From contig JAGWBB010000020.1 in the NCBI GenBank assembly GCA_021296095.1, forward strand, positions 605-64,604: DNA of 64,000 nucleotides. The letters are read 5' to 3'. Of this stretch, positions 1 to 64,000 are shown in pieces (within the stretch, counting starts at the first letter, position 1; each line of letters begins with the position of its first letter). Source of the DNA: Desulfurellaceae bacterium (GTDB lineage: Bacteria > Desulfobacterota > Binatia > Bin18). The translations under genes were made by a program, and so were the position numbers. The notes under the pieces were generated by a model that saw only the letters and a program-made list of their open reading frames with translations, was not told the DNA's origin and did not search any database.

Positions 1-610
1 AGCAGAACCGCAGGCCGAGTTCTGCCAGCAGCGGCCCATACGTATTCGGCACAATCTCGGAACGAACGACCCACCACCAGCCCTCCCCCCGCAGCCTGGC
101 CAGCTCGACAAACTCCACCACCGTCATATCCAGGGCCAGGGCACGCGACAGGCGGAAGACACGGGTGGCGCTCAGCAGGGCGCTGACCAGGACGACGGTC
201 GTCACCGAGGGACTCAACACCGACAGCAGCAGCAGGGCAAAAATCAGGCTGGGCAGCGCCAGCAACACCTCGACCAGCCAGTTGAGCAGGCTATCGACCC
301 AGCCGCCGATCAGAGCGGCTGCCGAGCCGCCGACAACGCCAACACCGAAGGCCAGCAGGGTTGCCACCAGGGCCACGCCGACGGTGTTCCGAGCGCCGTA
401 CAGCAGACGCGACAACAGGTCACGGCCGAGCTGGTCGGTCCCCAGCAGCGCCGAGCGACTGGACACCTCCCACACATCGCCGACCACCTCGGTTTCGCCG
501 TAGGGCGCCAGCAGCGGGGCCAGCAGCGCCGCCCCGAGGTAGACGGCGATCAAGCCCAGGCCGAGCCTGGCACTCAGCGGCGCGCGGCCGAATGTCCGTA
601 AAACAGTCAT
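1..610 (-). CDS. ABC transporter permease subunit (DppC/OppC-like), 3' partial; runs off the window start
   Basis: A minus-strand ATG at 610-608 overlaps (ATGA) the stop of the upstream permease. Hand translation gives MTVLRTFGRAPLSARLGLGLIAVYLGAALLAPLLAPYGETEVVGDVWEVSSRSALLGTDQLGRDLLSRLLYGARNTVGVALVATLL..., with the periplasmic N-terminal loop and TM segments typical of a peptide/nickel ABC permease C subunit. It is absent from the ORF track because there is no stop inside the window. Confidence 0.75.
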   Translation of the reverse strand, partial: MTVLRTFGRAPLSARLGLGLIAVYLGAALLAPLLAPYGETEVVGDVWEVSSRSALLGTDQLGRDLLSRLLYGARNTVGVALVATLLAFGVGVVGGSAAALIGGWVDSLLNWLVEVLLALPSLIFALLLLSVLSPSVTTVVLVSALLSATRVFRLSRALALDMTVVEFVELARLRGEGWWWVVRSEIVPNTYGPLLAELGLRFC

Positions 611-1566
611 GGCGAACTGGGCTGGCGCAGCCGGGGGTTGCTCAGCAGAGCCAACACATCGGCCGTCAGGTTGAGCACGACGTACACCGAGGCGAAGATC
701 AGGCCGCACGCCCGGACTACCGGCAGGTCACGCTTGGACACCGCGTCGACCAGGAGCTGGCCGAGTCCAGGATAGACGAACACCACCTCGACCACTACCA
801 CCCCGACAACCAGGAAGGCCAGGTTCAGGACAACGACGTTGATGATCGGCGAGACGGCGTTGGGCAGCGCGTGGTGGACAATAATCCGGCCCGGAGACAG
901 CCCTTTGAGCCGGGCCATTTCAATATATGGACTGTGCAGCAGGTTCAGAATCGCCGCCCGGGTCAGCCGCATCATGTGGGCGCCGACGACCAGACCGAGG
1001 GTCAGGACCGGCAGGCTGAGGGCGGACAGCGTGTCGGCCAGCGCCATGCCGGGAGAGATGATCGACACCGCCGGAAAGACCTGCAAGCGAACCGCAAAGA
1101 CGACCGTGAGCAGATAGGCGATAAAGAAATCCGGCAGGGAAATCGTGCTCAGGCCGACAATCGACAGCGTTTTATCGATCCACCGGTCGCGATACACCGC
1201 AGCCACCAGACCCAGGCTCAGAGCGAGCGGCACCGCGACCAGCGCGGTCAGCGTGGCCAGCAGCACGGTGTTGGCCAGACGCCCGCGGATCAGCTCGGCC
1301 ACCGGCTGCTGATTGGCCAGCGAGGTACCAAGCTCGCCGCGCACAAGGTCGGCCAGCCAGTCGAGGTAGCGAACGTGCAGGGGCCGGTCCACGCCCAGCT
1401 GGCGGCGCAGGGCGGCGACCGTGTCGGGCGTTGCCGACTGGCCCAGCACCGCCTCGGCCACATCGCCCGGCAGCACCTCCAGACCGAGCGACAGGATGAG
1501 CGAGATGGCCAACAGGGTCAGCAGGCCGAGGGCCAGCCGCCGGACGATCAGGACGCGCAGACTCAT
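607..1566 (-). CDS. ABC transporter permease subunit (DppB/OppB-like)
   Basis: The track ORF 607..1674 contains the ABC permease signature ...IEMARLKGLSPGRII.... The true start was re-set to the ATG at 1566-1564 (MSLRVLIVRRLALGLL..., revcomp of cat), which overlaps the stop of the upstream binding-protein gene. It is translationally coupled to the downstream permease. Confidence 0.85.
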   Translation of the reverse strand: MSLRVLIVRRLALGLLTLLAISLILSLGLEVLPGDVAEAVLGQSATPDTVAALRRQLGVDRPLHVRYLDWLADLVRGELGTSLANQQPVAELIRGRLANTVLLATLTALVAVPLALSLGLVAAVYRDRWIDKTLSIVGLSTISLPDFFIAYLLTVVFAVRLQVFPAVSIISPGMALADTLSALSLPVLTLGLVVGAHMMRLTRAAILNLLHSPYIEMARLKGLSPGRIIVHHALPNAVSPIINVVVLNLAFLVVGVVVVEVVFVYPGLGQLLVDAVSKRDLPVVRACGLIFASVYVVLNLTADVLALLSNPRLRQPSSP

Positions 1567-3137
1567 GACCCGCCGGGCTCCCGGGCCCACCACCAGCGCT
1601 CGGCACACCGGCCGCCGTCCAGTTCCCGATGGCTGGCCAACTGCCCGAAGCGCAGCCGGCTGTCGGCGGCGCACACGTCCGCAGCAAACAGCGGGATGAT
1701 AACCCCGCCCTCATCGCGCACAATCGTCTGCATCTCGGCGTACTGCTCGGCGCGTTTGTGCTCGTCGAGTTCGGCCCGGGCGGCTCTCAGCAGGCGATTG
1801 AAGCGCGGGTGACGAAAACGCGTGTCGTTCCAGGCTGCGTCCTCGGCATAGGCGGTCGCAAACATCAGCCCTGCGGTCGGCTGGCCGTTCCACGAACACA
1901 GGCAAAAGGGCTTTGTGAGCCACACGTTTTTCCAGTATCCGTCGGCCGGCTCGCGGACGATCTGGAGCGTCAGACCTGCTTTTGCGGCGTGCTCCCGATA
2001 CAGCACGGCCGTATCGACCGCGCCCGGAAACGCGGCGTCTGAGGTGCTCAGCCGCAGGCGTAGGCCATCCAGCCCGGCACGCCGCAGATGGAATCGGGCC
2101 CGATCCGGATCGTAGGGTCGCTGGGCCAGCCGGGCGGCAAAATAGGGCTGGCCGCGGCTGATCGGATGGTCGTTGCCGAGGCTGCCATAGCCGCGCAGAA
2201 TGGTGCGCAGCAGAGCGTCCCGGTCGATGGCGTATTTGAGCGCTAGACGCACATCGGGATTGTCGAATGGGGCGACATCGGTGTGCATGGGCAGGGAGTA
2301 GTGCTTGGTGCCGTGGGTTTGCAGTATCTGGATGCCGGGCAGACGGGACAGGAGATGCAGGGTTTTCAGCTCGCAGCGGTTGATAGCATCGACGCGGCCG
2401 GTTTGCAGGGCTGCGGTTCGGGCGTTCACATCGGCGATGGCCAGCATTTCCACAGCCTCGAAGTGGGCCCGGTCAGCCTTCCAGTAGTTGGGATTGCGCC
2501 GGGTCAGCGAGCGAACGCCGGGCTCGAACTCGACCAGTTGATAGCCACCGGTTCCCACACCGGTCGTGACATCGCCGTCGTGGGGCTGAATCGTCAGGTG
2601 GATGTCGGCCAGCACAAACGGAAAATCGGCCTGCCCGTCCCGGAGTTCAAAGACTACCCCGGTCTTGCCGTCGGGACGGAGCTGGAGGATATTGTCCAGC
2701 AGAATCTTGACCGGCGACACCGATTGCCTGCCCCGGTGATGGTTGATCGAGGCAACCACATCCGCGGCCTCCAGGGTTTTGCCGTGATGGAACTCAACGC
2801 CCCGCCGCAGCCCAAAGCGCCACACCCTGGCATCCGGCGACACGTCCCAGCCGTCGGCCAACTCGGGCCTGGGCCGGCCCTGCTCGTCGATCTCCACCAG
2901 AGTATTGCGAAGCTGGCCGAAAGACAGCAGGGTCATGAAGGCGTCCGAGATGCGGGCCGGGTCAAGCGAGTCGCTGGTAAAGCCACCCGAGATCCCCAGC
3001 CGCAACAGCCCGCCTTGTTGCGGGCGATTGATCCGCGTCTGGGCCAACAGGCCGGGTGCGGCCGCAGCCAGCCCCAGGCTCGAGGCCAGGAACCGCCGAC
3101 GGGACAACGGGCGGGGGATGGGTGAGGCGGTCAGCAT
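1563..3137 (-). CDS. ABC transporter substrate-binding protein, family 5 (peptide/nickel, DppA-like), Tat-type signal
   Basis: 524 aa ORF. The N-terminus, MLTASPIPRPLSRRRFLASSLGLAAAAPGLLAQ, is a twin-arginine signal. Length and composition match family-5 SBPs. It is first in the operon with the two permeases. Confidence 0.85.
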   Translation of the reverse strand: MLTASPIPRPLSRRRFLASSLGLAAAAPGLLAQTRINRPQQGGLLRLGISGGFTSDSLDPARISDAFMTLLSFGQLRNTLVEIDEQGRPRPELADGWDVSPDARVWRFGLRRGVEFHHGKTLEAADVVASINHHRGRQSVSPVKILLDNILQLRPDGKTGVVFELRDGQADFPFVLADIHLTIQPHDGDVTTGVGTGGYQLVEFEPGVRSLTRRNPNYWKADRAHFEAVEMLAIADVNARTAALQTGRVDAINRCELKTLHLLSRLPGIQILQTHGTKHYSLPMHTDVAPFDNPDVRLALKYAIDRDALLRTILRGYGSLGNDHPISRGQPYFAARLAQRPYDPDRARFHLRRAGLDGLRLRLSTSDAAFPGAVDTAVLYREHAAKAGLTLQIVREPADGYWKNVWLTKPFCLCSWNGQPTAGLMFATAYAEDAAWNDTRFRHPRFNRLLRAARAELDEHKRAEQYAEMQTIVRDEGGVIIPLFAADVCAADSRLRFGQLASHRELDGGRCAERWWWAREPGGS

Positions 3138-3289
3138 AGGCGGCGCGTGGACGACGGACGGGTCTCAGCTCGGGGCGTCTTTTGTCGTAGCCGTCACCCG
3201 GCTCCGATACAGATGGTCCCGGGCCTGCTTCATAAGCGTTCGTCAGCCTGTGGTCAAGCGGAACAGGCTGGGATCGCAGGCAAGATGTG

Positions 3290-4210
3290 TTACCGAGATT
3301 GACAAGAGACCGGTCCTGTCGTCCAGACCCGGATCGACTGGCCTCGGACGCGGACCCCCGTCAGCGCGGCACACAGCCGAGACAGATAACGGCAATCACG
3401 GGTCTGCTCGAGAATGAGCAGCACTCCAGGCCGCTTCTTGAGGAGGCGGGCATAGTGCACCGCCTGGCCGATCGCTTCGTACCATTTATCCGCAAAGTCA
3501 GCCTCTACGGCATACGCAGGCAGCACGCAGTCCGCCCGCGTATCGTCCAGCAGGCGGACTTCCAGCTGTCCGTCTTGAGCGGTACACCAGGCGGCGTTGT
3601 ACTCGTCTTCGGGAGCGGCCCGAAGGGGCGTCCACCAGACGAGGGCATCGGTCGCGGAGCTGCTGTCTGCCAACGGTTCTGCCGTTTCCTGGGCAGAGGA
3701 CACACACGCGCCCGGTTCTTGTGGCTCTTCGGGCTCCTCATTCAGGACCATCTCAAAATGCTGGCTACCCTCACTCCATTCAAGCAGGGTCGTTTCTCCC
3801 GCCGAAGGAAAATCCGGGACCAGACACTGGCCACTTGCCTCGCTCAGAAACTCCTCTCCGGTGGTGGCGACCTCAAACCTGTTCCTGGCAAACTCCACGC
3901 CAGCGTCGTAGGCCACCGCGACGTGCTCTCCATCCCCGAGCAGCGCCCAGTTAAAGATGGACACAAAGCTGTTGTTCGTATCCCCACAGGCACGATAAGT
4001 ATCGTCCCGCTCGCTCCCATACACCATGACAAGCGGATCACCATCGTTGAAGCGGACTGTGATGTCTCCGCTGGCGTCGCACTTCCAGCCCGATATCACA
4101 CCAATACCCGACAGCTTGGCGTCCGGGCCGGGAATCTCCAGCATCCCGGCCTGCGCCGGGGAAGAGGCCAGGACAAGGCTTGCCAGGCTGATAGTGAGAT
4201 GGCTTTTCAT
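3290..4210 (-). CDS. Hypothetical secreted protein (signal peptide, acidic, Cys-containing)
   Basis: The track ORF 3290..4492 was trimmed to the internal ATG at 4210-4208. That start is preceded by AGGAG (revcomp ...AGGAGTCACGATGAAAAGC) and gives MKSHLTISLASLVLASSPAQA, a signal peptide. The upstream extension would overlap mmuM on the other strand. The opposite-strand 396 aa ORF is Arg-rich and looks like junk. Confidence 0.5.
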   Translation of the reverse strand: MKSHLTISLASLVLASSPAQAGMLEIPGPDAKLSGIGVISGWKCDASGDITVRFNDGDPLVMVYGSERDDTYRACGDTNNSFVSIFNWALLGDGEHVAVAYDAGVEFARNRFEVATTGEEFLSEASGQCLVPDFPSAGETTLLEWSEGSQHFEMVLNEEPEEPQEPGACVSSAQETAEPLADSSSATDALVWWTPLRAAPEDEYNAAWCTAQDGQLEVRLLDDTRADCVLPAYAVEADFADKWYEAIGQAVHYARLLKKRPGVLLILEQTRDCRYLSRLCAALTGVRVRGQSIRVWTTGPVSCQSR

Positions 4211-4403
4211 CGTGACTCCTGTCTGACAGCGTTCGAGGCTGCCCCGCAGTGGAGTATCGTCAACTCCGCCCTGTGTGTCCGCCGTTCCATCGGAGCACAC
4301 TTCAATCTTGGCCTCACCGGTGTTGTCAAGATTGGTACAGCCAGCTGGCTTGATTTCGGGCCGGCTCTCAGGGCATGCTGGGGCGCCAAGGACTGTGTGG
4401 TTC

Positions 4404-5384
4404 ATGCAAGCCGTGCCTTCCCCCCCAGACTCACCGCTCAGACCTTTTGTGGCCCGCACCGGCGTCCTGATTGTTGACGGCGGGCTGGCCACCGAACTCG
4501 AAGCGCGGGGCTACCGGCTGGGCGACGGACTGTGGTCGGCCCGTCTGTTGGACACCGCGCCCCTGACCGTCCAACAGGTTCATGCCGACTACCTGGCGGC
4601 CGGTGCCGACTGCATTATCACGGCCAGCTATCAGGCCAGCCTGCCCGGCTTTGTGGACCACGGTTACAGTCAAGACCAGGCTGTTGCGCTGCTCCACAGA
4701 TCGGTCGAGCTGGCCCTGAACGCGCGCGAGGCGTTTTGGGCTCAGGCCGATAATCGGACCGGTCGTCTGCGGCCGCTGGTTGCGGCCAGTGTCGGCCCCT
4801 ACGGTGCGTACCTGGCCGACGGCTCCGAGTATACTGGCAGCTACGATCTGAGCGAGGACGAGTTGCTCGCCTTTCATCGGCCGCGCTGGCAGCTGTTGGC
4901 CGCCAGCCGGGCCGACCTGCTGGCCTGCGAGACCATCCCCAGCGCGCGTGAAGCGCGGGTCCTGGCTCGCCTGCTGATTGAGACGCCCCACGTTGTAGCC
5001 TGGGTCAGTTTCAGCTGTCGGGACGGGCAACATATCAGCGACGGCACGCCTCTGGCTGAAGCTATGGCCCCGTTTGTCGGGCTGCCCCAGGTCGTCGCGC
5101 TGGGCATCAACTGCACGCCGCTACGTCACGTCCTGCCCCTGACCAGGACGGTTCGGCGGCTGAGCGCCAAACCGCTTATCGTTTATCCCAACTGTGCCGA
5201 GAGCCATGACAGGCAGACCCGGCGCTGGGGGGTGCAGGCCCGGCCCGGCGAGTTTGCCAGCGCCGCCCAGACCTGGCAGCGGGCCGGAGCGGTGCTGATC
5301 GGCGGCTGTTGCCACACCACACCGGGCCACATTGCGGCGCTGCGGGCCGGCTTGATCCTGGGCAGAGCCGAACCGCGTCCATAG
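4404..5384 (+). CDS. mmuM: Homocysteine S-methyltransferase (MmuM family)
   Basis: Pfam S-methyl_trans-like sequence VLIVDGGLATELEARGY...GADCIITASYQAS...GINCT...GGCCHTTP. The start was chosen at the ATG at 4404 (MQAVPSPP...) rather than the 43-codon GTG-type extension at 4275. Confidence 0.8.
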   Translation: MQAVPSPPDSPLRPFVARTGVLIVDGGLATELEARGYRLGDGLWSARLLDTAPLTVQQVHADYLAAGADCIITASYQASLPGFVDHGYSQDQAVALLHRSVELALNAREAFWAQADNRTGRLRPLVAASVGPYGAYLADGSEYTGSYDLSEDELLAFHRPRWQLLAASRADLLACETIPSAREARVLARLLIETPHVVAWVSFSCRDGQHISDGTPLAEAMAPFVGLPQVVALGINCTPLRHVLPLTRTVRRLSAKPLIVYPNCAESHDRQTRRWGVQARPGEFASAAQTWQRAGAVLIGGCCHTTPGHIAALRAGLILGRAEPRP

Positions 5385-5409
5385 CGTCACGGACAAGGTC
5401 CAGGGCCGG

Positions 5410-5925
5410 CTACTCGAACTGCATCAGCGCAAACGCCTCGTGCGGGACAAGGTTCTGGCGGCCGCCCAGGCTGAGCAGCTCAACCAGAAAGGCGACTTCC
5501 ACCACCTCTCCCTCCAGCTGCTGAATGAGTCCCAGAGCCGCCCGGGCCGTGCCGCCGGTGGCCAGCAGATCGTCGACCAGCAGAACCCGGCTGCCGGGCG
5601 CAAACGCGTCTCTATGGATCTCCAGGCGGTCGGTCCCGTACTCCAACCCATAATCGGCCGCCAGGGTTTCGGCCGGCAGCTTGCCGGACTTGCGTACGAC
5701 CGTCAGGCCACAGCCCAGGCTGTAAGCCAGCGCGCCGCCGACCAGGAAGCCTCGCGCGTCTATCCCAACGACCGTATCAACCCGGCCTTGATAGCGCTCG
5801 GCCAGGCGGTCGATACACGCCCGCCAGGCCGGACCGTTGGCCAGCAGGGGGGTGATATCGCGGAACATAATGCCCGGTTTGGGAAAATCCGGGATGCTGC
5901 GGATATGGGCTGTCAGGTCACGCAT
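5410..5925 (-). CDS. apt: Adenine phosphoribosyltransferase
   Basis: Contains MRDLTAHIRSIPDFPKPGIMFRDITPLL...VVGIDARGF...LLVDDLLATGGT, the PRTase motif. Start at the ATG at 5925-5923, giving 172 aa, typical for Apt. Confidence 0.85.
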   Translation of the reverse strand: MRDLTAHIRSIPDFPKPGIMFRDITPLLANGPAWRACIDRLAERYQGRVDTVVGIDARGFLVGGALAYSLGCGLTVVRKSGKLPAETLAADYGLEYGTDRLEIHRDAFAPGSRVLLVDDLLATGGTARAALGLIQQLEGEVVEVAFLVELLSLGGRQNLVPHEAFALMQFE

Positions 5926-5941
5926 GGCGGTCTCCGGCACG

Positions 5942-6685
5942 TCATCGGCTGACGATCTGATGGTTCGGGGGTAAGAGTTTGAGCGGATTGCGGGCTTTAT
6001 TGTTGCGTCGGATTTCAAAATGCAGATTGGGGCCGGTGGCCCGCCCGGTGTTGCCGACGGCGGCGATCTTCTGGCCCTGTTTCACAAGCTGGCCCTGTTT
6101 CACGTAGTGCCGGCTGTTGTGGGCGTAGACCGAGGCGTAGCCGTTGGCGTGTCGCAGAATAATGACCTTCCCGTAACCGCGCAACACCCCGCTGTAGATG
6201 ACCTCACCGGGAGCGGTGGCCACGATCGGGGTTCCGGCCGGCGCGGCAATATCAATCCCGTCATGAAAGCTGTTATTGCGCGGACCATAGCGAGAGGTCA
6301 GGACGCCCTGGGTCGGCCACATAAAACGTCCCACCGCGGCCGGCGGCCGCTTGCGGCCACGCTGCGGCTCCCGAACTGCCGCCCGGCGGGTCGCGGCGCG
6401 TCGGCGCGCCGGTGCAGACCTGGAGCGGGCGGTCTTCAGGCTATCGGTCCCGCCGTGCGGGATGCGCAGGCGCTGGCCGACCCGAATCCTATCCGGGTCG
6501 GCCAGATTATTCAGACGGGCAATGTCTCGGAAGGGAACGCCGTAGCGCACGCCGATTGCGGACAGGGTTTCCCCCGCCCGAACGGTATGGATCGGCTGTC
6601 TGACCCCGCGTGAGCAGGCCGACATGGCCGCACACAACAGTAAGATGAGGCCCAGCCCCAGAGCAATCCGCCTCCGCACCACCAC
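5942..6685 (-). CDS. LysM domain / M23 family peptidase lipoprotein (NlpD-like)
   Basis: N-terminal lipobox LLLCAAMSAC. LysM motif TVRAGETLSAIGVRYGVPFRDIARLNNL. The C-terminal M23 core is HDGIDIAAPAGTPIVATAPGEV...YGKVIILRHANGYASVYAH...GNTGRATGPNLHFE. Confidence 0.85.
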   Translation of the reverse strand: MVVRRRIALGLGLILLLCAAMSACSRGVRQPIHTVRAGETLSAIGVRYGVPFRDIARLNNLADPDRIRVGQRLRIPHGGTDSLKTARSRSAPARRRAATRRAAVREPQRGRKRPPAAVGRFMWPTQGVLTSRYGPRNNSFHDGIDIAAPAGTPIVATAPGEVIYSGVLRGYGKVIILRHANGYASVYAHNSRHYVKQGQLVKQGQKIAAVGNTGRATGPNLHFEIRRNNKARNPLKLLPPNHQIVSR

Positions 6686-6694
6686 TCCCTCATT

Positions 6695-7276
6695 CTAGCC
6701 ATACCACCCCAGCAGCACAAACCCGAGCAGCACCAGGACGGTGAAGACTATTGTCAGGATATTGAAGTATTTGTCAATGAAGACCTTGATGGTCGGCCCG
6801 TAATAGTAAATCAGGCCGCTGATGAGAAAAAAGCGGGCCGAACGGCTCACCACCGAGGCCAGTACAAAGCTGGACAGTGACAGCTGGGTCGCTCCCGCCG
6901 CAATGGTGAACACCTTGTACGGAATAGGCGTGAAGCCGGCAATAGCGACCGCCCAGCCGCCATGCGCCACAAAGCGCTGCTCGACCTCGGCGTACGCGGC
7001 CCGGGCGTTGTACAGCTCGATGATCGGCCGTCCAAGGCCGTCCATCAGCAGCCAGCCAATCAGATAGCCGGCCAGACCACCTGCCACAGAACCGACCGAA
7101 CAGATCAGCGCGAACCGAAAAGCCGCACCCGGTTTGCCCAGGGCCAGGGCCATCAGCAGGACATCCGGGGGAATGGGAAAGACGGACGACTCGGCAAAAG
7201 CCAGCAGTAGCAGGGCCAGCCCGCCGTAACGGTGGTCAGCCCAGCCCAGGACCCAGTCATAAACACGCCGAAGCAT
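6695..7276 (-). CDS. DedA/SNARE-associated family membrane protein
   Basis: 193 aa polytopic protein with the DedA motif region ...GKPGAAFRFALICSVGSVAGGLAGYLIGW...FVAHGGWAVAIAGFTPIPYKVFTIAAG. Confidence 0.8.
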   Translation of the reverse strand: MLRRVYDWVLGWADHRYGGLALLLLAFAESSVFPIPPDVLLMALALGKPGAAFRFALICSVGSVAGGLAGYLIGWLLMDGLGRPIIELYNARAAYAEVEQRFVAHGGWAVAIAGFTPIPYKVFTIAAGATQLSLSSFVLASVVSRSARFFLISGLIYYYGPTIKVFIDKYFNILTIVFTVLVLLGFVLLGWYG

Positions 7277-7324
7277 GGCCTACAGCAGAGAGACGGCGCG
7301 TGTCCGACCCGGTCCGGCCGACAC

Positions 7325-8944
7325 TCAGTCGGCCCGCGACGCGGCGGGCGCCTCGACCGGCGCGGACTCGCCCGCGCGCTTCTTGTCCTTGTACAGTTTG
7401 TACTCAATGCTATCGACCAGTGCCTGCCAGCTGGCCTCGATCACATTCGGAGATACTCCGACCGTTCCCCATTTGCTGTGTTCGTCGCCGGATTCGATCA
7501 GCACCCGTACGGTCGCCCCGGTTCCGGCGTCTCCGCCCAACACCCGGACCTTGTAGTCGAGCAGCTCCATGGTCTCGAGCTGGGGGTAGAACTGGGTCAG
7601 CGCCTTGCGCAGCGCCCGGTCGAGGGCGTTGACCGGCCCGTTGCCCTGGGCTGCGGTATGCTCGACCGCCCCGTCCGGGCCCTCGACCATGATCGTCGCC
7701 TCGGACAGCGGGGGCTCGTCCTCCCTGCGCTTCTCGTCAATCACCCGGAAGCCGATCAGGCGGAAGTGGCGGACCTTGCCGTGGAGGGCTTTTTGCATCA
7801 GCAGCTCGAACGACGCGTCGGCTCCCTCATACTGAAAGCCGGCGTTTTCGAGCTGTTTGACCTCGCGCAGAATCGTCTTCACCGCCGGATCGGTATTGTC
7901 CACATCGAGCCCGAACTGCTTGGCTTTGTAAATCACATTGCTGCGGCCCGACAGGTCGGAGACCAGAACGCGCTGGTGGTTGCCGATCAGTTCGGGGTCG
8001 ATGTGTTCATAGGTTTCGCGGTTTTTTTGGACCGCAGCGACGTGCAGCCCGCCCTTATGGGCGAAGGCGCTGGCGCCGACGTAGGCTTGACGCTTGTGCG
8101 GCTCGATATTAGCCAGCTCGTACACGGTACGGGAAACCGTCGGCAGGGTCTTGAGCTGACTTGGGCTGACACACCCGTAGCCCAGCTTGAGCTGGAGGTT
8201 GGGCACGACCGAGCACAAATTGGCGTTGCCGCACCGCTCGCCAAAGCCGTTAATCGTGCCCTGCACCTGGCTGGCTCCGCCTTCCACCCCGGCCAGCGAG
8301 TTGGCCACCGCCAGCTCGCAGTCGTTGTGGCAGTGAATGCCCAGCCGGCTGTCCAGTCCGGCGGCCGCCTGGGTCGCCTGGCGAATCTCGTGCGGCATGC
8401 TGCCCCCACGCGTATCGCACAAAACCAGCACATCAGCCCCGGCCTGGGCGGCTACCTTCAGACACGCCAAGGCGTAGTCGGGGTTGGCCCGGTAGCCGTC
8501 AAAAAAGTGCTCGGCATCAAAAAAGACCTCGTCCACCCGGGTCTTGAGATAGGCGATTGAGTCGCCGATGACCTCGAGGTTGGCCTGGAGCGAAATCCGC
8601 AGATCGTCCCGGACGTGTAAATCCCAGGTCTTACCGACAATGGTGACGACCGGGGTCTCGGCTTGCAGCAACAGCCTGATGTTCAGATCATCGGCCGCCG
8701 TGATATTGGCCCGACGGGTCGAGCCGAAGGCGGCAACCTTGGCCCGTTTGAGGGAGAGCTTTTTGACCGCGCTGAAAAACTCCTCATCCCGCGGGTTCGA
8801 GCCCGGCCAACCGCCCTCGATATAGCCGATGCCGAAATCGTCCAGCTGCTGGGCGATCAACAGCTTATCTTCCAGGGTAAAGGCCACGTCTTCGGACTGG
8901 CAGCCGTCACGCAGAGTGGTATCGTACAAGGCTATGCTTGGCAT
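7325..8944 (-). CDS. cimA: LeuA-family (R)-citramalate synthase / 2-isopropylmalate synthase-like protein
   Basis: 539 aa. The N-terminus [19 protein letters not shown]...[20 protein letters not shown] is the HMGL-like TIM barrel of the short LeuA/CimA clade. HxH metal ligands ([15 protein letters not shown]) and a C-terminal LeuA-dimer regulatory domain are present. It sits beside aspartate kinase, as with the citramalate synthases of some anaerobes. The cimA vs leuA assignment is an inference. Confidence 0.7.
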
Positions 8945-8980
8945 GCTGAACCTCGAAGTGGGTGTCGATGAGGGACGCTT

Positions 8981-10195
8981 CTACTGGGCCGGAGCAATAA
9001 ACTCGTCGTGCAGGACGCGGACGGCCAACTCGCGGTATTTGGCCTCAATGACAATGGAAATCTTGATCTCTGAGGTCGAGATCATCTGGATGTTAATCCC
9101 CTCGCGGGCCAGGACCTGAAACATGCGGGAGGCGACCCCGGCATGACTACGCATGCCGAGCCCGACGATGGACACCTTGGCGACCTGGGTATCGGACGTT
9201 ACTCCGCCGGCCCGAATCTCCTCGGCGATGTGTGCAACCCGGCTCAGCGCTTTTTGCACATCGTCCTGGGGCACGGTAAAGGTCAGATCGGTAGAGCCCT
9301 CGGCGCTGGCGTTTTGGATGATCATATCGACCACGATATTGTCATCCGCAATCGGGCCAAACAGTTTGGCCGCCAGACCGGGCCGGTCGGGAACCCGCAG
9401 CAGGGTGATTTTGGCTTGGTTCAGGTCAGACGTCACGCCTGAGACGATCACGTCCTCCATACTCGGCTCCTCTTCAACCAGAAATGTTCCGGTGTCGGGC
9501 GCAAAGCTCGACCGGACATGGACCGCCACGTGGTGGCGTTTGGCAAATTCGACGGATCGAATCTGCAAGACTTTTGCCCCCAGGCTGGCCAACTCCAGCA
9601 TCTCGTCGTAGGAGATGCGCTGCATTTTTCGGGCCCTGGGGCAGATGCGCGGGTCGGCCGTATAGACGCCGTCCACGTCGGTATAGATCTCACACACGTC
9701 GGCCCGGGTCACGGCCGCAATAGCCACCGCCGAGGTGTCCGAGCCGCCCCGGCCCAGGGTGGTGATATTGTCGTCGGCGTCAACGCCCTGAAAGCCGGCC
9801 ACCACCACAATGGCGCCGTCATTGAGCGCGCTGGTCAGGCGGTCGGTGGCGATGCGCTGGATCCGCGCCCGGCCAAAGGCGCTATCGGTGGTGATTTCGA
9901 CCTGATGGCCGAGCAGGGGTTGGGTCGGGTAGCCCATGTCCTTGAGGGTCATGGACAGCAGGGCGACGGTGACCTGTTCTCCGGTCGAAACCAGCAGATC
10001 GCTGGCCTGGGCGTCGGGTCGGTCGGTCACCTGCCTGGCCAAGCCTAACAGCCGGTCGGTTTCGCCACTCATGGCCGACACCACAACCGCGACCTGATGG
10101 CCGGCGTCACGGGTTTCGGCGATTCGCCGGGCGACCGCTTTAATCCGCTCGGACGACCCGACCGATGTGCCGCCGTATTTCTGAACAATAAGCAT
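8981..10195 (-). CDS. lysC: Aspartate kinase (monofunctional, with ACT domains)
   Basis: [14 protein letters not shown]...[14 protein letters not shown]... is the classic amino-acid kinase N-terminus. A C-terminal ACT pair follows. 404 aa. Confidence 0.9.
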
Positions 10196-10206
10196 AGGGC
10201 ATGTCT

Positions 10207-10695
10207 TCAGCAGGAAAGGTGTTCGCCAAGTTGACGTATCACGCCTTGGTAGGGCCCGCCATACGCCGTCAGCGTAATGACCCGGGCATCGGCAGGACCA
10301 AAGCGTATGGATACCAACAGATACTCCTCAAGCAGACCGGCCGGCAGAAACCGGAACCATTCGACGGCACTCACTCCCCGGCCGGACAGATACTCCTCAA
10401 GCCCCAACTCCTCCATATCCTCAGCCCCAAGGCCCTCCAGACGGTACAGGTCGATATGGAACAGCGCAGCCCCCTGCCTATAATGCTCAGCGATAAGAGT
10501 AAAGGTGGGGCTGGTGATCTCCTCGCCATCAAGTCCCAAGCCGACGGCCAGGCCCTTCACAAAACAGGTTTTACCGGCCCCCAGGTCACCATCGAGGCCG
10601 ACCACGGCGCCGAGCCACAGGCGCCGCCCGACCTCCCGGCCGAGCGCCCGGGTCTGTTCGGGGCTGCACGTCCGTACGGTCAGGCTGGCATTCAT
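10207..10695 (-). CDS. tsaE: tRNA threonylcarbamoyladenosine biosynthesis ATPase TsaE (YjeE)
   Basis: The Walker A motif [14 protein letters not shown], the ...SPTFTLI... motif and the 162 aa length are typical of TsaE. It overlaps the nnr stop. Confidence 0.85.
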
Positions 10696-12278
10696 GGCCG
10701 AGGCGCGGGCCGGGCGGAGGCTGACAGCGAGCGGAGCGAGCGCGGCAGCCGGTCGATAACATCGCGGGCCAGGATCCCGGCCGGTCCGATCTCCCGGGCG
10801 GCCAGGTCACCCGCGCTGCCATGTATGAAGACGCCCAGCTGACACGCCTCGGCGGGTTGATAGCCCTGGGCCAGCAGGCCGCCAATAATCCCGGCCAAGA
10901 CATCGCCCATCCCCCCGCTGGCCATCCCGGGATTGCCGGTCGGGTTGATCCAGGCCCAGCCGTCGGGAGCGGCAATGACCGTCCGGGCGCCTTTGAGAAC
11001 GACATGACACCGAAAGGAGGTGGCAAAGTCGCGGGCACACTCAAGACGGCTGGCCTGGACCTCGGCCGAGCTGGAGTTGGTCAGCCTTGCCATTTCGCCC
11101 GGATGCGGGGTCAGCACGACCGGCTGCGACGCGTCCCGCAGCATGGCGGGCTGGCTGGCCACGCAGTTCAGGCCGTCGGCGTCGATCAGGAGCGGCAGCT
11201 CAGTATTCTTGAGCAGCCAGCGGGTCAGCTTCAGCGTGTCGGCCGATACGCCAATACCCGGCCCGAAGGCGACCGCGGTCCGGGCCTGGAGCGCCTCACG
11301 CAGCGCACCGGCCGCCATCCGCAGGCTGCCATCGGCGCGTTCGGGCAGGCCAAGCGTCATGGCTTCGAGCACCGCCGCAGAAAAGACCGGAACGAGGGAC
11401 TCAGGCCCGGCCAGGGTCACCAGACCGGTTCCGGTCCGCAGACCGGCCGAGGCGGCCAACAGCGCGGCACCGCTCTTGCCCCGGGCGCCGGCTAAAACCA
11501 GCAGGTGCCCGAAGCTGCCCTTGTGTGAGTCGGGCTGACGAGCCTGAACAAACCGCCGCACCGTTTCGGGACTCAGCAGCTCCACGGTCGGCCGGACTGT
11601 GGCCAGCGCTTCAGGCGCGGTTCCGATATCAACGACCACCAGACGGCCGGCATAGTCCAACCCGGGGTACTGGCTCAGACCGAGCTTGGGATAGCCGAAG
11701 GTGACGGTCAGTCGGGCCCGCACCGCGTCCCCCAGGGGCTGTCCCCGGTCGGCATCCAAGCCGGACGGAATATCGACCGCGACCACCGGCCGGCCACTGC
11801 CGTTGACCAGTGCGATCAGTCCGGCGGCCAGGCCCCGGACTGGCGCGTTAAGTCCGGTCCCCAGCAGGGCATCAACGACCAGACCACAGCTGCGGAGCTT
11901 GTCCTCGACCAGCGGCAGCTGATCCGGCCGGGTCACTTCGGTGATGCGTCCTCGGCCGCGCACAAAGGCCGACAGCGCGCGGCGCGCATCGCCACCTACG
12001 TCCGCCCGTTTTGCCGCCAGGACGACCTCGCAGGTCAGATCGCGTTGTCTGAGCAGGCGAGCCATGACAAAGCCATCACCGCCGTTGTTGCCCTTGCCGG
12101 CCAGCACCAGCACGCGAGCCTTCCGGGTGTCGCTCAGGAGTTGCGGAAACGCCTCCAGCAGGTGAGTCGTGGCCCCAGCTCCGGCCCGTTCCATGAGAAC
12201 CCGACCCGGTGTGCCGTAGCGCTCGATGGTGAGCCGGTCGAGCTCCCGCATCTGTTGGCCCGTCACCAGATACGTCAC
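10692..12278 (-). CDS. nnr: Bifunctional NAD(P)H-hydrate epimerase / ADP-dependent dehydratase (YjeF/Nnr)
   Basis: 528 aa. The N-terminal YjeF_N segment is ...[21 protein letters not shown].... The C-terminal carbohydrate-kinase-like domain is ...[31 protein letters not shown]...GHPGEMARL...GDVLAG. Confidence 0.85.
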
Positions 12279-13681
12279 GGCTCTTGCTCCGATTCGCCCA
12301 GATGGGTGCGCACCGCGTCGGCCACCTCCTCGCCGTAGCCGCGTACCCGGTCGGCGTCGGCGCCTTCAACCATGACTCTGACCAGGGGTTCGGTGCCGGA
12401 GTAGCGCACCAGCAGGCGGCCGGAATCGCCCAGCGCCTCGCTCACCCGCCGAATGGCCAGGGCGATAGGTTCGACGCTGGCCAGATCGCGCCGCTCCCGG
12501 ACTCTGACATTGATGAGGTGTTGGGGGTAACGCGTCATCACCCGCTTGAGTCCGGACAGCGGCTGTTGGCGCTGAATCATGATGGCCAAGACCGACAAAA
12601 AGGTAATCAGCCCGTCCCCGGTCGTACCGGTGTCCAGGAAGACCACATGTCCGGACTGCTCTCCGCCCAGCACATAACCACCCCGTCGCATCGCTTCGAC
12701 CACATAGCGGTCGCCAACCGGGGTGCGGACCAGCTGTCCACCCATCCGGCGTAGCGCCGCCTCAAGGCCGAGGTTGCTCATCACGGTGGCTACCAGGGTC
12801 TTGTGTGGCAGGCTGTCGGTCCGCAGTTTTTCCTCGGCCGCAATCGCCAAAATGGCGTCGCCATCAACGACCTCGGCGGTCTCATCAACCAGGATGGCCC
12901 GGTCGGCGTCGCCGTCGAGGGCCAGCCCGATGTCCGCCCCGGTCTCGCGGACCAGGCGTTGTACGTGGTGCGGGTGGAGCGCTCCGCAGTCGGCGTTGAT
13001 ATTCTCTCCGTTCGGCTCAACCCCAACCGCAGTCACCTGCGCGCCCAACTCGGTCAGGACTTCGGGAGCTACTCGGTAGCCCGCGCCGTTGGCGCAGTCG
13101 ATGACGACTTTGATCCCGTCTAGGGTCAGTTCACGCGGAAAGGCGGTCTTGGCAAAGACGTTGTAGCGGCCCAGGGCGTCATCCACCCGGGTGGCTTTGC
13201 CGATGGCGGTTGCGGTGGGTCGCAAATGGTCGATCTTGCCGTCCATGACCAGCGCCTCAAGGCGGTCTTCCAGACTGTCGGGTAGCTTGAACCCGTCCCG
13301 CGAGAAAATCTTGACCCCGTTGTCCTGGAACGGGTTGTGCGAGGCGGAGATCACGACGCCGGCATTCGCCCGCTGGCTGCGGGTCAGAAAGGCAATCCCG
13401 GGAGTCGGCAGAGGCCCGACCAGGAGCACGTCGGCACCCATCGAACAGATGCCGGAGGCCAGGGCGGTCTCAAGCATATAGCCCGACAAACGGGTGTCCT
13501 TGCCGATCAGAATCCTGTGCCGGCCCGGCACGTCGCGAAACACATAGGCCAGAGCCCGGCCGAGCCGCAGCGCCGTTTCAGCCGTCATGGGCTCGATATT
13601 GGCGACGCCCCGAATGCCGTCGGTGCCAAACAAGCGTTCCCCGGTATGCGCATCGCCCTGCCCGTTGCCCCTGTCCGTCAT
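12275..13681 (-). CDS. glmM: Phosphoglucosamine mutase
   Basis: [10 protein letters not shown]...[14 protein letters not shown] (the active-site Ser loop)...GDGDADR. The start was trimmed to the ATG at 13681-13679 (MTDRGNGQ...). Gene order cdaA-cdaR-glmM. Confidence 0.88.
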
Positions 13682-13718
13682 ACGCCGTATCCCTCTCGCC
13701 CGTGCGGCTGCGACGCGC

Positions 13719-14720
13719 CTAGTGTCCGTCCGCAGTCCCGACGGATTCCGCTTGTGACTCCTGGTCTTCCACATCCGACTGAACGGCCGGTATGTCGATC
13801 AGGGTCAGAGACACCTCGTGCGGCTCTTGGGAGACAATCTCCACCCCCGGCGGCACCAGCACCGTGACGACAACCGGCGCCGTCCCCGGCTCGTGACTGG
13901 CCGCATCCACAAACACCTCCTCCTCGGTCAGCTGTAGCTGTTCCAGCACCCGCCTGGGGCCGGACACGACAACATCGACCGTGGCGGGATCGAGGCTGGA
14001 GGCCAAGTCCGTATTGCGCACGGTCAGCGCGATCTGTTGGAAGGCACGCGAGAGTATCACGTCCTGCACGTCGACCCGGACGCGCACCTGTTGCAGATTG
14101 TAGGACAGCAGACCGTCCTGGGGCCGCATCAAATCAAGATCGAGCGTCGTCGATTGGGTCAGCCGACTCAGCTGCAAGGGCTCGGTCAGCACAAACTGCA
14201 GACGGGCGACAGCCGGCGCCGGACCGGTGACCTCGACGGTATCGGGCACTAGCTCCATCTCGCCGACCCGGTAGTCCGGGGGCGGCTCGTCGTGCACGTC
14301 AAGATGGACCGGCAAGGTGCGCGTCTCAATCCGAGCAATATCGAGGTTGACCTGAGACGGACTGATCCGCACCAACTGCACTCCGCGCGGCAGGCTGAGC
14401 CGCTCGGACCCGATCCGGAAAGACGAGCGTCCGGGACGCATCCCGGCCAGGTCCAGCACGACTTTTTGCTGGTCAAGCAAGCCCAGCAGGGTGCGCGGTC
14501 CAAGGACCTGAACATCGACCGAATCGACCTGTGCGCCGGTCACGACCAGGTGGGGCGGCAGGTTGCGCCATTCGAGCGGAAAGGTCAACGACTTTTCGGT
14601 GTCCCGCTCTCCGGCGTTCACCATCAGCCACAGTCCGGCGGCAAAGACCACGGAGAACCCTTTCATAAAGAGATTCCGAAAGATGAGCCGCCAGGCGATA
14701 TGCAAGCCGTGCTTAAGCAT
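13719..14720 (-). CDS. cdaR: YbbR-domain protein (CdaR-like regulator of diadenylate cyclase)
   Basis: Repeated YbbR-like beta segments follow an N-terminal TM helix ([16 protein letters not shown]). The ATG at 14720-14718 overlaps the cdaA stop by 8 nt. An alternative start is the ATG at 14666. Confidence 0.7.
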
Positions 14721-15468
14721 GGACAAAAAACTGCTGGAGCGAGGCACGCAGCGTGCCGACATCCAGGTTGCGCTCAATCCGCCCTTCCCGCACCAGGGAG
14801 ACAGCCCCTTCCTCTTCCGACACCACAACAACAAGCGCATCGGTCTCCTCGGTCAGCCCGATTGCCGCCCGGTGACGTGTACCGAGGTGTCTGTCTACTC
14901 CGGGATTGGCAGTCAGCGGCAAGAAACATCCTGCTGCGCTTATCCGCCCGGCCTGGATGACAACCGCACCATCATGAATCGGCGAGGCGGGCAGAAAAAT
15001 ACTCTCCAGCATTTCTCTGCCCACCCGAGCATCAAGCGGGGTGCCGAACCGGATGTAATCGTTAAGCCCAACAGTCCGCTCGAGGACGATCAGCGCCCCG
15101 ACTCGTTTTGCGGCCAAGGACACTGCCGCCTGACTGACCTCTTCGACAACCGAGGCATACGCGGTTCGCACGCGAACGCCGAGCAGCGAGCCACGCCCCA
15201 TCTCGGTCAAGGCCCGGCGGATATCGTTCTGAAACAGCACGACAATCACCAGCAGGATCGAGCCGAGGAAGTTATCCAGCATCCAGTTCAGGGTGTACAA
15301 CTCCAAGAGCTGAGAGCCGAGGTAGGCCAGAAACAGGAGGACGAGACCGACCAGCATCTGCACCGCCCGGGTGCCGCGGATCAGATGGAGGATCCAGTAC
15401 ACCCCACAGGCGATGAGGACGACATCAAGCAGGTCTTGCCAGCGCAGTTGAACGAAGAGATCGGCCAT
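14713..15468 (-). CDS. cdaA: Diadenylate cyclase CdaA (DisA_N domain, membrane-anchored)
   Basis: Three N-terminal TM helices are followed by the DAC domain ...DGAVVIQAGRISAAGCFLPLT...GTRHRAAIGLTEETDALVVVVSEEEG. The start was set to the ATG at 15468-15466 (MADLFVQLRW...); the 36-codon upstream extension is Arg-rich. Confidence 0.85.
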   Translation of the reverse strand: MADLFVQLRWQDLLDVVLIACGVYWILHLIRGTRAVQMLVGLVLLFLAYLGSQLLELYTLNWMLDNFLGSILLVIVVLFQNDIRRALTEMGRGSLLGVRVRTAYASVVEEVSQAAVSLAAKRVGALIVLERTVGLNDYIRFGTPLDARVGREMLESIFLPASPIHDGAVVIQAGRISAAGCFLPLTANPGVDRHLGTRHRAAIGLTEETDALVVVVSEEEGAVSLVREGRIERNLDVGTLRASLQQFFVHA

Positions 15469-15625
15469 GGAGCTTAGGCTACCGCCCCCGCACCAATCAG
15501 AGCGACCATCCGCCCGGACAGGGGCGGTGCCTGTACGACGGCGTCGGGGCGTCTCCTGAGGACACCCCTCGAACACCGGTGGCCGGGACAGGCGGCGGGT
15601 GGCATTGGTGGCCTCACTTTTCGGA

Positions 15626-17461
15626 CTAGGCTCCGGCCGGTGCCGGGGAATCCTTCATCCCGTCCGGCTCTTTGCCAAACAGCTTAATCATCTCGGCAAT
15701 CTCGGCCCCGTCAAGGACTTCCTTCTCCAGAAGGTGCTCGGCCATCTTGTGCAAGACCTCGATATTGGTCTGCAACAGCGCCTTGGCCCGTTCATAAGCG
15801 TGCATGATGATCTGACGCACCTCGGTATCAATCTCAATCGCCGTCTGCTCAGAATATTCTTTCATCTGGGTGAAATCGCGGCCCAGAAAAATCTGCTCAT
15901 CCTTTTTGCCGAACGTCATCGGCCCCAGCTTCTCACTCATGCCCCACTCACACACCATACGCCGGGCCAGGTCGGTCGCTTTCTCAATATCGTCGCCCGC
16001 GCCGGTCGTGGTATGGCCGAGCACAATCTCTTCCGCCACCCGACCGCCAAACATGACCGCCAGCCGCTTGAGCACATAGTCTTTGGAGAAGGTATGCCGG
16101 TCGTCGACCGGGACTTGCTGGGTCACTCCCAGCGCCATGCCGCGCGGGATGATCGAGACCTTGTGGACCGGATCGGTGCCGGGGGTGAGTCCGGCGACGA
16201 GCGCATGGCCAGCCTCGTGGTAGGCGGTGTTGCGTTTCTCTTCGGACGTCAGGATCAGGCTGCGCCGCTCAGCTCCCATCAAGACTTTGTCTTTGGACAG
16301 CTCAAAGTCTTCCATGCCGACTTTTTCTTTGTTCTGGCGGGCGGCCAGCAGGGCGGCCTCGTTCACCAGGTTCTCAAGATCGGCCCCGGAGAAACCCGGC
16401 GTTGCCCGGGCCAGGGTTTCGACATCAACACTCTCGTCGGTTGGAACCCGGCGGCTGTGGACGCGCAGGATCTCTTCACGGCCACGGACATCCGGGTGGG
16501 GCACGACCACCCGCCGATCAAACCGTCCCGGCCGCAGCAGGGCCGGATCGAGCACGTCGGGCCGGTTGGTGGCGGCAATGAGGATCACCCCCTCATTGGC
16601 CTCGAACCCGTCCATCTCGACCAGGAGCTGATTGAGCGTCTGCTCGCGTTCGTCGTGGCCGCCGCCCAGTCCCGCCCCGCGGTGGCGACCGACCGCGTCA
16701 ATCTCGTCGATAAAGATCAGGCACGGCGCCTGTTTCTTGCCCTGGATGAACAGGTCGCGGACGCGCGACGCGCCGACGCCGACAAACATCTCGACAAAGT
16801 CGGAGCCGCTGATGGAAAAGAACGGCACCCCGGCCTCGCCGGCAATCGCCCGGGCCAGCAGGGTTTTCCCGGTTCCCGGCGCGCCAACCAGCAACACGCC
16901 CTTGGGAATCCGACCGCCCAGGCGGGTGAACTTTTTGGGGTCTTTCAGGAAGGCGATGATCTCTTCCAGCTCCTGCTTGGCCTCCTCAATGCCCGCGACA
17001 TCACTAAAAGTCACCGTCTGCTGATTTTCGGTCAGCACCTTGGCGCGGCTCTTGCCAAACGACATGGCCTTGCCCCCGCCCATCTGCATCTGGCGCATGA
17101 AGAACACCCAGACGCCGATCAGGAGCAGCATCGGGAACCACTGGACCAGAACCGCCACATACCACGGATCGCTGTCCTCGGGCCGGGCGCTCACTCGCAC
17201 GCCCTGCTCGCGCAGGGTGTGCATCAGCTCGGGATCGTCCGGCGCAAAGGTGGTAAAGCGGCTGTCGTCGCTGAAGCGGCCGTGGATCGTCTGTCCCTGT
17301 ATGGTGACCTCGGAGACTTCCCCGCGTTGGAGAGCGGCAAAGAAATCGCTGAACGCTACCTCGGGTTTTGGGGACTGCTGGCGGCTGAATACGTTAAACA
17401 GCAGGAGAATCATGAGTCCCAACACCAGCCATAAAGCGAGATTGTGTGAAACTTTGTTCAC
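15626..17461 (-). CDS. ftsH: ATP-dependent zinc metalloprotease FtsH
   Basis: 611 aa. Contains the AAA+ Walker A motif [19 protein letters not shown], the SRH segment, and the zinc motif HEAGHAL in the M41 peptidase domain. Confidence 0.95.
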
Positions 17462-17495
17462 TCCTTAAAGCCCCCTTCCGTTACCTGCGGCCAGC

Positions 17496-18977
17496 CTAAC
17501 ATAGTTCTACTTTCTCCGGCAATGGGCTGACCACGCACTGGCATACCGCACGCGTCGTCGTCGTCACCAGTCCGACCTTGCCCCGGACGTGGCCAGGCAC
17601 CCAGGCCACCTCGACATCGTTGTCCGCCACAACGACCAGGGGAAAGACTGGGCGCAGACGGCGCGGCAGCTTGGCATCACTGAATACATCGTAAACTTTC
17701 TTTCGGCCAGCCATGCCCAGGGGAGCAATCCGGTCTCCGGGACGTGCGCTCCGGATCTGGAGTCCTGAGGCCACCAGCCTGGCGTCAAACACGGTCCGCC
17801 ACGGGTCAACCGTTCGTGCCTGGGCCGGAGCAGCCTGCCACGCGATCGGCGCACCCAGCCGACACCGCCAGCCGCTACCGGGAATGTGGAGGACGGCGGG
17901 CAGCCTCAGCTCTTGTCCGCAGGCGATGGGGTAGGCGTAGGGTTGGGTGATGAGTCGCTTTGGCTCAGCGATCAGACAGCCGTGCTCGACCCGGACCTGG
18001 AGGCTGCCGGGCAGTTCAACAGTCCCCCGGATCCGGCCCTCAGCCAGGACGCAGACCTGTTCGAGGTGGCGAAAGCCCAGTTCGCGGTCGGGATCGGCGC
18101 GTTCGAGCCACTGGCGCACGATACGCACCCGTAGGGCTGCGGGCTCCGCCGCCCAGGCGTGCAGGCACAGGCCGGGCTTACCGTCCCGCTCCTGCTCGAC
18201 GCGCTCCCGCGCTCCCGTTGTCGCGGCTTCGAGCCAGTCCTCCTCTGCGCGCAGAGTGTCGGCCAGATGAACCAGATGACGAGCGATACGGGGCGAGAAC
18301 TCGGTCGCCAGCAGGGGCAGCAGACGGTGCCGAATGCGGTTGCGGGCATAGCTCAGGTCGGCGTTGCTGGGATCGGTCACAGACGACAGCCTGCGCTCGG
18401 CCAGATACGCCAGGACTTCCTGCCGCGTACAGTCCAGCAGCGGACGGATGAGCCGCTTATCCCCCCGCGTTCCGATCATACGGCTCGGCGGCATACCGCT
18501 CAGGCCACGCCGGGCACTGCCCCGCAAGAGCCGAAACAACACGGTTTCGGCCTGGTCGTCCCGGGTATGGGCCAGAGCCAGATAGTCCAGCCCCTCCCGC
18601 TCCATTGCCACGCCAAAAAACCGATAGCGCTCGGCGCGCGCCCAGGCTTCGAGGCCATGTGGGGGGGAGGAGTCCAGTTTCTTGACCACACAGGGCAGCT
18701 GCCAGCGCCGACACAGCCGCTCGACGTGACGCTGTTCACGCTCGGCTTCCGGCCGCAGCCCATGGTTGACGTGGAGCACGCTGAGGGACAGTCGGGTGCT
18801 CTCCGGTTGGGCCAGCAGGGCGCTCAACAGGGCCACCGAGTCCGGGCCACCTGACACCCCGACTCCAATACGGATGGGGCGGTCACCCGGACCAGCATCT
18901 CCTTGGGAGGAAAAAAACCGCGCCAGAGCGGTTTTGACCTTGCGTTCGAGCGGAGAAAAACGCAAGCGATTTTTCAC
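17496..18977 (-). CDS. tilS: tRNA(Ile)-lysidine synthetase
   Basis: PP-loop motif IGVGVSGGPDSVALL. There is no in-frame ATG upstream of the PP-loop other than the far ATG at 19220, so the start is proposed at the GTG at 18977 (VKNRLRFSPLERK...), which has a GGAG 7 nt upstream. The N-terminal extent is uncertain. Confidence 0.7.
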   Translation of the reverse strand: MKNRLRFSPLERKVKTALARFFSSQGDAGPGDRPIRIGVGVSGGPDSVALLSALLAQPESTRLSLSVLHVNHGLRPEAEREQRHVERLCRRWQLPCVVKKLDSSPPHGLEAWARAERYRFFGVAMEREGLDYLALAHTRDDQAETVLFRLLRGSARRGLSGMPPSRMIGTRGDKRLIRPLLDCTRQEVLAYLAERRLSSVTDPSNADLSYARNRIRHRLLPLLATEFSPRIARHLVHLADTLRAEEDWLEAATTGARERVEQERDGKPGLCLHAWAAEPAALRVRIVRQWLERADPDRELGFRHLEQVCVLAEGRIRGTVELPGSLQVRVEHGCLIAEPKRLITQPYAYPIACGQELRLPAVLHIPGSGWRCRLGAPIAWQAAPAQARTVDPWRTVFDARLVASGLQIRSARPGDRIAPLGMAGRKKVYDVFSDAKLPRRLRPVFPLVVVADNDVEVAWVPGHVRGKVGLVTTTTRAVCQCVVSPLPEKVELC

Positions 18978-19073
18978 ATCCAGACTCCAGGAATGCACCC
19001 TTCCATACACCAAGCCTGGAGCGGTCGGCAAGGTCCTTGTGCCACGGCGAGAAGCTTGGCATGATGCCGAGCT

Positions 19074-19727
19074 GTGCGGCACCGCGTATTGGCATATCTT
19101 CGGTGGGTTCTGTTTGTCGGCTGCCTGCTTGGACCCGGCTCCGCTTCGGCAACCGACCTCCCCACCTGGAATCGGTCGCTCCCACCGGGCTTGGCGGAGC
19201 TGCTCCACGAACTCCACCAAAAGTATGGCCCCGATACGATTGCCCTCTTAGGCCGCCTGCTCGATACCGCCAGACGTAGCGGCGGTCTGCTCACCGCATC
19301 GGTGGAAGTGGTTGGCATTGAAACCCGGCAAGAACAGACCTTCCTGACTTTTCGGGTGCAGACCGGCCTGATCTATAACTCTCAAGTGCTGAACCCAACC
19401 GACCGGCTGGTGGACCTGTGGACCAAGATCGTGGCGCAGTCGTTCTTGGCCTTTGAGACCCTGGAATTTCCGGCCGACGGCGTGATGCTGGCCCTCCACT
19501 ACCACTCCCGACCCTACGCCAACCTTGAGCAGCTGAACGCGGCGCTCGACGATCCCGATCAGGCGGGCGAAGCCGGAGAGGTCAAGTTCTATTTCCCGAC
19601 AGAACCCCTGCACGCCTTTCTGAACAAAGAACTCTCGGCTCAGGAGCTGCTGGCCCAAGCCACCATTCTTGCCAACGGAGTCCCGGTCAGCCTCCAGCTT
19701 CCCCCCGCCCCAAAGAGCCAGACCTAG
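19074..19727 (+). CDS. Hypothetical secreted protein
   Basis: 217 aa ORF that does not overlap a better ORF. The N-terminus, MRHRVLAYLRWVLFVGCLLGPGSASA, is signal-peptide-like. No recognisable domain. Confidence 0.5.
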   Translation: MRHRVLAYLRWVLFVGCLLGPGSASATDLPTWNRSLPPGLAELLHELHQKYGPDTIALLGRLLDTARRSGGLLTASVEVVGIETRQEQTFLTFRVQTGLIYNSQVLNPTDRLVDLWTKIVAQSFLAFETLEFPADGVMLALHYHSRPYANLEQLNAALDDPDQAGEAGEVKFYFPTEPLHAFLNKELSAQELLAQATILANGVPVSLQLPPAPKSQT

Positions 19728-19757
19728 GCGGCCTGATCCCCGGACCCCAAGGGCTGC

Positions 19758-21065
19758 TCACCGAACGGGCGCGATACCATACTGCCGGAGCGTGTCCTCC
19801 ACAGTCGGCCGACCGAGCCGAATACGATCGTCGTTCAACAGGTAGGAGAAGATGTAGCCCAGGCCAAGCATCAGGATCCCGATCAAAAAGCAATAGATCA
19901 CGGCCCGGTCGGGATAGCTGTCCTTCAGATAACCCACGTACAGGGGACCGAAAATCCCTGCTGCGGCCCAGGCCGTCAGAATCGCTCCGTAGATGGTGGA
20001 CATCTTCTTCATGCCAAAGACATCGAGGACAAAAGAGGGCATGGTGGCAAAGCCGCCTCCGAAGCATAACAGGACGTAACACACGAGCGCGGAAAAGACC
20101 CAGGGGTTCCGCTCGGTCATCAGAATACCGAAGACGATCATCTGACTGAGGAGCAGAATTCTAAAGACCCGAACGCGGCCGATCCGGTCCGAGAGCAGGC
20201 CCCAGAATAGCCGCCCCACTCCGTTGCACAGCGAACTGACGGCGATCAGGGTCGCCCCATACTCGGCCAGCGTTGCCGGCTCCACCGAGGGGTCGGCCAG
20301 TCCCCACACTTCCTGCAGGAGTTGCGATTGAAAGCTGATGACGGAGATGCCCGCCGCGATATTGAAAAAAAAGACGATCCACATGAAGACGAACTCGGAA
20401 GACCGCAGATAGGGCGCAACCGAGTCACTCGATTCCGTCGCATTCCGAGGACTTGGGGCAACAGGTTCACCCCCGGCCGGAGGATCGCTCAAGGCCAGGC
20501 TGGAAGGCAGCAGGATACACGCAAAAACAACTCCGAGCCACAAGAAGATCAGGGCCAGGTCTCCCCCGGTTCGCAGAACCAGAAAGGGCGCCAGTCCCTT
20601 GCTCAAAATAAACGCCCCCACACCGAAGCCCATCACCACGGTACCGGTCACCAAGCCCTTGTAGTCCGGAAACCACTTGGCTGCGGTGGCGACTGGCGTT
20701 ACGTAGCCAAGCCCGATTCCCACCCCACCAATAACGCCATAGCCGAGGTAGAACAGCCCAATAGAGTCCAGATGCAGGGCCAGACTGGCCACAAGATAGC
20801 CACCCGAAAACAGGGCGCTGCCGACCAGCGCCAAGCGGCGCGGCCCGAACCGCGGCAGGGCGGCGCCCGCCCAGGCCGCAGCGGTGCCTAGCGAAAAAAT
20901 CGCGATACTGAAAGCCCAGGCTGTTTCCGTGAACGACCAGCCAAGCTGTCTGACGAGGAGAGTCTGAAAGAAACTCCAGGCATACACCGTCCCAAAGCAC
21001 AGCTGCAGGACGACGCAAAACAGGGCGATGATCGAGCGCGGGAGCCGCGCCTGTGGTTTCGCCAT
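19758..21065 (-). CDS. MFS transporter, oxalate:formate antiporter (OFA) family
   Basis: The 702 aa track ORF is spurious in its first 267 codons, which are Arg-rich. The real start is the ATG at 21065-21063, preceded by GGAG. The product MAKPQARLPRSIIALFCVVLQLCFGTVYAWSFF... has 12 predicted TM segments and the OFA-type YAWSFF motif. Confidence 0.8.
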   Translation of the reverse strand: MAKPQARLPRSIIALFCVVLQLCFGTVYAWSFFQTLLVRQLGWSFTETAWAFSIAIFSLGTAAAWAGAALPRFGPRRLALVGSALFSGGYLVASLALHLDSIGLFYLGYGVIGGVGIGLGYVTPVATAAKWFPDYKGLVTGTVVMGFGVGAFILSKGLAPFLVLRTGGDLALIFLWLGVVFACILLPSSLALSDPPAGGEPVAPSPRNATESSDSVAPYLRSSEFVFMWIVFFFNIAAGISVISFQSQLLQEVWGLADPSVEPATLAEYGATLIAVSSLCNGVGRLFWGLLSDRIGRVRVFRILLLSQMIVFGILMTERNPWVFSALVCYVLLCFGGGFATMPSFVLDVFGMKKMSTIYGAILTAWAAAGIFGPLYVGYLKDSYPDRAVIYCFLIGILMLGLGYIFSYLLNDDRIRLGRPTVEDTLRQYGIAPVR

Positions 21066-21145
21066 TCTCACTCCATCGCCTCTCGCAATTTCCCCGTGCG
21101 CTCCACCCCGCGCGGCGCGCCGTCGGAACTCCCGTGCGGACAGCG

Positions 21146-21949
21146 CTACCTCTCGCTTCCGGACGGCGCGGCCCGCCCCTCGCCCTCGACACCGGTGCGG
21201 TCCGCCAAGCCTTCGCTTCCGGGCGGTGCCGACTGCCCTCCTTCGGCATCCCGGCCCTGGGCAAAATAGAGGAACAGGCGGGCCAGTTGGCCGACCTCGT
21301 CGTTTCGTCCCAGCAGCTCGTCGTCCGCCGCTCCCACGCCATCCCGGCCACGCGCCAGCTCCACCGCATAAGCCAGCAGGTCGCCCAGCGGCTTGGCCGC
21401 CAGGTTGACGAACCAGATGGCAGAAAAGACGCCAACAACCAGGATGATCGAGATCAGATACACCTGGCGCCCGATCGCTCTTTGAATTTTCAGTGCAATC
21501 AGACCCGTGTCCATGCCGACATGAACGGTGCCCGCAACGCCGGCCAGAATCGGGCTGCCGACTTCCACGAAATCTCCCATGCCGGGCAGATTGCGTTCCA
21601 CGGTCTCGGTACGCGTCGCGTCTCCGAGCCGAATCTCTTCGGGAATGCCGGGAACAAACGTGTGGGCCAGCAACTCGCCTGTTTCGTCCGTGATGTAGAT
21701 ATAGCGGATGCTCTGAATTTCGACGAACTGGTCGATGAGCGATTGCAGGGCCGCCAGATCCCGATTCAAGAGAATGTCCACGCTCGAATCGGCGATGGTC
21801 TTGGCAATGTTCTTGCTGTTGCTCTCGTACTCCTCCGACAAATGTGTATCGACCGTGTAGACACACAGAATGGAGGTTGACAGGCTGATCGCCCCAAACA
21901 GAAAAAACACGCCGAACAGCGTTTTCTGAAAAAGTTTGTGGACCTTCAT
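21146..21949 (-). CDS. Membrane sensor-like protein: TM, single Cache-like periplasmic domain, TM, HAMP, no output domain
   Basis: 267 aa. The TM1 helix is FGVFFLFGAISLSTSILCVYTV. The periplasmic region carries the Cache-like motif YIYITDETGELLAHTFVPG. TM2 is followed by a HAMP domain (AKPLGDLLAYAVELARGRDGV...DEVGQLARLF) and then about 35 low-complexity residues to the stop. The start codon is 1 nt after the upstream binding-protein stop. Confidence 0.7.
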   Translation of the reverse strand: MKVHKLFQKTLFGVFFLFGAISLSTSILCVYTVDTHLSEEYESNSKNIAKTIADSSVDILLNRDLAALQSLIDQFVEIQSIRYIYITDETGELLAHTFVPGIPEEIRLGDATRTETVERNLPGMGDFVEVGSPILAGVAGTVHVGMDTGLIALKIQRAIGRQVYLISIILVVGVFSAIWFVNLAAKPLGDLLAYAVELARGRDGVGAADDELLGRNDEVGQLARLFLYFAQGRDAEGGQSAPPGSEGLADRTGVEGEGRAAPSGSER

Positions 21950-21950
21950 G

Positions 21951-23258
21951 TTATGAAAATCTGGCTTCCCAATTATCCAGCGTCACAAACCGGCCCTCAG
22001 CGACAACGGTATAGTAGACTTGCTGGAGACCTTGACGACGCTCGGGACCGAAGGAAACCGGCTCACCAATGCCGAGATCGAAATCCCGGACGCTGAACAC
22101 CGCCTTCTCGAGACGGCCGCGTGCCGGGTCGTCGCCAAGCCGGCGCAGCACTTCTACCATCAGCTTGGCGTTGAGGAACCCCTCGAGGCTGACGAAGCTG
22201 TGGGCAAAGGGCGTGTAGGCTTCCTTCAATAGTGCCGTGGGGGGCTGCGGATCGTAGCGTTGCATCAATGCACGATATTCTCTGACGGCCGGTATGGCGG
22301 TTTCTTCATAACTCGGCACCACCTGAGAATTGACCAGCAGTCGCGTATACGGATCGCTGTCGCCACCCATCTCGGTCAGGAGTTTCAACAGGTTTTCGCT
22401 ACCGACAAAGGACAGGTTGGCAATCGGCACCCGCAGCCCGAGGTCTACCGCATCACGCACGAAGGCCGCGCAGGCCGCATACGAGCCGATACAGATCACC
22501 GCCTGGGGCTCGGACGCCTTCAATATTTCGACCTGCTTGCGCATGCTGGCGGTGAACTTTTCGCCCCGGCGGTAGGTCGCCTCGCCGACAATCCGTTCCC
22601 CGTACTGCTGGAGGGCACGTCTGACCCCAGCCCAGCCGCTCCGTCCATAGGCGTCGGCCTGGTAGAACACGGCAAGGCGTCTGCGCTTGATGCGCACGAA
22701 ATTGTCGACCAGACCGGCGGTTTCCTGGCGATAGGAGGCGCGCAGATTAAAGGCGAAGTCGCCATACGGCGGCTCCCGCTGCGGCTGCGCTCCGGTAAAG
22801 GGGAAGAACAAAAAGATATTCCGGTCCTGGAACTTCTTGAGCATGGGCAGGACACGGGTCACCGTTGGCGTGCCAACGTAACCGAACAGCAGAAACACCT
22901 GGTCTTGTAGCATCAGCTGCATGGTGTTCCTGACCGACGGGTCGGGTTGGTAGCCGTCGTCATACGTTTTGAGCGTCACCTTGCGGCCGGCCACGCCCCC
23001 GTGCCGGTTGACATGCGTGAAGTAGGCGCTGGCCCCTCGCCACAGCTCGATGCCCAGCCCCCGGGAGGGACCGGAGAATGCCGCCGACACCCCGAGAATG
23101 ATCTCGGTGTCGGTCAGACCGGACGCCGTCCGTTGATCCGACGGGTTTGCCTGCGGCGCAGACTGGTCGGCAATTGCCTCCAGGGGTTTCAACCACGGCA
23201 TGACCAGACAGCAGCGCAAACCGGAACGGAGTAACGCTCTCCGTGTCAGTGCGCTCAT
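21951..23258 (-). CDS. Periplasmic binding protein, type-1 fold (Leu/Ile/Val-binding / ANF-receptor family), Tat signal
   Basis: Start at the ATG at 23258-23256, preceded by GAGAGGTGGGG. The N-terminus MSALTRRALLRSGL is RR-containing. The roughly 400 aa mature region has periplasmic-binding-protein type-1 composition. It is tightly coupled to the Cache-HAMP gene. Confidence 0.75.
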   Translation of the reverse strand: MSALTRRALLRSGLRCCLVMPWLKPLEAIADQSAPQANPSDQRTASGLTDTEIILGVSAAFSGPSRGLGIELWRGASAYFTHVNRHGGVAGRKVTLKTYDDGYQPDPSVRNTMQLMLQDQVFLLFGYVGTPTVTRVLPMLKKFQDRNIFLFFPFTGAQPQREPPYGDFAFNLRASYRQETAGLVDNFVRIKRRRLAVFYQADAYGRSGWAGVRRALQQYGERIVGEATYRRGEKFTASMRKQVEILKASEPQAVICIGSYAACAAFVRDAVDLGLRVPIANLSFVGSENLLKLLTEMGGDSDPYTRLLVNSQVVPSYEETAIPAVREYRALMQRYDPQPPTALLKEAYTPFAHSFVSLEGFLNAKLMVEVLRRLGDDPARGRLEKAVFSVRDFDLGIGEPVSFGPERRQGLQQVYYTVVAEGRFVTLDNWEARFS

Positions 23259-23565
23259 ATCCCCACCTCTCGCTTCGACGGCAGACAGCCCGATTTTTCC
23301 TCTACAGCGTGCAGGCAAAGGCGGGGCAGCATGCCGGACGAATCTCCCTCTCTCCAGCCGCGTTTGGGCTATACCGCCTGTATCAAGGCCGCGTGACCCA
23401 CTCGGAGAAGAGTGCTCTGGACGAGCCCGTGAGCGAGTGTCGTTCCATTGGCGCGACGCGGCTCAAGACAGTCCCGACGGTTCGAGCGACACGACCGGGA
23501 AGCGAGGCAGTCTCCGCCCGGAGCCGATGACGCGCGACTGTTCAGCCCGTCGGCTCCCCAGCGCC

Positions 23566-23667
23566 CTAGTCTGGATTTCCGGTCAGAAACACCGCAGCGG
23601 CCGATATCGCAGTCAGCACCACCGCAGCCCCGGCAACGATCTGCATAAAGATGGCGAGGGGATCCAT
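23566..23667 (-). CDS. Small hydrophobic peptide ORF (33 aa), possible membrane peptide or leader
   Basis: Found by hand and not in the track. The revcomp reads AAGGAGAAAAGCC ATG GAT CCC CTC GCC ATC TTT ATG CAG ATC GTT GCC ... TAG, giving MDPLAIFMQIVAGAAVVLTAISAAAVFLTGNPD. It has a perfect SD with 7 nt spacing and a single TM-length hydrophobic stretch. Confidence 0.35.
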   Translation of the reverse strand: MDPLAIFMQIVAGAAVVLTAISAAAVFLTGNPD

Positions 23668-23725
23668 GGCTTTTCTCCTTGGCTGAGGCTGGAACTCCAG
23701 CGGGTGTTGATACACGGCGTAGGCG

Positions 23726-23799
23726 TAGCGACGGGCAGAATCGAACTGCCGACCTAGGGATTATGAGACCCTCGCTCTAGCCTACTGAGCTACGTCGCC
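23726..23799 (-). tRNA. tRNA-Met (anticodon CAT, elongator-type loop CUCAUAA)
   Basis: Revcomp reads GGCGACG-TA-GCTC-AGTAGGCTA-GAGC-G-AGGGT-CTCATAA-TCCCT-AGGTC-GGCAG-TTCGATT-CTGCC-CGTCGCT-A. It has a 7 bp acceptor stem with a G1·U72 wobble. The T-loop is TTCGATT and the anticodon is CAT. There is one U-U mismatch at positions 31-39. CCA is not encoded. Confidence 0.7.
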
Positions 23800-23863
23800 A
23801 CGGCGTCCCTAGCGGGACAACTCGGGATATTAGCCGACAAGACCCCGGCTCGGCAAGCCCGTC

Positions 23864-24595
23864 CTATCCGCCCCTCGACCACTGCCGGCCGACGTCAACG
23901 ACTCGCACCTGCCGGCTGCCCTTTGCCACCTGGTACACGGTCTTGGCGGTCCATTCGAGGCACGACAAACGCCCCCCATACACCAGACCCGTATCGATTC
24001 CGACCTTGTAGGGCAGGTGGAACCGCAGCTCAGGCTGGGGCGTATGCCCGTAAACGACCGTATACGGGAGGGAATGGGGCGTATCGATGAACTCGTGGCG
24101 AATCCACAGCAGGTGTTCGACCCCTTGGTCTGCGAGCGGACGTTGGGGATCAATACCGGCGTGGACGCACAAAATATCTTGACCGAGATCGTGGTCGGGC
24201 TCCCGACCGGAAAAGGACAGGCCTAAGCCACGCAGAAAGGCGATATGCGTCTCGGGGATACGCGCGGGCAGAGCGTCGACATCGGGCCAGCAGCCGTAGC
24301 TGTCCAGAGTTTGAATCCCGCCATTCATCAGAAACGCCTCGCCGTAGCCTCCCCCGTAGCCGAGAAAGTCGAGGAACATATCCTCATGGTTGCCCCTGAG
24401 GAAGGTCAGCCCACACTCCTGATCGGCCCGCAGAGCCAGCAGCAGGTCAATCACCTCACGCGCTCCGGGGCCACGGTCGATATAGTCGCCCAAAAAGACG
24501 AGATGATCTTTGGCCTCGAGGCCTAAGGCGCTCAGCAGAGCCTCCAGCTCGGCCGGGCAGGCGTGGATGTCGCCGACGATGAACAAACGCGCCAT
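23864..24595 (-). CDS. Metallophosphoesterase (Ser/Thr phosphatase / ApaH-like)
   Basis: MARLFIVGDIHACPAELEAL...LVFLGDYIDRGPGAREV...LRGNHEDMF...GHTP. All the calcineurin-like phosphoesterase motifs are present: GDxHG, GDxxDRG, GNHE and GH. Confidence 0.85.
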   Translation of the reverse strand: MARLFIVGDIHACPAELEALLSALGLEAKDHLVFLGDYIDRGPGAREVIDLLLALRADQECGLTFLRGNHEDMFLDFLGYGGGYGEAFLMNGGIQTLDSYGCWPDVDALPARIPETHIAFLRGLGLSFSGREPDHDLGQDILCVHAGIDPQRPLADQGVEHLLWIRHEFIDTPHSLPYTVVYGHTPQPELRFHLPYKVGIDTGLVYGGRLSCLEWTAKTVYQVAKGSRQVRVVDVGRQWSRGG

Positions 24596-24616
24596 GTCTC
24601 TCAGCCTGCGCTCGGG

Positions 24617-25390
24617 CTAACGGCCGGAGTAGCGGGGCTCCCGTTTCTCCAAAAAGGCGCTCAGCCCTTCCCGAAAGTCGGATGTACGGACCATCTTGCG
24701 CTGCTCGGCCATCTCGTAGCTCAACACCTCATCCAGACTGCTCTCCAAAGCGTGGTGGAGTGAGGCCTTGATTGCGGCCAGAGCCAGCGGAGCTTGTCGG
24801 GCCATCTTTTCGGCGTACTCGGCGCTGCACGCGTGGAAGGCGTCGTGGGGGACGACCCGATTCACCAGGCCCATGCGCTCGGCCTGTTCGGCATCGACCG
24901 CCTCCCCGGTCAGCGCCACCTCCACGCCCTTCAGGCCCGCCAGGCGGGGCAGCAGATAGCTGGCCCCACCGTCGATGGTCAGGGCACGTTGGACGAAGAT
25001 GAGGGAAAAGCGCGCCTTCGAGGAAGCGAGGCGCACGTCGCAGGCCAGGGCCAGGGAGCAGCCAAACCCGGCCGCTACCCCGTCAACGGCCGCAATGACC
25101 GGCTTGGGCAGGTTCCAAATCGCACGGATCACGCCGTTAAAGCCGTCTTCCATCACGTCACCCGGCGGCCTGCCCTCAGACCGTCCGGCCCACAGATCGG
25201 CGCCCGAACAGAAGGCTCCACCCGCTCCGGTCAGCACCAGGACCCGACTGTCAGGATCGCGAGCCGCCTCGCCAAGGGCATCCTTGAGACTGAAAATCGT
25301 CTCGCTATCCAGGGCGTTGCGCCGTTCAGGTCGGTTTATCGTGATCCACCGGACTCGGTTCCTCGTCTCGCTCAGCACCAGCTTCGACAT
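24617..25390 (-). CDS. Enoyl-CoA hydratase/isomerase family protein
   Basis: Crotonase fold: ...RVLVLTGAGGAFCSGADL...PVIAAVDGVAAGFGCSLALACDVRLAS. 257 aa. Confidence 0.85.
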   Translation of the reverse strand: MSKLVLSETRNRVRWITINRPERRNALDSETIFSLKDALGEAARDPDSRVLVLTGAGGAFCSGADLWAGRSEGRPPGDVMEDGFNGVIRAIWNLPKPVIAAVDGVAAGFGCSLALACDVRLASSKARFSLIFVQRALTIDGGASYLLPRLAGLKGVEVALTGEAVDAEQAERMGLVNRVVPHDAFHACSAEYAEKMARQAPLALAAIKASLHHALESSLDEVLSYEMAEQRKMVRTSDFREGLSAFLEKREPRYSGR

Positions 25391-25478
25391 GATGGCCTTC
25401 CTTCCTCACCGCGCGCAAGGAGTCTCCCCAGACTTGACGCTTTCCCTCTCGGGCTGCTAGGGCTGGGGGGAGTGCCCC

Positions 25479-25886
25479 ATGACCATAACCCAATCGCTCG
25501 CCCGAAACTACCTCTTCATCGCCGGCCTGGTCCTGATCGTGCTGGGGGTGGGGAATGCGGTCGCCGCCCTGACAAAGGTGCACGAGTACCGGGCGGTCCT
25601 GACAGCCACGACTCCCCAGGTCGAAGCCGCAACGGCGCTGGTCTTCCGTGGCGCCCAGCGCTACGTCCCCAGCGAAGCCCGTGAGCGCTGGGAGATCGCC
25701 CAGGCCAAGCTCGACTTCTATCATGTCGTGCTGACGAGTGGCCGGCTGATGTTCGGTCTGGGCATCGCGTGTACGGCGCTGGGTCTGATTCGTTTCCGCC
25801 GCCGACTGTCCGGGGCAGACCCGCATCAGGCCCAAGAGACGGCCGCCAGCGTCCTTTCAAGCAGGCGGACAGGTGATATCACATAA
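25479..25886 (+). CDS. Hypothetical small membrane protein (2 TM)
   Basis: 135 aa ORF with two hydrophobic helices (LFIAGLVLIVLGVGNAVAAL and LMFGLGIACTALGLI). No overlapping better ORF. Function unknown. Confidence 0.45.
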   Translation: MTITQSLARNYLFIAGLVLIVLGVGNAVAALTKVHEYRAVLTATTPQVEAATALVFRGAQRYVPSEARERWEIAQAKLDFYHVVLTSGRLMFGLGIACTALGLIRFRRRLSGADPHQAQETAASVLSSRRTGDIT

Positions 25887-25970
25887 AAGTGAGAAAATCG
25901 CCACGCAGCGGTTGACATTCCGGCCCGTCTTGACTACCTTCGCAGTGCTTTAGTTGAGGGGAGTTGCACA

Positions 25971-27149
25971 GTGCACGAGCCCGTTTCCGAGCATGTTTCT
26001 CCGAGCTTTGATCAGCTCCTGCAGAACGCAGCGGATGGCCGACAGCTGTCGGCGGCCGAGGGCTATCGCCTGCTCCACTGTACGGACGAGGAGTTCCCGG
26101 CTCTGCTGGCGACCGCCGGCGACCTGCGCGACCGCCACAAGGGTCGGACGGTCACCTACTCACGCAAGCTCTTTCTGCCGGTCACCAACCTGTGTCGAGA
26201 TCGCTGCTCGTACTGCACCTTTCGCAAGGACCCGCGCGATCCGGCAGCCTGGACCATGACCCGCGCCGACCTGCGTGAATGGCTGGCCCGGGGCCAAGTC
26301 CAGGGCTGCAAAGAAGCCCTGATGTGTCTGGGCGACAAACCCGAACTGGTCTCTCGGGCCTACCGCACCACCCTGGCCGACCTCGGCCACCGGACCACGA
26401 CCGAATACGTCTACGAGGCGTGCCAGATTGCGCTGTCGTACGGTATTCTGCCCCACACCAACGCGGGTATTCTGAGCGCCGACGAGATGCGCCAGCTCAA
26501 AGACGTGAACGTCAGCCTGGGCTTGATGCTGGAGAATATCAGCCCCCGGCTGCGCGAGCGTGGCATGGCCCATTTTTCGGCGCCGGACAAAGAGCCGGCG
26601 GTGCGGGTCAAGATGATCCGCGAAGCCGGCCAGCTGGAGATTCCCTTCACGACCGGGATTCTGATCGGCATCGGAGAGACGCGCGAGGAAGTGGTCGATA
26701 GTCTGCTCGCCATCCGCGACCTGCACGACGAGCACGAGCATATCCAAGAGGTCATCATCCAGAACTTCCGGGCCAAACCCGACACCCGCATGGCCGGCGC
26801 GCCCGAGCCGGACAGCCCCGAGGTAGCCAAAACCGTAGCCGTGGCCCGGCTACTGCTCGGCGGCCAGATGAATGTCCAAGCGCCGCCCAATCTCAACCCG
26901 GCCGATCATCGTCTCCTGCTGCGGGCCGGCATTAACGACTGGGGAGGCATCTCTCCGGTCACCAAAGACTATGTCAACCCTGAAGCCGCCTGGCCGCATC
27001 TGGACAGCCTGGCCCAGACCTGTCGAGAGGAGGGCTTCAGGCTGCGTGAACGGCTGGCCATTTACCCCGAGTATATTGATCGACCCGGCTGGCTGCTGCC
27101 GGCCCTGCGTCCGCGAACCGAGGAGTTGCAGGCCCAGGTCAGCGCCTGA
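25971..27149 (+). CDS. cofG: FO synthase subunit 1 (7,8-didemethyl-8-hydroxy-5-deazariboflavin synthase CofG), radical SAM
   Basis: GTG start at 25971, preceded by GAGGGGAG. The radical-SAM cluster motif CRDRCSYCTF is present. 392 aa. It is followed by cofH, cofD and cofE. Confidence 0.85.
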   Translation: MHEPVSEHVSPSFDQLLQNAADGRQLSAAEGYRLLHCTDEEFPALLATAGDLRDRHKGRTVTYSRKLFLPVTNLCRDRCSYCTFRKDPRDPAAWTMTRADLREWLARGQVQGCKEALMCLGDKPELVSRAYRTTLADLGHRTTTEYVYEACQIALSYGILPHTNAGILSADEMRQLKDVNVSLGLMLENISPRLRERGMAHFSAPDKEPAVRVKMIREAGQLEIPFTTGILIGIGETREEVVDSLLAIRDLHDEHEHIQEVIIQNFRAKPDTRMAGAPEPDSPEVAKTVAVARLLLGGQMNVQAPPNLNPADHRLLLRAGINDWGGISPVTKDYVNPEAAWPHLDSLAQTCREEGFRLRERLAIYPEYIDRPGWLLPALRPRTEELQAQVSA

Positions 27150-27198
27150 ACCGGCCCCGGCCAACCGCATGTTTTCGGTCTGAAGAAGGAGGCCCACT

Positions 27199-28485
27199 GT
27201 GGCAACCAACGGTCTTGCGAGTGTTCTCGAACATATTGATCCCCAGGTCAGCACGATTCTGCACCGGGCCCTGGACGGGGAAGAGGTGTCCTGGCAGGAA
27301 GGGCTGCGCCTGTGTGAGACAAACGGGCTGGATTTCCAGGTCACGTGCCTGGTTGCGGACGAGATGCGCCGGCGTCAGGTCGGCGAGGTGGTGACGTATG
27401 TGGTCAACCGCAACATCAACTTCACCAACGTGTGCATCAAACACTGCACCTTCTGCGCCTTCAGCCGCGAGTACCGTGAAGAGGAAGGCTATTTTCTGCC
27501 CGAGCAGGAAATCATCCGGCGCGCCCGGGAGGCCGTTGATGTGGGCGCCACCGAGGTGTGCATGCAGGCCGGTCTGCCGCCCAAGATGAACGGCAATCTG
27601 TATGTCGATCTGACCCGGGCGGTCAAGAAGGCGCTCCCCGACCTGCATATCCACGCCTTCTCACCCGAAGAGGTCTTGTACGGCGCAACGCGGGCGGCGG
27701 TCTCGATTCCCGACTATCTAGCCGCCCTTAAGGACGCCGGCCTCGATACCCTGCCCGGCACCTCGGCCGAGATTCTTGACCAGGACATCCGTGACCGCAT
27801 CGCCCCGGGCCGCATCACCACCGACCAGTGGATTGAGGTCATCACCTCCGCCCACGGCCTGGGCATTCCGACCACCTCGACAATTATGTACGGCCATATC
27901 GAGACCCCCCAGCACTGGGTCAAGCATATGAACCTGCTGCGCGACATCCAGAAGGACACCGGCGGCTTTACCGAGTTCGTTCCCCTGTCCCTGATTCACC
28001 AGGAAGCGCCGATGTACCAGCGCAAACTGGTTGACAATGTGCGGCAGGGCGCGACCGGCACGGAAGTCGTCAAGATGCACGCGGTCGCCCGTCTGATGCT
28101 CGGCCCGACCTTCCGCAATATTCAATCGTCGTGGGTCAAAGAGGGCCCGAAGATGGCCCAGCATCTGCTGAACGTCGGGGCCAACGACCTGGGCGGCACC
28201 CTGATCAACGAGAGTATCTCCACCTCGGCCGGCGCCCAGTACGGACAGCTCGTCCCGCCCAAAGAACTCCGACGGCTGATCCGCGATGTAGGTCGCACCC
28301 CGGCCGAGCGTGGGACGACCTACAAGCTGCGGACGGTCTTCAGCGGTCAGGACGAGGAGCTGAGCCCGCTTGATCTGGTCGAAAACCCGGACGAGCAGTT
28401 CGGTTCCTACCGCAGGCTGACCGCCTCGGATCAGTTCCGCTACGTGCATCCGTTCGAACGCGAGAAGCGGGCCGCTTCTCACTGA
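27199..28485 (+). CDS. cofH: FO synthase subunit 2 (CofH), radical SAM
   Basis: GTG start at 27199 with an AAGGAGG SD. CxxxCxxC motif CIKHCTFC. 428 aa, CofH-like in length and composition. Confidence 0.85.
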   Translation: MATNGLASVLEHIDPQVSTILHRALDGEEVSWQEGLRLCETNGLDFQVTCLVADEMRRRQVGEVVTYVVNRNINFTNVCIKHCTFCAFSREYREEEGYFLPEQEIIRRAREAVDVGATEVCMQAGLPPKMNGNLYVDLTRAVKKALPDLHIHAFSPEEVLYGATRAAVSIPDYLAALKDAGLDTLPGTSAEILDQDIRDRIAPGRITTDQWIEVITSAHGLGIPTTSTIMYGHIETPQHWVKHMNLLRDIQKDTGGFTEFVPLSLIHQEAPMYQRKLVDNVRQGATGTEVVKMHAVARLMLGPTFRNIQSSWVKEGPKMAQHLLNVGANDLGGTLINESISTSAGAQYGQLVPPKELRRLIRDVGRTPAERGTTYKLRTVFSGQDEELSPLDLVENPDEQFGSYRRLTASDQFRYVHPFEREKRAASH

Positions 28486-28499
28486 CACCAGCGGGCGGC

Positions 28500-29474
28500 A
28501 TGCCCTTTTCCCAGTTCAGCATGCCACGCACTGAGGACCTCAGGATTACCGCTCTGGCCGGCGGGGTGGGAGCGGCCCGCTTTTTGCGCGGGCTGGTGCG
28601 CGTTATCAATCCGGCCAATCTGTGTGTGGTGGTCAACACCGGCGACGACGACGAATTTTTCGGTCTGTGCGTATCCCCGGATCTCGATACCGTCACCTAC
28701 ACGCTCGCCGATGCCGTCGATCACACCAAAGGCTGGGGGCTGCCGGACGAAAGCTTCCGCAGTCTCAAAGCACTGCAACGCTACTACCCCGAGACCTGGT
28801 TCGGTCTGGGCGACACCGACCTGGCGACCCACCTGTTCCGCACCCAGCAGCTGCGACAGGGCAAAAGCCTGACCGCAGTCACCGCCGCCATCACCCGCGC
28901 CTGGGGGGTACGGGCCACGGTGCTGCCAATGAGTAACGAACCGGTCCGGACGGTGGTCCACACCGAGGCGGGCGCCCTGCCCTTTCAGGAATATTTTGTC
29001 AAAGGCCGGGGCGAGGGGCGGGTCGGGCGGGTCGAGTTGCGCGGGCTGGACGGCGCTTGCCCGGCGCCGGGCGTGTGTGAGGCCATCCGATCTGCACATA
29101 TGGTGATTCTCCCGCCCAGCAACCCGCTCGTCAGCATCGGGCCGATTGTGGCCCTGCCGGGCGTTCGGGACGCCCTGTGTCAGACCCCCGCGCCGGTGGT
29201 CGGCATCAGTCCGCTGGTGGCCGGCAAACCGATCAAAGGCCCGGCCGACCGCATGCTCAGCGGCCTGGGTATCGAAGCCTCGGCGGCCGGGGTGGCCGGC
29301 CTGTACGCCGACTTTCTTGACGCCTTTGTCATTGATAGCCAAGACGCGGCTCTGCGGACCAAGCTCGAAGCCCAGGGGCTGACGGTTCGGGTGACCGATA
29401 CGATCATGAGTGATATGGAGAAGTCGGTCGCCCTGGCCCGGACGGTTGTTGAGCTCGTCACACAAGAAACCTAG
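28500..29474 (+). CDS. cofD: 2-phospho-L-lactate transferase (CofD)
   Basis: 324 aa, CofD/UPF0052 family. The N-terminal segment RITALAGGVGAARFLRGL is the family's dinucleotide-binding-like fold. It lies between cofH and cofE. The start could instead be the ATG at 28521. Confidence 0.8.
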   Translation: MPFSQFSMPRTEDLRITALAGGVGAARFLRGLVRVINPANLCVVVNTGDDDEFFGLCVSPDLDTVTYTLADAVDHTKGWGLPDESFRSLKALQRYYPETWFGLGDTDLATHLFRTQQLRQGKSLTAVTAAITRAWGVRATVLPMSNEPVRTVVHTEAGALPFQEYFVKGRGEGRVGRVELRGLDGACPAPGVCEAIRSAHMVILPPSNPLVSIGPIVALPGVRDALCQTPAPVVGISPLVAGKPIKGPADRMLSGLGIEASAAGVAGLYADFLDAFVIDSQDAALRTKLEAQGLTVRVTDTIMSDMEKSVALARTVVELVTQET

Positions 29475-29515
29475 AGGAACAGGTCTTGCCAGACTGTCGA
29501 TCTGAAGGATTTTCC

Positions 29516-30226
29516 ATGAGCACGATTGCACTCATCCCCATCCCCGACATTCCCCAGATTCAACCCGGTGACGACCTGGTTTCGATCCTTCTCGACGCCA
29601 TTGACCGGTCCAAGGTCGGCCTCAAAGACGGCGATATCCTGGTCATGTGCCAAAAGATCGTCTCCAAGGCCGAGGGCGCGGTAGTCGATCTCAAGACCGT
29701 CGAGCCGTCGGATTTCGCCCACCAGATTGCCGACCAGTGGGAAAAAGATCCCCGCATCGTCGAGGTCGTGCTGCGCGAGAGCAATCGGATCGTCATGATG
29801 AAAAACGGGGTGGTGATCACCGAGACCAAGCGGGGCTGGGTGTGTGCCAACTCGGGGGTCGATGCGTCGAATACCCTGGCCGACGATATCGTCATCGTCC
29901 TGCCCGAAGACCCCGACAAGTCGGCCAAAGACATGCGAATTGCCATTCAGGAGCGGCGCAACATCTCAATCGGCATCGTCATCACCGACACCTTCGGTCG
30001 GCCGTGGCGCGACGGTCTGGTCGAGTTTGCGCTGGGCGTCTCGGGCTTTGAGGGCCTACTCGACCTGCGTGGCGGTGAAGACCTGCAGGGCCGCGAGCTG
30101 AGCCACACCGTCATCTCGGTGGCCGACGAACTCGCCTGTGCGGCCGGCCTGCTGATGGAGAAGAGCGCGGCCGTATTGTGCGCGGCTACAAATACATTCC
30201 GGCCGAGGGCAACGGACAGGTCCTGA
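29516..30226 (+). CDS. cofE: Coenzyme F420:L-glutamate ligase (CofE), apparently C-terminally truncated by a -1 frameshift
   Basis: Start at the ATG at 29516 (MSTIALIPIPDIPQIQPGDDLVSILL...) after AAGGA. The annotated frame ends ...AAGLLMEKSAAVLCAATNTFRPRATDRS* at 30226. The -1 frame from about 30163 reads ERGRIVRGYKYIPAEGNGQVLIRPAEADLFR* to the TAA at 30256-30258. That reading restores the conserved CofE C-terminal ...VRG... segment and a length of about 247 aa. Confidence 0.7.
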   Translation: MSTIALIPIPDIPQIQPGDDLVSILLDAIDRSKVGLKDGDILVMCQKIVSKAEGAVVDLKTVEPSDFAHQIADQWEKDPRIVEVVLRESNRIVMMKNGVVITETKRGWVCANSGVDASNTLADDIVIVLPEDPDKSAKDMRIAIQERRNISIGIVITDTFGRPWRDGLVEFALGVSGFEGLLDLRGGEDLQGRELSHTVISVADELACAAGLLMEKSAAVLCAATNTFRPRATDRS

Positions 30227-30427
30227 TCCGCCCGGCCGAAGCTGACCTGTTTCGCTAAGCCGCGGCTAGACGCCCACAGCTCAGGGGAGCTACCCTATTC
30301 TCCTCGTATGACCCACCGGGCATTCCTGCTGGCACTCGAAGACCTGCCGTTGACCTGATCGTGCGTGGCTGGCGCGTGCTCAGGAAGATGTATTGACGGC
30401 ACCTATCAAGGGCATCACGGTGCATAC

Positions 30428-30667
30428 ATGCGTACCACCCTAACCTTGCTGCAGCGGGAGATGCGGCGCACCGACAGGAGCATGAAGGCCGTCGTCAACG
30501 ATGCGTTGCGAGTCGGCCTCGGCGTCCAGGGGAAGATGAGGCAATTGCCGCCGTTTAAAGTCGAGCCCCACGCCTTTCATTTCAAACCTGGTGTTGACGC
30601 CGACAGGCTCAATCAACTCGTGGACGAGCTGAAGGCGGAAGCGCTTTCTCGAAAGCTCGAACGGTGA
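30428..30667 (+). CDS. Type II antitoxin, VapB/ribbon-helix-helix-like
   Basis: 79 aa starting MRTTLTLLQREMRRTDRSMKAVVNDALRVGL, a typical VapB-family N-terminus. Its TGA stop overlaps (GTGA) the start of the downstream PIN-toxin reading frame. Confidence 0.6.
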   Translation: MRTTLTLLQREMRRTDRSMKAVVNDALRVGLGVQGKMRQLPPFKVEPHAFHFKPGVDADRLNQLVDELKAEALSRKLER

Positions 30668-31092
30668 TCGTTCCCGACATCAACCCGTTGCTATAGGCCC
30701 ACGATTCGGCATCCCGCCGGCACCAAGCCGCGCGTGAATGGTGGGAAGCGCTCATGAATGGAACAGACACAGTGGGCCTCCCCTGGATTGCCATCCTGGG
30801 TTTCATCCACATCTCGACGCACGCGAAGATCCTCGACAATCCGCTCGACGTGGGCGGCGCCTGTCGCCGAGTGCGGTCCTGGCTTGACCGCCCGCAAACG
30901 GCTCTCATCCATCCCGGCCCCCGGCATGCTGACATCCTGCTTGGTCTGATTGAGGCAGTCGGCACGGCGGGTAATCTGACAACGGATGCGCACCTGGCCG
31001 CTCTCGCAATCGAACATCAAGCCGAAATGCATTCCACCGACGCGGACATGGCGCGCTTTCCAGGATTGCGTTGGACGAATCCCCTTAGCTGA
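30664..31092 (+). pseudogene. vapC: VapC PIN-domain toxin gene with an in-frame amber codon at codon 11
   Basis: The frame from the GTG at 30664 reads VIVPDINPLL-TAG(30694-30696)-AHDSASRRHQAAREWWEALMNGTDTVGLPWIA...TDAHLAALAIEHQAEMHSTDADMARFPGLRW*. That is a complete VapC apart from TAG at the position where VapC proteins have a conserved Tyr (LLYAH). The track reports only the downstream part, 30754..31092. Confidence 0.65.
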
Positions 31093-31335
31093 GTCGCCTC
31101 ACAACCTCGTCTGCCTTCTCGGAAATGTTCGGCAGAGTCCGTAGGTTCGGATGAGCCGCAGGCGTAATCCAACATTTCCGGCCCGTTATCCAGGCTTCAG
31201 ATTCGCTTATCACGATAGGGAACGTTGCCCCGAACGAAGACGCAGGCACACAGTATCCGACGTGATGGTGTTGTACATGATTACACCCCAGCGTAGGGTA
31301 GACTTCGCTCATGTTATTCTACCTGGAGGACGACC

Positions 31336-31593
31336 ATGAGCCTCACCATCAAGAACGAGGAAACCTGCCGGCTGGCCGGTGAGTTGGCGCGGTTGACCGG
31401 TGAGACCATGACCGGCGCGATTACCGTCGCGTTGCGCGAGCGCCTTGCACGCGAGAAACGCCGGCACGATGCGGATGCCCTCGCGCGGGAGCTGCACGCC
31501 ATTGGACAGCGTTGCGCCAAACTACTGAGGCCGGGACCGTCCTCCGTGGAACATGGCGACCTGCTCTACGACGAGCGGGGATTGCCAAAGTGA
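31336..31593 (+). CDS. Type II antitoxin (VapB-family)
   Basis: 85 aa, MSLTIKNEETCRLAGELARLTGETMTGAITVALRERLAREKRR. A GGAGGA SD lies 6 nt upstream. Its stop overlaps the GTG of a PIN-like reading frame. Confidence 0.6.
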   Translation: MSLTIKNEETCRLAGELARLTGETMTGAITVALRERLAREKRRHDADALARELHAIGQRCAKLLRPGPSSVEHGDLLYDERGLPK

Positions 31594-31724
31594 TCATCGA
31601 CAGCTCGGCAGTGCTGACTGATACCGGTCACGATCAAACATCTGGCTCGATCTCTATAGAAGTGTTTAGGTTAGGGGAATTGTCGGCTTACGCTTCGCTA
31701 ATCCGACCTGCGGAGTCCCACTAG
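31590..31724 (+). pseudogene. Truncated VapC (PIN) toxin remnant, about 45 codons
   Basis: The frame from the GTG at 31590 reads VIIDSSAVLTDTGHDQTSGSISIEVFRLGELSAYASLIRPAESH*. It has the canonical VapC start (I-I-D-S/T-S-A) but stops after 45 codons, and the sequence after the first ~12 residues no longer resembles a PIN domain. Confidence 0.45.
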
Positions 31725-32542
31725 GGACTTACTGGAAGGGGTGGATGCTCATGGTCTTCCCACGGAGCGTAGAACCATTTTGGACACTTCGGTGGTGATG
31801 GTGTAGTTTGAAATCGGCTCACCAGTACGATTTTGCTCCACTGTTTTCTACCCACGCATTCCCGTACTCTTGCCTCGATTATTGCGCGCTCCTCTTCTGT
31901 CAATACTCTAATGGGTGCTATAAGAACTTCATCATCAAAAACCAACCACCACTGTTTATATTCCTTCGCCCGTTTTCCCTGTCGTACCTTTTTGGTTTTC
32001 TCCTCCACACCAGCAGCAATTCGCTCGGACAAAACGGATACGATAAGGGAGCCTGTGTCTTCACTCACTTCCGCGAAGCTTCCCTCATTGCTTGCCGGCC
32101 ACAATTGCAATATCACTCCTCGGCCACGTATCCGCTCCAGGGACAACAGCTGAATTTCTCTACCTCCTCCCCTGGTACGGAGTGCCTTGCGAGCTTTCTC
32201 CTTCCATTCTTTATCGCTCTTACTTGGCGGGCGCGGCTCTCTGGGGTCGTACTCGCAGAAGGAGTGCCATCTCGGTGCGTTCTCTTCTTTCGAGACTTCT
32301 TCAATCAGACGCTTGAGAGCCCGCTCAAAGGCATGTTTTTTGGTCCTGCTCCACCCGTCAGAATCATGCAAGAGGGTTACTTCCACAGCAATTTCTTCCT
32401 CCATGTACTTCACCAAGAAATCGGGAGGACCGTCCCCATCACCGACATATCGAATATCTGTTGCTCCGATTTGTTCGAGCCACTCCTTGACCCAAACTTC
32501 ACTCCCCTTTGGGATATCTTGTCGATCTTTTGTTGTGGCCAT
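31721..32542 (-). CDS. Hypothetical protein in the low-GC islet
   Basis: 273 aa from the ATG at 32542 (MATTKDRQDIPKGSEVWVKEWLEQIGATDIRYVGDGDGPPDFLVKYMEEEIAVEVTLLHD...); the track uses the TTG at 32578. Lys/Glu-rich and of much lower GC than the flanks. A weak PD-(D/E)xK-like pattern (PPDF...EIAVEV) is not convincing. Confidence 0.5.
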   Translation of the reverse strand: MATTKDRQDIPKGSEVWVKEWLEQIGATDIRYVGDGDGPPDFLVKYMEEEIAVEVTLLHDSDGWSRTKKHAFERALKRLIEEVSKEENAPRWHSFCEYDPREPRPPSKSDKEWKEKARKALRTRGGGREIQLLSLERIRGRGVILQLWPASNEGSFAEVSEDTGSLIVSVLSERIAAGVEEKTKKVRQGKRAKEYKQWWLVFDDEVLIAPIRVLTEEERAIIEARVRECVGRKQWSKIVLVSRFQTTPSPPKCPKWFYAPWEDHEHPPLPVSP

Positions 32543-32730
32543 CCCGTCTGTTGTCGCCGAGACCGGCCCCGCATGCAAGGTGGGTCGCCATTACGACACC
32601 GGTCGCGGCACGAACCACCGACACCGGTGACCGCTTTCGTTCTCCTGCTGACTCAGCTCCAATTGTTCAGGTAAAGAAGCTGATCGCGTAGCGCTTCAGC
32701 AGAAAAATTGTTCAGGATGTAAGGTAGATT

Positions 32731-33051
32731 TTAATGGCGGCCATCGTCAAAGGGACGAATCGTCGGCGGATATTTCCGCAGAACTGCGTCAAGATTGGTT
32801 AATTCGGTAATTTCCCGGTCCATCTCAGCCTGATGGTCGTAGTAGTAAGACAGCGCGTCGTGGATTTCTGCCGGCCTGAGAGCGGGAAACTCGCGCAGGA
32901 GTTCTTCAACAGACAATCCACGACGGTAGTCTTGAATGATGGAACTCACCGGAAAGCGGCTTCCTCTGATGACAGGTCTTCCTCCCTGAACGTGCGGACG
33001 ACGCTCCACATAGGGATGACCTGTGTCCGTTGGCATAGTCCGGGTGCTCAT
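32731..33051 (-). CDS. DUF433 domain protein (antitoxin-like HTH)
   Basis: ...GGRPVIRGSRFPVSSIIQDYRRGLSVEELLREFPALRPAEIHDALSYYYDH matches the DUF433 signature. The start is the ATG at 33051 or 33036. The usual DUF5615/PIN partner is absent. Confidence 0.6.
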   Translation of the reverse strand: MSTRTMPTDTGHPYVERRPHVQGGRPVIRGSRFPVSSIIQDYRRGLSVEELLREFPALRPAEIHDALSYYYDHQAEMDREITELTNLDAVLRKYPPTIRPFDDGRH

Positions 33052-33140
33052 CGTGCGCTCCTGCTGATATATTATCGCTATCCTAGAGCGTTCTCTGAAG
33101 CCGGGCAATGGATACGGTCCCCACCCCAGTCATGACACAG

Positions 33141-34430
33141 ATGCGAAATACGATTCCGCTTGCTCTCCGCAGCATGTTTTTTGCCACCTGCCTCGTCCAG
33201 CTTCTGCTCGCCACTCCCGCTTTCGCGTCCCCACCGCCCGGCGTCAGCCTCATCGAGGGTCGCCTGGCGCCATTTTTCCACAATCGGCCCGTGTCGGCCT
33301 TTCGGGTCTACGCCTTCCACGACGATAGGCCGCAGCCGGTTCCGTTTCAGATCGACGAGCGGGACGAGCGGGAGCGCTGGATTCTGAACCACGGTCCAAA
33401 GGCCAAACACGACAGTCCGGCCGGGGTGTTTGACGCCAACGACGCCATTGTGGTGATGAACCGCGACCTTGGCCGACGCGGCGACCCGTCCGTCCTGCCG
33501 GACCGGGCCAGCCGCTGGGCCGAGGTCCGGGTCGGGACGGAAACGGACCCGCTGGGTTTTGTCTATGTGGGTGTTTTTCCCCCGGCTCAGGCCCCGCAGT
33601 TCGTGACCCGGCCCTACGCCCGCTACGACCCGGCGACCGACCGGGTCTATGCCGAGCGCTACGCCCTGGCCTTTGACGCCCCGCTGCCAACCCATTTTGC
33701 CCCGGTCGAACGGCTGGGCGACTTTGGCACAAATACCATCGCCGGGATCAAAGCCGCAGCCGATGTGCGTCTGCTGGGCGGCCTGCTGAGCTTTCAGCGC
33801 ACGCACGCCGATCTGCGCAGCACGCTGCGCAGCTACCAGCCCGGCCCGGTCCGGGTGATCCGTCAGGCGCGCTACTGGGTGCCGCTGCCGTTTGGCCTGC
33901 GCACCTCGGGCAAGGTCAACCTCATCTTCTACCGTGACTTTGTCGAGGGCAGTGCGCTGATCAAGCTGAAAATCCCGCCCCGCCTGGTTCTGGCCGACGG
34001 CGAGTTCAAGACCTATTTTGATTTTCTGAATCTCGGCGGCGCCCGCCTGCTGCTGAACGGTGCGCCGCTGGGCGAGGCCGTGAACGGTTCCATGACTGCG
34101 GCAAAACGCGCCCTGAACGGCCGCCCGGCGCGCTGGGCGGCCCTGCTGCTGCCGAGCGGCCGCACGGTCGTGTTCATTCCCCGGCTTGGGGGCGCCTTGG
34201 CCAAACTCGACCAGCGCGCCTATTATGCCGAAAACACGGCCGACCCCGGCCTGCCCCATTTCGGCTTTCAGTTTTTTGAAATCAAGCGTTTGGAGAGCGG
34301 CGCGCATCGCCTGTCGGTTTTTGGCCTGCTGCTGGACAGCGCCGATCCCGACACGGTTCGGCGGGCGACCGAGATATTTCTGTCTCCGCCCCAGGTGGAG
34401 GTCAGCCTAGTCAACGCCCCGCTGGACTAG
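33141..34430 (+). CDS. Hypothetical secreted protein (about 430 aa)
   Basis: The predicted signal is MRNTIPLALRSMFFATCLVQLLLATPAFA|SPPP. GC content is high again here. No recognisable catalytic motifs. Alternative starts are the ATGs at 33108 and 33132. Confidence 0.5.
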   Translation: MRNTIPLALRSMFFATCLVQLLLATPAFASPPPGVSLIEGRLAPFFHNRPVSAFRVYAFHDDRPQPVPFQIDERDERERWILNHGPKAKHDSPAGVFDANDAIVVMNRDLGRRGDPSVLPDRASRWAEVRVGTETDPLGFVYVGVFPPAQAPQFVTRPYARYDPATDRVYAERYALAFDAPLPTHFAPVERLGDFGTNTIAGIKAAADVRLLGGLLSFQRTHADLRSTLRSYQPGPVRVIRQARYWVPLPFGLRTSGKVNLIFYRDFVEGSALIKLKIPPRLVLADGEFKTYFDFLNLGGARLLLNGAPLGEAVNGSMTAAKRALNGRPARWAALLLPSGRTVVFIPRLGGALAKLDQRAYYAENTADPGLPHFGFQFFEIKRLESGAHRLSVFGLLLDSADPDTVRRATEIFLSPPQVEVSLVNAPLD

Positions 34431-35498
34431 AGACCAGGCGGCGACCGCCATCTGACGACACTGTTCTTTATAGCCCAGGGCCTGGGGCGAGCTGGCATTG
34501 CCGTCCAGCCCGCGCTTGTACACGCCCTGGATGATGGCGCCAATACGGAACAGGGCAAACACGATGTAGAAGGTCCAGTGCGGGATCCGGTCGCGTCCGG
34601 TCAGCGCGCAGTAGCGGGCCACGTAGTCCTGCTCGGACGGAATGCCATAGCTGGCGTAGTCAAGCCCGGTGATATCGCCCCGGATATCGTCCGGCACGTG
34701 GTAGGGCAGACAGTTGTGGGCCAGATCGGCAAACGGTGCTCCCAGCGTGCTCAGCTCCCAATCGACCACCGCCAGCACGCGCGGCTCGGTCGGATGGAAA
34801 ATCATATTCTCCAGACGAAAGTCGCCGTGGGAAATGGTGGTCTGGTCGTCGTCCGGCAGATGCGCGGGCAACCACGTCGTGAGCCGTTCCATCTCGGGAA
34901 TCTCTTCGGTCTTGCTGGCCTCGTACTGTTTGGTCCAGCGGCCGACCTGGCGGGCCATATAGCCGCCGACCCGGCCGTAATCCTCCAGGCCGACCGCCCG
35001 AAAATCCACCTGGTGCAGCTTGGCGATGGCTTCGACCATGGCCCCGTAGACAACCCCCCGCTCGGCCGGTGGCATGTCGCGCAGCTCATAGCCGCGCAGC
35101 ACCCGGCCGTCAATAAAATCCATCAGATAGAAATCGGTGCCAATCACCGACGCGTCCTGACACAGGACGTAGGGTTTGGCGACCGGCACATCGGTGTCCC
35201 ACAGCGCCGAAATGACCCGGAACTCGCGATCAACCGCGTGGGCCGAGGGCAGGAGTTTGCCCGGCGGCTTCTTGCGCAGCACGTAGCGTCGGCCGGCCGC
35301 GTCGGTCAACACAAAGGTCGGGTTGGACATGCCGCCCCGAATCTGTCCGACATGCATCGGCGGGCTGAAGTCGGGCAGCTGGTGGTGCATATAGCGCTCA
35401 AGGTTAGCCTGGTCGAAGCGGTGCTGCTCTAGCACCGGTGCCGTTTCTGCGGTCAGCGAGACCGGCGGTAGCGCCTCGGCCTGCGGGTCGGTCGCCAT
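34407..35498 (-). CDS. Phosphotransferase-family protein (APH/ChoK-like kinase fold)
   Basis: Start at the ATG at 35498. Contains the Brenner motif ISHGDFRLENMIF and the metal-binding VVDWE motif. 363 aa, APH-like length. Confidence 0.8.
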   Translation of the reverse strand: MATDPQAEALPPVSLTAETAPVLEQHRFDQANLERYMHHQLPDFSPPMHVGQIRGGMSNPTFVLTDAAGRRYVLRKKPPGKLLPSAHAVDREFRVISALWDTDVPVAKPYVLCQDASVIGTDFYLMDFIDGRVLRGYELRDMPPAERGVVYGAMVEAIAKLHQVDFRAVGLEDYGRVGGYMARQVGRWTKQYEASKTEEIPEMERLTTWLPAHLPDDDQTTISHGDFRLENMIFHPTEPRVLAVVDWELSTLGAPFADLAHNCLPYHVPDDIRGDITGLDYASYGIPSEQDYVARYCALTGRDRIPHWTFYIVFALFRIGAIIQGVYKRGLDGNASSPQALGYKEQCRQMAVAAWSLVQRGVD

Positions 35499-35515
35499 TC
35501 TGAGTTTCTCCTTGC

Positions 35516-36604
35516 TCACACGCCGCGCTCGACCAGGTCCCAGGCGGCGGTCGCCAGCTGTTTGCACTTTTCGCCCCGGGTGATGGCTTCGGGCGAGCTG
35601 GCGTTGCCGTCCAGTGCCCGTTTGTACACCCCCTGGACAATCGCCGCCAGCCGGAAGAGCGAAAACACCACGTAAAAGTTCCAGTTTTCAATGGCCGGAC
35701 GATCCATCTGGCGGCAGTAGCGGGCCACGCAGTCCTGCTCGGACGGGATGCCGTAGGCGGCAAAATCGAGACTCGTGATGTCGCCCCGGATATCGTCCGG
35801 CACATGGTAGGGCAGACAGTTATAGGCCAGGTCGGACAGGGGGGCGCCGAGCGTGCTCAGCTCCCAGTCGACCACGGCCAGAACCTCGGGCCGGGTCGGA
35901 TGGAACAGCAGGTTCTCCAGGCGAAAATCGCCGTGGGCGATCGTCGTCTCATCATCGTCCGGCAGATGCTCGGGCAGCCAGGCCATGAGCCGCTCCATGG
36001 CCGGCAGCTGCTCAGTTTTGCTCGCCTCATACTGCTTTGACCAGCGCCTGACCTGGCGCGCCATATAGCCCCCGACCCGGCCATAGTCCTCAAGCCCGAC
36101 GGCCCGGAAGTCCACCCGATGGATCTTGGCCAGGGTATCGATCATGGTGTCATACACTGCCCGCCGCTCGCTCGCGCTCAGGTCGGGCAGCTCATAGCCG
36201 CGAAACACCCGGCCCTCGACAAAATCCATAATATAAAAGTCCACGCCCAGCACCGACGCGTCCTGACACAGCACATGGGGTTTGGCAACCGGCACGTCGG
36301 TCTGCCACAGAGCCGAGATGATCCGAAACTCCCGGTCAACCGCGTGGGCCGAGGGCAGCAGTTTGCCGGGCGGTTTCTTGCGCAGGACGTAGCGCCGGCC
36401 GGCCGCGTCGGTCAGGATAAAAGTCGGGTTCGACATGCCGCCCCGCACCTGTCCGACCGCCAGCGGCGGGCTGAAGGTTTCAATATGCTCGGTCATGTAG
36501 CGCGTCAGCGCGGCCTCATCGAAACGGTGCTGGTCAAGCACCGGCGCCGTCTCAGCCGTGAGCGAGGTGAGCGGGCTGGTCTCTACGGGTTGGGGTGTCG
36601 CCAT
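35516..36604 (-). CDS. Phosphotransferase-family protein, tandem paralogue of 34407..35498
   Basis: 362 aa, roughly 80% identical to the downstream gene over its full length. Examples: SLTAETAPVL(D/E)QHRFD, GGMSNPTF(I/V)LTDAAGRRYVLRKKPPGKLLPSAHAVDREFR, (I/A)HGDFRLEN, VVDWELSTLGAP. Confidence 0.8.
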   Translation of the reverse strand: MATPQPVETSPLTSLTAETAPVLDQHRFDEAALTRYMTEHIETFSPPLAVGQVRGGMSNPTFILTDAAGRRYVLRKKPPGKLLPSAHAVDREFRIISALWQTDVPVAKPHVLCQDASVLGVDFYIMDFVEGRVFRGYELPDLSASERRAVYDTMIDTLAKIHRVDFRAVGLEDYGRVGGYMARQVRRWSKQYEASKTEQLPAMERLMAWLPEHLPDDDETTIAHGDFRLENLLFHPTRPEVLAVVDWELSTLGAPLSDLAYNCLPYHVPDDIRGDITSLDFAAYGIPSEQDCVARYCRQMDRPAIENWNFYVVFSLFRLAAIVQGVYKRALDGNASSPEAITRGEKCKQLATAAWDLVERGV

Positions 36605-36674
36605 GGCGCATCTCTCCTTCTCGAACAGTCCCCTAGTTCAATCACCCGGCCAGCGGTGCCGTCAAGGCGAGGCT

Positions 36675-37232
36675 TCAGCCGACGCGGGTGGGTCGCTCGC
36701 GGCCGAGGCTCACCACCCGCAGGCTCCCGTCACGCTGTTCGAGCACAGTGCACGAGCAGTGGTCCGGCTCGAAACACACCATCCGGTCATCGCTCCTGGC
36801 CGCTCCCACCGCAGCATTGATGGCCACAAAATGGGTCGTGATCAGGCTCGGTGTTCGCAGGCCGCACAGAAAAGCGACCAGCTGCGCTTTCCAGTCCTGA
36901 TACGCCTGCGGCAGCTCGCTCCAACGACCACCCAGGACGCGGCGAATCCAGGCTGCACGCTCGGCCAGCTCCTGGCTGGGCGAGGGAATCTCGGCCACCG
37001 CAGGCTCGACCCGGGCCTCACACTTCCACATCTGCTCAAACGGAACGGCAGTATCCCGAGCCCGCCGCAGCGGGCTGGTGATGAGCGACAGGCGGCCGAG
37101 CGGTTCGAGCCGTTTGGCCAGCTCCGCAGCCTGGCGGTGGCCACGCTCGTCAAGCCCGGGGTCCGGGTCTTCGCCAAACCCGGCCTGCGGTTGGCCGTGG
37201 CGAATGAGGTAGAGCTTGGGGGCGGGTGTCAT
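36675..37232 (-). CDS. Histidine phosphatase family protein (phosphoglycerate-mutase-like)
   Basis: Start at the ATG at 37232 after AAGGA (MTPAPKLYLIRHGQP...). The RHG catalytic motif is present, followed by ...ITSPLRRARDTA. 185 aa. First gene of the operon with the two phosphotransferases. Confidence 0.75.
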   Translation of the reverse strand: MTPAPKLYLIRHGQPQAGFGEDPDPGLDERGHRQAAELAKRLEPLGRLSLITSPLRRARDTAVPFEQMWKCEARVEPAVAEIPSPSQELAERAAWIRRVLGGRWSELPQAYQDWKAQLVAFLCGLRTPSLITTHFVAINAAVGAARSDDRMVCFEPDHCSCTVLEQRDGSLRVVSLGRERPTRVG

Positions 37233-37473
37233 CGTGTCGTCCTTATATGCCCAAAAAATGGGCAGTCGTGTTGCTTTTTGCGCAGGCGTGCAGCCCTCTC
37301 CAGCCACCCCCAGTGCCACCCAATATCCGATCCGGCCAAGCTGTTTTGCCTGAAATTCGGGCTGGAGACTGCTGTCAGGTTCCCCCGCTACGCAGGCCCA
37401 GTTTGGCATGATATATGCGGTTTCTCTACTGCCTACACCGGCGTCCAACTCGCAGGACGGGGAGAGACCGACC

Positions 37474-38958
37474 ATGACGCGTTTTGATGGCTATGACACC
37501 GAGGGATTTTTCGACGAAATGCTGTTTCCTGAGGGGACGCCGCGGCCGGCCGCCGCACTCCTGCTGGAAAGGATCCAGAGCCTGCCGGATGGCGAGATAA
37601 ACCGTCGCCAGGAGGCAGCCGAACGCAGCCTGCTGCATCGGGGCATCACCTTTAATGTCTATAGCGACGGGGCCGGCATGGAAAAAATCTGGCCGTTCGA
37701 TCTGCTGCCGCGCATCATCGACGCCGCAGAGTGGGAATGGATCGAGCGCGGCCTCAGGCAGCGCATCCAGGCCCTGAATCTGTTCATCGACGATATCTAC
37801 CACGACCAGAAGATCCTCAAAGACGGCCTCATTCCCGCAGAGATCGTTCGTTCGGCGACCAGCTTCCGTCCCTCGTGTGTCGGCCTCGATCCTCCCCTTG
37901 GCGTGTGGTGCCATATCACCGGCACCGACCTGATCCGAGATCGCGACGGCCAGATCTACGTCCTGGAAGACAACCTCCGCTGCCCGTCGGGGGCGTCCTA
38001 TGTCCTGCAAAACCGAGAACTCATGAAGCAGACCTTCCCCCTGGTCTTTGAAGCTTCTCAGGTCCGCCCGGTTGACGATTATCCGAACCGCCTGCTGGAA
38101 ATGCTGCTGTCCCTGGCCCCGGCCCACCTGAGCACGCCGACGGTCGCGGTGTTGACCCCGGGGATCTATAACGCGGCCTATTTCGAACATTCGTTTCTGG
38201 CCCAGCAGATGGGTGTCGAGCTGGTCGAGGGACGCGATCTGGTGGTCGCCGACGGCTTTGTCCAGATGCGGACGACCACCGGACTCGAGCGGGTTGACGT
38301 GCTGTATCGGCGGATCGACGACGATTTTCTCGATCCGACGGTCTTCCGGGCCGACTCAACGCTGGGTATCCCGGGCATTATGGAGGTCTATAAAGCCGGC
38401 CGTATCGCCCTGGTCAACGCCCCCGGCACGGGCATTGCCGACGATAAGGTCATCTACGCCTATGTGTCCAAGATGATCGCCTATTATCTGGGCGAGGAAA
38501 TGCTCATCCCCAATGTCCCGACCTATCTGTGTTGGGACGCCTCCGACCGCCAGTACGTCCTGGAGCATCTTGAGCAGCTCGTGGTCAAAGCCGCCAATGA
38601 ATCGGGTGGCTACGGTATGCTGATCGGGCCGCACTCGACGGCCGCCGAACGCGCTGCATTTGCTGCAAAGATCGCGGCCCAGCCGCGCAATTATATCGCC
38701 CAGCCGACGGTGTCGCTGTCGCGCGTCCCGGTGCTCGTCGATGACCGCTTTGAGGGCCGCCATGTCGATCTGCGGCCGTATATTCTGTACGGCAAGGATA
38801 TGTATGTCCTGCCCGGCGGCCTGACCCGGGTGGCGCTCAAAAAGGGCTCGCTGGTCGTCAACTCGTCCCAGGGCGGCGGCAGTAAAGACACCTGGGTGCT
38901 GTCCGGCCCGTCGTCGGCCCACACCCAGGCGGTCCCCTCGGCCATACAGGACGCCTAG
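37474..38958 (+). CDS. Circularly permuted type-2 ATP-grasp protein (DUF404/DUF407 family)
   Basis: Start at the ATG at 37474 after GGGGAGAG. 494 aa, collinear with the N-terminal half of the fused protein at 40848..43391. Shared blocks include [51 protein letters not shown] and [10 protein letters not shown]. Confidence 0.85.
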
Positions 38959-38988
38959 AGACGGCCCACCCAGCGCAGGAAGAGTCGT

Positions 38989-39960
38989 ATGCTAAGCCGC
39001 GTTGCCGACACGATCTACTGGATGAGCCGCTATATCGAGCGGGCCGAAAATGTCGCCCGTTTCATTGATGTCAACCTGCTCATGCTGCTTGACCTGCCCT
39101 CGGGTGTCCGCGAACAGTGGGAGCCGTTGATTATCGCCTCCGGGGATCACACCCCATTCCAGGACTCCTACGGCGTAGCGACCCGGGCCAACGTGCTGCA
39201 ATTTCTGACCTTCGATCAGAAAAACCCCAACTCCATTCTGTCGTGTTTGCGCACCGCCCGGGAAAACGCCCGGTCCATCCGGGAGGTCATCTCCTCGGAA
39301 ATGTGGGAGCAGGTCAACACGTTTTACCTGATGGTCAATGAATCGGCCGCGGACAATCGCGTCATGAGCGCCCCGCACGACTTCTTTACCGAAATCAAGC
39401 TGGCCAGCCACCTGTTCGAGGGGCTGACCGACAATACCATGTCGCACGGCGAGGGTTGGCACTTCTCGCGGCTCGGCACCCTGCTGGAGCGGGCCGATAA
39501 GACCTCCCGTATCCTGGATGTGAAATACTTCATGCTGCTGCCGGCGGCGTCTGGGGTCGGCAGCCCGTTTGACAACATCCAGTGGGCGGCCGTGCTGCGC
39601 TCAAGCAGCGCGTTTGAGATGTATCGCAAGCGCCACCACCAGATCGTCCCGACCCTGGTGGTTGACTTCCTGCTGCTTGGCCGAGACTTTCCCCGCTCGG
39701 TCCACCACTGCCTGATTGAAGCCGACGAGTCCCTGCACGCGATTTCGGGCACGCCTTTGGGCGCCTTCAGAAATCCGGCCGAGCAACACCTGGGTCAGCT
39801 CCGCTCAGAACTCGCCTACACCGAGGTCAGCCAGATCATTGAGCGGGGCGTCCACGGGTTTGTCGACGCCTTTCAGACCAAGCTCAACCTGGTCGGAGAC
39901 GGCATATTTGACACCTTTTTTGCCGACCGGCCGATTGGTGGCGCCGTCCCGCAGCCCTGA
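38989..39960 (+). CDS. Alpha-E domain protein (DUF403)
   Basis: 323 aa starting MLSRVADTIYWMSRYIERAENVARFIDV, the conserved alpha-E N-terminus. Immediately downstream of the CP-ATP-grasp gene. Confidence 0.85.
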   Translation: MLSRVADTIYWMSRYIERAENVARFIDVNLLMLLDLPSGVREQWEPLIIASGDHTPFQDSYGVATRANVLQFLTFDQKNPNSILSCLRTARENARSIREVISSEMWEQVNTFYLMVNESAADNRVMSAPHDFFTEIKLASHLFEGLTDNTMSHGEGWHFSRLGTLLERADKTSRILDVKYFMLLPAASGVGSPFDNIQWAAVLRSSSAFEMYRKRHHQIVPTLVVDFLLLGRDFPRSVHHCLIEADESLHAISGTPLGAFRNPAEQHLGQLRSELAYTEVSQIIERGVHGFVDAFQTKLNLVGDGIFDTFFADRPIGGAVPQP

Positions 39961-39972
39961 GGCACGGGCCGG

Positions 39973-40851
39973 CTAGGCCCGTTTTGCCTCGACCTCGACC
40001 TCCAGGCTATGCGTCCCGCCACCAAAAGCCACGCCCTTTAAGGGTGTCACATCGCTGTAATCCCGACCCCAGGCCAGGACGATATGCCGCTCGGTCGGCG
40101 TCAGATTGTTGGTCGGATCAAAATCTACCCAGCCCTGACCCGGACTGTAGACCGACACCCAGGCGTGGGACGCTGCGGCTCCGACCAGGGACGCCGAGTC
40201 GGTCCGGTCGGACACGGTTTCGAGATAGCCGCTGACATAGCGGGCGGCCAGTCCCAGCGAGCGCAGACACGCAATCGCCAGCTGGGCGTAGTCCTGACAC
40301 ACCCCCCGGCGGTGGGACAAGACCTCGCCGACCGGGGTTGCCGCATGGGTGAAGCTCGGATCGTAGCTCAGGTCGTGGTAGATGCGCTGCATCAGCTCGT
40401 GGACCGCTTCGAGCACACAGCGCCCGGGCGAGAACGACGGCGCGGCATAGTCGGCAAAGGCTGGGGCGGCGACGATCAGAGGAGAGTCCAACACAAACTG
40501 GCGGGCGGCCAGCAGCTCGGGATCGAGACTCTGGGCCAGCTCCCGGCCAAGCTCCTCCCAGGCCGGCGATGCCTGGAGCGGTGGCGGCACGATTGGTCTG
40601 AGCAGCACCCTGCTCGACGCCCGCACCTCCAGCACAGTGTGAGCTTCCTGGACCGCAAAGTGGACCACCCGGTTACCAAAAAAGTCCTCGCGTTCCTGAT
40701 ACACCACCGGGGCCGGATCGATCTGGAGCTGGCTGGTCTGACACTGCTGGCGCTCACAAGACCGCGGCAGCAGATAGGCTTCATTCTGGCACTGAGGAAC
40801 CGACAGACTGTAGCGATAGCGGGTCGTGTGGACGATCGTGTAGGAAATCAT
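39973..40851 (-). CDS. Transglutaminase-like protein (bacterial TGase N-terminal domain plus Cys-His-Asp core)
   Basis: MISYTIVHTTRYRYSLSV... is the Bact_transglu_N segment. The core includes ...GVCQDYAQLAIACLRSLGLAARYVSGYL...ASHAWVSVY...WVDFDPTN (C, H, D). Its start overlaps the upstream fused gene's stop by 4 nt. Confidence 0.85.
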   Translation of the reverse strand: MISYTIVHTTRYRYSLSVPQCQNEAYLLPRSCERQQCQTSQLQIDPAPVVYQEREDFFGNRVVHFAVQEAHTVLEVRASSRVLLRPIVPPPLQASPAWEELGRELAQSLDPELLAARQFVLDSPLIVAAPAFADYAAPSFSPGRCVLEAVHELMQRIYHDLSYDPSFTHAATPVGEVLSHRRGVCQDYAQLAIACLRSLGLAARYVSGYLETVSDRTDSASLVGAAASHAWVSVYSPGQGWVDFDPTNNLTPTERHIVLAWGRDYSDVTPLKGVAFGGGTHSLEVEVEAKRA

Positions 40852-43391
40852 GCCCGGTGTTCCATCAGCTGTTGCTGGGCTTCGATATGGCTGAAGTAGG
40901 TCTGGCCGAGGGCGTCGGACAGGGCCAGCAGCAAGGCCCCCAGCCGGGCAAACAGCTCGTCCAGGCTTTCATACACCGTCGCTTCCCATACGGCCTGGGA
41001 CAGCCCCTCAATATCCGTCGTACGCAGCGTAGTCAGGGCTTGCAGCACCAGACGTTGGGCCGGGCTGCGGTGCGGCAGGCTGGCCTTGCGCGGCAATCCA
41101 TCGACGTGCTCCTGCAGCCGGACCAGCTGGTAGCCGAGCGAGCGGGGATTGCTCTCATCGTGCAGCAACAGGTCAAGCGCGGCCTGGGCGTCCACCTGGC
41201 TATGATAGCGCCGCCGGTAGGTTCGCAGGCTGTCGGTCATGGTCAGCACCACCTCCCACAGCCCGCCCCGCCCGCCCGGCGCCATCTCGCAGGCGAGGTG
41301 CAGCAGGCTGATGGTGTGCAGGGCGCGCTCCAAACGGCGTCCTATCTCGTGGAACCGCAAGCCCTGTCCCCGGCTCGTGCTCTCCGTCATCAGGCCGCTG
41401 AACGAGGCCAGCCCAGCGATCACCCGGGACAGACTTTGCAGGGTCTGGTTCAGGCTCATGCCCGGCGAGAGTTCCCGATCCAGCGTGTTCAGCACCCGTG
41501 CCGTATCGTCGGACAAGCGGTCGCGGACCGCCCGGCCAGCCTGCAACACGGCGTCCAGCGTACCACGCAAACTGCCCGAGCGCGTCGGCTCAAGGATGAC
41601 CGACAACAGCTCGGACTCTTTGGCCACCAGCCGCTGGCCGTCGCCGTGGCCGACCAGGTGCAGATAGGTCACCGCGGCATGGGTCACCGCCGACAGCAGG
41701 CCCGGCAGATAGGGGCCATGATGGACGGCCTCGGTATCCAACAGACGCACTAGCATCTCCCGAAACACCCGAGTGCCGTCTTCCATACGCTCGGTATAGC
41801 GGCCGAGCCAAAACAGATTATCGGCCACCCGGCTCGGGATCTCCCCGCCACTGCGGGTGATGGCGACCGGCCGCTCGGCCGAGGGTAGCAGGCTCAGCGT
41901 CTGCTCGGGCTCCGAGGCCACAACCCAGATATCCTTACTCACCCCGCCCTGTTGACTCGACACCTGCCAGACATCCGGGCCGGGCGCCACCCGCGCCAGC
42001 CCGCCCGGCATGACCACATAGCCGTCATCCCGCGCCACCAGAAAACTGCGCAGGACCAGGGGACGCGGCGCCAGTTTGCCATCCACAAAAGTCGGGCTGG
42101 TGGCCACCGCAATCGGCTCCTGGCCAACGTAACGGTGCGGCTGGGCCTGGATACGGTCCGCAAGCGCCTGCCGCTCGGTCGCAGACAGCTGAGCGCCAAA
42201 GACGGTTTCAGCGCTGGGGTGTGGAACGGTCGGTTTAATCACCAGACGATCCAGATGGTCCAGGACATAGCGGCGTTCGTCCTGGCCGCCGCACCACCAG
42301 GTGGCAACCGACGGCAGGCGCAAGTCCTGCCCCAGCAGCTCCCGGCACAGGCCGGGCAGGAAGGCCAGCAGACCCGGATTTTCGATGATGCCGACGCCGA
42401 GCGGATTGGCGACCACGGCCTGATGCGTGCGTGTCGCCTGAACCAGCCCGGGAATGCCCAGCGGCGAGTCTTTACGCAGCTCCAGCGGATCGCAAAAGGC
42501 ATCGTCAACCCGACGCAGCACGGCGTCGACCCGCTGCAGGCCGTCCAGGGTCCTGAGCCACACACGCCCGTCCCGGACGGTCAGATCACTCCCCTGGACC
42601 AGGGTGTAGTCGAGGTACTGGGCGATATAAGCGTGCTCGAAATAGGTTTCGTTGCCCGGCCCCGGCGTCAACAGCACGGTCCGGCCCGGCTCCTGGCGGT
42701 GGGAAACGAGGCGGGCCAGCGAGCTGCGTAAGGTTCGGAAATACAGGGCCAGGCGATGGACATGGGTGTCGCGGTACAGACTCGGGAAGACCCGCGACAG
42801 GGTCAGCCGGTTCTCCAGGGCATAGCCGGCCCCCGAGGGCGCCTGGGCGCGGTCGCCGATGACCCACAGCCGGCCGTCGTGAGAGCGGGCAAAATCGGCC
42901 GCGTAGGAAAACAGAAAGCGCTCGGCGGGCGGGCTGATGCCGACACAGGCGCGCAGAAATCCGGGATGGCTGTAGATCAAATCGAGCGGCAGCAGGCCCT
43001 GTCTGACCAGTTTTTGTGGGCCGTACAGGTCGGCCAGCACGAGGTTGTACAGCTCGGCGCGCTGAATCAGACCGCGTTCAATACCGCTCCACTCCTGGCT
43101 GGTCAGCAGGACCGGGATCAGATCGAGCGCCCACGGCCGTCCCCCACCGCGGTTATCCGGGTACACATTATAGGTGACCCCATTCTCGTGCAGCAGGCGG
43201 CGGACTTCCTGTTCGCGGTACCGCAGCTCCCTAGCCCCGAGGGCATCCAGGGCACGAATCATATACTCCCAGTGGGGACGCGGCTGTTGGGGTGCAGCAC
43301 ACAGCTCATCGTAGCTCCCGGCCGGGACGTGATAGTCCGCAAGAAGACTGCTGCGTGCCGGAGCCGGAACGGCGAGATCCGCATCGTGCAT
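40848..43391 (-). CDS. Fused circularly-permuted ATP-grasp + alpha-E domain protein
   Basis: 847 aa from the ATG at 43391. The N-terminal approximately 480 aa are a paralogue of 37474..38958. The C-terminal region, IPSRVADNLFWLGRYTERMEDGTRVFREML..., is an alpha-E domain paralogous to 38989..39960. Confidence 0.8.
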   Translation of the reverse strand: MHDADLAVPAPARSSLLADYHVPAGSYDELCAAPQQPRPHWEYMIRALDALGARELRYREQEVRRLLHENGVTYNVYPDNRGGGRPWALDLIPVLLTSQEWSGIERGLIQRAELYNLVLADLYGPQKLVRQGLLPLDLIYSHPGFLRACVGISPPAERFLFSYAADFARSHDGRLWVIGDRAQAPSGAGYALENRLTLSRVFPSLYRDTHVHRLALYFRTLRSSLARLVSHRQEPGRTVLLTPGPGNETYFEHAYIAQYLDYTLVQGSDLTVRDGRVWLRTLDGLQRVDAVLRRVDDAFCDPLELRKDSPLGIPGLVQATRTHQAVVANPLGVGIIENPGLLAFLPGLCRELLGQDLRLPSVATWWCGGQDERRYVLDHLDRLVIKPTVPHPSAETVFGAQLSATERQALADRIQAQPHRYVGQEPIAVATSPTFVDGKLAPRPLVLRSFLVARDDGYVVMPGGLARVAPGPDVWQVSSQQGGVSKDIWVVASEPEQTLSLLPSAERPVAITRSGGEIPSRVADNLFWLGRYTERMEDGTRVFREMLVRLLDTEAVHHGPYLPGLLSAVTHAAVTYLHLVGHGDGQRLVAKESELLSVILEPTRSGSLRGTLDAVLQAGRAVRDRLSDDTARVLNTLDRELSPGMSLNQTLQSLSRVIAGLASFSGLMTESTSRGQGLRFHEIGRRLERALHTISLLHLACEMAPGGRGGLWEVVLTMTDSLRTYRRRYHSQVDAQAALDLLLHDESNPRSLGYQLVRLQEHVDGLPRKASLPHRSPAQRLVLQALTTLRTTDIEGLSQAVWEATVYESLDELFARLGALLLALSDALGQTYFSHIEAQQQLMEHRA

Positions 43392-43719
43392 GGTCTGTTT
43401 CCCCAGTCTGCCCGCCGACTCGCTATGTACCATCGGGACACCACCGACTCAAGCGAGCGGCCGGCCGTAGGGCGCGGGCCACAGGCGGAGCAGATACCAG
43501 ACGAGCATGGCGGTATCGTCTGACAGCCATCGCCTGCTCCTGACACAGCAGCCCGCTGATCAAAAAACAGGCAAGTCTGACGACTCGATACGACCAGCTG
43601 GGCGAAAACCCCGGTATTTCACACGTTTGGCGGCTGGCACGATATCTGCCCAGAAAAAGCGGTGCGACCGGAGTAGTGGAGAGGATGCCTATCCCCTCTC
43701 GGCTTCTCTCTACTATACT

Positions 43720-43759
43720 GGGGGATGGTGTCCCTCTCCTACACCATCCCCCTTTTCTT
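43720..43759 (+). terminator. Rho-independent terminator, plus-strand orientation
   Basis: A perfect 12 bp stem, GGGGGATGGTGT (43720-43731) pairing with ACACCATCCCCC (43741-43752), with a 9 nt loop, is followed by TTTTCTT. No annotated plus-strand gene lies upstream. Confidence 0.5.
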
Positions 43760-43780
43760 ATGTCGCCACTCTTCTGACAC

Positions 43781-43807
43781 AAAAAAGGGCAGCCCTCTGG
43801 GCTGCCC
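43781..43807 (-). terminator. Rho-independent terminator of phaC (minus strand)
   Basis: The 9 bp stem GGGCAGCCC/GGGCTGCCC has a 3 nt loop. On the minus strand it is followed by TTTTTTGTG (plus-strand AAAAAA at 43781-43786). It lies about 45 nt after the phaC stop. Confidence 0.75.
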
Positions 43808-43849
43808 TGCTAGCACTCTTGGTGAAAGCGGTGTGTCACACCGCGCCGT

Positions 43850-44932
43850 CTAGTGACCGAGCATGTCCCGCTCACGCAGCCACGTCCCGACCTGGGGCCA
43901 GAGTTTTTTCTGCGCGCCAGTGCTGACCGCAGCTCCGATGTGACCGGTCGGAAAGACCAGATTGGTCGCGTCTTGACTGCCGACCAGATCGACCAGGGGC
44001 AGGCTGGACTGGGGGTGGACCACGTCATCGTGCTGGCCGATCACATTCAGCACCGGACAGGAGATCGACTGGAGATCGACGGCTTGACCTCGAATCTGGA
44101 ACTCATTCTTGACCAGGGCGTTTTTGTGGTTCAGTTCTTCGATCATTTCGCGAAAGATCTGGCCCGCCATCGGCACATCGCTGTTCATCCACTTTTCGAA
44201 CAGATCGAACATCTGGACGTAATCGGTATTGTCTTTGCCCCGGTACAGGCCGACATACTTGTCCAGCGCGTGGTGCACCGGCGCCATCGCGTCAAAGGCC
44301 GCCTTCATGAACCAGGACGGGCAGTTGCCGTGGACCTCGGTCAACAGCTTGAGCGTCTCGGGCGAGATCTTGTCCATCAGCGCCTGGGTAGGCAACTCCT
44401 TGACGCTCATGTCGAGCGGCAGGGTGAAATTGATCAGGTTCTTGACCTGGTCGGGATACAGGGCGGCGTACATCGTGGTCAGCAGGCCGCCAAAGCAGTA
44501 GCCGAGCAGCGAGACCTGCTCCACGCCCTCGCGGATCTGGATGGCCCGCACCGCGTTGGCCAGGTCGCCGTTGACATAGGCGTCAAAGCCGCGCCAGCTG
44601 TCGGCCTGGGTCGGCGGCACCCAGTCGATGAAATAGACGTCCAGCCCGCTCTTGGTCAGCGTCTCGACCACGCTGCGGCCGGGCAGCAGGTCCAGGATGA
44701 ACGGCCGCTTGACCAGCGAGTAGCAGATCAGGATCGGGGTAGCCAAGGGCTCGCCAACCGCCGGGTAGTAGCGCAAACGGGTCTTGCCGCCCTCGTAGAC
44801 CACCTCGTACGGGGTGGTCGGGGGCGGGTCTTCTTCGGCTGGATAAGCCTCGCCCACCCCACGCCGAAAGCCGTGCAGACCGCGCACCGCGCCGTCGAGC
44901 CAATATTTGGGGAGTTCACTGAATAAAGACAT
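43850..44932 (-). CDS. phaC: Poly(3-hydroxyalkanoate) synthase catalytic subunit PhaC, short class III/IV type
   Basis: Start at the ATG at 44932 after GAGGA. 360 aa. The lipase-box-like motif LLGYCFGGLL carries the catalytic Cys. Alpha/beta-hydrolase fold. The upstream partner gene is a small PhaE/PhaR-family protein. Confidence 0.85.
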   Translation of the reverse strand: MSLFSELPKYWLDGAVRGLHGFRRGVGEAYPAEEDPPPTTPYEVVYEGGKTRLRYYPAVGEPLATPILICYSLVKRPFILDLLPGRSVVETLTKSGLDVYFIDWVPPTQADSWRGFDAYVNGDLANAVRAIQIREGVEQVSLLGYCFGGLLTTMYAALYPDQVKNLINFTLPLDMSVKELPTQALMDKISPETLKLLTEVHGNCPSWFMKAAFDAMAPVHHALDKYVGLYRGKDNTDYVQMFDLFEKWMNSDVPMAGQIFREMIEELNHKNALVKNEFQIRGQAVDLQSISCPVLNVIGQHDDVVHPQSSLPLVDLVGSQDATNLVFPTGHIGAAVSTGAQKKLWPQVGTWLRERDMLGH

Positions 44933-44951
44933 ACCGCGATCCTCGTGGGGG

Positions 44952-45419
44952 CTAGGCGACCTTGCTGTGAAGCTGCACAACTTCGCTGGCCGTGGTGGCC
45001 GGCTTGACCTGTTTGATCTTGGGTTTGACCTGCAACTCGACCGGCTGGCTCTTCTCGGCCAGAGCCCGGACCTCTTCGCGCAGGGCCTGGACCTCGGCGG
45101 CCGTCGGCAGGCCCACGGCTCTCCACATGCCGGTGAAAAAAGCGCCGCTCAGCGCGTTCCCGGCCTTTTGCAAACGGAGCGCCCCGTCCAGGGCCGATGC
45201 CGCCAGTTCGCCGACGAGCGGATTGCGGTACAGGTCGTCAATCGCCGTTGAGGTGAGTTTGACCGTAGCGTCATAGCCCTTCCAGGCCGCCTCAGTCGCC
45301 TCCTTCTCATCGCCCATCCCCAACCCCATCCGCAACCCGGCGAACGGCAGATCCACACACAGCGCCGTATAGGCGCTCAGGAACTCACTCATCCCGTTCT
45401 TCGTTGTCGTGTCTGCCAT
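44952..45419 (-). CDS. Small PhaE/PhaR-family PHA synthase subunit (155 aa)
   Basis: AAGGAG SD before the ATG at 45419. The C-terminal WRAVGLPTAAEVQALREEVRALAEK matches the conserved PT-x-(D/E)-(I/V)-x-x-L coiled segment of the PhaE/PhaR family. Position directly upstream of phaC. Confidence 0.55.
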   Translation of the reverse strand: MADTTTKNGMSEFLSAYTALCVDLPFAGLRMGLGMGDEKEATEAAWKGYDATVKLTSTAIDDLYRNPLVGELAASALDGALRLQKAGNALSGAFFTGMWRAVGLPTAAEVQALREEVRALAEKSQPVELQVKPKIKQVKPATTASEVVQLHSKVA

Positions 45420-45759
45420 GTTGATCTCCTTCTCTGTGCTGTATCCATATCTACGCTAGGCCAGCCCCTGGCCGCGCTCAACATACACTCAGTCACCCAG
45501 GTGACTAAGGTCGGTGTTTTGTTCTACCTAGCTGCATTTCGTGTCTCTTTGGTGACAAATGGATGAAGCCTGTGTGAGCCCTTGCTTTCAGTCTAGTGAG
45601 GAGAGCAAGAATGATGCCGAAATCGGGCCACACGAAAAGCCCGAATACAACACGACTTTTTGGAGGGAGAGGGAAAGATGCCAGCGTCCTGCCTCCCTAT
45701 AAGGCAGCACCCTGTTGCCTCAGCAACAGTTGACCTTGCCCGCGGGCAGGAGATGGGGC

Positions 45760-46203
45760 CTACAACAGATTGAACTGCTTGAGCACGTTGGCAACGGCCG
45801 GATCGCGTTGGCTCAGGACGCGGAAGGCTTCCAGCAGCGCCTCTACGCGCTGTCGGTTGGTCGTCAGATCCTCTTCCAGGCTTCTGACGGACCGCTCAAA
45901 CGGTCGGAGCATCGTTCGCCGGTCCCACAACGCAAAGCCGATGATGGCTGCCACCAATGCAGCAAAGGCGCTCAGCAAGGCCACGGTCAGGCGAAACTGA
46001 CGGGCGAACTGGAGGTTCATATCCTCCCGCAGTTGGCCCATCTCGGCCTGCATTGCGGCCTGTCCTACCTCCAGCCGGGTCAGGCGTTCGACAATCTCGC
46101 GGTCGGTCAAGGCCGGCGCCGCTTCAACCGCCCACACCGGACCGGGCAGAAAGAGCACAGCCACAACCCAAGGGAGAAAGCACCGACGCATGAGGGGATT
46201 CAA
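45760..46203 (-). CDS. Hypothetical exported/membrane protein with coiled-coil
   Basis: 147 aa with an N-terminal signal (CFLPWVVAVLFLPGPVWA) and a C-terminal TM helix (LTVALLSAFAALVAAIIGFALW). No recognisable domain. Confidence 0.45.
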   Translation of the reverse strand: MNPLMRRCFLPWVVAVLFLPGPVWAVEAAPALTDREIVERLTRLEVGQAAMQAEMGQLREDMNLQFARQFRLTVALLSAFAALVAAIIGFALWDRRTMLRPFERSVRSLEEDLTTNRQRVEALLEAFRVLSQRDPAVANVLKQFNLL

Positions 46204-46281
46204 TGCCGGACCGCCTGGAAAGTCAAGCGACAGGCCGCCCGCTCAAGGCAAGCGGGCCAACGCAATTCACGATTCCGTATA

Positions 46282-46455
46282 GCTCTTCGACTTCAGACAC
46301 GCTGCGCCTGACGCTCAGGACCGACGGCCTCCCGTTCGTGCTGAGCGTGCTTCGACTTCGCCCTTCGGGCTACGCTCAGCACGAGCGGAAGACCCACTTG
46401 TGCCAAATCTGTCCTGAGCCGGTCGAAGGGCCTGTCCTGAGCCACATCGAAGGGC
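46282..46455. repeat. Repeat-rich structured intergenic element downstream of osmC
   Basis: A 17 bp imperfect stem (46332-46348 / 46371-46387, one mismatch) encloses an inner GCCC-TTCG-GGC tetraloop hairpin. Direct repeats are GTCCTGAGCC(N4-5)TCGAAGGGC at 46411-46431 and 46433-46455. TCGACTTC occurs twice (46287, 46353). There is also a CCTGACGCTCAGG mini-palindrome. Confidence 0.5.
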
Positions 46456-46464
46456 GTCGCCTCA

Positions 46465-46956
46465 TCAGCTCGCATCAGCCGTCTCGATATGCAGGTGCAG
46501 CCGGTAGTCAATGCTGTCTTTGAGCAGACCCTTGATGTAGCAACCTTTTTCGGCTCGTTCGACAATCGTCCGAATCTGCTCTTGAGGGGCACTGCTGCAC
46601 AGGCTTAAATCCACGTCTATCGTTTTCACGAAGCCTTTTTCATTCGCCCGGGCCGAGATCGTCGCCCCAGCCAGGGGGACCCGCCGGGCGCGGGCCGTGA
46701 TCTGGACCGACAGCAGCAAACAGCCGCACAGCGCACCCAGGAAAGCGGTGACCGGGTCCGGTGCGCTGCCGCGTCCGCCCATGGCCTGCGGCTCATCGAG
46801 CGTCCAGCTGAACGGTCCGGCTTGAACATCAATGGTCAGGCTATGATCCTGGGTGGCGGCCAGCGTGTGGCGAAAGCCGCCGCTCGGTCTTTCGGTCGCG
46901 GCCTGTTCATCCGACTTGTGCCACCCCCGGTCATACGGGCTGCGCGGTTCATCCAT
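46465..46956 (-). CDS. OsmC/Ohr family peroxiredoxin-like protein
   Basis: 163 aa with two conserved Cys (...ALCGCLL... and ...EKGCYIKG...) in an OsmC-like arrangement. Confidence 0.8.
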   Translation of the reverse strand: MDEPRSPYDRGWHKSDEQAATERPSGGFRHTLAATQDHSLTIDVQAGPFSWTLDEPQAMGGRGSAPDPVTAFLGALCGCLLLSVQITARARRVPLAGATISARANEKGFVKTIDVDLSLCSSAPQEQIRTIVERAEKGCYIKGLLKDSIDYRLHLHIETADAS

Positions 46957-47099
46957 GGCGTTCTCCTTCTACCAGCCAGTATAGCTGAGCAGCATACGCC
47001 ACAGAACGGCTCGCTCGGTTTTGCTTGACAACGCAAGACCATACATATCGGCTCATAAGCGGAGCCAAGGGTGTTCAAGCCGAAGAACACCACGCCCCA

Positions 47100-47128
47100 T
47101 TGACAAGCTCGGGCCGGCTCCCGCTAAT
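47100..47128 (+). promoter_or_regulatory. Putative sigma70-type promoter for the GPH transporter gene
   Basis: TTGACA (47100-47105), a 17 nt spacer, then GCTAAT (47123-47128). About 45 nt upstream of the ATG at 47176. Confidence 0.3.
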
Positions 47129-47175
47129 GGCGGGGTCCATGGACCGGCAATCCCCGGCAAGGACCGCCTGAGAAC

Positions 47176-48648
47176 ATGCCCGCCTCCAGACAAATCAGTA
47201 TCGGCACCAAGCTCGCCTACGGCGCGGGGCGGATGGCGTTTGCCGCCAAAGACGCCGCTTTTGTCAATTTTGTGATGTTCTATTACACCCAGGTCTTGGG
47301 GGTGTCGGGGACCCTGACCGGCCTGGCGGCGCTGATCGGCCTGTGCAGCGACGCCCTCAGCGACCCCATCGTCGGCTCGTTCTCCGATAATTACCGCTCC
47401 CGCTACGGTCGCCGTCATCCGCTCATGGCCGCAGCTCTGCTGCCCCTGGCCGTGTCCTTTGTGTTTCTGTTCTCCCCGCCTTCGAGCCTGGGCGAGTTCG
47501 CCACCTTTGTGTGGCTGAGCCTGGTCTCGGTGCTGCTGCGTACCTGTCTGACCTTTTTCTCCATTCCGCACGACGCCTTGGGCGCCGAGCTGTCCCAGGA
47601 CTACGAAGAGCGCTCGGTCATCATGGGCTATAAAACCTCGTTGGCCTGGCTGGCCGGCGTTGCCCTGCCGACCCTGTCCCTGGCGTTTGTGTTTCAGTCC
47701 CAGGACGGCACGGACGGGCGCCTGATTGCCGACAACTATGCGATCTACGGCAGCCTGTCGGCCGTCTTCGTCCTGATCGTCGGCACCATCACCTGCGTCT
47801 TCACCTGGAAGGAAATTCCGCATCTGCCCGTCCCGTCGTCCACGCCCCAGGCTTTTCGTCTCCGCCAGCCGTTTATCGACATGTACCAGGCGCTGGGCAA
47901 CCACAACTTCCGCTGGCTGTTCGTGGCCCTGCTGTTTGCCCTGGGCAGCAGCGGCGTCTACGTCAGCCTGATGCTGTACGTGAACACCTACTTCTGGGAA
48001 TTTTCGACCCAGCAGCTGGCCCTGTTTGCCATTCCCTTCCTGCTGGCCACGGCCACCGCCTTCGGCCTGGTCAAACCGCTCGGCCGACGGCTGGAAAAGA
48101 GCCAGATCCTGCTGCTGTCGTTCGGCCTCATCATTCTGAACGGCGGCTGGTGGTTCAGCCTGCGGCTGATCGACGTGCTGCCCGCCAACGGCGACCCGTG
48201 GCTGTTCCCGCTGGCCCTGGCCCAGAGCTATGTCCAGGTCACCTGCCTCGTGCTGAGCCAAATCATGGTTCCGTCCATCGTCGCCGACATCGTCGACGAG
48301 CACGAGTACCACACCGGCGCGCGTAAGGAAGGCGTGTTCTACGCCGGCCATGCCTTTGCCACCAAAGCCACGACCGGCCTGGGGCAGCTCTTCGGCGGGA
48401 TTGTGATTGATCTGATTCGGCTCAATCCAGGTGCCGCACCGGGCACGCTGGACGCGGATGTGGTGTGGAATCTGGGCTTTATTGTTGGGCCGGTGCTGTC
48501 GGCCAGCTTCCTGCTTCCGCTGTTCCTGCTCAGCCGTATTCGTCTCGGGCGCGAGCGACAGGCAGAACTGCGCCGCCTGCTTGACCAGCGGCGGAATCAG
48601 GCCACGGCGCCGATAGCCCCGTCCGCTCAGCCCTCGAAAATCGGATGA
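47176..48648 (+). CDS. MFS transporter, glycoside-pentoside-hexuronide (GPH):cation symporter family
   Basis: 490 aa with 12 predicted TM segments. The N-terminus, ...KLAYGAGRMAFAAKDAAFVNFVMFYYTQVLGVSGTLTG..., is the GPH/MelB-type signature region. Confidence 0.85.
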   Translation: MPASRQISIGTKLAYGAGRMAFAAKDAAFVNFVMFYYTQVLGVSGTLTGLAALIGLCSDALSDPIVGSFSDNYRSRYGRRHPLMAAALLPLAVSFVFLFSPPSSLGEFATFVWLSLVSVLLRTCLTFFSIPHDALGAELSQDYEERSVIMGYKTSLAWLAGVALPTLSLAFVFQSQDGTDGRLIADNYAIYGSLSAVFVLIVGTITCVFTWKEIPHLPVPSSTPQAFRLRQPFIDMYQALGNHNFRWLFVALLFALGSSGVYVSLMLYVNTYFWEFSTQQLALFAIPFLLATATAFGLVKPLGRRLEKSQILLLSFGLIILNGGWWFSLRLIDVLPANGDPWLFPLALAQSYVQVTCLVLSQIMVPSIVADIVDEHEYHTGARKEGVFYAGHAFATKATTGLGQLFGGIVIDLIRLNPGAAPGTLDADVVWNLGFIVGPVLSASFLLPLFLLSRIRLGRERQAELRRLLDQRRNQATAPIAPSAQPSKIG

Positions 48649-49517
48649 GCGTCCATATAGCCCATCTCAAGCAGCTCGACTCCGGGTGCCCAGCGGGCCA
48701 GTTCTTCCCGGATCGGGGCGATGTCGATCGCCTTGGAGAAGCCCGGCAGCCAGTTGTCGTGGTGGCCCAGGATCATCCGCCGGGGGCGGAGCATCTCGGC
48801 CTGGCGGGCTACGAACTGGGCCAGCGAGCCCTGAATCGGCTCGCCGTCAATATTGCCCCGGCCGGCGGCGGCGACAATCGCCACATCGGGCCGCCGGTCG
48901 CGCAGAATGCCGCTCCAGTGCCCGGACGTGTCCTGATACAGCAGCGAGCCGTAGGGCGTTTCAAACACATAGATCAGCGCGCCGCCGTCCCCCCGTGCGC
49001 CCTGAGCTGAGACCTTGAGGTGCTCAACCACCTCGCCGCCCAGGGCACCGAGTTGCGCCCATAAGCCTTGCAAGCGCTCGGTCTGTTCCTGATAGGTCAC
49101 GCCCAGCTCGCCGATGCACACCGCGTCGGAGTCGGGCATGGCGGTCTTGGACCACACGCACGAGTGCTGGCTGGGGTAGACATCGACGCTCACCTGGGGG
49201 GCGAGTTGCACCTTTTCACCGCCCGCCACCGGCATCAGCTGCTCCTCCGGCACCCCCTGGGCGGCCATGATGCGGATCGACTCGTAGGAGCCGATGATGG
49301 TCGCGCCGGTGGCCTTGGCAATCCGCTCGGCGCCGTACAGATGATCGAAGTGTGAGTGGCCGACCACGATCCAGTCGGCCTGCCGCACGTCCTCGGTGCT
49401 CATGCCGGTTGGGGCCGCACTCGGCACCCGGTCGATATAGGCGTCCAGAAAAACAACCAGCCCGTCGATGCTGAGCCGAAACGTAGCGCAGCCGAGCCAA
49501 TCCAGCGTCGTGCTCAT
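48627..49517 (-). CDS. MBL-fold metallo-hydrolase
   Basis: Start at the ATG at 49517 after GGGGAG. The HxHxDH motif is VVGHSHFDHL. 296 aa. Its 3' end overlaps the convergent transporter gene by 22 nt. Confidence 0.8.
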   Translation of the reverse strand: MSTTLDWLGCATFRLSIDGLVVFLDAYIDRVPSAAPTGMSTEDVRQADWIVVGHSHFDHLYGAERIAKATGATIIGSYESIRIMAAQGVPEEQLMPVAGGEKVQLAPQVSVDVYPSQHSCVWSKTAMPDSDAVCIGELGVTYQEQTERLQGLWAQLGALGGEVVEHLKVSAQGARGDGGALIYVFETPYGSLLYQDTSGHWSGILRDRRPDVAIVAAAGRGNIDGEPIQGSLAQFVARQAEMLRPRRMILGHHDNWLPGFSKAIDIAPIREELARWAPGVELLEMGYMDAHPIFEG

Positions 49518-49601
49518 GGCTTCTCCCCTTTCTCGCACACCGCCCTAGCAATTTCGCCCTGCGTTGACAATGCCCGCCCGCCTGCGCTATACGCCGCAGC
49601 C

Positions 49602-50387
49602 ATGTCAGACCCCACGCTTCTGGTCGATACACACGACGCCGTCGCCACCCTGACCCTCAACCGTCCCCAGGCCATGAACGCCCTGTCGCGCGAGTTGCGG
49701 CTGCGGCTGGTCGAGACCCTGGAACAGCTGCGGGGCGACCCTGAGATTCGGGTGGTCATTCTGACCGGTGCGGGTCAGCGCGCCTTTTGTGCCGGGCTGG
49801 ACCTGAAGGAGCTGGGCCAGGCCGATTCCAGCCTCACCCGAGACGTGGCTCCCGGCAATGAACTCGATGTGGTTGAAGCCCTCAACCGCTTCGAGCGGCC
49901 GATTATCGGGGCCATCAACGGGGTGGCGATCACCGGCGGTTTCGAGCTGGCGCTGGCCTGCGATGTCCTCATCGCCTCAAGCGCGGCTCGTTTTGCCGAT
50001 ACCCACGCCCGGGTCGGGGTGATGCCGGGCTGGGGATTGAGCCAGAAACTGTCCCGGCTGGTCGGCATCTACCGCGCCAAAGAACTGTCGCTGACCGGCA
50101 ACTTCCTGTCCGCCGAACAGGCTGCCGCCTGGGGTGTGGTGAATCGGGTGGTGACGCCTCAGGATTTGCTGCCGACCTGCCGGGCGCTGGCCGCAGACAT
50201 GCTGTCGTGCGAGCCCGACATGCTGGTGAAGATGAAACGCACCATCAACACGGGTTTTGCCCAGAGCCTGGCGGATGGACTGGCGATCGAGGCCAGGGAG
50301 TGGCGCGACCACCTGCGCTCCGTCACCCCGGCCGCCATTGCCGACAGACGCCTCGGCATCCAGCAACGGGGCCGGGACCAGACCTGA
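49602..50387 (+). CDS. Enoyl-CoA hydratase/isomerase family protein
   Basis: Start at the ATG at 49602 (MSDPTLLVDTHDAVATLTLNRPQAMNAL...). Crotonase motifs VVILTGAGQRAFCAGLDL and PIIGAINGVAITGGFELALACDVLIAS. Confidence 0.85.
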   Translation: MSDPTLLVDTHDAVATLTLNRPQAMNALSRELRLRLVETLEQLRGDPEIRVVILTGAGQRAFCAGLDLKELGQADSSLTRDVAPGNELDVVEALNRFERPIIGAINGVAITGGFELALACDVLIASSAARFADTHARVGVMPGWGLSQKLSRLVGIYRAKELSLTGNFLSAEQAAAWGVVNRVVTPQDLLPTCRALAADMLSCEPDMLVKMKRTINTGFAQSLADGLAIEAREWRDHLRSVTPAAIADRRLGIQQRGRDQT

Positions 50388-50390
50388 CGG

Positions 50391-51947
50391 CTAGGGCCGG
50401 ATGGTATACGCCCGGGGCCCGAGCTGGGCCTGCAACTGGGGCTGGACCATCTCAACCCAGTCACACACGGCCGGACGCGTGTGGCGGGGATCAATGAGAT
50501 CGTGGACGCTGAAATTCTCGGCTCGGGAGTAGGGGTTGCGCTGGGCGGCGATGCGCTCCTCAAGCTCGCGCCGTTTGGCATCCGGGTCGGGCGCGGCGGC
50601 AATCTCACGCCGAAACGCCACCGCCACGCCGCCCTCAATCGGCAGGGCGCCGGCCTCGGCCGACGGCCAAGCCAGGACCGTGCCGCCCGAGGCGAAGTGG
50701 GCGGCACCGGCCACCCCGTACATCTTGCGCACGATGACCGAAATCCAAGGCACGCTCGACTGCATGATGGCAAACAGAGTGGCCGTGCCGTGCCGAATCG
50801 TGGCCGCCTGTTCGGCCTCGGGACCGATCATGAAACCCGGCTCATCGACCAGACTCACCACCGGCAGATGAAAGGTATCGCACAGGTCGACAAAACGGCG
50901 CACTTTCTGGGCGGCGTCCGCAGTCATGGCCCCGGCAAACCACATCGGATCGTTGGCCATGATTCCGACCGGATACCCGTTCAGCCGGGCCAGCCCGGTG
51001 ACCTGCGACTGCCCGTACAGCGACGACAACTCAAAAAAAGAGCCGCGGTCAACAACCGCCTCGATAATCCGGCGGATGGCATACGCCCGGCGCCGGTTGT
51101 GGGGAATAATCGACAGCAGCGCTTCGTCCTGCCGCTTGGGGTCGTCATCGCACGCCGCCAGCGGCGGGGTCTCCCAGATATTGCTTGGCAGATAGCTGAG
51201 AAAGCGCCGAATCAGGTCCAACACCCCGTGTTCGTCATCGGCCACATTATCCACCACCCCGCTGCTGAGGTGGACCTGGGGTCCGCCCAGCTCTTCTTTG
51301 GTGTACAGGCGGCCAAACGCCCGTTCGACAATCGCCGGGCCGGCAATCATGACCTGGGCGGTCGCCTTGGTCATGACCGAAAAGTGCGAGGCCACGAGTC
51401 TGGCTGCGGGCAAGCCGGCCACCGCCCCGACCGCAGCCGACACGACCGGGACCATGCTCATGGCCTGCATGACCGACATGAAACGGTGTGGCGCATTGGC
51501 CGCACTGCCACCGTCGCCACCGCCCTGGCCTTGACCACGCGGCACGCTGCCCCCGCCGCCCTCCAGAAAACGGATCAGCGGGATGCGGTACTGGGCGGCC
51601 AACTCTTCAATGAACACGCTCTTGCGCAGGCCGGCCGGCGTGGGTGAGCCGCCCCGCAGGGTGAAGTCTTCGCCGCCGACCACGCACGGCCGACCCTCGA
51701 TCTTGCCGAAGCCCAACACATAGTTGGCCGGCGAGAAGGTCCGCAACTCGCCGTTCTCATCCGTTTCCGAATAGCCCGCAATGCGGCCCTGCTCACGAAA
51801 CGAGCCCTCGTCAAGCAGCCCGGTGCAGCGCTCGCGGATGGTCAGCCGTCCCCTGGCGTGCTGCTGCTTGACCGCTTCCGGGCCGCCGTGTTCGAGGGCC
51901 AGTCGGCGACGGAGTTCAATACCGTCCACTTCTTTTTGCCAGCTCAT
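50391..51947 (-). CDS. Acyl-CoA carboxylase carboxyltransferase subunit (propionyl-CoA carboxylase beta / methylmalonyl-CoA carboxyltransferase family)
   Basis: 518 aa. Both the N- and C-terminal carboxyltransferase halves are present (...GGGSVPRGQG... and ...MYGVAGAAHF...). Confidence 0.9.
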   Translation of the reverse strand: MSWQKEVDGIELRRRLALEHGGPEAVKQQHARGRLTIRERCTGLLDEGSFREQGRIAGYSETDENGELRTFSPANYVLGFGKIEGRPCVVGGEDFTLRGGSPTPAGLRKSVFIEELAAQYRIPLIRFLEGGGGSVPRGQGQGGGDGGSAANAPHRFMSVMQAMSMVPVVSAAVGAVAGLPAARLVASHFSVMTKATAQVMIAGPAIVERAFGRLYTKEELGGPQVHLSSGVVDNVADDEHGVLDLIRRFLSYLPSNIWETPPLAACDDDPKRQDEALLSIIPHNRRRAYAIRRIIEAVVDRGSFFELSSLYGQSQVTGLARLNGYPVGIMANDPMWFAGAMTADAAQKVRRFVDLCDTFHLPVVSLVDEPGFMIGPEAEQAATIRHGTATLFAIMQSSVPWISVIVRKMYGVAGAAHFASGGTVLAWPSAEAGALPIEGGVAVAFRREIAAAPDPDAKRRELEERIAAQRNPYSRAENFSVHDLIDPRHTRPAVCDWVEMVQPQLQAQLGPRAYTIRP

Positions 51948-51995
51948 GATGCGCTTTCCATCTGTCGGTAGGAGGGCTGAGGCGTGGAGAGGAAC

Positions 51996-52349
51996 CTAGT
52001 TGTCGGTCTTTGGAGGCGTATACACCGGCGTCGGCAGGGGCGTGACCTTGTCGCTGGATTCGGGCACGGCATGGATCCTGCTCGCCCCACGTTTCTCGAC
52101 CTCGTCGATACGGACGACCGCGTGGAGGGGAATATAGCTCCGCTCTACGCCCGAGAATTCGCGCTGCAAGCTTTCCTCTGCGGGATCGACGACCAGGCTG
52201 GTCTTTTCGCCAAAGAGCAGCCCTTCAACCTCGACAAAGCCAAACAGGCTGCCCTGGCTGACGCTCTTGGCGTAGACTTCGTAGACTTGGCCGTGGTTCG
52301 AGAAGATGACCCTGTAGATCCGTTTGGTCTTGGCCGTGGCTGTCGGCAT
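51996..52349 (-). CDS. Small conserved hypothetical protein (DUF1820-like, family recalled from memory)
   Basis: 117 aa: MPTATAKTKRIYRVIFSNHGQVYEVYAKSVSQGSLFGFVEVEGLLFGEKTSLVVDPAEESLQREFSGVERSYIPLHAVVRIDEVEKRG. Normal protein-like composition and no overlapping better ORF. Confidence 0.55.
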   Translation of the reverse strand: MPTATAKTKRIYRVIFSNHGQVYEVYAKSVSQGSLFGFVEVEGLLFGEKTSLVVDPAEESLQREFSGVERSYIPLHAVVRIDEVEKRGASRIHAVPESSDKVTPLPTPVYTPPKTDN

Positions 52350-52352
52350 AGG

Positions 52353-52799
52353 CTAGAAATCAATCAGCTCAAGAATGGTGCCGTCCGGGTCGGTAAAACA
52401 CACAAAACTGGCCCGGCCCTGATTCGGAAAGTTGAGTTCTTGGGGCTCTGAGAAAAACTCGACGCCCTTGGCCTTGAGGTCTTCGTAGACCTGGGGCAGG
52501 TTCTTGGTCTTCAGCGCCAGGCGGGCCATGCCCACGTGGTAGAGGTGCGGGTAGGCTTGGCCGGCGGTCTTGGGGTTCTTCCACTCGATCAGGTCAATGC
52601 GTGTGGCGTGCGGGTCCTCGCCCAGCATCAGCAGGGCTGCCCTGCCCCGTCCGTCCGGAATCCGCAGCCCCGCGTTCAGGGCCTGGCTCCCGCCTTCGCC
52701 CAGGTCGGCCACGACCCTGAAACCCAGCATCTGGTAAAATTCGAGCGAGCGTTCAAAGTCGGTCACGTTGATATTAATGTGAAAAATCCCCTGGATCAT
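52353..52799 (-). CDS. VOC family protein (glyoxalase/bleomycin-resistance/dioxygenase fold)
   Basis: MIQGIFHININVTDFERSLEFYQMLGFRVV... and a second ...HVGMARLALKT...GTILELIDF half form two beta-alpha-beta-beta-beta modules. Confidence 0.8.
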   Translation of the reverse strand: MIQGIFHININVTDFERSLEFYQMLGFRVVADLGEGGSQALNAGLRIPDGRGRAALLMLGEDPHATRIDLIEWKNPKTAGQAYPHLYHVGMARLALKTKNLPQVYEDLKAKGVEFFSEPQELNFPNQGRASFVCFTDPDGTILELIDF

Positions 52800-52818
52800 G
52801 GCTCTTCCCCCACTCTAT

Positions 52819-54033
52819 CTAGGGTTGACGGGCGATACGCTGGGATGGTCGGACCGGCAGCATGTTTTTCAGCTCGGCTTCGAGGACCTCTTCGGCGATA
52901 AAGCCGGTAAACGCCCGCTTGATCGTGCCGTCGGGTGCGAACAAAAAGCTGCTGGGCAGGGCAAAGACCTGGTAGCGCATACCGATGGCCTGCTCGGTAT
53001 CCCGCCCAACGGCGTACGGAATGTGGTATCTGTCGGCAAACTCCCGCACCCCGTCCTCTTCGCTCTGGAGGGCCACGCCAATGACCGCAAAGCCCTGGTT
53101 CTTATACTTGTTGTACATGCGCACCAGAGCCGGCGTCTCGACCACGCACGGGCCGCACCAGGTCGCCCAGAAGTTGACCAGGACGACCTTGCCGTGGTAG
53201 TCGGCCAGGCTGACCTGCTCACGATCAATTGTGGTCAGGGTGAAATTGTAGCTGCCGTAGTGCTCATCCGCCGGCGTGAGCGCCGCCGAGGCGGCCGGCT
53301 CGGATGTCTCGGCAACCAGCAGTTCTTCAGGGTTGAGAAACGTCAGCCGCGAGGAGATCCACGCCATCTTATCGCTGAAGACCAGGATACCAACCACCAT
53401 CAGCAACACGCCGCTGGCAACCTCGAGCCGCCGCAGATGGCTTTTCATTCCACCGAAGACGGTCAAAAAGCCGTTCAGAAAAACGGCCGACAGAACAAAC
53501 GGAATACCCAGACCGAGCGAATAGACGGCCAGCAGCAACACCCCCTGGCCCAGGGTATCAGCCGTTGCCGCCAGGGCCAGGATCGCAGCCAGGATCGGCC
53601 CCACACACGGCGTCCAGCCAAAAGCAAACAGCAACCCGGCAACAAACGCCCGAACCATGCCGGGCGGCGCATCCTGGCCGGAAAAACGGCGCTCGCGCAA
53701 CAGGCCGGGGATGGGCAGCAGCCCGGTCAGGTGGAGTCCGAGCAGCATGATGCCGATACCGGCCACGCCCTTGAGCAGACCGAGATGGGCGCGCAGCAGA
53801 GCGCTCAGGGCCGACGCGCCCGCGCCCAGGGCGATAAACACCAGCGAGAAGCCCAGCACAAACGGCAGGCTCTTCAGCATCGCGCCCAGCATGACCCGCG
53901 ACCGCCCCTGGCTCAGCTCCTCAAAGCTCAGACCGGTAATAAAGGTCAGATAGCCGGGAACAATGGGCAGGACACACGGCGAGGCAAATGACAGAAAGCC
54001 GGCCAGCAGAGCAATACCGAGTCCGATATCCAT
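52819..54033 (-). CDS. Fused cytochrome c biogenesis CcdA/DsbD-like membrane domain + TlpA-like thioredoxin domain
   Basis: The N-terminal 6-TM domain carries the conserved Cys pair (SPCVLP...; WTPCVGP). The C-terminal periplasmic thioredoxin fold has WATWCGPC. Confidence 0.85.
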   Translation of the reverse strand: MDIGLGIALLAGFLSFASPCVLPIVPGYLTFITGLSFEELSQGRSRVMLGAMLKSLPFVLGFSLVFIALGAGASALSALLRAHLGLLKGVAGIGIMLLGLHLTGLLPIPGLLRERRFSGQDAPPGMVRAFVAGLLFAFGWTPCVGPILAAILALAATADTLGQGVLLLAVYSLGLGIPFVLSAVFLNGFLTVFGGMKSHLRRLEVASGVLLMVVGILVFSDKMAWISSRLTFLNPEELLVAETSEPAASAALTPADEHYGSYNFTLTTIDREQVSLADYHGKVVLVNFWATWCGPCVVETPALVRMYNKYKNQGFAVIGVALQSEEDGVREFADRYHIPYAVGRDTEQAIGMRYQVFALPSSFLFAPDGTIKRAFTGFIAEEVLEAELKNMLPVRPSQRIARQP

Positions 54034-54087
54034 AGAGACAAGCGCCTTTGTACGCCGAGGCTTACAGGTTCACAGCGTCAGCGGTGG

Positions 54088-54177
54088 TGGCGGAGAGAGA
54101 GGGATTCGAACCCTCGATGCCTTTCGGCATACACGATTTCGAGTCGTGCGCGATCAACCGGACTCTGCCATCTCTCC
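54088..54177 (-). tRNA. tRNA-Ser (anticodon CGA), type II with long variable arm, CCA encoded
   Basis: Revcomp reads GGAGAGA-TG-GCA-GAGTCCGGTTGA-TCGC-G-CACGA-CTCGAAA-TCGTG-TATGCCGAAAGGCATC-GAGGG-TTCGAAT-CCCTC-TCTCTCC-G-CCA. It has a 7 bp acceptor stem, discriminator G, a long variable stem-loop and anticodon CGA. There is one A-C mismatch in the D stem. It is not tRNA-Sec: the anticodon is not UCA and the acceptor stem is 7 bp. Confidence 0.75.
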
Positions 54178-54251
54178 GCACGGCTATACTGGCCACTATA
54201 CGGCATTTCTGACGTATGCGTAAAGGCCGCAGGCCAGGGGCGACCCGTCCT

Positions 54252-54716
54252 CTAGCCCCGGCCGGCCTTTCGTCTGGCCTGAAAAAAGCCTTGCAACAGG
54301 GTGCGCGCCTCGTCAGCCCGCACTCCGGCCACGACCTCAATCCGGTGATTGAGGCGCGTATCGTGGGCCAAGTCATATACCGAACCGGCAGCCCCGGCTC
54401 TGGGGTCGGGACAGCCAAAGACCAGTCGCTTGACCCGGGCCTGAATGAGCGCACCCATGCACATCACACACGGCTCAAGGGTGACGTACAGGGTCGCCCC
54501 GACCAGTCGGTAATTGCCGACCGTGCGCGCGGCTTCACGCACGGCCTGGACTTCGGCGTGGGCGGTTGGATCGTGGCGGCCGACCGGCTGGTTGTGCCCC
54601 TGCCCCAGACACCGGTCGTCCCGAACGAGCAGCGCGCCGACCGGCACCTCGCCGGCCCGTGCGGCGCGCCGGGCCTGGTCGAGGGCCAAGGCCATCCAAG
54701 ACGCGTGCTCAGTCAT
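54252..54716 (-). CDS. tadA: tRNA adenosine(34) deaminase
   Basis: Start at the ATG at 54716 (MTEHASWMALALDQARRAARAGEVPVGALLV...). Zinc motifs HAEVQAV and PCVMCMGAL. Adjacent to a tRNA gene, as is common. Confidence 0.85.
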   Translation of the reverse strand: MTEHASWMALALDQARRAARAGEVPVGALLVRDDRCLGQGHNQPVGRHDPTAHAEVQAVREAARTVGNYRLVGATLYVTLEPCVMCMGALIQARVKRLVFGCPDPRAGAAGSVYDLAHDTRLNHRIEVVAGVRADEARTLLQGFFQARRKAGRG

Positions 54717-56331
54717 ACGCCGCCCGGTAGACCTCGCCGATAGGAGCCAGACCGCCCTGGCTCCCGACCAGCCACTCGACCTCAAGACCGTAGGCTTCGA
54801 TCGCCGCTACCAGCTCCCGGCTCCAGGCCCGCACCTGACGCGGGGCGCCGGGCGAGAAGAGATCCGCCACAAACAGCAGCTTGTCCTGGGGCAGAAACAC
54901 CATCAGCATCCCCTCGGCGTGCGAGTTTTCGACCGGATAGATCTCGACCGTCCGCCGCCCGTCGGTCAGGACCTTCTTGTCCTGTCCAACGCCGTCAATC
55001 ACCGCCGGCCTGGGATAGCGCTGCAAACGATCAGGCCTGACGGTGTGCGGCGCGTCCAAGACGTGCTGTAAAAACGCGACGTTGGTCTGGCTGGTGACCA
55101 GACTGATGCCAGCCGCGACATAGGTCCGCAGCCCGCCGGCGTGGTCGTCATGAAAATGGGTGTTGATGACCGTCCGCAGCGGTTTGCCGGGAAAGCGTCG
55201 CTCCAGGCTGTCGATCACCCGCAGCGAACGCGCCTCATACAGCGGCGCTTCAACAACGATGACGTGGTCGGCCATGGCAATGCCCAAGCTGTGATGGCTG
55301 CCGCCGGTGACATGCACCACACCCGGGGCGACATCAATCATCCGAACCCGGGTCTGCTCTTCATCCACCGGGTCGGCCAGGGCGATCCGCCGCAGCAGCC
55401 ACTGCGAGCTCAGCTCGCCCCGAGCCGGGCTGCCGTTGTCGGCCCGGACAATGGACGCCGGCAGGGCAAAATCCGCCTCTGCCAGCGGGACGTTGTTCTC
55501 AATCGACTCAACCCGTTCGGTCATGATGAGCCGGCCGTTCACCCGCCACAGCGATGAAAACGGCATCGTGATATCCCCCACCTGCCGCCAATCGGAGAAG
55601 AAGCGTTCGTTGTGGCTGTCGCCGTGCAGGGGGTCGTCTTCGAGAAACTGGACTCTGCTCAGCAGGCGGGTCTGGGCGTCCAGGGCGATAATCACCGCTG
55701 TCCCGCCGTCATCGTAGGCGATCACATAGTGCAGGCGGTCACGGATGAGCTGGTCGCGGAGGCGGAGCAGCGAGGTCTGTCGGGACAGGGCTGTCAGCAG
55801 CACCGAGACTGGTGAGCGGCCCAACTCTTTTTTGCGCATGGCAATCCGAGCAGCCGAGGCCGCCCGCCGGTGGGGACTGCGCAGGCCGTCGGCGCCAAGG
55901 ATCAGGCCGCTATAGCCGTCACTGATTTCGGTATACACCGACCGGGCCGGAACAGGGAACACGGTGTCGCGCTGCCACTCATAGCGGTAGCGGCCGCCAC
56001 CGAAGTCGCGCAGCAGGCGGTAGCAGAAACGCGAGACCTTGGGCGCGGCGGCGCCGGGACGAATCGCCTGGGCAGGATCGAAGTTTTCTCCGCAGGCCCG
56101 GATATGCTGAGTCTGAAGCGCCAGCAGCGCCTCAATCCCGCCCATGGCCGCGACCGCAGAGTCCAGATAGAGCTTGGCCGTCTGAGCCCCGACAGGCGAG
56201 GCGGACAGCAGGGCGAGGCTGAGCGCCGCCAGCCCGCAGCCCGCCCGCCACCGGGGGTGCCTGTTCAGAGCCGTGGTCAGGAGTGGAGAGGCTGGGGCAC
56301 AGGGCTGGTGGCGGGCTGAGGATGCTTGCAT
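54709..56331 (-). CDS. Secreted MBL-fold metallo-hydrolase with N-terminal accessory domain
   Basis: 540 aa. The signal is AALSLALLSASPVGAQ. The C-terminal half carries THFHDDHAGGL (HxHxDH). It overlaps the tadA start by 8 nt. Confidence 0.75.
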   Translation of the reverse strand: MQASSARHQPCAPASPLLTTALNRHPRWRAGCGLAALSLALLSASPVGAQTAKLYLDSAVAAMGGIEALLALQTQHIRACGENFDPAQAIRPGAAAPKVSRFCYRLLRDFGGGRYRYEWQRDTVFPVPARSVYTEISDGYSGLILGADGLRSPHRRAASAARIAMRKKELGRSPVSVLLTALSRQTSLLRLRDQLIRDRLHYVIAYDDGGTAVIIALDAQTRLLSRVQFLEDDPLHGDSHNERFFSDWRQVGDITMPFSSLWRVNGRLIMTERVESIENNVPLAEADFALPASIVRADNGSPARGELSSQWLLRRIALADPVDEEQTRVRMIDVAPGVVHVTGGSHHSLGIAMADHVIVVEAPLYEARSLRVIDSLERRFPGKPLRTVINTHFHDDHAGGLRTYVAAGISLVTSQTNVAFLQHVLDAPHTVRPDRLQRYPRPAVIDGVGQDKKVLTDGRRTVEIYPVENSHAEGMLMVFLPQDKLLFVADLFSPGAPRQVRAWSRELVAAIEAYGLEVEWLVGSQGGLAPIGEVYRAAYD

Positions 56332-56367
56332 TGATACGGGCGGCGGGAGCGCTGACGCCTCGTCCGG

Positions 56368-56985
56368 TCAGGCCGCAAACCCGATCTTCACCTCTTCATA
56401 GCTGGGCCGCTGTTTCAGCCGCTGATGCCAGGCCGCAACGTTTGGAAACGAGCCGAAATCAACGCCCGCCCGTTCGGCCAGGGTCAGAAAAGGCGTGAAG
56501 GTCAGATCGGCAATGCCGTGTTCCCCCATCAGGTAGTCATGCCCGTCCAGCTGCTGTTCAAGCTGCGGCAACAGGCCGGTCAGCTTGTCCTGCTGGTGGC
56601 GCATCTTGTCCGCACTCTGCTCGGCGGCCGGTTTGCGTTTTTCGTACAGCATGCTCAGCACCGGCGGCACGAACTGACTGTTGCAGAACTCGACCCACAG
56701 ACGCATCTCGGCCTTGGCCCGACCGTCTGTGGGCGCCAGCCGGGGCGTGGGGTATTGCTCTTCGAGGTATTCGTTGCACAGCGCGGATTCCACCACCCAG
56801 GCGTCCTCTTCAACCAGCACCGGAACCTTGCCGTACGGGTTGATCGCCAGGAACCAGGGCTGTTTTTGTTCCTTGCTGGGCAGGTCAATGATGATCCGTT
56901 CAAAATCGAGGTCTTTTTCCTTGAGAACGATCCTCGTCCTCATGGCAAACGGTCAGGCCAGATAGTCAAACAACTTGCGGTTCAT
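56368..56985 (-). CDS. Omega-class-like glutathione transferase with in-frame TGA at the catalytic Cys codon (candidate selenoprotein; otherwise a pseudogene)
   Basis: The track ORF 56368..56943 starts at MRTRIVL with no SD. In the same frame 42 nt upstream is ATG 56985-56983 preceded by AGGAGG (5 nt spacer), reading MNRKLFDYLA-TGA(56955-56953)-PFAMRTRIVLKEKDLDFERIIIDLPSKEQKQPWFLAINPYGKVPVLVEEDAWVVESALCNEYLEEQYP.... This aligns to omega-GST ...CPFAERTRLVLKAKGI...NPFGLVPVL...YESAITCEYL..., with TGA exactly at the catalytic Cys. A stem-loop GAGGACGA-GGA-UCGUUCUC begins 11 nt 3' of the UGA. Confidence 0.6.
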
Positions 56986-57077
56986 AGACACCTCCTTCTG
57001 CGAGCGAACATTAGGAAAGCGGGCAGCCAGAGTCAAGCCGTGGAGCGGCTCGGTCCGGCGTGACTGCCCGGAGCGGC

Positions 57078-57542
57078 TCAAATCTCATACATCAGGGCCT
57101 GGCCCGCGCGTCGTCGGCCATCTTCCGCCCGCCGACACAGATCGGCCAGCGTGAACTGCTCACAGCCCGCCACAACCGCCCGCCGGACCTCGGTCATCAC
57201 CCCGCGCAGCCAGCAGTGCTCCAGACCGACGCAGTCCGGACAGGCGACCGGCGCCGTCGCATCCGCGCACGGCAGCGGCGCAAACGGCCCGTCAACCGCC
57301 TGAATGATGTCGCCCAGCGTCACCCGGGCCGGTGCGGCGTGCAGCGAATAGCCCCCCGCCTTGCCCCGGCTGCTGTGGACAAGGCCGGCTTTTTTCAGGG
57401 CCAGCAGGACTTGTTCGAGGAATTTTTTGGGGATGTTTGCCTGGTCGGCAATCTCCTGAATGGACACCACCGGCGGCGCCCCGGGCGCGCCCAGACAGGT
57501 CAGGGCGCGGAGCGCGTACTCGGCTTTTTTTGACAGCTTCAC
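57078..57542 (-). CDS. Rrf2 family transcriptional regulator (Fe-S-type, three clustered Cys)
   Basis: MKLSKKAEYALRALTCLG... is the Rrf2 HTH. The ...PLPCADATAPVACPDCVGLEHC... segment is the cluster-ligand region found in IscR/NsrR-type members. GTG start at 57542. Confidence 0.85.
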   Translation of the reverse strand: MKLSKKAEYALRALTCLGAPGAPPVVSIQEIADQANIPKKFLEQVLLALKKAGLVHSSRGKAGGYSLHAAPARVTLGDIIQAVDGPFAPLPCADATAPVACPDCVGLEHCWLRGVMTEVRRAVVAGCEQFTLADLCRRAEDGRRRAGQALMYEI

Positions 57543-57544
57543 AA

Positions 57545-57565
57545 TGTCTATCTAAATCATAGACA
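57545..57565. promoter_or_regulatory. Inverted repeat TGTCTAT-N7-ATAGACA abutting the Rrf2 start codon (candidate operator)
   Basis: A perfect 7 bp inverted repeat 3 nt upstream of the Rrf2 GTG, in an AT-rich intergenic region that also contains AATAG-N11-CTATT. Confidence 0.4.
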
Positions 57566-57621
57566 ATAGGATGTCAAAGTCTATTATTTGAATACTATTC
57601 GCAGGCCGGTATGATGGCGCC

Positions 57622-57861
57622 ATGATGGTCCGTACTCAGATTTCCTTAATTCGTGCGCGTGCGGCCACTCTGAACATTTCTCTTGCCGAGTACATACGCC
57701 GACTCGTGAATCGGGACTTGGCCGAATCCCCACGAACCGTTGACCGGTCCATCATCTTCGATCTCGGCAGCTCGGAAGGGACGGATATCGCATCGGAGAA
57801 AGCTCGCATGATCGGAGAGGCGGTTGGCGCCGGGAAGCATCGCCGTTCCGATGCGCCATGA
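57622..57861 (+). CDS. Ribbon-helix-helix (CopG/ParD-like) antitoxin-type protein, orphan
   Basis: 79 aa, MMVRTQISLIRARAATLNISLAEYIRRLVNRDL. Its stop overlaps (ATGA) an ATG that opens only a 6-codon frame (MSIFSR*), apparently the stub of a lost toxin gene. AT-rich context. Confidence 0.5.
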   Translation: MMVRTQISLIRARAATLNISLAEYIRRLVNRDLAESPRTVDRSIIFDLGSSEGTDIASEKARMIGEAVGAGKHRRSDAP

Positions 57862-58009
57862 GTATCTTTAGTAGGTAGCTTTTCCGTCTTCCGATATGGA
57901 CGCGGCCGCAGGCTCGCATTCGAAGTGCTGCGCTGAGCGGCGGATCTCCACACATTGACCGCGTGTCTGCTTGTCTCAATCTGGCCTCGCCAGAAACACG
58001 CAAAGCGGC

Positions 58010-58037
58010 TTGACACACGGGCCACAAGCGTCATAAT
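58010..58037 (+). promoter_or_regulatory. Putative sigma70 promoter of the sulfite reductase-cysH operon
   Basis: TTGACA (58010-58015), a 16 nt spacer, then CATAAT (58032-58037). About 55 nt upstream of the ATG at 58091. Confidence 0.45.
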
Positions 58038-58052
58038 CGCCATATCCCCTCA

Positions 58053-58075
58053 ATATCTATAGAATTAGTAGATAT
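58053..58075. promoter_or_regulatory. Inverted repeat ATATCTA-N9-TAGATAT between the -10 element and the SD of the sulfite reductase gene (candidate repressor operator)
   Basis: 7 bp perfect arms. It contains the CTATAG/TAGA elements also present in the palindrome next to the divergent Rrf2 gene. It sits between the -10 element and the RBS, a classic repressor position. Confidence 0.4.
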
Positions 58076-58090
58076 TCACGGAGGTCACAT

Positions 58091-59914
58091 ATGGCAAACG
58101 GCACCCAGGCAAGCCCGGCAGCTCACGAGGTGAAAGTCGGCGGGCTCGACAACCCCGAAGTCTACCGAAACGTTCCCGGCCACGTCATTCCCATCCTTGA
58201 ACGAGAGTTCGACGATTTTGACACCGAGGCCGACAAGTTTCTGAGGGCTGAGACAGAGGCACCGGTGTTCATGGGCTTTCGTCTGCGCCAAGGCGTGTAT
58301 GGCCAGCGTCAGCCGGACGCCCAGATGATTCGGGTCAAGCTGCCCTTTGGCGGGGTGAGCCCCGACCAGCTCGAGGTCTTGGCCGATGTGGCCGAGCAGT
58401 ACGCCCCGCTGAAAAAAGGCCATATCACCACCCGTCAGAATGTGCAGTTGCACCACATTCCGCTGCTTGAGGCGGCCAAGCTCATTCGCCTGCTGGGCAA
58501 CCACGACCTGTCCACCCGCGAAGCCTGCGGCAACACCGTCCGCAATGTCGTGTGCGACCCGTTTGCCGGCGTGGCGCCGGGAGAGTTGTTCGACCCCACC
58601 CCGTACGCCGGGGCGCTGGTGCGCTACTTTATCCGCAGCCCGCTGACCCAAAACCTGCCCCGAAAATTCAAGGTCTCATTTTCCAGCACCGACCAGGACC
58701 TCGGGATTTCAGGCATCCATGACCTGGGCCTCATCCCCCGGATCAAAGACGGCCAGAGAGGCTTTGAGATCCGCACCGGGGGCGGCACCTCGATTCTGCC
58801 CCGGATCGGCTACTGCCTGTACCCCTTCGTGTCGGTCAATGCCTACCTCAAGGTGGCCGAGGCCATGCTGCGGATCTTCAACCGCAGCGATGAGCTGCGC
58901 GTCAACCGGGCTCGGGCCCGCATCAAGTTCCTGATTGACCGCATCGGGATTGATGCCTTCCGCGAGCTGGTTGACGAAGAAATGCGGGGCGAGTGGGTCG
59001 CCGAGCGCAACTTTGACCCCACCCCGCTCCAGTTTGTGGACGAGGAAGAGGCGCGGGCACCCACGAAACCGGCCAATCCCGGCAGTCCCAACGGCGACCA
59101 GCGGGCCTTCACCACGTGGCTGGCCTCGAATGTCCGGCCCCAGCGCCAGGACGGATTTTCCACCGCCGAGGTCAAGGTGTCGCGCGGCGACCTGAATCCA
59201 ACACAGTTCCGGGGCGTGGCCCAGATCATGCGCGACTTCAGCGGCGGCAACGCCCGGACCACCGATGAGCAAAACATCGTCCTGCGCTGGGTTCGCAACG
59301 AGAGTCTGTACGATGTCTGGACCCGGCTTTCGGCCCTCGGCTTAGGCCAGGCCGGAGCGCGACAGATCACCGACGTGGTCAGCTGTCCGGGCACCGAGAG
59401 CTGCAAGCTGGGTATCACCAACTCCATGGGTTTGGCGACCGCAGTCCAGGAACGCCTGGAACAGCTCCAGATCGCCGATCCCCTGACCCGCCAGATTCAT
59501 ATCAAAATGAGCGGCTGTCCCAACGGCTGCGGCCGGCACCACATCGCCAACATCGGCTTTTACGGCGCGGCCATGAAGTTCGACGGCCGCCAGGTGCCGG
59601 GCTATATCATCATGCTCGGCGGCCAGTACGACGACGGCCGGCCGCGTATTGCCCAGCGTCTGCGGGTGCGCGTGCCCTCGAAACGCGCACCCGAGGCAAC
59701 CGAGCGCTTTATTCGCTACTACCAGGACAAGCGCCAGGACGGCGAATCCTTTAACGCCTTTCTGGACCGCACCGGGGTGGAGGCGTTTGAGGACCTGATC
59801 AGAGATCTATCCCTACCGGTGAAATTTGACGAACAACACCAGAGCGAGTTCATCGACTGGAACCGCTCGACGCTCTACAAACTGGAACGCGGGGAAGGCG
59901 AATGTTCAGTCTAA
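58091..59914 (+). CDS. Assimilatory sulfite reductase, ferredoxin-dependent nitrite/sulfite reductase family (siroheme/4Fe-4S)
   Basis: 607 aa. A GGAGG SD precedes the ATG. Cluster/siroheme-binding Cys motifs are ...TREACGNTVRNVVCDP... and ...CPGTESCKLG...CPNGCGRHH.... Two NiR/SiR repeats. Confidence 0.9.
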   Translation: MANGTQASPAAHEVKVGGLDNPEVYRNVPGHVIPILEREFDDFDTEADKFLRAETEAPVFMGFRLRQGVYGQRQPDAQMIRVKLPFGGVSPDQLEVLADVAEQYAPLKKGHITTRQNVQLHHIPLLEAAKLIRLLGNHDLSTREACGNTVRNVVCDPFAGVAPGELFDPTPYAGALVRYFIRSPLTQNLPRKFKVSFSSTDQDLGISGIHDLGLIPRIKDGQRGFEIRTGGGTSILPRIGYCLYPFVSVNAYLKVAEAMLRIFNRSDELRVNRARARIKFLIDRIGIDAFRELVDEEMRGEWVAERNFDPTPLQFVDEEEARAPTKPANPGSPNGDQRAFTTWLASNVRPQRQDGFSTAEVKVSRGDLNPTQFRGVAQIMRDFSGGNARTTDEQNIVLRWVRNESLYDVWTRLSALGLGQAGARQITDVVSCPGTESCKLGITNSMGLATAVQERLEQLQIADPLTRQIHIKMSGCPNGCGRHHIANIGFYGAAMKFDGRQVPGYIIMLGGQYDDGRPRIAQRLRVRVPSKRAPEATERFIRYYQDKRQDGESFNAFLDRTGVEAFEDLIRDLSLPVKFDEQHQSEFIDWNRSTLYKLERGEGECSV

Positions 59915-59945
59915 GTTCCCGCCACCAGCCGAGCGGACGGAGTAC

Positions 59946-60740
59946 ATGCGTATGATGGAGCACATCGGCCTGGATGAACAGGCCATTCACAGCCTGGCCG
60001 ACAGCTATGAAGACCGCTCGCCCCAGGACGTGCTGGGCTGGGCCTTGGCGCGCTTTGGCTCGCGGATGGCGATTTGTACCAGCTTTCAGATCGACGGCAT
60101 GGCGATTCTCGACATGGCCTGGCGGATCGATCCCACGGTCCGGGTGTTCACTATCGACACCGGGCGGCTGCCGCAGGACACCTACGACTTGATCGACTCC
60201 GTGCGGCAGCACTACCAGATTGAGATTGAGGTGTATTACCCGGACGCCACCCAGGTCGAGAGCGTGGCCCGACGCCACGGCATGAACCTGTTCTACCAGG
60301 ATGTGAACCTGCGCCTGCTGTGTTGCCAGACGCGCAAAGTCCTGCCGCTGCAACGCGTCCTGTCCTCGCTCGACGCCTGGGTCACCGGTCTGCGTCGCGA
60401 CCAGCTCAGCAGCCGGGCCAACACCCGGAAAATCGAAGCCGACAATGACCACGGCGGACTGGTCAAGATCAACCCCCTGGCCGACTGGACCGAAGAGCAG
60501 GTCTGGGACTACGTGCGGACTCACCGCGTTCCGACCCATCCGTTTTACGATCAGGGCTATACCAGCATTGGCTGCGAACCGTGTACCCGACCCATCTCGG
60601 CCGGTGAAGATCATCGGGCCGGACGCTGGTGGTGGGAAAACGGCGCGCTCAAAGAGTGCGGCATGCACTGTTCGATCGAGAGCGGTCGCTTCGAGCGCGA
60701 CTACGACGCCATTCAGAATCGGGACGGGGAAGGGATTTAA
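59946..60740 (+). CDS. cysH: Adenylylsulfate/phosphoadenylylsulfate reductase, Fe-S-containing APS-reductase type
   Basis: Start at the ATG at 59946 (MRMMEHIGLDEQ...). PAPS-reductase fold. The CC...CxxC set (LLCCQTRKV, IGCEPCTRP) is typical of APS-reductase-type CysH. C-terminal ECGMH motif. Confidence 0.85.
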   Translation: MRMMEHIGLDEQAIHSLADSYEDRSPQDVLGWALARFGSRMAICTSFQIDGMAILDMAWRIDPTVRVFTIDTGRLPQDTYDLIDSVRQHYQIEIEVYYPDATQVESVARRHGMNLFYQDVNLRLLCCQTRKVLPLQRVLSSLDAWVTGLRRDQLSSRANTRKIEADNDHGGLVKINPLADWTEEQVWDYVRTHRVPTHPFYDQGYTSIGCEPCTRPISAGEDHRAGRWWWENGALKECGMHCSIESGRFERDYDAIQNRDGEGI

Positions 60741-61028
60741 GCACCGCAGCCTTCAATCAGGCGCATCGGAGAAGGCGTCATCCAGATTCCCATTTGACGG
60801 ATTTTCCCTTGCATCGCTCTTTTAAGCGCCGAAGGGATTCTTCTGTTGGCAGAGTTGATTCGGTATCACCGACACAACGAATCGGCTCAGCCAGATATTC
60901 CGGCTCGCCAGAATCCACAGCCCTGAAACGGGCGGCGTGTTCATGTCCGTCCCAACCTCGCGGCCAGCGCTATACTTCAGGGACAGTATGATATACTGGT
61001 GCGCCAATGCTTGTAGACGAGGAATCGC

Positions 61029-61961
61029 ATGGCACGCCTGTTCAAAGACATCACCGAGACGATTGGCCACACCCCGCTGGTCCGTCTCAACCGGGTGACC
61101 CACGGCCTGCGCGCCGAGGTGTACGCCAAGCTGGAGTTTTTTAATCCGCTCGGCAGCGTCAAGGACCGCATCGGCTATAACATGATCGCGGCGGCCGAGC
61201 GGGACGGCACGCTTACCCCGGATACGGTGATCGTTGAGCCGACGAGCGGCAACACGGGGATCGCCCTGGCCTTTGTGTGCGCCGCGCGCGGCTATCGCCT
61301 GATCCTGACCATGCCGGACTCGATGAGCGTGGAACGCCGCAGCCTGCTGCGGCTGCTGGGCGCAGAACTGGTCCTGACCCCGGCCCAACAGGGCATGCCG
61401 GGCGCCATCAGCCAGGCCGAAGACATCGCCGCCAGCCTGCCCAACACCTTTATTCCCCAGCAGTTTGAGAACCCGAACAATCCGGACATCCACCGGCGCA
61501 CGACCGCCCTGGAAATCTGGGACGATACGGACGGCCGGGTCGATATGCTGGTCAGCGGCGTGGGCACCGGCGGGACGATTACGGGTGTGGCCGAGGTGCT
61601 CAAGGACAGGAAGCCGAGCTTTCGAGCCGTGGCGGTCGAACCCGACCGTTCAGCCGTGCTGTCCGGCGGACCGCCCGCCGCCCATCAAATCCAGGGCATT
61701 GGCGCGGGCTTTATCCCGGCCATTCTCAACACCGACCTGATTGACGAAATCATTCGGGTCAAGGACGAAGACGCGCTGGCGACCGCGCGGCGGGTGATCA
61801 AGCAAGAGGGCATTCCGGCCGGCATCAGTAGCGGGGCGGCGGTCTGGGCCGCTCTCCAGCTTGCGGCCCGCCCGGAAAACGCCGGCCAGCTGATTGTGAC
61901 CATCCTGGCCAGTTCGTCGGAACGCTATCTCAGCACCGCGCTGGCAGAAGAGGACGCCTAA
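61029..61961 (+). CDS. cysK: Cysteine synthase A (O-acetylserine sulfhydrylase)
   Basis: [23 protein letters not shown]...[15 protein letters not shown] (the PLP-Lys)...[14 protein letters not shown]...[10 protein letters not shown]. 310 aa. Confidence 0.9.
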
Positions 61962-61980
61962 GCTCGTCCCGAGCAGCGGC

Positions 61981-62895
61981 TTATTTCTTGGCCACCACCA
62001 GCCGGTAGACCTTACGCGCTATCTCGGTCGCATTCTCAAAGGCGCCGGCCTGACTCATGTCCGTGATCTCGGCATAGCGATCCCGAATCTGCTCCGGACT
62101 CGGCACCCGGTCGGTGCCGAACACCACCCCCGCCGCCTCGCGGACCTCGATCTTGGCGTAATAGCCCGCCCCACCCTGGATGATATGTCCCGAGGCGTCG
62201 TTCTCCGGGGCGCACAGCCAGGCGACTGCGGCGGTCACAAACTCGGGTTGGCTGACCTTGGCAAACTCGTCGGTCATCGCCACCCGTGACATGCGGGTGA
62301 CCGCCATCGGGGCAATGGCGTTGACTGTGATATTGTAGCGCTGGCCTTCTTCTTTGAGCGCGTGCATGAAGCCGACCAGCGCCATCTTGGCCGTCCCATA
62401 GTTGGTATGGCCGTGGTTGCCGTACAGACCGGCTGAGGACGAGGTCATCACAATCCGCCCGAAGCGCTGCTCGCGCATGATCGGCCAGGCCGCGTGCGAG
62501 CAGTACACCGCGCCCATCAGATGCACGTCGATCAAGGACCGAAAATCGTCGAGATCCATCTTGGCAAAGCTCTTGTCGCGCACGTTGCCGGCATTGTTAA
62601 TCAGCACATCAACCGTGCCAAAGGCGTCGAGCGCGGTCTGAATAATCCGCCGCCCGCCTTCTTGGCTGGCCACCGAATCATAGTTGGCCACGGCCTCGCC
62701 GCCGGCCGCCCGGATCTCCTCAACCACGCCATCGGCCGCAGCGGGTGAGCCGCCGGTGCCGGCAACGCTGCCGCCCAGGTCGTTGACCACCACTTTCGCC
62801 CCCCGCGCGGCCAGAAACCGGGCGTGGCTGCGACCCAGCCCGTTGCCCGCCCCGGTCACCACCGCCACCCGTCCGTCAAAACGAATATCGCTCAT
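61981..62895 (-). CDS. SDR family oxidoreductase (MFE-2 / 3-hydroxyacyl-CoA dehydrogenase-like)
   Basis: The Rossmann motif TGAGNGLGRS is followed by a catalytic Ser-Tyr-Lys set, ...SSSAGLYGNHGHTNYGTAKMA. Confidence 0.85.
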   Translation of the reverse strand: MSDIRFDGRVAVVTGAGNGLGRSHARFLAARGAKVVVNDLGGSVAGTGGSPAAADGVVEEIRAAGGEAVANYDSVASQEGGRRIIQTALDAFGTVDVLINNAGNVRDKSFAKMDLDDFRSLIDVHLMGAVYCSHAAWPIMREQRFGRIVMTSSSAGLYGNHGHTNYGTAKMALVGFMHALKEEGQRYNITVNAIAPMAVTRMSRVAMTDEFAKVSQPEFVTAAVAWLCAPENDASGHIIQGGAGYYAKIEVREAAGVVFGTDRVPSPEQIRDRYAEITDMSQAGAFENATEIARKVYRLVVAKK

Positions 62896-63037
62896 CAGCC
62901 TTCTCCTTTGTCCCGTGTCTGCCCCTGCTATAGCAGACCCCGGATGGGCATTGCACGCCCGCGCTCCACATTCTAATAAGGACAGGCATGTCAGCCTTAT
63001 CTCGCCCGTCCTCCGGGGCAGTCGTCCAGGACTCCGT

Positions 63038-64000
63038 ATGAAAACGCTCGGCCCGCAGCTGGCCTACTTCCTGACCGACAGGGAAACGCGCCGCAATATC
63101 GGGGCGCTGCTCAAATTGCTGGCCTTTTTGTTCGGCACGATTGCGGTCTTCTCGGTGCTCTTTCACCTGATCATGGTCTACCACGAGGGCCAGGATCACT
63201 CGTGGCTGACCGGGTTCTACTGGACGCTGACCGTGATGAGCACGCTCGGCTTTGGCGACATTACCTTTCATACCGATCTCGGACGCCTGTTCAGCATTGT
63301 GGTCCTGCTGTCGGGCATTGTCCTGCTGCTCATTGTCCTGCCGTTTACCTTTATCCGTTTCTTCTACGCCCCGTGGCTCGAAGCCCAGGTGCGGCTGCAA
63401 GCGCCGCGCGAAGCGCCGCCGCAGGCGCATGGGCACGTGGTGATCTGTTCGTATAACACCATTGCGCCCGGACTGATTGAGCGCCTGCGCCTGCACGACA
63501 TCCCCTACTACGTCATCGAGCCCGACCCGGCCCGGGCCGCCCGGCTGCATGAAGACGGCGTGTCGGTCATCAGCGGTGAACTCGACAGCCGCGAGACCTA
63601 CGAGAAAGTCCGCGCCGCCCAGGCCCGCCTGATCCTGGCCGACAGTGCCGACACGCTCAACACCAATATCACCCTGACCGTCCGAGAGGTCGCCGCCGAG
63701 GTGCCGATCATGGCCACCGTCGAGAACGAGGATTCCATCGACATTCTCGAACTCAGCGGCTGTAACCACGTGCTGCCCCTCAAACAGCGCCTGGGCGAGC
63801 GGCTGGCCAACCGGCTCCACACCGGCCACGCCGAGGCTCACGAGATCGGCCGCTTCCGTGGGCTGCACGTCGCCGAGTTCCCGGTTCACAATACGCCCCT
63901 GGCCGGTCGCACGATCCGTGACACCGGGCTGCGGGATGCGTTGGGGATCACTATCGTCGGCATGTGGGAACGTGGACGCCTGGTGCCGGTCTCGCCAGAC
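63038..64000 (+). CDS. Potassium channel protein (2TM pore with TLGFGD filter + RCK/TrkA-N domain), 3' partial
   Basis: Hand-translated from the ATG at 63038: MKTLGPQLAYFLTD...WTLTVMSTLGFGDITFHTDLG (the selectivity filter)...HVVICSYNTIAPGLIERL... (RCK Rossmann). It continues beyond the window end. It is absent from the track because there is no in-window stop. Confidence 0.8.
   Translation, partial: MKTLGPQLAYFLTDRETRRNIGALLKLLAFLFGTIAVFSVLFHLIMVYHEGQDHSWLTGFYWTLTVMSTLGFGDITFHTDLGRLFSIVVLLSGIVLLLIVLPFTFIRFFYAPWLEAQVRLQAPREAPPQAHGHVVICSYNTIAPGLIERLRLHDIPYYVIEPDPARAARLHEDGVSVISGELDSRETYEKVRAAQARLILADSADTLNTNITLTVREVAAEVPIMATVENEDSIDILELSGCNHVLPLKQRLGERLANRLHTGHAEAHEIGRFRGLHVAEFPVHNTPLAGRTIRDTGLRDALGITIVGMWERGRLVPVSPD

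Follow-up and report, generated by a model that had tools for sequence, protein, structure and literature searches.

Secondary transport that depends on a substrate-binding protein (SBP) is known for the TRAP and TTT systems (PMC5812351), and a new class of such transporters, TAXI-GltS, was added in 2025 (PMC12344293). Among sensors, BasB/BasT and LuxP/LuxQ are listed as binding-protein-dependent (PMC8050422). In the literature searched, we found no description of SBP-dependent MFS transport, nor of an operon combining an SBP, a Cache-HAMP receptor and an MFS carrier. This agrees with the initial annotation of the locus described here, according to which binding-protein-dependent secondary transport is established for TRAP and TTT systems and not for MFS carriers (PMC5812351, PMC12344293). 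With the three genes, an extracellular binding protein is probably coupled to a secondary transporter in a manner so far undescribed.

The trio lies on the minus strand of the window (the whole 64,000-nucleotide stretch analysed). All three open reading frames were found in the order and at the coordinates given earlier. The SBP gene (435 aa; 21951-23258) was assigned from its ORF and Pfam to Peripla_BP_6 (type I) and has a Shine-Dalgarno-like site, GAGGTGGGG, immediately 5' of its ATG. Its stop codon, TAA (21953-21951), and the ATG of the receptor gene at 21949 are separated only by base 21950, so that the 1-nt gap noted before is correct; this spacing points to translational coupling. The receptor gene (267 aa; 21146-21949) ends with a stop codon at 21146-21148. 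It is followed, as also noted before, by a spacer of 80 nt (21066-21145) and then by the MFS carrier gene (435 aa; 19758-21065), which starts with an ATG at 21065. The spacer contains a GGAG ribosome-binding site 6 nt 5' of the MFS start, and no terminator or promoter signal exceeding chance was found in it. In 72 related loci the SBP-receptor spacing ranges from -8 to +2 nt, with one exception at 16 nt, and 4-nt gene overlaps are frequent in divergent trios.

We observed all three genes in 80 of 80 related genome loci (70-99% identity). These loci carry Binatia, Latescibacterota, Alpha- and Gammaproteobacteria and Gemmatimonadota labels, represent at least five phyla, and include sponge-symbiont MAGs. 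The SBP gene adjoins the receptor gene in 74 loci and is found elsewhere within the locus in the other six. Apart from the SBP, the receptor and the MFS carrier, no gene is common to all trio loci. More divergent relatives (39-60% identity) also retain the trio, which is present in every divergent member with readable context. The identities of SBP, receptor and MFS are 60, 47 and 61% at locus L165, 53, 46 and 57% at L161, and 45, 39 and 48% at L169, a parallel divergence of the three proteins. Synteny, on which the initial annotation had made its proposal depend, is thus retained in all 80 loci (six of them rearranged) and in the readable divergent members. The recurrence of the trio is far beyond chance, its linkage is obligate across phyla and deep divergence, and each of the three proteins forms a trio-specific clade. 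Judged by these comparisons, the trio is a conserved, horizontally mobile unit present across many bacterial phyla.

The receptor has hydrophobic segments at aa 12-30 and 163-181. Between them lies a periplasmic single-Cache domain (aa 34-155; 21485-21850), which matches Pfam PF17203 (sCache_3_2) with 46.8 bits against a cutoff of 28.4 (E 4e-12); the same family was matched in all 38 receptor family members. This domain is nearly invariant across phyla (motifs YTVDTHLS, AHTFVPG, LPGMGDF, SPILAG and VHVGMD). In both sequence and fold it is closest to the CitA/DcuS type, and Foldseek matched the receptor to the sensor domains of CitA (PASp), WalK, DctB and LuxQ. In the AF2 model, which is of modest confidence (pLDDT 66), the secondary structure fits a PDC/Cache fold with two cytoplasmic helices after it (148-203 and 218-238).

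The second membrane segment leads into a divergent HAMP domain (aa ~180-235; 21245-21412), which was assigned by homology and scores below the cutoff of Pfam PF00672 (14.6 bits versus 25; E 0.041). Among the 38 family members, 11 matched the Pfam HAMP model at E <= 10 (best 7e-5) and 27 were sub-threshold. The region is made up of AS1 'KPLGDLLAYAV', a variable connector and AS2 'DEVGQLARLFLYF', and it aligns with relatives of which 58 out of 60 are Pfam HAMP-positive, down to E 1e-17. We read it as HAMP despite the low score because it is homologous to these strong-HAMP relatives and carries the hallmark AS1 proline and AS2 DExG (P186/E221-type residues). The TM, Cache, TM and HAMP order described earlier therefore stands for the membrane segments and the Cache domain, and for HAMP by homology and hallmarks but not by the Pfam threshold. 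The hallmark residues are retained across the whole clade of short receptors, which argues for a continuing need of a transmembrane switch. The domain could also be a mere dimerisation remnant.

The receptor ends about 30 residues beyond HAMP in a low-complexity tail (aa 236-267; 21149-21244), of which neither sequence nor length is conserved among 81 aligned family members and which has a pLDDT below 50 at aa 236-255 in the AF2 model. The receptor of the window gave no Pfam match to HisKA/HATPase_c, MCPsignal or GGDEF, even at E <= 10, bearing out the earlier description of a low-complexity tail without such an output. No output-domain family occurs among the 12 Pfam families matched across the 38 receptor family members. 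Identity as a two-component kinase, chemoreceptor or diguanylate cyclase was therefore rejected.

A short receptor of this kind might be a broken copy of a longer one, the outcome that the initial annotation had named as fatal to its proposal. All 120 receptor homologues listed are 230-283 aa long. The short receptors are monophyletic, with members as distant as ~39% identity, and the kinase-bearing long sensors form a separate sister clade, at whose loci no MFS gene was found (0 of 80). The short form was thereby upheld, and the receptor is not a truncation. In the long relatives, which are 33-50% identical, the TM-sCache_3_2-TM-HAMP module carries outputs of the histidine kinase (31), SpoIIE (10), MCP (7), GGDEF/EAL (3) and cyclase (1) types; AHTFVP and VHVGMD are common to short receptors and long sensors.

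An orthologous SBP (50-63% identical) is encoded directly upstream in 75 of 80 classical Cache-HAMP sensor loci and ends ~10-15 nt before the sensor gene. The mark of a binding-protein-dependent sensor pair, a conserved adjacent SBP, is thus seen at a similar count in the long-relative loci and in the 74 trio loci, as known from genes. Trees of the SBPs and of the receptors split alike into trio and sensor types, and the SBP/receptor pair and the SBP-linked sensors have a common origin. By homology, the receptor module derives from sensors, with the SBP as the ancestral partner of the Cache-HAMP module, and the pair is a widespread two-gene sensor module. This favours a signal relay over a pure transport adaptor. 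A second output-less variant, in which Cache-HAMP and a coiled coil precede a gene for a ParA-like ATPase, suggests that sensors of this family may repeatedly have their outputs encoded by separate genes.

The SBP matches Pfam PF13458 (Peripla_BP_6) with 146.1 bits against a cutoff of 31.7 (E 2.8e-42), while NCBIfam PRK15404 gave 29.7 bits against 477. The description 'Leu/Ile/Val-binding-like' is thus valid at the level of the superfamily and fails at that of the family. No ABC partner genes were found in the neighbourhood within the window, and a motif scan of the flanks detected an ABC ATPase-like ORF at one of 80 trio loci and one of 80 sensor loci. Based on the PRK15404 score and on the lack of adjoining ABC permease or ATPase genes, we rejected an SBP of a LivJ/K-type ABC importer. 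The SBP is of the sensor type rather than the ABC type, since its pairing with Cache-HAMP is that of the widespread sensor module. In a neighbour-joining tree, 64 sensor-type SBPs were monophyletic with no trio SBP among them, and the SBP accordingly belongs to a trio-specific branch of the sensor-associated family. Among solved structures, its best-matching relatives are 4kv7 and 3lop; a ligand is recorded in neither. Its N-terminus, MSALTRRALLRSGL, contains a twin-arginine motif within a putative Tat-type signal peptide (aa 1-30, MSALTRRALLRSGLRCCLVMPWLKPLEAIA; 23169-23258). Tat signals are marked by a motif of the S/T-R-R-x-F-L-K type, after which come a hydrophobic segment and a cleavage site of the AxA form; read by eye, the SBP has TRRALL (T-R-R-A-L-L-R) and then ...EAIA|DQ. 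The RR motif is kept in the sampled sponge-type trio SBPs and in those of L165 and L161, and is present in only two of 64 sensor-type SBPs.

The carrier is of the SfMCT/OxlT-like type (bacterial SLC16/OFA) and matches Pfam MFS_1 (E 2.9e-29). It marginally exceeds the cutoff of NCBIfam NF049980 (SfMCT, L-lactate MFS equivalog; 320.8 versus 320) and falls short of those of TIGR00890 (oxalate/formate antiporter; 181.6 versus 374.85 bits) and TIGR04259 (OxlT; 150.4 versus 335). Hence 'OFA family', as first annotated, applies only loosely, for the OxlT-like fold, and not by the TIGR00890 cutoff. Sequence matches in the PDB were SfMCT (5.5e-31) and OxlT (1.2e-20). The AF2 model (pLDDT 92.1) has 12 TM helices, and Foldseek again returned SfMCT and OxlT (TMq 0.74-0.80), with human MCTs next. 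Residues Y119, N276 and R280 of SfMCT correspond to Y121, N281 and R285 of the carrier; these columns are invariant in 55 relatives and kept in divergent trios.

The trio MFS proteins form a clade of their own (seven of seven in trios), and the nearest relatives, in the sister group, are stand-alone (three of three). Stand-alone relatives are 43-45% identical to the query carrier (L169 trio MFS). Their existence suggests that the core of the carrier can probably work unaided, so that the partners resemble a regulatory or affinity add-on. Residues specific to the trio group cluster at the periplasmic face (L36, F105, V242, T317, E318, S325, D386, V389 and C392), where E318 belongs to loop 9-10 and D386 to loop 11-12. 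Two others, P420 and G430, lie in the cytoplasmic C-terminal tail (aa 409-435; 19761-19841), which ends in NDDRIRLGRPTVEDTLRQYGIAPVR and forms a short helix at 422-428 in the AF2 model. The tail motif is typical of trio-type carriers and is lacking in stand-alone relatives; it is also missing in the confirmed trio members P0352 and P0332.

We put at roughly 45% the probability that the three proteins form a single membrane unit in which the transporter replaces the signalling output domain. On this best reading, the receptor depends on the binding protein and its output is the co-encoded carrier, reached by gating or by substrate hand-off. The SBP, putatively exported by Tat, would capture a small periplasmic ligand, probably a carboxylate, and dock on the Cache domain of a dimeric two-TM receptor, as in sensors of the LuxQ and TorS type. 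The TM2/HAMP switch would then change state and, with no kinase, chemoreceptor or cyclase to act on, would turn transport by the SfMCT/OxlT-like carrier on or off. The two membrane proteins might touch in the membrane, at the periplasmic face of the carrier and possibly at its cytoplasmic tail, and the outcome would be a ligand-gated carrier of the monocarboxylate type. Docking of the SBP on Cache, the receptor-carrier contact, the direction and sign of regulation and the class of ligand are what we infer here. We know of no precedent for the control of an MFS carrier by HAMP.

Alternatively, the trio could be a tripartite, SBP-dependent MFS uptake system, in which Cache-HAMP serves as a docking subunit like DctQ of TRAP or TctB of TTT, and the SBP passes substrate to the carrier for high-affinity, one-way uptake without ATP. 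We consider this unlikely, although several observations speak for it. The layout, in which an SBP and a small membrane protein accompany a 12-TM secondary carrier, is that of TRAP and TTT, the coupling of the genes suggests a fixed stoichiometry, ABC genes are absent nearby, and the report of TAXI-GltS in 2025 indicates that the catalogue of SBP-dependent carriers is incomplete (PMC12344293). The trio-specific E318 and D386 lie on periplasmic loops, and the group-specific residues of that face would be just as compatible with the SBP handing substrate over. However, the closest SBP relatives serve sensors and not transporters, and a periplasmic docking role needs no cytoplasmic HAMP, yet HAMP is retained. 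Moreover, no added periplasmic domain or loop was found in trio carriers relative to stand-alone ones, and MFS loops offer little docking surface for a 40-kDa type I SBP.

Still less probable is a stand-alone sensor whose signal goes to a cytoplasmic partner encoded elsewhere, or a carrier acting only as co-sensor, as DctA does for DcuS, the MFS gene being co-transcribed merely because its product moves the sensed compound. The receptor does descend from signalling proteins, the related output-less variant pairs with a soluble ParA-like ATPase and not with a transporter, and co-sensing is established for DcuS-DctA and UhpB-UhpC. Against this, the cassette crossed phyla as exactly three genes with no further common neighbour, so that every host would need to possess the unlinked partner. 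For binding such a partner, the receptor offers only ~55 structured cytoplasmic residues, and the existence of a trio-specific carrier clade with conserved features of its own speaks for a direct adaptation of the carrier to the SBP and receptor.

Inside-out control as in LapD, where the state of the carrier or cytoplasm would act through HAMP to make Cache capture or release the SBP, is very improbable: in structure the Cache domain is similar to the periplasmic output domain of the LapD type (4u64, Foldseek rank 9), and Pfam LapD_MoxY_N matched weakly (E 0.24; three of 38 members), but the likeness is weak and of a kind common to PDC folds in general, the sensor domains of CitA, WalK and DctB match equally well or better, and the receptor has no cytoplasmic input domain. 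Finally, a decayed two-component sensor with coincidental SBP and MFS neighbours, to which the existence of long kinase-output relatives lends some colour, is refuted by the uniform shortness of the listed homologues, the near-invariant Cache domain, the age and monophyly of the short clade and the retention of the trio at the 80 loci and at seven divergent ones.

Compared with known systems, TRAP, TTT and TAXI-GltS resemble the trio in that a single operon, without an ATPase, encodes an SBP together with a small membrane protein and a large secondary carrier. They differ in the family of the SBP (DctP, TAXI or TctC versus Peripla_BP_6), of the carrier (DctM, TctA or GltS versus MFS) and of the small subunit (a four-helix scaffold versus a Cache-HAMP receptor). 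SBP dependence of transport is a trait of those systems, whereas the trio is known here from genes. Membership of TRAP or TTT was rejected, as the only Pfam matches were Peripla_BP_6, sCache_3_2 and MFS_1.

The LuxP/LuxQ, TorT/TorS, HptA/HptS and BasB/BasT pairs, like the trio, have an SBP gene beside that of a two-TM Cache/PAS-like receptor; BasB/BasT joins a Peripla_BP_6 SBP to a Cache-like transducer, and the periplasmic domain of LuxQ is a structural match. Such SBP/sensor pairs make up a large family, to which the trio pair is related by homology. However, the receptors LuxQ, TorS, HptS and BasT end in a kinase or chemoreceptor domain, while that of the trio ends after HAMP and is always accompanied by the MFS carrier. 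A membrane receptor ending in HAMP without a recognisable output domain is seen in Af1503 of Archaeoglobus fulgidus, the source of the first solved HAMP domain, which to our knowledge is not connected with an SBP or with an MFS carrier.

In the transporter/sensor complexes DcuS-DctA/DcuB, UhpB-UhpC and BceS-BceAB, a Cache/PAS-type sensor and a transporter form a functional unit, as proposed for the trio. There the transporter informs a kinase and transcription changes; the trio has no kinase, so that information can only reach the transporter or end there. The trio carrier shares its fold and the carboxylate-binding Tyr, Asn and Arg positions with SfMCT and OxlT, but these are known as single-protein carriers without a binding protein, whereas the trio carrier is co-encoded with an SBP and a receptor. 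MCT1 (6lz0, 7ckr and 7yr5 among the Foldseek matches) has a membrane-anchored ancillary protein with an extracellular domain, basigin or embigin; these are single-pass Ig-domain proteins unrelated to Cache-HAMP, and MCT1 has no binding protein. The alpha2-delta auxiliary subunits of voltage-gated calcium channels are, as proposed for the trio receptor, extracellular Cache proteins that bind ligand and serve a membrane transport protein, but they are eukaryotic, combine a double Cache with VWA, partner a channel, and have neither HAMP nor a separate binding protein. If our reading of the trio is true, a secondary carrier gated by a binding-protein receptor would be an arrangement not described in any of these systems.

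The trio of a periplasmic binding protein (SBP), an output-less receptor and an MFS carrier occupies three genes in 3.5 kb on the minus strand. The SBP gene (Peripla_BP_6 in Pfam, E 2.8e-42) runs from 23258 to 21951, the gene of the 267-aa receptor (sCache_3_2, E 4e-12) from its ATG at 21949 to a stop codon at 21146-21148, and the gene of the 435-aa carrier (MFS_1, E 2.9e-29) from its ATG at 21065 to 19758. The ribosome-binding site GAGGTGGGG is located just 5' of the SBP ATG, and the SBP N-terminus, MSALTRRALLRSGL..., contains a twin-arginine motif. One base separates the SBP stop codon (TAA, 21953-21951) from the receptor ATG, and the carrier ATG follows after an 80-nt spacer that includes a GGAG site. 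ORF listing and direct reading thus confirmed the co-directional operon with 1-nt and 80-nt gaps described in the initial annotation. A 702-aa ORF listed at 19758-21866 is not a gene; it is the carrier ORF extended upstream in frame. None of the three genes has a paralogue elsewhere in the window, a promoter/terminator scan gave nothing above chance, and an Rfam search for riboswitches or other RNA elements upstream of the trio gave a tRNA alone.

In the receptor, aa 12-30 and 163-181 are hydrophobic. Pfam gave no output domain in it, in agreement with the earlier claim that kinase, MCP and GGDEF outputs are absent. The claimed HAMP domain failed on the Pfam score (14.6 bits vs a threshold of 25), but held on alignment, where the region matches strong-HAMP relatives and retains both the proline of AS1 and the DExG motif of AS2. 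In an AF2 model of modest quality (pLDDT 66), the N-terminus forms a long helix, residues 81-147 a PDC/Cache sheet of five strands, residues 148-203 one uninterrupted helix (TM2 plus AS1) and residues 218-238 a further helix (AS2). Foldseek matched the receptor to CitA PASp (23-25% identity), WalK, DctB, LuxQ and a LapD-type periplasmic domain. In the CitA alignment, Leu stands in place of the citrate-binding R66, and H69 aligns with the invariant His of AHTFVPG in the receptor. In databases the receptor is named 'hypothetical protein' or carries a generic CitA-like label.

At E <= 1e-3 we obtained 861 receptor homologues, the best 120 of which are all 230-283 aa long and 69-94% identical. With each species represented by one genome, a scan gave 469 relatives; the loci of the best 80 were analysed, all from MAGs, labelled Binatia (the window's own lineage, where L001-L003 are 94-95% identical), Latescibacterota, Alphaproteobacteria, Gammaproteobacteria/Pseudomonadales and Gemmatimonadota/Longimicrobiales. 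Searching these for co-occurrence of SBP, Cache-HAMP and MFS genes, we found all three in 80/80 loci (best 80 of 469), each at 70-99% identity to its counterpart in the window. The spacing from SBP stop to receptor start is -8 to +2 nt in 71/72 loci. The 80 include six rearranged gammaproteobacterial loci (L049, L057, L060, L064, L078 and L080), in which the carrier and SBP genes, in that order, share a strand from which the receptor gene diverges on the opposite one; here the trio is intact though the usual SBP-receptor translational coupling is lost. When every ORF in the 80 loci was clustered, SBP, receptor and carrier were the sole universally shared genes. Therefore, we concluded that the trio forms a cassette complete in itself, which has moved from phylum to phylum. 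The same clustering gave no metabolic neighbour common beyond single clades as a clue to the substrate, the contexts varying widely.

Between MAGs labelled Binatia, Latescibacterota, Alpha-/Gammaproteobacteria and Gemmatimonadota the three proteins are 70-85% identical, which far exceeds the expectation from vertical descent, and the horizontal transfer is therefore likely to have been recent. Isolate names such as SB06xx, COS1, RHO and IRC4, as well as Sanger UUID bins, look to us like sponge projects. The 'jk18x...' MAGs come from Caribbean Ircinia sponges (PMC9531527), and sponge origin is established for some of the trio-bearing MAGs only. Judging from the Ircinia MAGs, the window bacterium is most likely a sponge-associated Binatia. 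Because of this identity across at least five phyla and the marine sponge origin of some MAGs, the trio is probably a trait of selective value that is traded within sponge symbiosis.

A tRNA-Met gene (anticodon CAT; 23725-23799, minus strand) lies ~470 nt upstream of the SBP gene, and in the divergent trio L161 a tRNA lies ~590 nt downstream of the carrier gene. Since tRNA genes are common island insertion sites, these positions would fit horizontal spread of the cassette. Between tRNA and SBP gene in the window, a 33-codon ORF (23565-23666, minus strand) with a strong AAGGAG ribosome-binding site encodes the hydrophobic peptide MDPLAIFMQIVAGAAVVLTAISAAAVFLTGNPD; it is conserved in the closest Binatia relatives, L001-L003, only and is therefore outside the cassette. 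By eye, two adjacent plus-strand ORFs of 392 and 428 aa (25971-28485) resemble the radical-SAM pair CofG/CofH of F420 (FO) synthesis, and ORFs at 15626-17461 and 17496-19220 look FtsH-like and TilS-like, respectively.

Searched exhaustively, 1.84 billion cluster representatives gave 1536 receptor relatives, most of which, beyond the close family, are 450-1200 aa long and 33-50% identical over residues 1-230. Among 60 long relatives, 58 have sCache_3_2 plus HAMP, and the outputs are histidine kinase (31), SpoIIE phosphatase (10), MCP (7), GGDEF/EAL (3) and cyclase (1). In an NJ tree of the common module (trees were quick NJ trees without support values), the window receptor and the database proteins P0121, P0128, P0129, P0130, P0140, P0142 and P0149 form one clade of short receptors (238-380 aa), sister to all long sensors. 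Residues specific to this clade cluster in TM1 and in a juxtamembrane 'QxAIGxQxYLI' before TM2. Context was read for about a dozen divergent members; the short-clade members with readable context (P0129, P0140, P0128 and P0149) are each in an SBP-receptor-MFS trio, that of P0129 with 4-nt overlaps at both junctions. Identity to the window's SBP/receptor/carrier drops in parallel in divergent trios, to 60/47/61% (L165), 53/46/57% (L161) and 45/39/48% (L169). Cluster look-ups for named, characterised members of either receptor clade gave generic or 'hypothetical' names only. P0238 (638 aa), P0136 and P0251, considered as natural receptor-MFS or SBP-receptor fusions that would give Rosetta-stone evidence, are frameshifted assemblies; in these, and in P0122 and P0124, the odd length or fusion look stems from frameshifted gene calls, probably assembly indel errors, which could mislead domain-architecture surveys.

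The trio of L165 (L165:1450-10813) lies inside a thiamine biosynthesis cluster, with a PfkB/HMP-kinase-like gene and two TMP-TENI genes upstream and ThiC, a DAO-family oxidase, ThiS and ThiG downstream. Rfam gave no TPP riboswitch at this locus. This setting may point to a thiamine precursor as the substrate in that lineage, or be a coincidence.

With six long sensors as seeds, a scan of metagenomes gave 80 loci (L081-L160) from varied JGI and other metagenome records. A homologue of the window SBP, 41-63% identical (mostly 50-63%, the lowest values, from 41%, being hits cut at contig edges), lies upstream of the sensor gene in 75 of them, ending ~10-15 nt before it; three of the five loci without it are contig-edge cases. 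The SBP is better conserved than the sensor module itself (33-43%). Therefore, SBP plus TM-Cache-TM-HAMP constitutes a widespread two-gene sensing module, of the same kind as LuxP/LuxQ or BasB/BasT (PMC8050422). Such pairs, with kinase, SpoIIE, MCP and GGDEF outputs, are abundant in the scanned metagenome collection, and we found no characterised member or known ligand of the pair among L081-L160; in the sources consulted, the solved SBP relatives 4kv7 and 3lop have no annotated ligand. An MFS carrier was present in 0/80 sensor loci, and a motif scan of flanks detected an ABC ATPase-like ORF in 1/80 trio loci and 1/80 sensor loci. Unlike the sensor pairs, the trio clade has no output domain, whose position in the operon is taken by the carrier gene. 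The division among the SBPs mirrors that among their receptor partners: 64 sensor-type SBPs are monophyletic in the tree with no trio SBP among them, and the RR signal motif of sponge-type trio SBPs occurs in only 2/64 sensor-type SBPs. A second output-less variant (P0148; L166:2121-5042) has an SBP gene, a gene for a 287-aa Cache-HAMP protein and a ParA/CbiA-like ATPase gene. Its C-terminus is a conserved coiled coil, ...LKQQVxELxIEIDQxKKxKQVAEITExxYF..., a motif also found in P0132 and P0182. Judging from the ATPase gene that follows this variant, outputs encoded by a separate gene appear to be a recurrent feature of this Cache-HAMP sensor family.

The carrier had been assigned to the oxalate:formate-antiporter family. 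OxlT and SfMCT are indeed its closest solved relatives, but it scores under the OFA and OxlT cutoffs; its pass on the NCBIfam SfMCT L-lactate model is marginal (320.8 against 320). As the SfMCT substrate-site residues Tyr/Asn/Arg are invariant, the substrate is likely a carboxylate. Relatives of a divergent trio carrier fell into two groups. Carriers with 'CFGG' have a YPDRAV loop and usually a C-terminal N[DE][RK]...G[KR]P..L.D.L..G[IL] tail, and were in trios in 7/7 cases (window, L161, L165, L169, L171, P0352 and L174), while 'CYGG' carriers, 43-48% identical and without the tail, stood alone in 3/3. The C-terminal motif fails as a strict trio marker for P0352 and P0332. Since close relatives stand alone, the carrier core is probably competent by itself, and SBP and receptor look like an add-on. 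Besides 12 TM helices, the carrier model (high confidence, pLDDT 92.1) contains a short helix in loop 7-8, on the periplasmic side, and one in the cytoplasmic tail (422-428). Eighteen positions are conserved in trio carriers yet different in stand-alone carriers; with sidedness inferred from the canonical N-in MFS topology, nine are at periplasmic ends or loops (L36, F105, V242, T317, E318, S325, D386, V389 and C392) and two in the cytoplasmic tail (P420 and G430).

We propose, with a probability of about 0.6, that the trio is an unrecognised class of SBP-dependent secondary transporter built on an MFS carrier, whose Cache-HAMP coupling subunit would either gate the carrier in response to the loaded SBP or mediate the hand-off of substrate. 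That SBP, receptor and carrier form one unit, which is common to both modes, appears highly probable. In the case of gating, which is the best supported, the ligand-loaded SBP would dock on the receptor's Cache domain, the TM2/HAMP switch would toggle, and the carrier, as the sole conserved partner, would be the thing controlled. Gating, to which we tentatively give slightly under even odds, is favoured by the retained HAMP, by the SBP's descent from sensor systems and by the absence of any extra periplasmic domain in the carrier. The same three features speak against substrate hand-off by a true tripartite SBP-dependent MFS, for which the trio-specific periplasmic residues on the carrier leave room; we regard it as rather unlikely. 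A sensor with an unlinked partner is a weaker explanation than gating or hand-off, and an improbable one, and LapD-like inside-out control, also weaker than those two, is very improbable. Gene decay, weaker again than gating and hand-off, has a negligible chance, and a truncated copy, the alternative raised by the initial annotation, or a pseudogene is ruled out by the short homologues (best 120 of 861) and the monophyletic short clade.

No family of secondary carriers is larger than the MFS, whose members are regarded as working alone. Reviews of binding-protein-dependent transport give the ABC, TRAP and TTT families only (PMC5812351), which bears out the claim that SBP-dependent secondary transport is known for TRAP and TTT and not for MFS carriers; one more class was added in 2025 (PMC12344293). 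Full-text literature searches gave no description of the SBP/MFS/HAMP/Cache arrangement or of its SBP-dependence, and there is a substantial chance that the trio may prove a new class. By genetic linkage, it ties an MFS carrier permanently to a periplasmic SBP through an output-less receptor across phyla. If function follows genetics, either binding-protein dependence reaches the MFS or a direct post-translational route leads from an extracellular sensor to a carrier, and HAMP-terminated receptors without an output domain are given a function. To TRAP, TTT and TAXI-GltS the proposed class would add one more architecture of SBP-dependent secondary transport; it would contain the first HAMP switch with a transporter as its output, and would have spread horizontally among sponge symbionts and other bacteria. 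The compact trio is directly testable by heterologous expression. Its component principles, namely SBP-dependent receptors, transporter-sensor complexes and SLC16 ancillary subunits, are known, but their combination is not. Mammalian SLC16 lactate carriers depend on ancillary subunits, and the trio would offer a bacterial counterpart of that dependence.

Follow-up and report, generated by a model that had tools for sequence, protein, structure and literature searches.

A fused and a split CP-ATP-grasp/alpha-E module, predicted amidoligase paralogues, lie side by side in an uncultured Candidatus Binatia genome

Circularly permuted (CP) ATP-grasp, alpha-E, and transglutaminase-like proteins are predicted to form a peptide ligase/peptidase system (Iyer 2009, as cited in PMC3495828 and PMC5666114), for which Iyer and Aravind, as these two papers cite them, favored protein tagging over small molecules. 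When the proteasome relative Anbu was co-expressed with its operon partners, no modified form was seen (PMC5666114). In Burkholderia cenocepacia, the genes I35_5080-83 (coding for DUF404/407, DUF403, transglutaminase, and large transglutaminase proteins) are 6-9-fold sigma-54/NtrC dependent (PMC5491218), and in Pseudomonas putida, PP_2688 (a CP ATP-grasp) and PP_2685 are induced on nitrate relative to ammonium (PMC8050072); the latter is annotated as a bacterial proteasome beta subunit (PMC8050072) and is presumably Anbu. A 2026 preprint treats Mycobacterium tuberculosis Rv2411c and Rv2567 as candidate ATP-binding enzymes, with negative results in its assay. A sequence-only reading of the locus described here had stated that the system has no biochemically defined substrate, and this is borne out, as we found neither such a substrate nor a published ligase assay for any member in the searchable literature.

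The locus lies within a 64-kb stretch of DNA (the window) from an uncultured Candidatus Binatia host, and consists of two convergent modules with four genes (Table 1), all of which an ORF check found in the positions given to them by the earlier reading. We consider it likely, and hold this with good confidence, that the modules are two members of the predicted CP-ATP-grasp/alpha-E/transglutaminase-like amidoligase system, and that they are ancient paralogues acting as separable units rather than as two feeders of one enzyme.

Table 1. Genes and candidate regulatory elements of the locus, in window coordinates
Feature	Position	Strand	Description
Sigma-54-type (-24 GG / -12 GC) promoter-like element	37404..37419	+	TGGCATGATATATGCG; pattern search
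Split CP-ATP-grasp	37474..38958	+	494 aa; predicted ATP-dependent carboxylate-amine ligase
Split Alpha-E	38989..39960	+	323 aa; all-helical; presumed partner subunit of the ATP-grasp
Inverted repeat	39964..39985	+	ACGGGCC-GGCTA-GGCCCGT then TTTT; read from sequence
Transglutaminase-like, papain-fold	39973..40851	-	292 aa; Cys-His-Asp; second gene of fused operon
Fused CP-ATP-grasp + Alpha-E	40848..43391	-	847 aa

Pfam searches support the ATP-grasp and alpha-E assignments in both paralogues, together with that of the transglutaminase. The split ATP-grasp (scanned as ORF 37408/37474-38958) matches CP_ATPgrasp_2 (1.2e-167) and CP_ATPgrasp_1 (5.3e-143), the split alpha-E protein matches Alpha-E (1.6e-104), and the transglutaminase-like protein matches Bact_transglu_N (1.4e-24) and Transglut_core (3e-22). 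The long ORF of the fused gene (40848-43433) matches CP_ATPgrasp_2 over its residues 107-483 (3.3e-150) and Alpha-E over residues 533-847 (9e-69), and the fused protein is laid out as an ATP-grasp region (~20-492), a poorly conserved linker (~493-518), and an alpha-E region (~519-847). At both assigned starts, 37474 and 43391, coding conservation in alignment with an 80%-identical relative sets in at the ATG, and a GGAG-type ribosome-binding site stands ahead of each. The stop codon of the fused gene overlaps the transglutaminase start as ATGA, confirming an overlap noticed earlier, and the convergent stops of the alpha-E and transglutaminase genes are 12 nt apart. NCBIfam returned no meaningful match for any of the four proteins, and Rfam nothing in or around the locus, just two distant tRNAs. 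An anti-phage defense role was also considered, and was rejected because none of the four proteins matched a PADLOC model.

Both modules possess a CP-ATP-grasp and an alpha-E protein with the ER motif, as in the system of Iyer 2009, and the fused module has a transglutaminase in its operon, whereas the split pair has none in cis. The Anbu-type operons of that system (Pseudomonas aeruginosa, P. putida PP_2685-2688, Yersinia) share the same three protein families and conserved motifs, their ATP-grasp and alpha-E genes are ordered as in the split pair, and their published nitrogen regulation is compatible with sigma-54-type control here; however, no transglutaminase is co-directional with the split pair in this window, and no Anbu gene was found near the locus. 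No Anbu/proteasome family match was obtained among the 24 candidate reading frames at 27-52 kb that were scanned with Pfam. In B. cenocepacia H111, split ATP-grasp and alpha-E genes open the sigma-54-dependent unit I35_5080-5083, with a matching -24/-12 element here, but there they are co-transcribed with both transglutaminase-type genes, whereas here they face the fused operon with neither in cis. The fused gene and its coupled transglutaminase are common to this locus and to the DUF2126-type cluster, composed of a large transglutaminase-DUF2126 gene, a fused gene, and a small transglutaminase gene, although the first of these is missing from the 64-kb window. We take the cluster to be represented in M. 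tuberculosis by Rv2566-Rv2569c.

The modules are well diverged, as had been proposed: the split and fused ATP-grasps are 36% identical over 481 aa (E=8e-105), and the alpha-E proteins are 24% identical over 287 aa (E=3e-20). An unrooted comparison of the fused and split forms for their ancestry, without an outgroup, yields two ancient clades. ATP-grasp identities are 29-40% between the clades, against no less than 38% among fused members and no less than 52% among split members; orthologues of the split ATP-grasp are 52-99% identical. Judged from these comparisons, the two modules are ancient paralogues and do not reflect a local duplication.

The possibility that the fused gene arose artificially during assembly or annotation, with two adjacent genes joined by sequencing error or by a chimera near 41900, has nothing in its favor beyond the generic risk of metagenome assemblies, and we regard it as practically negligible. 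The fused ATP-grasp/alpha-E gene is uninterrupted in all 80 related loci, which come from independent assemblies of Binatia, Leptospira, Bacteroidota, and Pseudomonadota and include isolate genomes (Leptospira spp. and the complete chromosome of Flavobacterium faecale). Among the matches listed, out of at least 8,000 scored, 120 of 120 have both Pfam domains in a single chain of ~845 aa. The linker is continuous and in-frame, and AlphaFold2 models the whole chain with a pTM of 0.77. The fusion can thus be read as a true gene, as the sequence-only reading had it, and its natural occurrence argues that ATP-grasp and alpha-E are one functional unit.

To see how the modules are distributed, we compared the neighborhoods of the 80 fused-gene loci, taken from species-level genomes with flanks of up to 10 kb; the underlying database searches gave at least 8,000 matches for each of two queries. 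In essentially all loci, the small transglutaminase gene lies directly 3' of the fused gene; both are orthologous to their counterparts here, at 37-95% identity, and together they are the invariant core. A split pair occurs within 10 kb of the fused gene in 23 of the 80 genomes, representing several phyla and at least five arrangements, and 12 of these 23 have a co-directional five-gene cluster of split ATP-grasp, alpha-E, DUF2126, fused gene, and transglutaminase. With co-location this frequent and this variable, the organization is not unusual, contrary to what had been supposed, and because the side-by-side layout recurs in many genomes, the locus is an ordinary member of a known system. 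A DUF2126 gene is present in the flanks of 56 of the 80 loci, mostly immediately upstream.

Close relatives share a syntenic frame of OsmC, a 152-aa gene, a hydrolase, [DUF2126], the fused gene, the transglutaminase, [split pair], His_Phos, APH, and APH, in which the bracketed elements vary. The DUF2126 gene (large Bact_transglu_N + Transglut_core + DUF2126) is absent from the window and from relatives of at least 83% identity, and is present in the same synteny at 80% (L003) and 66% (L089) identity; in tblastn, the 1118-aa L003 protein matched only the small transglutaminase in the 64-kb window, an absence that had escaped the sequence-only reading. All four combinations are represented: the split pair without DUF2126 (the window, L001, and L087), neither (L002 and L088, 94% and 83% identical, which keep the fused and transglutaminase genes in synteny), both (L003), and DUF2126 without the split pair (L089). 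The split pair and DUF2126 therefore vary independently of one another, and do so between close relatives as well. Split-pair orthologues are often without any transglutaminase, standing alone in L082, L084, and L085; the pair in L086 has its own. In L081, the convergent layout survives the insertion of foreign genes between the modules.

A sigma-54-like site, with three mismatches to the consensus, is positioned ~55 nt upstream of the start codon of the split ATP-grasp gene, and corresponds to a block conserved in L003 (TGGCACGATATATGCG) within otherwise diverged upstream sequence. Similar sites precede 12 of 21 split ATP-grasp genes, but only 2 of 79 fused genes and 2 of 54 DUF2126 genes, against a background of 0.055 per 330 nt. 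Over the whole window, the consensus has 92 matches relative to 112 expected, which is not above chance, and the promoter call is for this reason based on position, conservation, and cross-lineage enrichment. Upstream of the fused operon there is no convincing sigma-54-type site, and no promoter was identified. A scan for sigma-70 promoters and terminators gave nothing informative for either operon, other than a terminator belonging to the hydrolase gene upstream. The inverted repeat spanning the 12-nt gap between the convergent stops scored under the cut-off of that scan, and could at most serve the split operon as a weak terminator. We read the split pair as transcribed separately from, and convergently with, the fused operon, under a sigma-54-like promoter of its own. 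With a promoter of this type, the pair is probably switched on by an enhancer-binding protein; by analogy with Burkholderia and Pseudomonas this could be NtrC under nitrogen limitation, and the site fits the published NtrC/sigma-54 and nitrogen-source control of homologues.

The ATP-grasp has 56 positions with at least 95% conservation in split and fused clades alike; the ER motif of alpha-E is kept as E17-R18 (split) and E534-R535 (fused), and a second motif, G..ER, is likewise conserved in both versions. The transglutaminase triad (C185, H229, D245) is at least 95% conserved among 74 orthologues, and the protein weakly matches PDB 3ISR and 6G49 in sequence. Structural neighbors of the ATP-grasp are 3N6X, YgiC, glutathione, homoglutathione, and trypanothione synthetases, GspS, and Cp1B, and the nearest that are structurally characterized are all small-molecule acid-amine ligases. 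The top match, 3N6X (Methylobacillus flagellatus Mfla_0391), is a structural-genomics entry that carries no functional data and represents the stand-alone (split) form. GspS, the YgiC/YjfC acid-amine ligases, and eukaryotic-type glutathione synthetase are just 10-15% identical to the ATP-grasp here, and have no counterpart of the alpha-E partner, for which structure comparison gave no informative relative. The GSP_synth-type ATP-grasp with an N-terminal CHAP amidase that typifies glutathionylspermidine synthetase/amidase was not found; the CHAP domain is absent, and a transglutaminase-fold protein stands in its place.

A nearby gene for a small peptide or protein substrate was also sought, and no conserved candidate adjoins either module. 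The intergenic distances (30 nt, 12 nt, and a 4-nt overlap) leave no room for one, and of the 460 bp that precede the fused gene, no ORF has support. We note that L081 contains an 89-aa ORF after alpha-E, which has no Pfam match and no counterpart in the window.

Protein fold and genomic neighborhood are the basis on which we infer the ligase chemistry, the substrate, and what alpha-E does. On the minus strand, the fused protein and the translationally coupled small Cys-His-Asp transglutaminase-fold enzyme constitute the conserved two-gene core, whose usual upstream large transglutaminase-DUF2126 partner appears to have been lost from the locus in this lineage; on the plus strand, the split ATP-grasp and alpha-E would form the separate convergent unit behind the sigma-54-type promoter. 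Each ATP-grasp, with its alpha-E partner, would activate a carboxylate as an acyl-phosphate, and ligation of the activated carboxylate with an amine would yield an amide or isopeptide conjugate. The transglutaminase-fold thiol enzyme could hydrolyze or transfer this bond, much as in the synthetase/amidase pair of glutathionylspermidine synthetase. Because the nearest structurally characterized relatives act on small molecules, we lean toward a small metabolite, peptide-like or polyamine-like, in preference to a protein tag.

Protein tagging is nonetheless what has been predicted in print (Iyer 2009, as cited in PMC3495828 and PMC5666114). The ATP-grasps would add amino-acid or peptide tags, as tubulin tyrosine and glutamate ligases do, the transglutaminase-fold enzyme would remove them, and in other genomes Anbu would degrade the tagged proteins, serving protein turnover during nitrogen starvation. 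The association with proteasome-like Anbu in Pseudomonas and the induction under nitrogen limitation agree with this scheme. However, the closest solved ATP-grasp relatives are all small-molecule ligases, the ORFs scanned around the locus include nothing Anbu-like, neither module is adjoined by a conserved small substrate gene, and the Anbu co-expression result noted above (PMC5666114) speaks against it, such that we view tagging as a tentative and less probable alternative.

The sequence-only reading had pictured two specificities feeding one downstream enzyme, around a single transglutaminase. In this scheme, the split and fused ligases would act on the same substrate with different specificities, in parallel or sequentially (initiation then elongation, or a first and a second amide bond as with GshA/GshB), and the one local transglutaminase-like enzyme would process both products. 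Several observations are in its favor: the modules are neighbors in the 23 genomes, 12 of them with co-directional clusters, the convergent layout persists in L081, both ligases retain their conserved residues, and in the window the split pair lacks a transglutaminase of its own. Yet transcription is convergent from separate promoters, the transglutaminase is fixed and translationally coupled to the fused gene in essentially every locus, and the core is maintained without the split pair in L002, L088, and, with DUF2126, L089. Because the split pair is often without a transglutaminase and the modules vary independently, a shared downstream enzyme is unsupported, and we judge the scheme unlikely; in M. 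tuberculosis, moreover, the two modules presumably lie at separate loci. We therefore prefer to read the modules, which are gained and lost independently, as related but separable units, although finding them linked in 23 of 80 genomes points to some functional connection that this reading may understate. It is a doubtful idea that the two ligases perform two steps, or have two specificities, in a single nitrogen-starvation pathway that builds and then cleaves an amide-linked small metabolite, such as a peptide-like or polyamine conjugate. If so, split pair, fused gene, small transglutaminase, and DUF2126 amidoligase would be linked repeatedly, yet not obligatorily, because the pathway is modular and its steps can be exchanged, and the variants with and without them among near-identical Binatia genomes would offer a comparative handle on the product.

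The system is among the more widespread bacterial gene sets without a known substrate, and is tied to Anbu, itself an unexplained relative of the proteasome. This locus neither solves the substrate question nor eases it much, and Pseudomonas, Burkholderia, and Mycobacterium are better models for doing so. What it adds is the invariant core of fused gene and transglutaminase, about which the split pair and DUF2126 come and go independently. Also new is the predicted sigma-54-type promoter of the split pair, which recurs across several phyla and by which the link to nitrogen limitation would reach beyond the Proteobacteria.

The fused ATP-grasp/alpha-E gene, which forms module A with a small transglutaminase, is a real gene, as the sequence-only reading proposed, and all four reading frames of this module and of the split pair convergent to it (module B) were found in the sequence. 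Pfam supports the ATP-grasp and alpha-E assignments in both paralogues. Relatives of the fused protein were sought by scanning one genome per species, which gave 174 confirmed, and in all 80 loci kept (the best 80 of 174) ATP-grasp and alpha-E lie in a single frame. The closest of these 80 are Candidatus Binatia MAGs (95%, 94%, and 80% identity), with farther ones in Leptospira, Bacteroidota (Chitinophagaceae, Flavobacterium, and Cyclobacteriaceae), and Pseudomonadota. A protein database search returned at least 8,000 matches, and among the 120 matches listed all 120 are ∼845 aa with both Pfam domains; this recurrence excludes an assembly chimera for practical purposes. Proteins with the fused architecture carry routine annotations, such as JGI's 'uncharacterized circularly permuted ATP-grasp superfamily protein/uncharacterized alpha-E superfamily protein.' The start codons at 37474 and 43391 are backed by an alignment with a relative of 80% identity, in which conserved sequence sets in at these codons, each preceded by a GGAG-type ribosome-binding site. 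The TGA of the fused gene overlaps the transglutaminase ATG as ATGA, and the convergent stop codons of alpha-E and transglutaminase are separated by 12 nt.

Coordinates of the two modules and flanking features (window positions)
Feature	Position	Strand	Details
Split CP-ATP-grasp	37474-38958 (ORF from 37408)	+	CP_ATPgrasp_2 1.2e-167, also CP_ATPgrasp_1 (Pfam)
Split alpha-E	38989-39960	+	Alpha-E 1.6e-104 (Pfam)
Transglutaminase-like	39973-40851	-	Bact_transglu_N, Transglut_core (Pfam)
Fused ATP-grasp/alpha-E	40848-43391 (ORF from 43433)	-	CP_ATPgrasp_2 3.3e-150, then Alpha-E 9e-69 (Pfam)
Sigma-54-type element	37404-37419		TGGCATGATATATGCG, ∼55 nt upstream of split ATP-grasp start
Conserved block	37260-37290		GGGCAGTCGTGTTGCTTTTT, ∼130-150 nt upstream of sigma-54-like element
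Radical-SAM CofH/MqnC-like gene	27199-28485
CofD gene	28500-29474
Low-GC patch	31000-33000		0.52-0.55 vs 0.62-0.66 around
ORF in patch	31721-32578	-	No Pfam match
ORF in patch	31808-32674	+	No Pfam match
APH-APH-His_Phos_1 trio	34407-37475	-
APH-family kinase	34407-35567	-
APH-family kinase	35516-36604	-
Intergenic region with structured stretch	43640-43830		RNA fold z-score -5.7; no Rfam match
Inverted repeat	43720-43752		GGGGGATGGTGT-N9-ACACCATCCCCC, perfect, 12 bp
Terminator hairpin	43786-43808	-	Precedes structured stretch

By their sequences all four genes look functional, because conserved residues are kept: the transglutaminase-like triad C185 (in GVCQD), H229, and D245, which at least 95% of the 74 orthologues compared retain, 56 ATP-grasp positions at least 95% conserved in the fused and split clades alike, and the W..(R)Y.ER and second G...ER motifs in both forms of alpha-E. 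The linker of the fused protein (residues ∼493-518) is its least conserved stretch, and the AlphaFold2 model (pLDDT 76.4, with pTM 0.77 for the whole chain) shows it as disordered. The sole solved sequence relative of the ATP-grasp is a structural-genomics entry, 3N6X, and its structural neighbors are the E. coli acid-amine ligase YgiC, eukaryotic-type glutathione and homoglutathione synthetases, trypanothione synthetase, glutathionylspermidine synthetase/amidase (GspS), and the fungal E-64 ligase Cp1B, all of which join a small carboxylate and an amine via an acyl-phosphate, a chemistry well established for the ATP-grasp superfamily. A sequence search found no solved alpha-E structure; the split alpha-E is modeled with confidence (pLDDT 87.5) as wholly helical, and structural comparison matches the model to generic helix bundles only. 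The natural fusion, as Rosetta-stone evidence, suggests that ATP-grasp and alpha-E act as one unit. From its fold and intact thiol triad, the transglutaminase-like protein would be an amidase, peptidase, or transamidase reversing or transferring the ligated group, a pairing that may parallel the synthetase/amidase logic of GspS; such a role was predicted by Aravind's group (PMC3495828).

The two modules are clearly diverged paralogues (ATP-grasp parts, 36% identity, E=8e-105; alpha-E parts, 24%, E=3e-20), and a local duplication is ruled out as their origin by identities within and between clades. For ATP-grasp these are 38-99% within the fused clade, 52-99% within the split, and 29-40% between; for alpha-E, 20-99%, 31-99%, and 13-28%, sequence comparisons that show an ancient pair of clades. 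Nor is their co-location unusual, as had been suggested, since a split pair lies within 10 kb of the fused gene at 23 of the 80 loci. The arrangements include clusters of five co-directional genes (split ATP-grasp, alpha-E, DUF2126, fused gene, transglutaminase) at 12 loci, most of them in Leptospira, as well as a pair downstream of the transglutaminase (three loci), a divergent pair upstream, and a convergent pair as here (L001, L003, and L061). At locus L081 the convergent layout survives despite NYN and AAA_15/DUF4276 genes inserted between the modules. The constant core across the 80 loci is the fused gene with the small transglutaminase directly behind it. An ∼1,100-aa protein with Bact_transglu_N, Transglut_core, and DUF2126 (Pfam, 'putative amidoligase') occurs in the fetched flanks (up to 10 kb) of 56/80, usually immediately upstream of the fused gene.

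The proposal that two specificities feed one transglutaminase does not agree, as an obligatory design, with independent variation of the split pair. The Binatia frame is OsmC, a 152-aa ORF, alpha/beta-hydrolase, [DUF2126], fused gene, transglutaminase, [alpha-E, ATP-grasp], His_Phos, APH, APH. With identity to the window's fused protein in parentheses, the window, L001 (95%), and L087 (87%) have the split pair without DUF2126, L002 (94%) and L088 (83%) have neither, L003 (80%) has both, and L089 (66%) has DUF2126 without the split pair. L002 carries 2.1 kb of other sequence in place of window segment 37240-39933 (promoter and both split genes). Close split alpha-E orthologues (67-71% identity) also occur elsewhere, the pair standing alone with no transglutaminase nearby (L082, L084, and L085) or with its own (L086). 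From this series and the stand-alone pairs, the fused gene and transglutaminase are self-sufficient, and the split pair and DUF2126 vary independently; the split pair may share the transglutaminase opportunistically.

Several observations concern neighboring DNA. The L002 replacement (13460-15560) encodes an REase-ARP/PD-(D/E)XK nuclease together with a protein of 319 aa for which Pfam gave no hits, and the L081 insertion occupies the matching position; the space separating the two convergent operons resembles a hot spot for the insertion of defence-like genes. In L086, a 255-aa protein with no recorded Pfam hit (8987-9754), between alpha-E and transglutaminase, holds the position of Anbu in Pseudomonas-type operons, and may represent either a diverged Anbu or a new partner. 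Past a clear terminator hairpin, the intergenic DNA that separates the fused gene from the end of the hydrolase gene (43850) holds the strongly structured stretch, which sits where relatives carry DUF2126; its inverted repeat is single-copy in the window. The tandem APH paralogues (∼78% nucleotide identity) and His_Phos_1 phosphatase gene are divergent from split ATP-grasp and syntenic in all Binatia relatives, with or without the split pair. The low-GC patch, with its overlapping ORFs, may be foreign DNA, and the F420 and menaquinone-type cofactor genes upstream are unrelated to the modules.

Consensus sigma-54 matches are not above chance by count across the window (92 found, 112 expected). 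The promoter call for the split pair is supported by conservation, cross-lineage enrichment, and agreement with homologue experiments. The element is a conserved island within upstream DNA diverged from L003, whose counterpart, TGGCACGATATATGCG, is nearer to consensus. When GG and GC are required and at most three mismatches allowed (background, 0.055 per 330 nt), sites precede 12/21 split ATP-grasp genes (Binatia, Leptospirales, Spirochaetaceae, and Pseudomonadota), and just 2/79 fused and 2/54 DUF2126 genes; module A yielded no comparable element. Burkholderia cenocepacia H111 I35_5080-83 (DUF404/407, DUF403, transglutaminase, and large transglutaminase) rank with the genes whose dependence on sigma-54 and NtrC is strongest (PMC5491218), P. 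putida PP_2688 (CP ATP-grasp) and PP_2685 (annotated bacterial proteasome beta subunit, presumably Anbu) are induced on nitrate relative to ammonium (PMC8050072), and an RpoN site is predicted upstream of a Bradyrhizobium CP_ATPgrasp_1 gene (PMC13207237). By inference, module B forms a unit under enhancer-dependent control and probably responds to limited nitrogen. The upstream block shared with L003 is plausibly placed for an enhancer-binding-protein site.

A comparative-genomics description of the system dates from 2009, and the Anbu literature discusses it (PMC5666114, PMC6376114). Our literature search found no paper defining a substrate biochemically, in line with the sequence-only reading, whose observation is real and well described and whose interpretation is supported in part only; a 2026 preprint expressed M. 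tuberculosis Rv2411c and Rv2567 solely as negative candidates for another activity. Compared with the commonest forms of the system, the window locus is without DUF2126 and also without Anbu, for which Pfam gave no proteasome-family hit in the 24 candidate reading frames scanned between 27 and 52 kb, and its split pair faces the fused operon convergently. Such differences amount to variations on a known, uncharacterised system; useful additions to it are the picture of an invariant core with variable accessories and the sigma-54 signal that precedes the split pair across phyla.

Follow-up and report, generated by a model that had tools for sequence, protein, structure and literature searches.

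Within a 64-kb stretch of DNA, referred to here as the window, derived from an uncultured soil bacterium (Candidatus Binatia), the minus strand carries a gene for a glutathione transferase (GST) whose reading frame contains a UGA codon exactly where Cys-type GSTs have their catalytic cysteine. The question raised by this locus is whether the UGA is a lesion, a genuine stop or a codon for selenocysteine (Sec). On the basis of comparative sequence analysis, the gene very probably encodes a selenoprotein, in which the UGA would be decoded as Sec with the help of a downstream SECIS hairpin. Since more than 50 related assemblies have retained both the UGA and the hairpin, Sec is almost certainly encoded at this site.

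Anatomy and conservation of the GST gene

The reading frame begins with the ATG at 56985-56983, passes through the TGA at 56955-56953 and ends with the stop codon TGA at 56370-56368. The full coding sequence (56368-56985, minus strand; Sec as U11) thus specifies a predicted GST of 205 residues, which reads MNRKLFDYLA, followed by the in-frame TGA and PFAMRTRIVLKEKDL. The conceptual protein matches the Pfam families GST_N_3, GST_N_2, GST_N, and GST_C above the cut-offs. The Shine-Dalgarno (SD) sequence AGGAGG (56991-56996, minus strand) precedes the ATG with a 5-nt spacer. The initiation site and the in-frame TGA of the original prediction could both be confirmed on the minus strand. This start codon is also conserved in orthologs: of their 44 distinct upstream sequences, 42 have an SD-like motif 4-16 nt before an ATG, which is itself located 9-12 codons 5' of the TGA.

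The database annotation covers just 56943-56368 (191 aa) and begins with an internal ATG at 56943-56941. The bases preceding this codon, ctggcctgaccgtttgcc, contain no SD-like motif, as the original prediction had stated. The segment overlooked by the gene callers, NRKLFDYLA (56956-56982, minus strand), is homologous to β-strand 1 of the Cys-containing proteins P0007, P0111, and human GSTO1 (hGSTO1) and would form β-strand 1 of the thioredoxin-like fold. An AF2 model of the natural Cys allele P0007 (pLDDT 84.7) places C10 between a strand at residues 2-6 and a helix at residues 11-22. It has a GST fold, with PDB matches at a probability of 1.0 and TM scores of 0.75-0.83. The model agrees with the earlier claim that a product initiated at ATG 56943 would lack β-strand 1 together with the catalytic residue. 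Around 100 clusters of database homologs (59-96% identity) are called as 191-aa proteins from the internal Met, the sole full-length exception being P0007, which carries Cys at the UGA site. Because these database entries begin at Met15, the catalytic residue is missing from them. Apart from the Cys allele, these truncated clusters call for re-annotation as predicted selenoproteins.

The codon at the Sec site was compared in 57 orthologous loci. Their source assemblies, of genomes as well as metagenomes, are independent of each other and stem from short and long reads; the encoded proteins show 63-98% identity. Complete Binatia assemblies with the gene include OZ243961.1, OZ241744.1, OZ246887.1, and OZ241332.1, and the gene is also present on the contigs CBDBEO010000004.1 (4.1 Mb) and CBDEVZ010000008.1. 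The codon is TGA in 54 loci, TGC (Cys) in two loci (L023 and L077/P0007), and GGA (Gly) in the single locus L025, where a further change breaks the hairpin. An additional stop codon and a frameshift are found in locus L013. Both kinds of relatives that the original prediction proposed to look for, Cys-containing orthologs and other homologs with TGA, were thus found. The outcome that it had named as contrary to a Sec codon, orthologs uniformly having Ser or Cys and no conserved stem-loop, is not what these loci show.

The codons from -7 to -1 relative to the UGA, encoding KLFDYL[P/A], are invariant at the amino acid level in 43 distinct sequences yet undergo free synonymous change, with Leu-6 being encoded by six different codons; therefore, this segment is translated. 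The codons from +1 to +13 likewise combine conserved amino acids with synonymous variation, and purifying selection is visible from the alignments on both sides of the TGA. In the window, TGA serves as a regular stop codon in 22 of the 54 ORFs with high GC3, the GST gene included, and the genetic code has therefore not been reassigned. A search of the window and the syntenic loci for further conserved in-frame TGAs, or for coding-like extensions across a TGA, left the GST gene as the sole survivor. The other candidates with an in-frame TGA turned out to be off-frame artefacts of a high-GC genome.

The predicted SECIS hairpin

The hairpin GAGGACGA-GGA-UCGUUCUC at 56941-56923 consists of 8 bp, one of which is a G·U pair. 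An extra U-A pair extends the stem to 9 bp (56942-56934 paired with 56930-56922), so that the predicted bacterial SECIS element spans 56922-56942 on the minus strand. It starts 11 nt past the UGA, and its apical loop GGA (56933-56931) is located 19 nt past the UGA. The shape that had been described in the original prediction, including the single G·U pair and a GG loop at about 19 nt, could thus be reproduced. Folding recovers the hairpin with -10.0 kcal/mol for the core in the window. The invariant core of the stem comprises 7 bp (56940-56934 paired with 56930-56924).

Published criteria for bacterial SECIS (bSECIS) elements comprise a loop of 3-9 nt, a stem of 4-16 bp, a G in the first two loop positions, a spacing of 16-37 nt, and a minimum free energy (MFE) of ≤ -7.5 kcal/mol (PMC13188914). 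All 39 distinct Sec sequences lie within these limits, with core MFE values from -8.4 to -12.9 kcal/mol. Features in common with the bSECISearch consensus (E. coli fdhF/fdnG) are the location in the coding region after the UGA, the 3-nt loop with GG, an upper stem of 7-9 bp, the distance of 19 nt, and an MFE of ≤ -7.5 kcal/mol. At about 40 nt, the fdhF element of E. coli exceeds the hairpin of the GST gene in length, and it contains a bulged U with no counterpart there.

Comparison of the orthologs shows that 96.3% of the stem cells are paired, versus 28-51% when the pairing partner is slid. Compensatory variation is found at stem pair 18-30, which is G-C in 17 sequences, G·U in 11, A-U in 9, and G·G in 2, and at stem pair 21-27, where a single A-U stands against 38 G-C. 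Codon usage in the hairpin is anomalous, in particular for Arg, which is encoded by AGR in 85 of 86 cases within the stem versus 6 of 222 in the rest of the gene. Arg7 is encoded by AGG in 43/43 sequences, and Thr and Ile are encoded by ACG and ATC, respectively, in 41/43 sequences each. This usage points to a constraint at the RNA level that acts on codon choice in the hairpin. Part of the hairpin conservation is forced by the conserved peptide RTRIVL. The weakest hairpins belong to the two Cys alleles, with -4.2 and -8.4 kcal/mol versus a median of -10.0 kcal/mol.

With a cut-off of ≤ -7.5 kcal/mol, hairpins of like geometry whose stems have 7 or more contiguous base pairs follow 5.4% of all UGA triplets of the window; with ≤ -10 kcal/mol, the share is 3.6%. 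Because roughly 5% of these triplets have such a structure, the hairpin alone is weak evidence, and its evidential weight comes from the fact that TGA and hairpin have been kept together in 54/57 orthologous loci. The z-score of -1.07 for a 63-nt stretch with the hairpin is uninformative by itself.

Decoding of the UGA codon

According to the preferred reading, translation would begin at ATG 56985 behind the strong SD, and the ribosome would pass the UGA at 56955-56953 without terminating. The hairpin at 56942-56922, with GG in its 3-nt apical loop, would act as the SECIS element that recruits SelB-GTP-Sec-tRNA(Sec), leading to the insertion of Sec. The predicted product, a cytosolic Cys-type (CPF-motif) glutathione transferase of 205 residues, would have Sec as catalytic residue 11 at the N-terminus of helix α1. 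Omega-class and other Cys-type GSTs such as lambda and DHAR are the likely mechanistic model, in which a mixed disulfide, or here a selenenylsulfide, is formed with glutathione (GSH). By analogy to these enzymes, the selenolate would act as the nucleophile toward glutathionylated or disulfide substrates. The resulting Se-S mixed intermediate with glutathione would subsequently be resolved by a second GSH, so that the enzyme may catalyze thiol-transferase or reductase reactions rather than conjugation.

Genes for Sec incorporation were searched for in the window (ARAGORN and Rfam) and in all loci collected (ARAGORN), as well as in both by tblastn with SelA, SelB, and SelD of E. coli. Neither the 64-kb window nor any of the Binatia loci yielded a selA, selB, selD, or tRNA-Sec gene, and the sole tblastn match is a selA gene in the SAR324-like locus L067. 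Protein searches for a SelA of Binatia with SelA of L067 and P0184 as queries gave relatives that, where named, are all from SAR324 or 'Deltaproteobacteria', none of them on contigs bearing the GST gene, a result that is silent on Binatia either way. A published report on the use of Sec in Binatia or Binatota was not found.

The lack of Sec machinery in the Binatia DNA examined, i.e., the window and the loci, speaks for another way of reading across the UGA, namely insertion of one of the standard amino acids Cys, Trp, Arg, and Gly by a near-cognate or suppressor tRNA, with the hairpin merely aiding read-through or slowing the ribosome. The Gly codon GGA in L025 fits this explanation as well, and every Sec-GST so far has been known from its sequence alone (PMC13188914). 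However, natural alleles and, without exception, the more distant homologs have Cys at this site, which is the classic Sec/Cys signature. A single substitution (to TGC or TGT) would suffice to obtain Cys, yet TGA has been kept in 54/57 loci. The hairpin also has features specific to the SelB type, as its small apical loop contains GG and is located 19 nt past the UGA, and a nearly identical element is present in a SAR324-type Sec-GST gene located two genes from selA. Decoding as a standard amino acid is therefore improbable, whereas decoding as Sec has passed every comparative test that was run (TGA in 54/57 loci, hairpin in 39/39 sequences).

Even less probable is a 10-codon leader ORF that ends at the TGA, with the GST being a 191-residue product of re-initiation at ATG 56943, nine bases further on. 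All gene callers predict this 191-aa product, and its ATG is invariant and located just 3 codons past the TGA. But this ATG has no SD, and the Met that it encodes belongs to the PFAMRTR motif, which is conserved in the Cys alleles as well. The supposed leader is homologous to β-strand 1 and leads into the catalytic-loop motif PFA of Cys-GSTs, and in P0007/L077 and L023, the natural Cys alleles, it runs on into the remaining protein without a break. As judged from the structural model, a product starting at Met15 would have neither strand 1 nor the catalytic residue of the thioredoxin-like fold. That the TGA arose by a recent nonsense mutation, which would make the gene a pseudogene, or that 56953-56955 were wrongly sequenced or assembled, can practically be dismissed. 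Signs of decay or error are confined to two loci, L013 (extra stop, frameshift) and L025 (GGA, broken hairpin), while the same TGA is present in 53 other independent short- and long-read assemblies with 63-98% protein identity, and both flanks of the TGA are under purifying selection. These two alternatives, which the original prediction had left standing, are refuted by the comparative data.

Relationship to other GSTs and genomic context

The best matches in sequence and fold are the SspA-like GST-fold proteins 6v91 and 4qq7 (glutathione bound) from Burkholderia, with an E-value of 7e-26, about 32% identity, and a TM score of 0.75. These proteins have the same length as the GST in the window, and their motif CPFSQRCRLVL aligns with U-PFAMRTRIVL, with the U opposite the Cys of CPF. 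In hGSTO1 (PDB 1eem), the catalytic Cys32, which lies in FCPFAERTRLVL, is the counterpart of the U, and UPFAMRTRIVL and CPFAERTRLVL share the motif [C/U]PFA-x-RTR-[LI]-VL. As Cys is also found opposite the UGA in P0111-P0120, the earlier assignment of the UGA to the position of the catalytic Cys holds. Unlike the GST in the window, 6v91 and 4qq7 contain Cys, are annotated as homologs of the RNA-polymerase-associated stringent starvation protein, and occur in another genomic context.

For the assignment to the omega class made in the original prediction, the evidence is divided. The catalytic motif and the alignment with Cys32 speak for it, as do 30% identity to hGSTO1 over 196 residues and the conserved G-site residues (cis-Pro region VP, ES). 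However, omega-class GSTs have an N-terminal extension of about 19-20 residues and a C-terminal extension. The alignment covers only residues 25-207 of hGSTO1, which has 241 aa compared to 205 aa here, and the GST in the window has no C-terminal extension. In hGSTO1, 31 residues precede the catalytic Cys, whereas only 10 precede the U. Moreover, the best PDB matches are SspA-like proteins and members of phi and other classes, with an E-value of 9e-16 for omega versus 7e-26, and no NCBIfam equivalog reaches its cut-off. Thus, membership in the omega class is not established.

GSTs with Sec at this position are not without precedent. A family of Sec-GST(-like) proteins with four sequences was predicted from the Sargasso Sea in 2005 by Zhang, Fomenko & Gladyshev (PMC1088965), which shows that the novelty implied by the original prediction was overstated. 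Another 12 Sec-GST sequences were predicted from GOS data (PMC2398784), and a 2026 review lists a 'GST-like protein, PF13409' among selenoproteins, noting that nearly all such families were found by bioinformatics and that their functions are largely uncharacterized (PMC13188914). Sec-GSTs with a U-P-[WY] motif are thus an accepted predicted selenoprotein family (PMC1088965, PMC2398784, PMC13188914). The Sargasso Sea sequences and the gene in the window, all known from sequence alone, share the GST fold. Each has one in-frame UGA, which occupies the catalytic Cys site some 10-12 codons past the start, precedes the codons for a Pro-aromatic pair, and is directly followed by a stem-loop. The respective motifs are ...FVT-U-PWVQRAVIVL (U13-P-W) and ...FRR-U-PYAIRARLAL (U12-P-Y) versus ...YLA-U-PFAMRTRIVL (U11-P-F) here. 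In the alignment with AACY01041448 from the Sargasso Sea, the Cys/U column is aligned, but the N-domains are only about 35% identical and the downstream RNA sequences differ. The Sargasso Sea family stems from ocean-surface plankton, whereas the present sequences stem from MAGs of Candidatus Binatia and from unlabelled metagenome contigs and have their own invariant PFAMRTRIVL/SECIS module as well as a conserved gene context.

A second subfamily of predicted Sec-GSTs is represented by the SAR324-type loci L067 and L068, whose product MIRIFSMHA-U-PWAWRTRLVL is 34% identical to the GST in the window. The UGA has the same position, the hairpin likewise starts 11 nt past it, and the hairpins are nearly identical, with GAGAACGA-GGC-UCGUUCUC in the SAR324 type versus GAG[G/A]ACGA-GGA-UCGU[U/C]CUC in the subfamily of the window. 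The SAR324 type differs in its UPWA motif and in its gene order, which in L067 is selA, MFS transporter, and GST, with neither Rrf2 nor metallo-β-lactamase (MBL) genes. As Sec-GSTs with Sec at the same position have been predicted since 2005, the Binatia gene is a new subfamily or lineage of an already predicted kind and leaves the current understanding of selenoproteins unchanged. Nonetheless, it implies that Sec decoding may occur in uncultured Candidatus Binatia (Binatota). The subfamily, in which numerous Sec sequences and two Cys alleles occur naturally, provides a test case for Sec versus Cys, and the compact 21-nt putative SECIS element, which overlaps a conserved peptide motif, would be suited to recombinant expression and recoding studies.

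Immediately upstream of the GST gene, a regulator of the Rrf2 family is encoded (57078-57542, minus strand; Pfam Rrf2, TIGR00738), which is similar to CymR and IscR but stays below the equivalog cut-offs. A 540-aa protein with an MBL fold (Lactamase_B at residues 377-499) and a signal-peptide-like N-terminus is encoded 36 nt downstream (54709-56331, minus strand). Rrf2 directly precedes the GST gene in most loci with sufficient upstream DNA, and the MBL-fold gene follows it in most loci with sufficient downstream DNA, at identities down to 48%. The Rrf2 gene is probably the first gene of an operon; a promoter-like site is located at 57583-57556, and the gap between the Rrf2 and GST genes contains neither a promoter-like site nor a terminator.

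This conserved cluster faces an operon for cysteine biosynthesis with sulfite reductase, cysH, and cysK, which suggests regulation in response to the sulfur, thiol, or redox status. The conserved link to Rrf2 and to cysteine assimilation offers a testable hypothesis on the physiological role. More speculatively, and with a rather small chance of being correct as a whole, Rrf2, Sec-GST, and a secreted MBL, divergent from sulfite reductase/cysH/cysK, might constitute a sulfur/selenium-status module of Binatia with a chemistry new for GSTs, e.g., the handling of intermediates that are tied to cysteine assimilation (persulfide, selenide, or glutathione conjugates). In this scenario, Sec-GSTs whose codons for RTR[IL]VL also serve as SECIS would form an ancient lineage, with the nearly identical SECIS hairpin shared with SAR324 as its hallmark. 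The stop codon of the GST gene is a TGA with the same context, GCC-TGA-CCG, and in the window the MBL ORF lies in its frame. A GST-MBL fusion by read-through of this stop was rejected, because L080 and L081 do not have this frame relation.

A conserved UGA codon at the catalytic position of a GST-fold protein

In the minus-strand sequence of 57150-56250, every element named in the original prediction is present: an SD motif AGGAGG (56996-56991), followed after 5 bases by the start codon ATG (56985-56983), which opens the frame MNRKLFDYLA, an in-frame TGA (56955-56953) ahead of PFAMRTRIVLKEKDL and a hairpin. The read-through frame ends at the stop codon TGA 56370-56368. The ORF listing of the window contains as sole GST product a 191-residue piece from ATG 56943, ahead of which inspection of the minus-strand sequence revealed no SD-like motif. 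The conceptual protein with Cys substituted for the stop exceeds the Pfam cut-offs for GST_N_2, GST_N_3, GST_N, and GST_C. The seven codons preceding the TGA encode KLFDYL[P/A] in every one of 43 distinct sequences, while their third positions are free to vary, the Leu at -6 being encoded by six different codons. Of 44 distinct sequences covering the upstream side, 42 have an ATG 9-12 codons 5' of the TGA together with an SD-like motif, and the segment ahead of the TGA is homologous to β-strand 1 of Cys-containing GSTs. As judged from these sequences, translation begins 5' of the TGA and continues through it. The natural Cys allele, modelled with AlphaFold at a mean pLDDT of 84.7, has its Cys after strand 2-6 and ahead of helix 11-22, at the canonical catalytic position of the GST fold.

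A protein search yielded about 100 homologue clusters with 59-96% identity, nearly all of which are annotated with 191 residues and the same internal Met start. The single full-length database entry, P0007, has Cys at the TGA position. Orthologous DNA was obtained from genomes, metagenomes, and assembly look-ups. Among 57 loci including the window, the site codon is TGA in 54, TGC in two (L023 and L077, the latter with the same allele as P0007) and GGA in one (L025); thus, the search for Cys-containing orthologues and further TGA-containing homologues produced both. A recent nonsense mutation or a sequencing error, which had been considered as alternatives, is excluded by this distribution, and a pseudogene or chance as the source of the TGA is rejected on the same grounds. 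A genetic code with reassigned TGA is not the case, because 22 of the 54 high-GC3 ORFs of the window, GST included, terminate at TGA.

The genome records carrying orthologues are MAGs of Candidatus Binatia, and the window belongs to this lineage because its neighboring genes share 95-99% protein identity with the orthologous loci L001 and L002. Contigs labelled 'uncultured Enterobacteriaceae bacterium isolate binchicken...' (L008, L011, L012) carry Binatia-type Rrf2, Sec-GST, and MBL genes with 65-74% identity, and this label of the MAGs is probably wrong. Locus L025, with GGA (Gly) at 2172-2174 and an ATC to AAC change (Ile to Asn) in the hairpin, is otherwise near-identical to locus L036 over the 60 nt compared and can be put down to a decayed allele or to an error in sequencing. 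The copy in the Binatia MAG locus L013 (9950-10600), which has a second TGA at the Leu -6 codon (MDRN*FDYLA-U), a later frameshift and a split tblastn match, is either a pseudogene or the product of a faulty long-read assembly.

The SECIS-type hairpin

The hairpin GAGGACGA-GGA-UCGUUCUC spans 56941-56923 on the minus strand, or 56942-56922 with a further U-A pair. In the folded region, the hairpin stands out as the minimum-free-energy feature, and alone it has -10.0 kcal/mol. At the base composition of the window (63% G+C), the same geometry follows 5.4% of all its UGA triplets when <= -7.5 kcal/mol is required, and 3.6% when the limit is <= -10; the hairpin by itself is little proof. The bacterial SECIS model comprises an apical loop of 3-9 nt, an upper stem of 4-16 bp, a G at the start of the loop (first two positions; typically G[G/U]), a UGA-to-loop spacing of 16-37 nt and an MFE <= -7.5 kcal/mol (PMC13188914). 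With its loop GGA, a stem of 7-9 bp, a spacing of 19 nt and a core MFE of -8.4 to -12.9 kcal/mol (median -10.0), the Binatia hairpin agrees with this model in 39 of 39 distinct Sec sequences, which bears out the SECIS-like shape originally proposed.

Paired cells amount to 96.3% versus 28-51% with the 3' partner slid. One stem pair is G-C in 17, G.U in 11, A-U in 9, and broken in 2 of the 39 sequences, and another changes from G-C to A-U in locus L040. At the two Arg positions covered by stem and loop, AGG or AGA is used in 85/86 cases, with AGG in 43/43 at the second, compared to AGR in 6/222 of the remaining Arg codons of the same genes. In the stem region, Thr is encoded by ACG and Ile by ATC in 41/43 sequences each. 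This codon usage reveals selection at the RNA level, and the hairpin acts like a functional RNA element. The Cys alleles, with TGC at L023:4516-4518 and L077:439-441 and a preceding Ala in both, have the weakest hairpins (L023, -4.2 kcal/mol with an A.C mismatch; L077, -8.4 kcal/mol with a G.U pair), which fits a SECIS under less constraint once Sec has given way to Cys.

Related selenoproteins and the identity of the inserted residue

Two loci on SAR324-like metagenome contigs, L067 and L068, encode a Sec-GST (MIRIFSMHA-U-PWAWRTRLVL) with 34% identity to the Binatia Sec-GST. In L067, the TGA (6025-6027) is followed by a hairpin at about 6039-6057, and selA (3414-4583) is located two genes away with an MFS transporter in between. 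This hairpin, GAGAACGA-GGC-UCGUUCUC, begins 11 nt after its UGA and is nearly the same as the Binatia hairpin. This second subfamily lends independent support to the Sec reading. In Escherichia coli K-12, the GST-like gene yibF immediately adjoins selA-selB.

A literature search found no report of selenoproteins in Binatia or Binatota. SelA-seeded protein searches for a Binatia SelA returned SAR324-type enzymes only, on unrelated contigs, and selA, selB, selD, and tRNA-Sec were found neither in the 64-kb window nor in the Binatia loci collected. That the inserted residue is Sec is thus deduced from its pairing with Cys, from the SECIS type of the hairpin, and from the near-identical element of a selA-bearing genome. 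These support the Sec-GST interpretation, and TGA 56955-56953 is very probably a genuine selenocysteine codon, which flags Binatia as probable Sec users.

A 2005 study of the Sargasso Sea reported 'glutathione S-transferase' among its new selenoprotein families, on 4 sequences, and its supplement places U-P-W and U-P-Y some 12 residues into the protein (PMC1088965); the family was recovered again in GOS with 12 sequences (PMC2398784). A 2026 review lists a GST-like selenoprotein and describes such families as nearly all derived from bioinformatics, with functions largely uncharacterised (PMC13188914). As Sec-GSTs have been predicted since 2005 and a Sargasso example shares about 35% N-domain identity in an alignment that matches the U/C column, the Binatia Sec-GST adds a subfamily and a lineage to a selenoprotein kind already known by prediction and is not a new kind. 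In practice, the finding corrects an annotation error that runs through the family and provides a compact Sec/Cys system, sampled in many sequences, for experimental work.

Among solved structures, the best relatives are the Burkholderia SspA-like GST-fold proteins 6v91 and 4qq7, the latter glutathione-bound (E about 1e-25, 32% identity, TM 0.75), whose motif CPFSQRCRLVL aligns with U-PFAMRTRIVL. Human GSTO1 (1eem match) is 30% identical and has its catalytic Cys32 aligned to U; one further alignment with the GSTO1 sequence agrees with this match. Together with the Cys of the AlphaFold model, these alignments place the UGA at the catalytic Cys position, as predicted. The proposed assignment to the omega class holds for the motif and Cys32, but membership is not established: the protein lacks the terminal extensions typical of the class, other classes score better than omega, and all NCBIfam models stay below their cut-offs. 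The label denotes a resemblance. Given the alignment of U with the Cys of 6v91/4qq7 and GSTO1, a mechanistic analogy to Cys-type GSTs holds, in which U would form a selenenylsulfide with glutathione, the counterpart of the mixed disulfide, in thiol-transferase/reductase chemistry.

The genomic neighborhood

The Sec-GST gene is preceded on the same strand by a gene for an Rrf2-family regulator (57542-57078), which is nearest to CymR and IscR yet under their cut-offs, and followed after 36 nt by a gene for an MBL-fold protein of 540 residues (56331-54709, minus strand) with a signal-peptide-like N-terminus. No family match was found for the N-terminal ~340 residues of the latter, and among solved structures it is nearest to class B β-lactamases, at E about 1e-5 only. 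The gene order is preserved in most loci, with MBL identity down to about 50%. The sole minus-strand promoter-like site is located 5' of the Rrf2 gene, and no terminator-like site was found between the three genes.

The Rrf2 gene separates the GST and MBL genes from a divergent assimilatory sulfur operon on the plus strand encoding a NirA/Sir-type sulfite reductase (58091-59914), cysH (59826-60740) and cysK (61029-61961). Even close relatives differ in the length of the spacer between Rrf2 and sir: the window has about 550 nt, with a 79-aa ORF (57622-57861, plus strand) inside it, against about 150 nt in L001 and about 900 nt in L002. Further downstream of the MBL gene, a DsbD-transmembrane/redoxin fusion (52819-54033, minus strand; weak NCBIfam match NF041054) carries WATWCGPC, in which Cys stands in for the Sec of the 'WAxxUGC' selenoprotein motif family, and a glyoxalase-fold and an OsmC-like protein are also encoded. 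The surroundings of Sec-GST are a thiol and sulfur-metabolism neighborhood, and a regulatory link may exist.

The GST stop TGA and the Sec codon have an identical GCC-TGA-CCG context. In the window, the MBL ORF lies in the frame of the GST, 12 codons after its stop; this looks coincidental because the frame relation is not preserved in the loci L080 and L081. Of the 13 loci from genomes that were scanned (L001-L013), 10 share with the window a tRNA-Ser(CGA) gene (54088-54177, minus strand) downstream of the GST-MBL pair, which provides a handy synteny anchor for this Binatia region.
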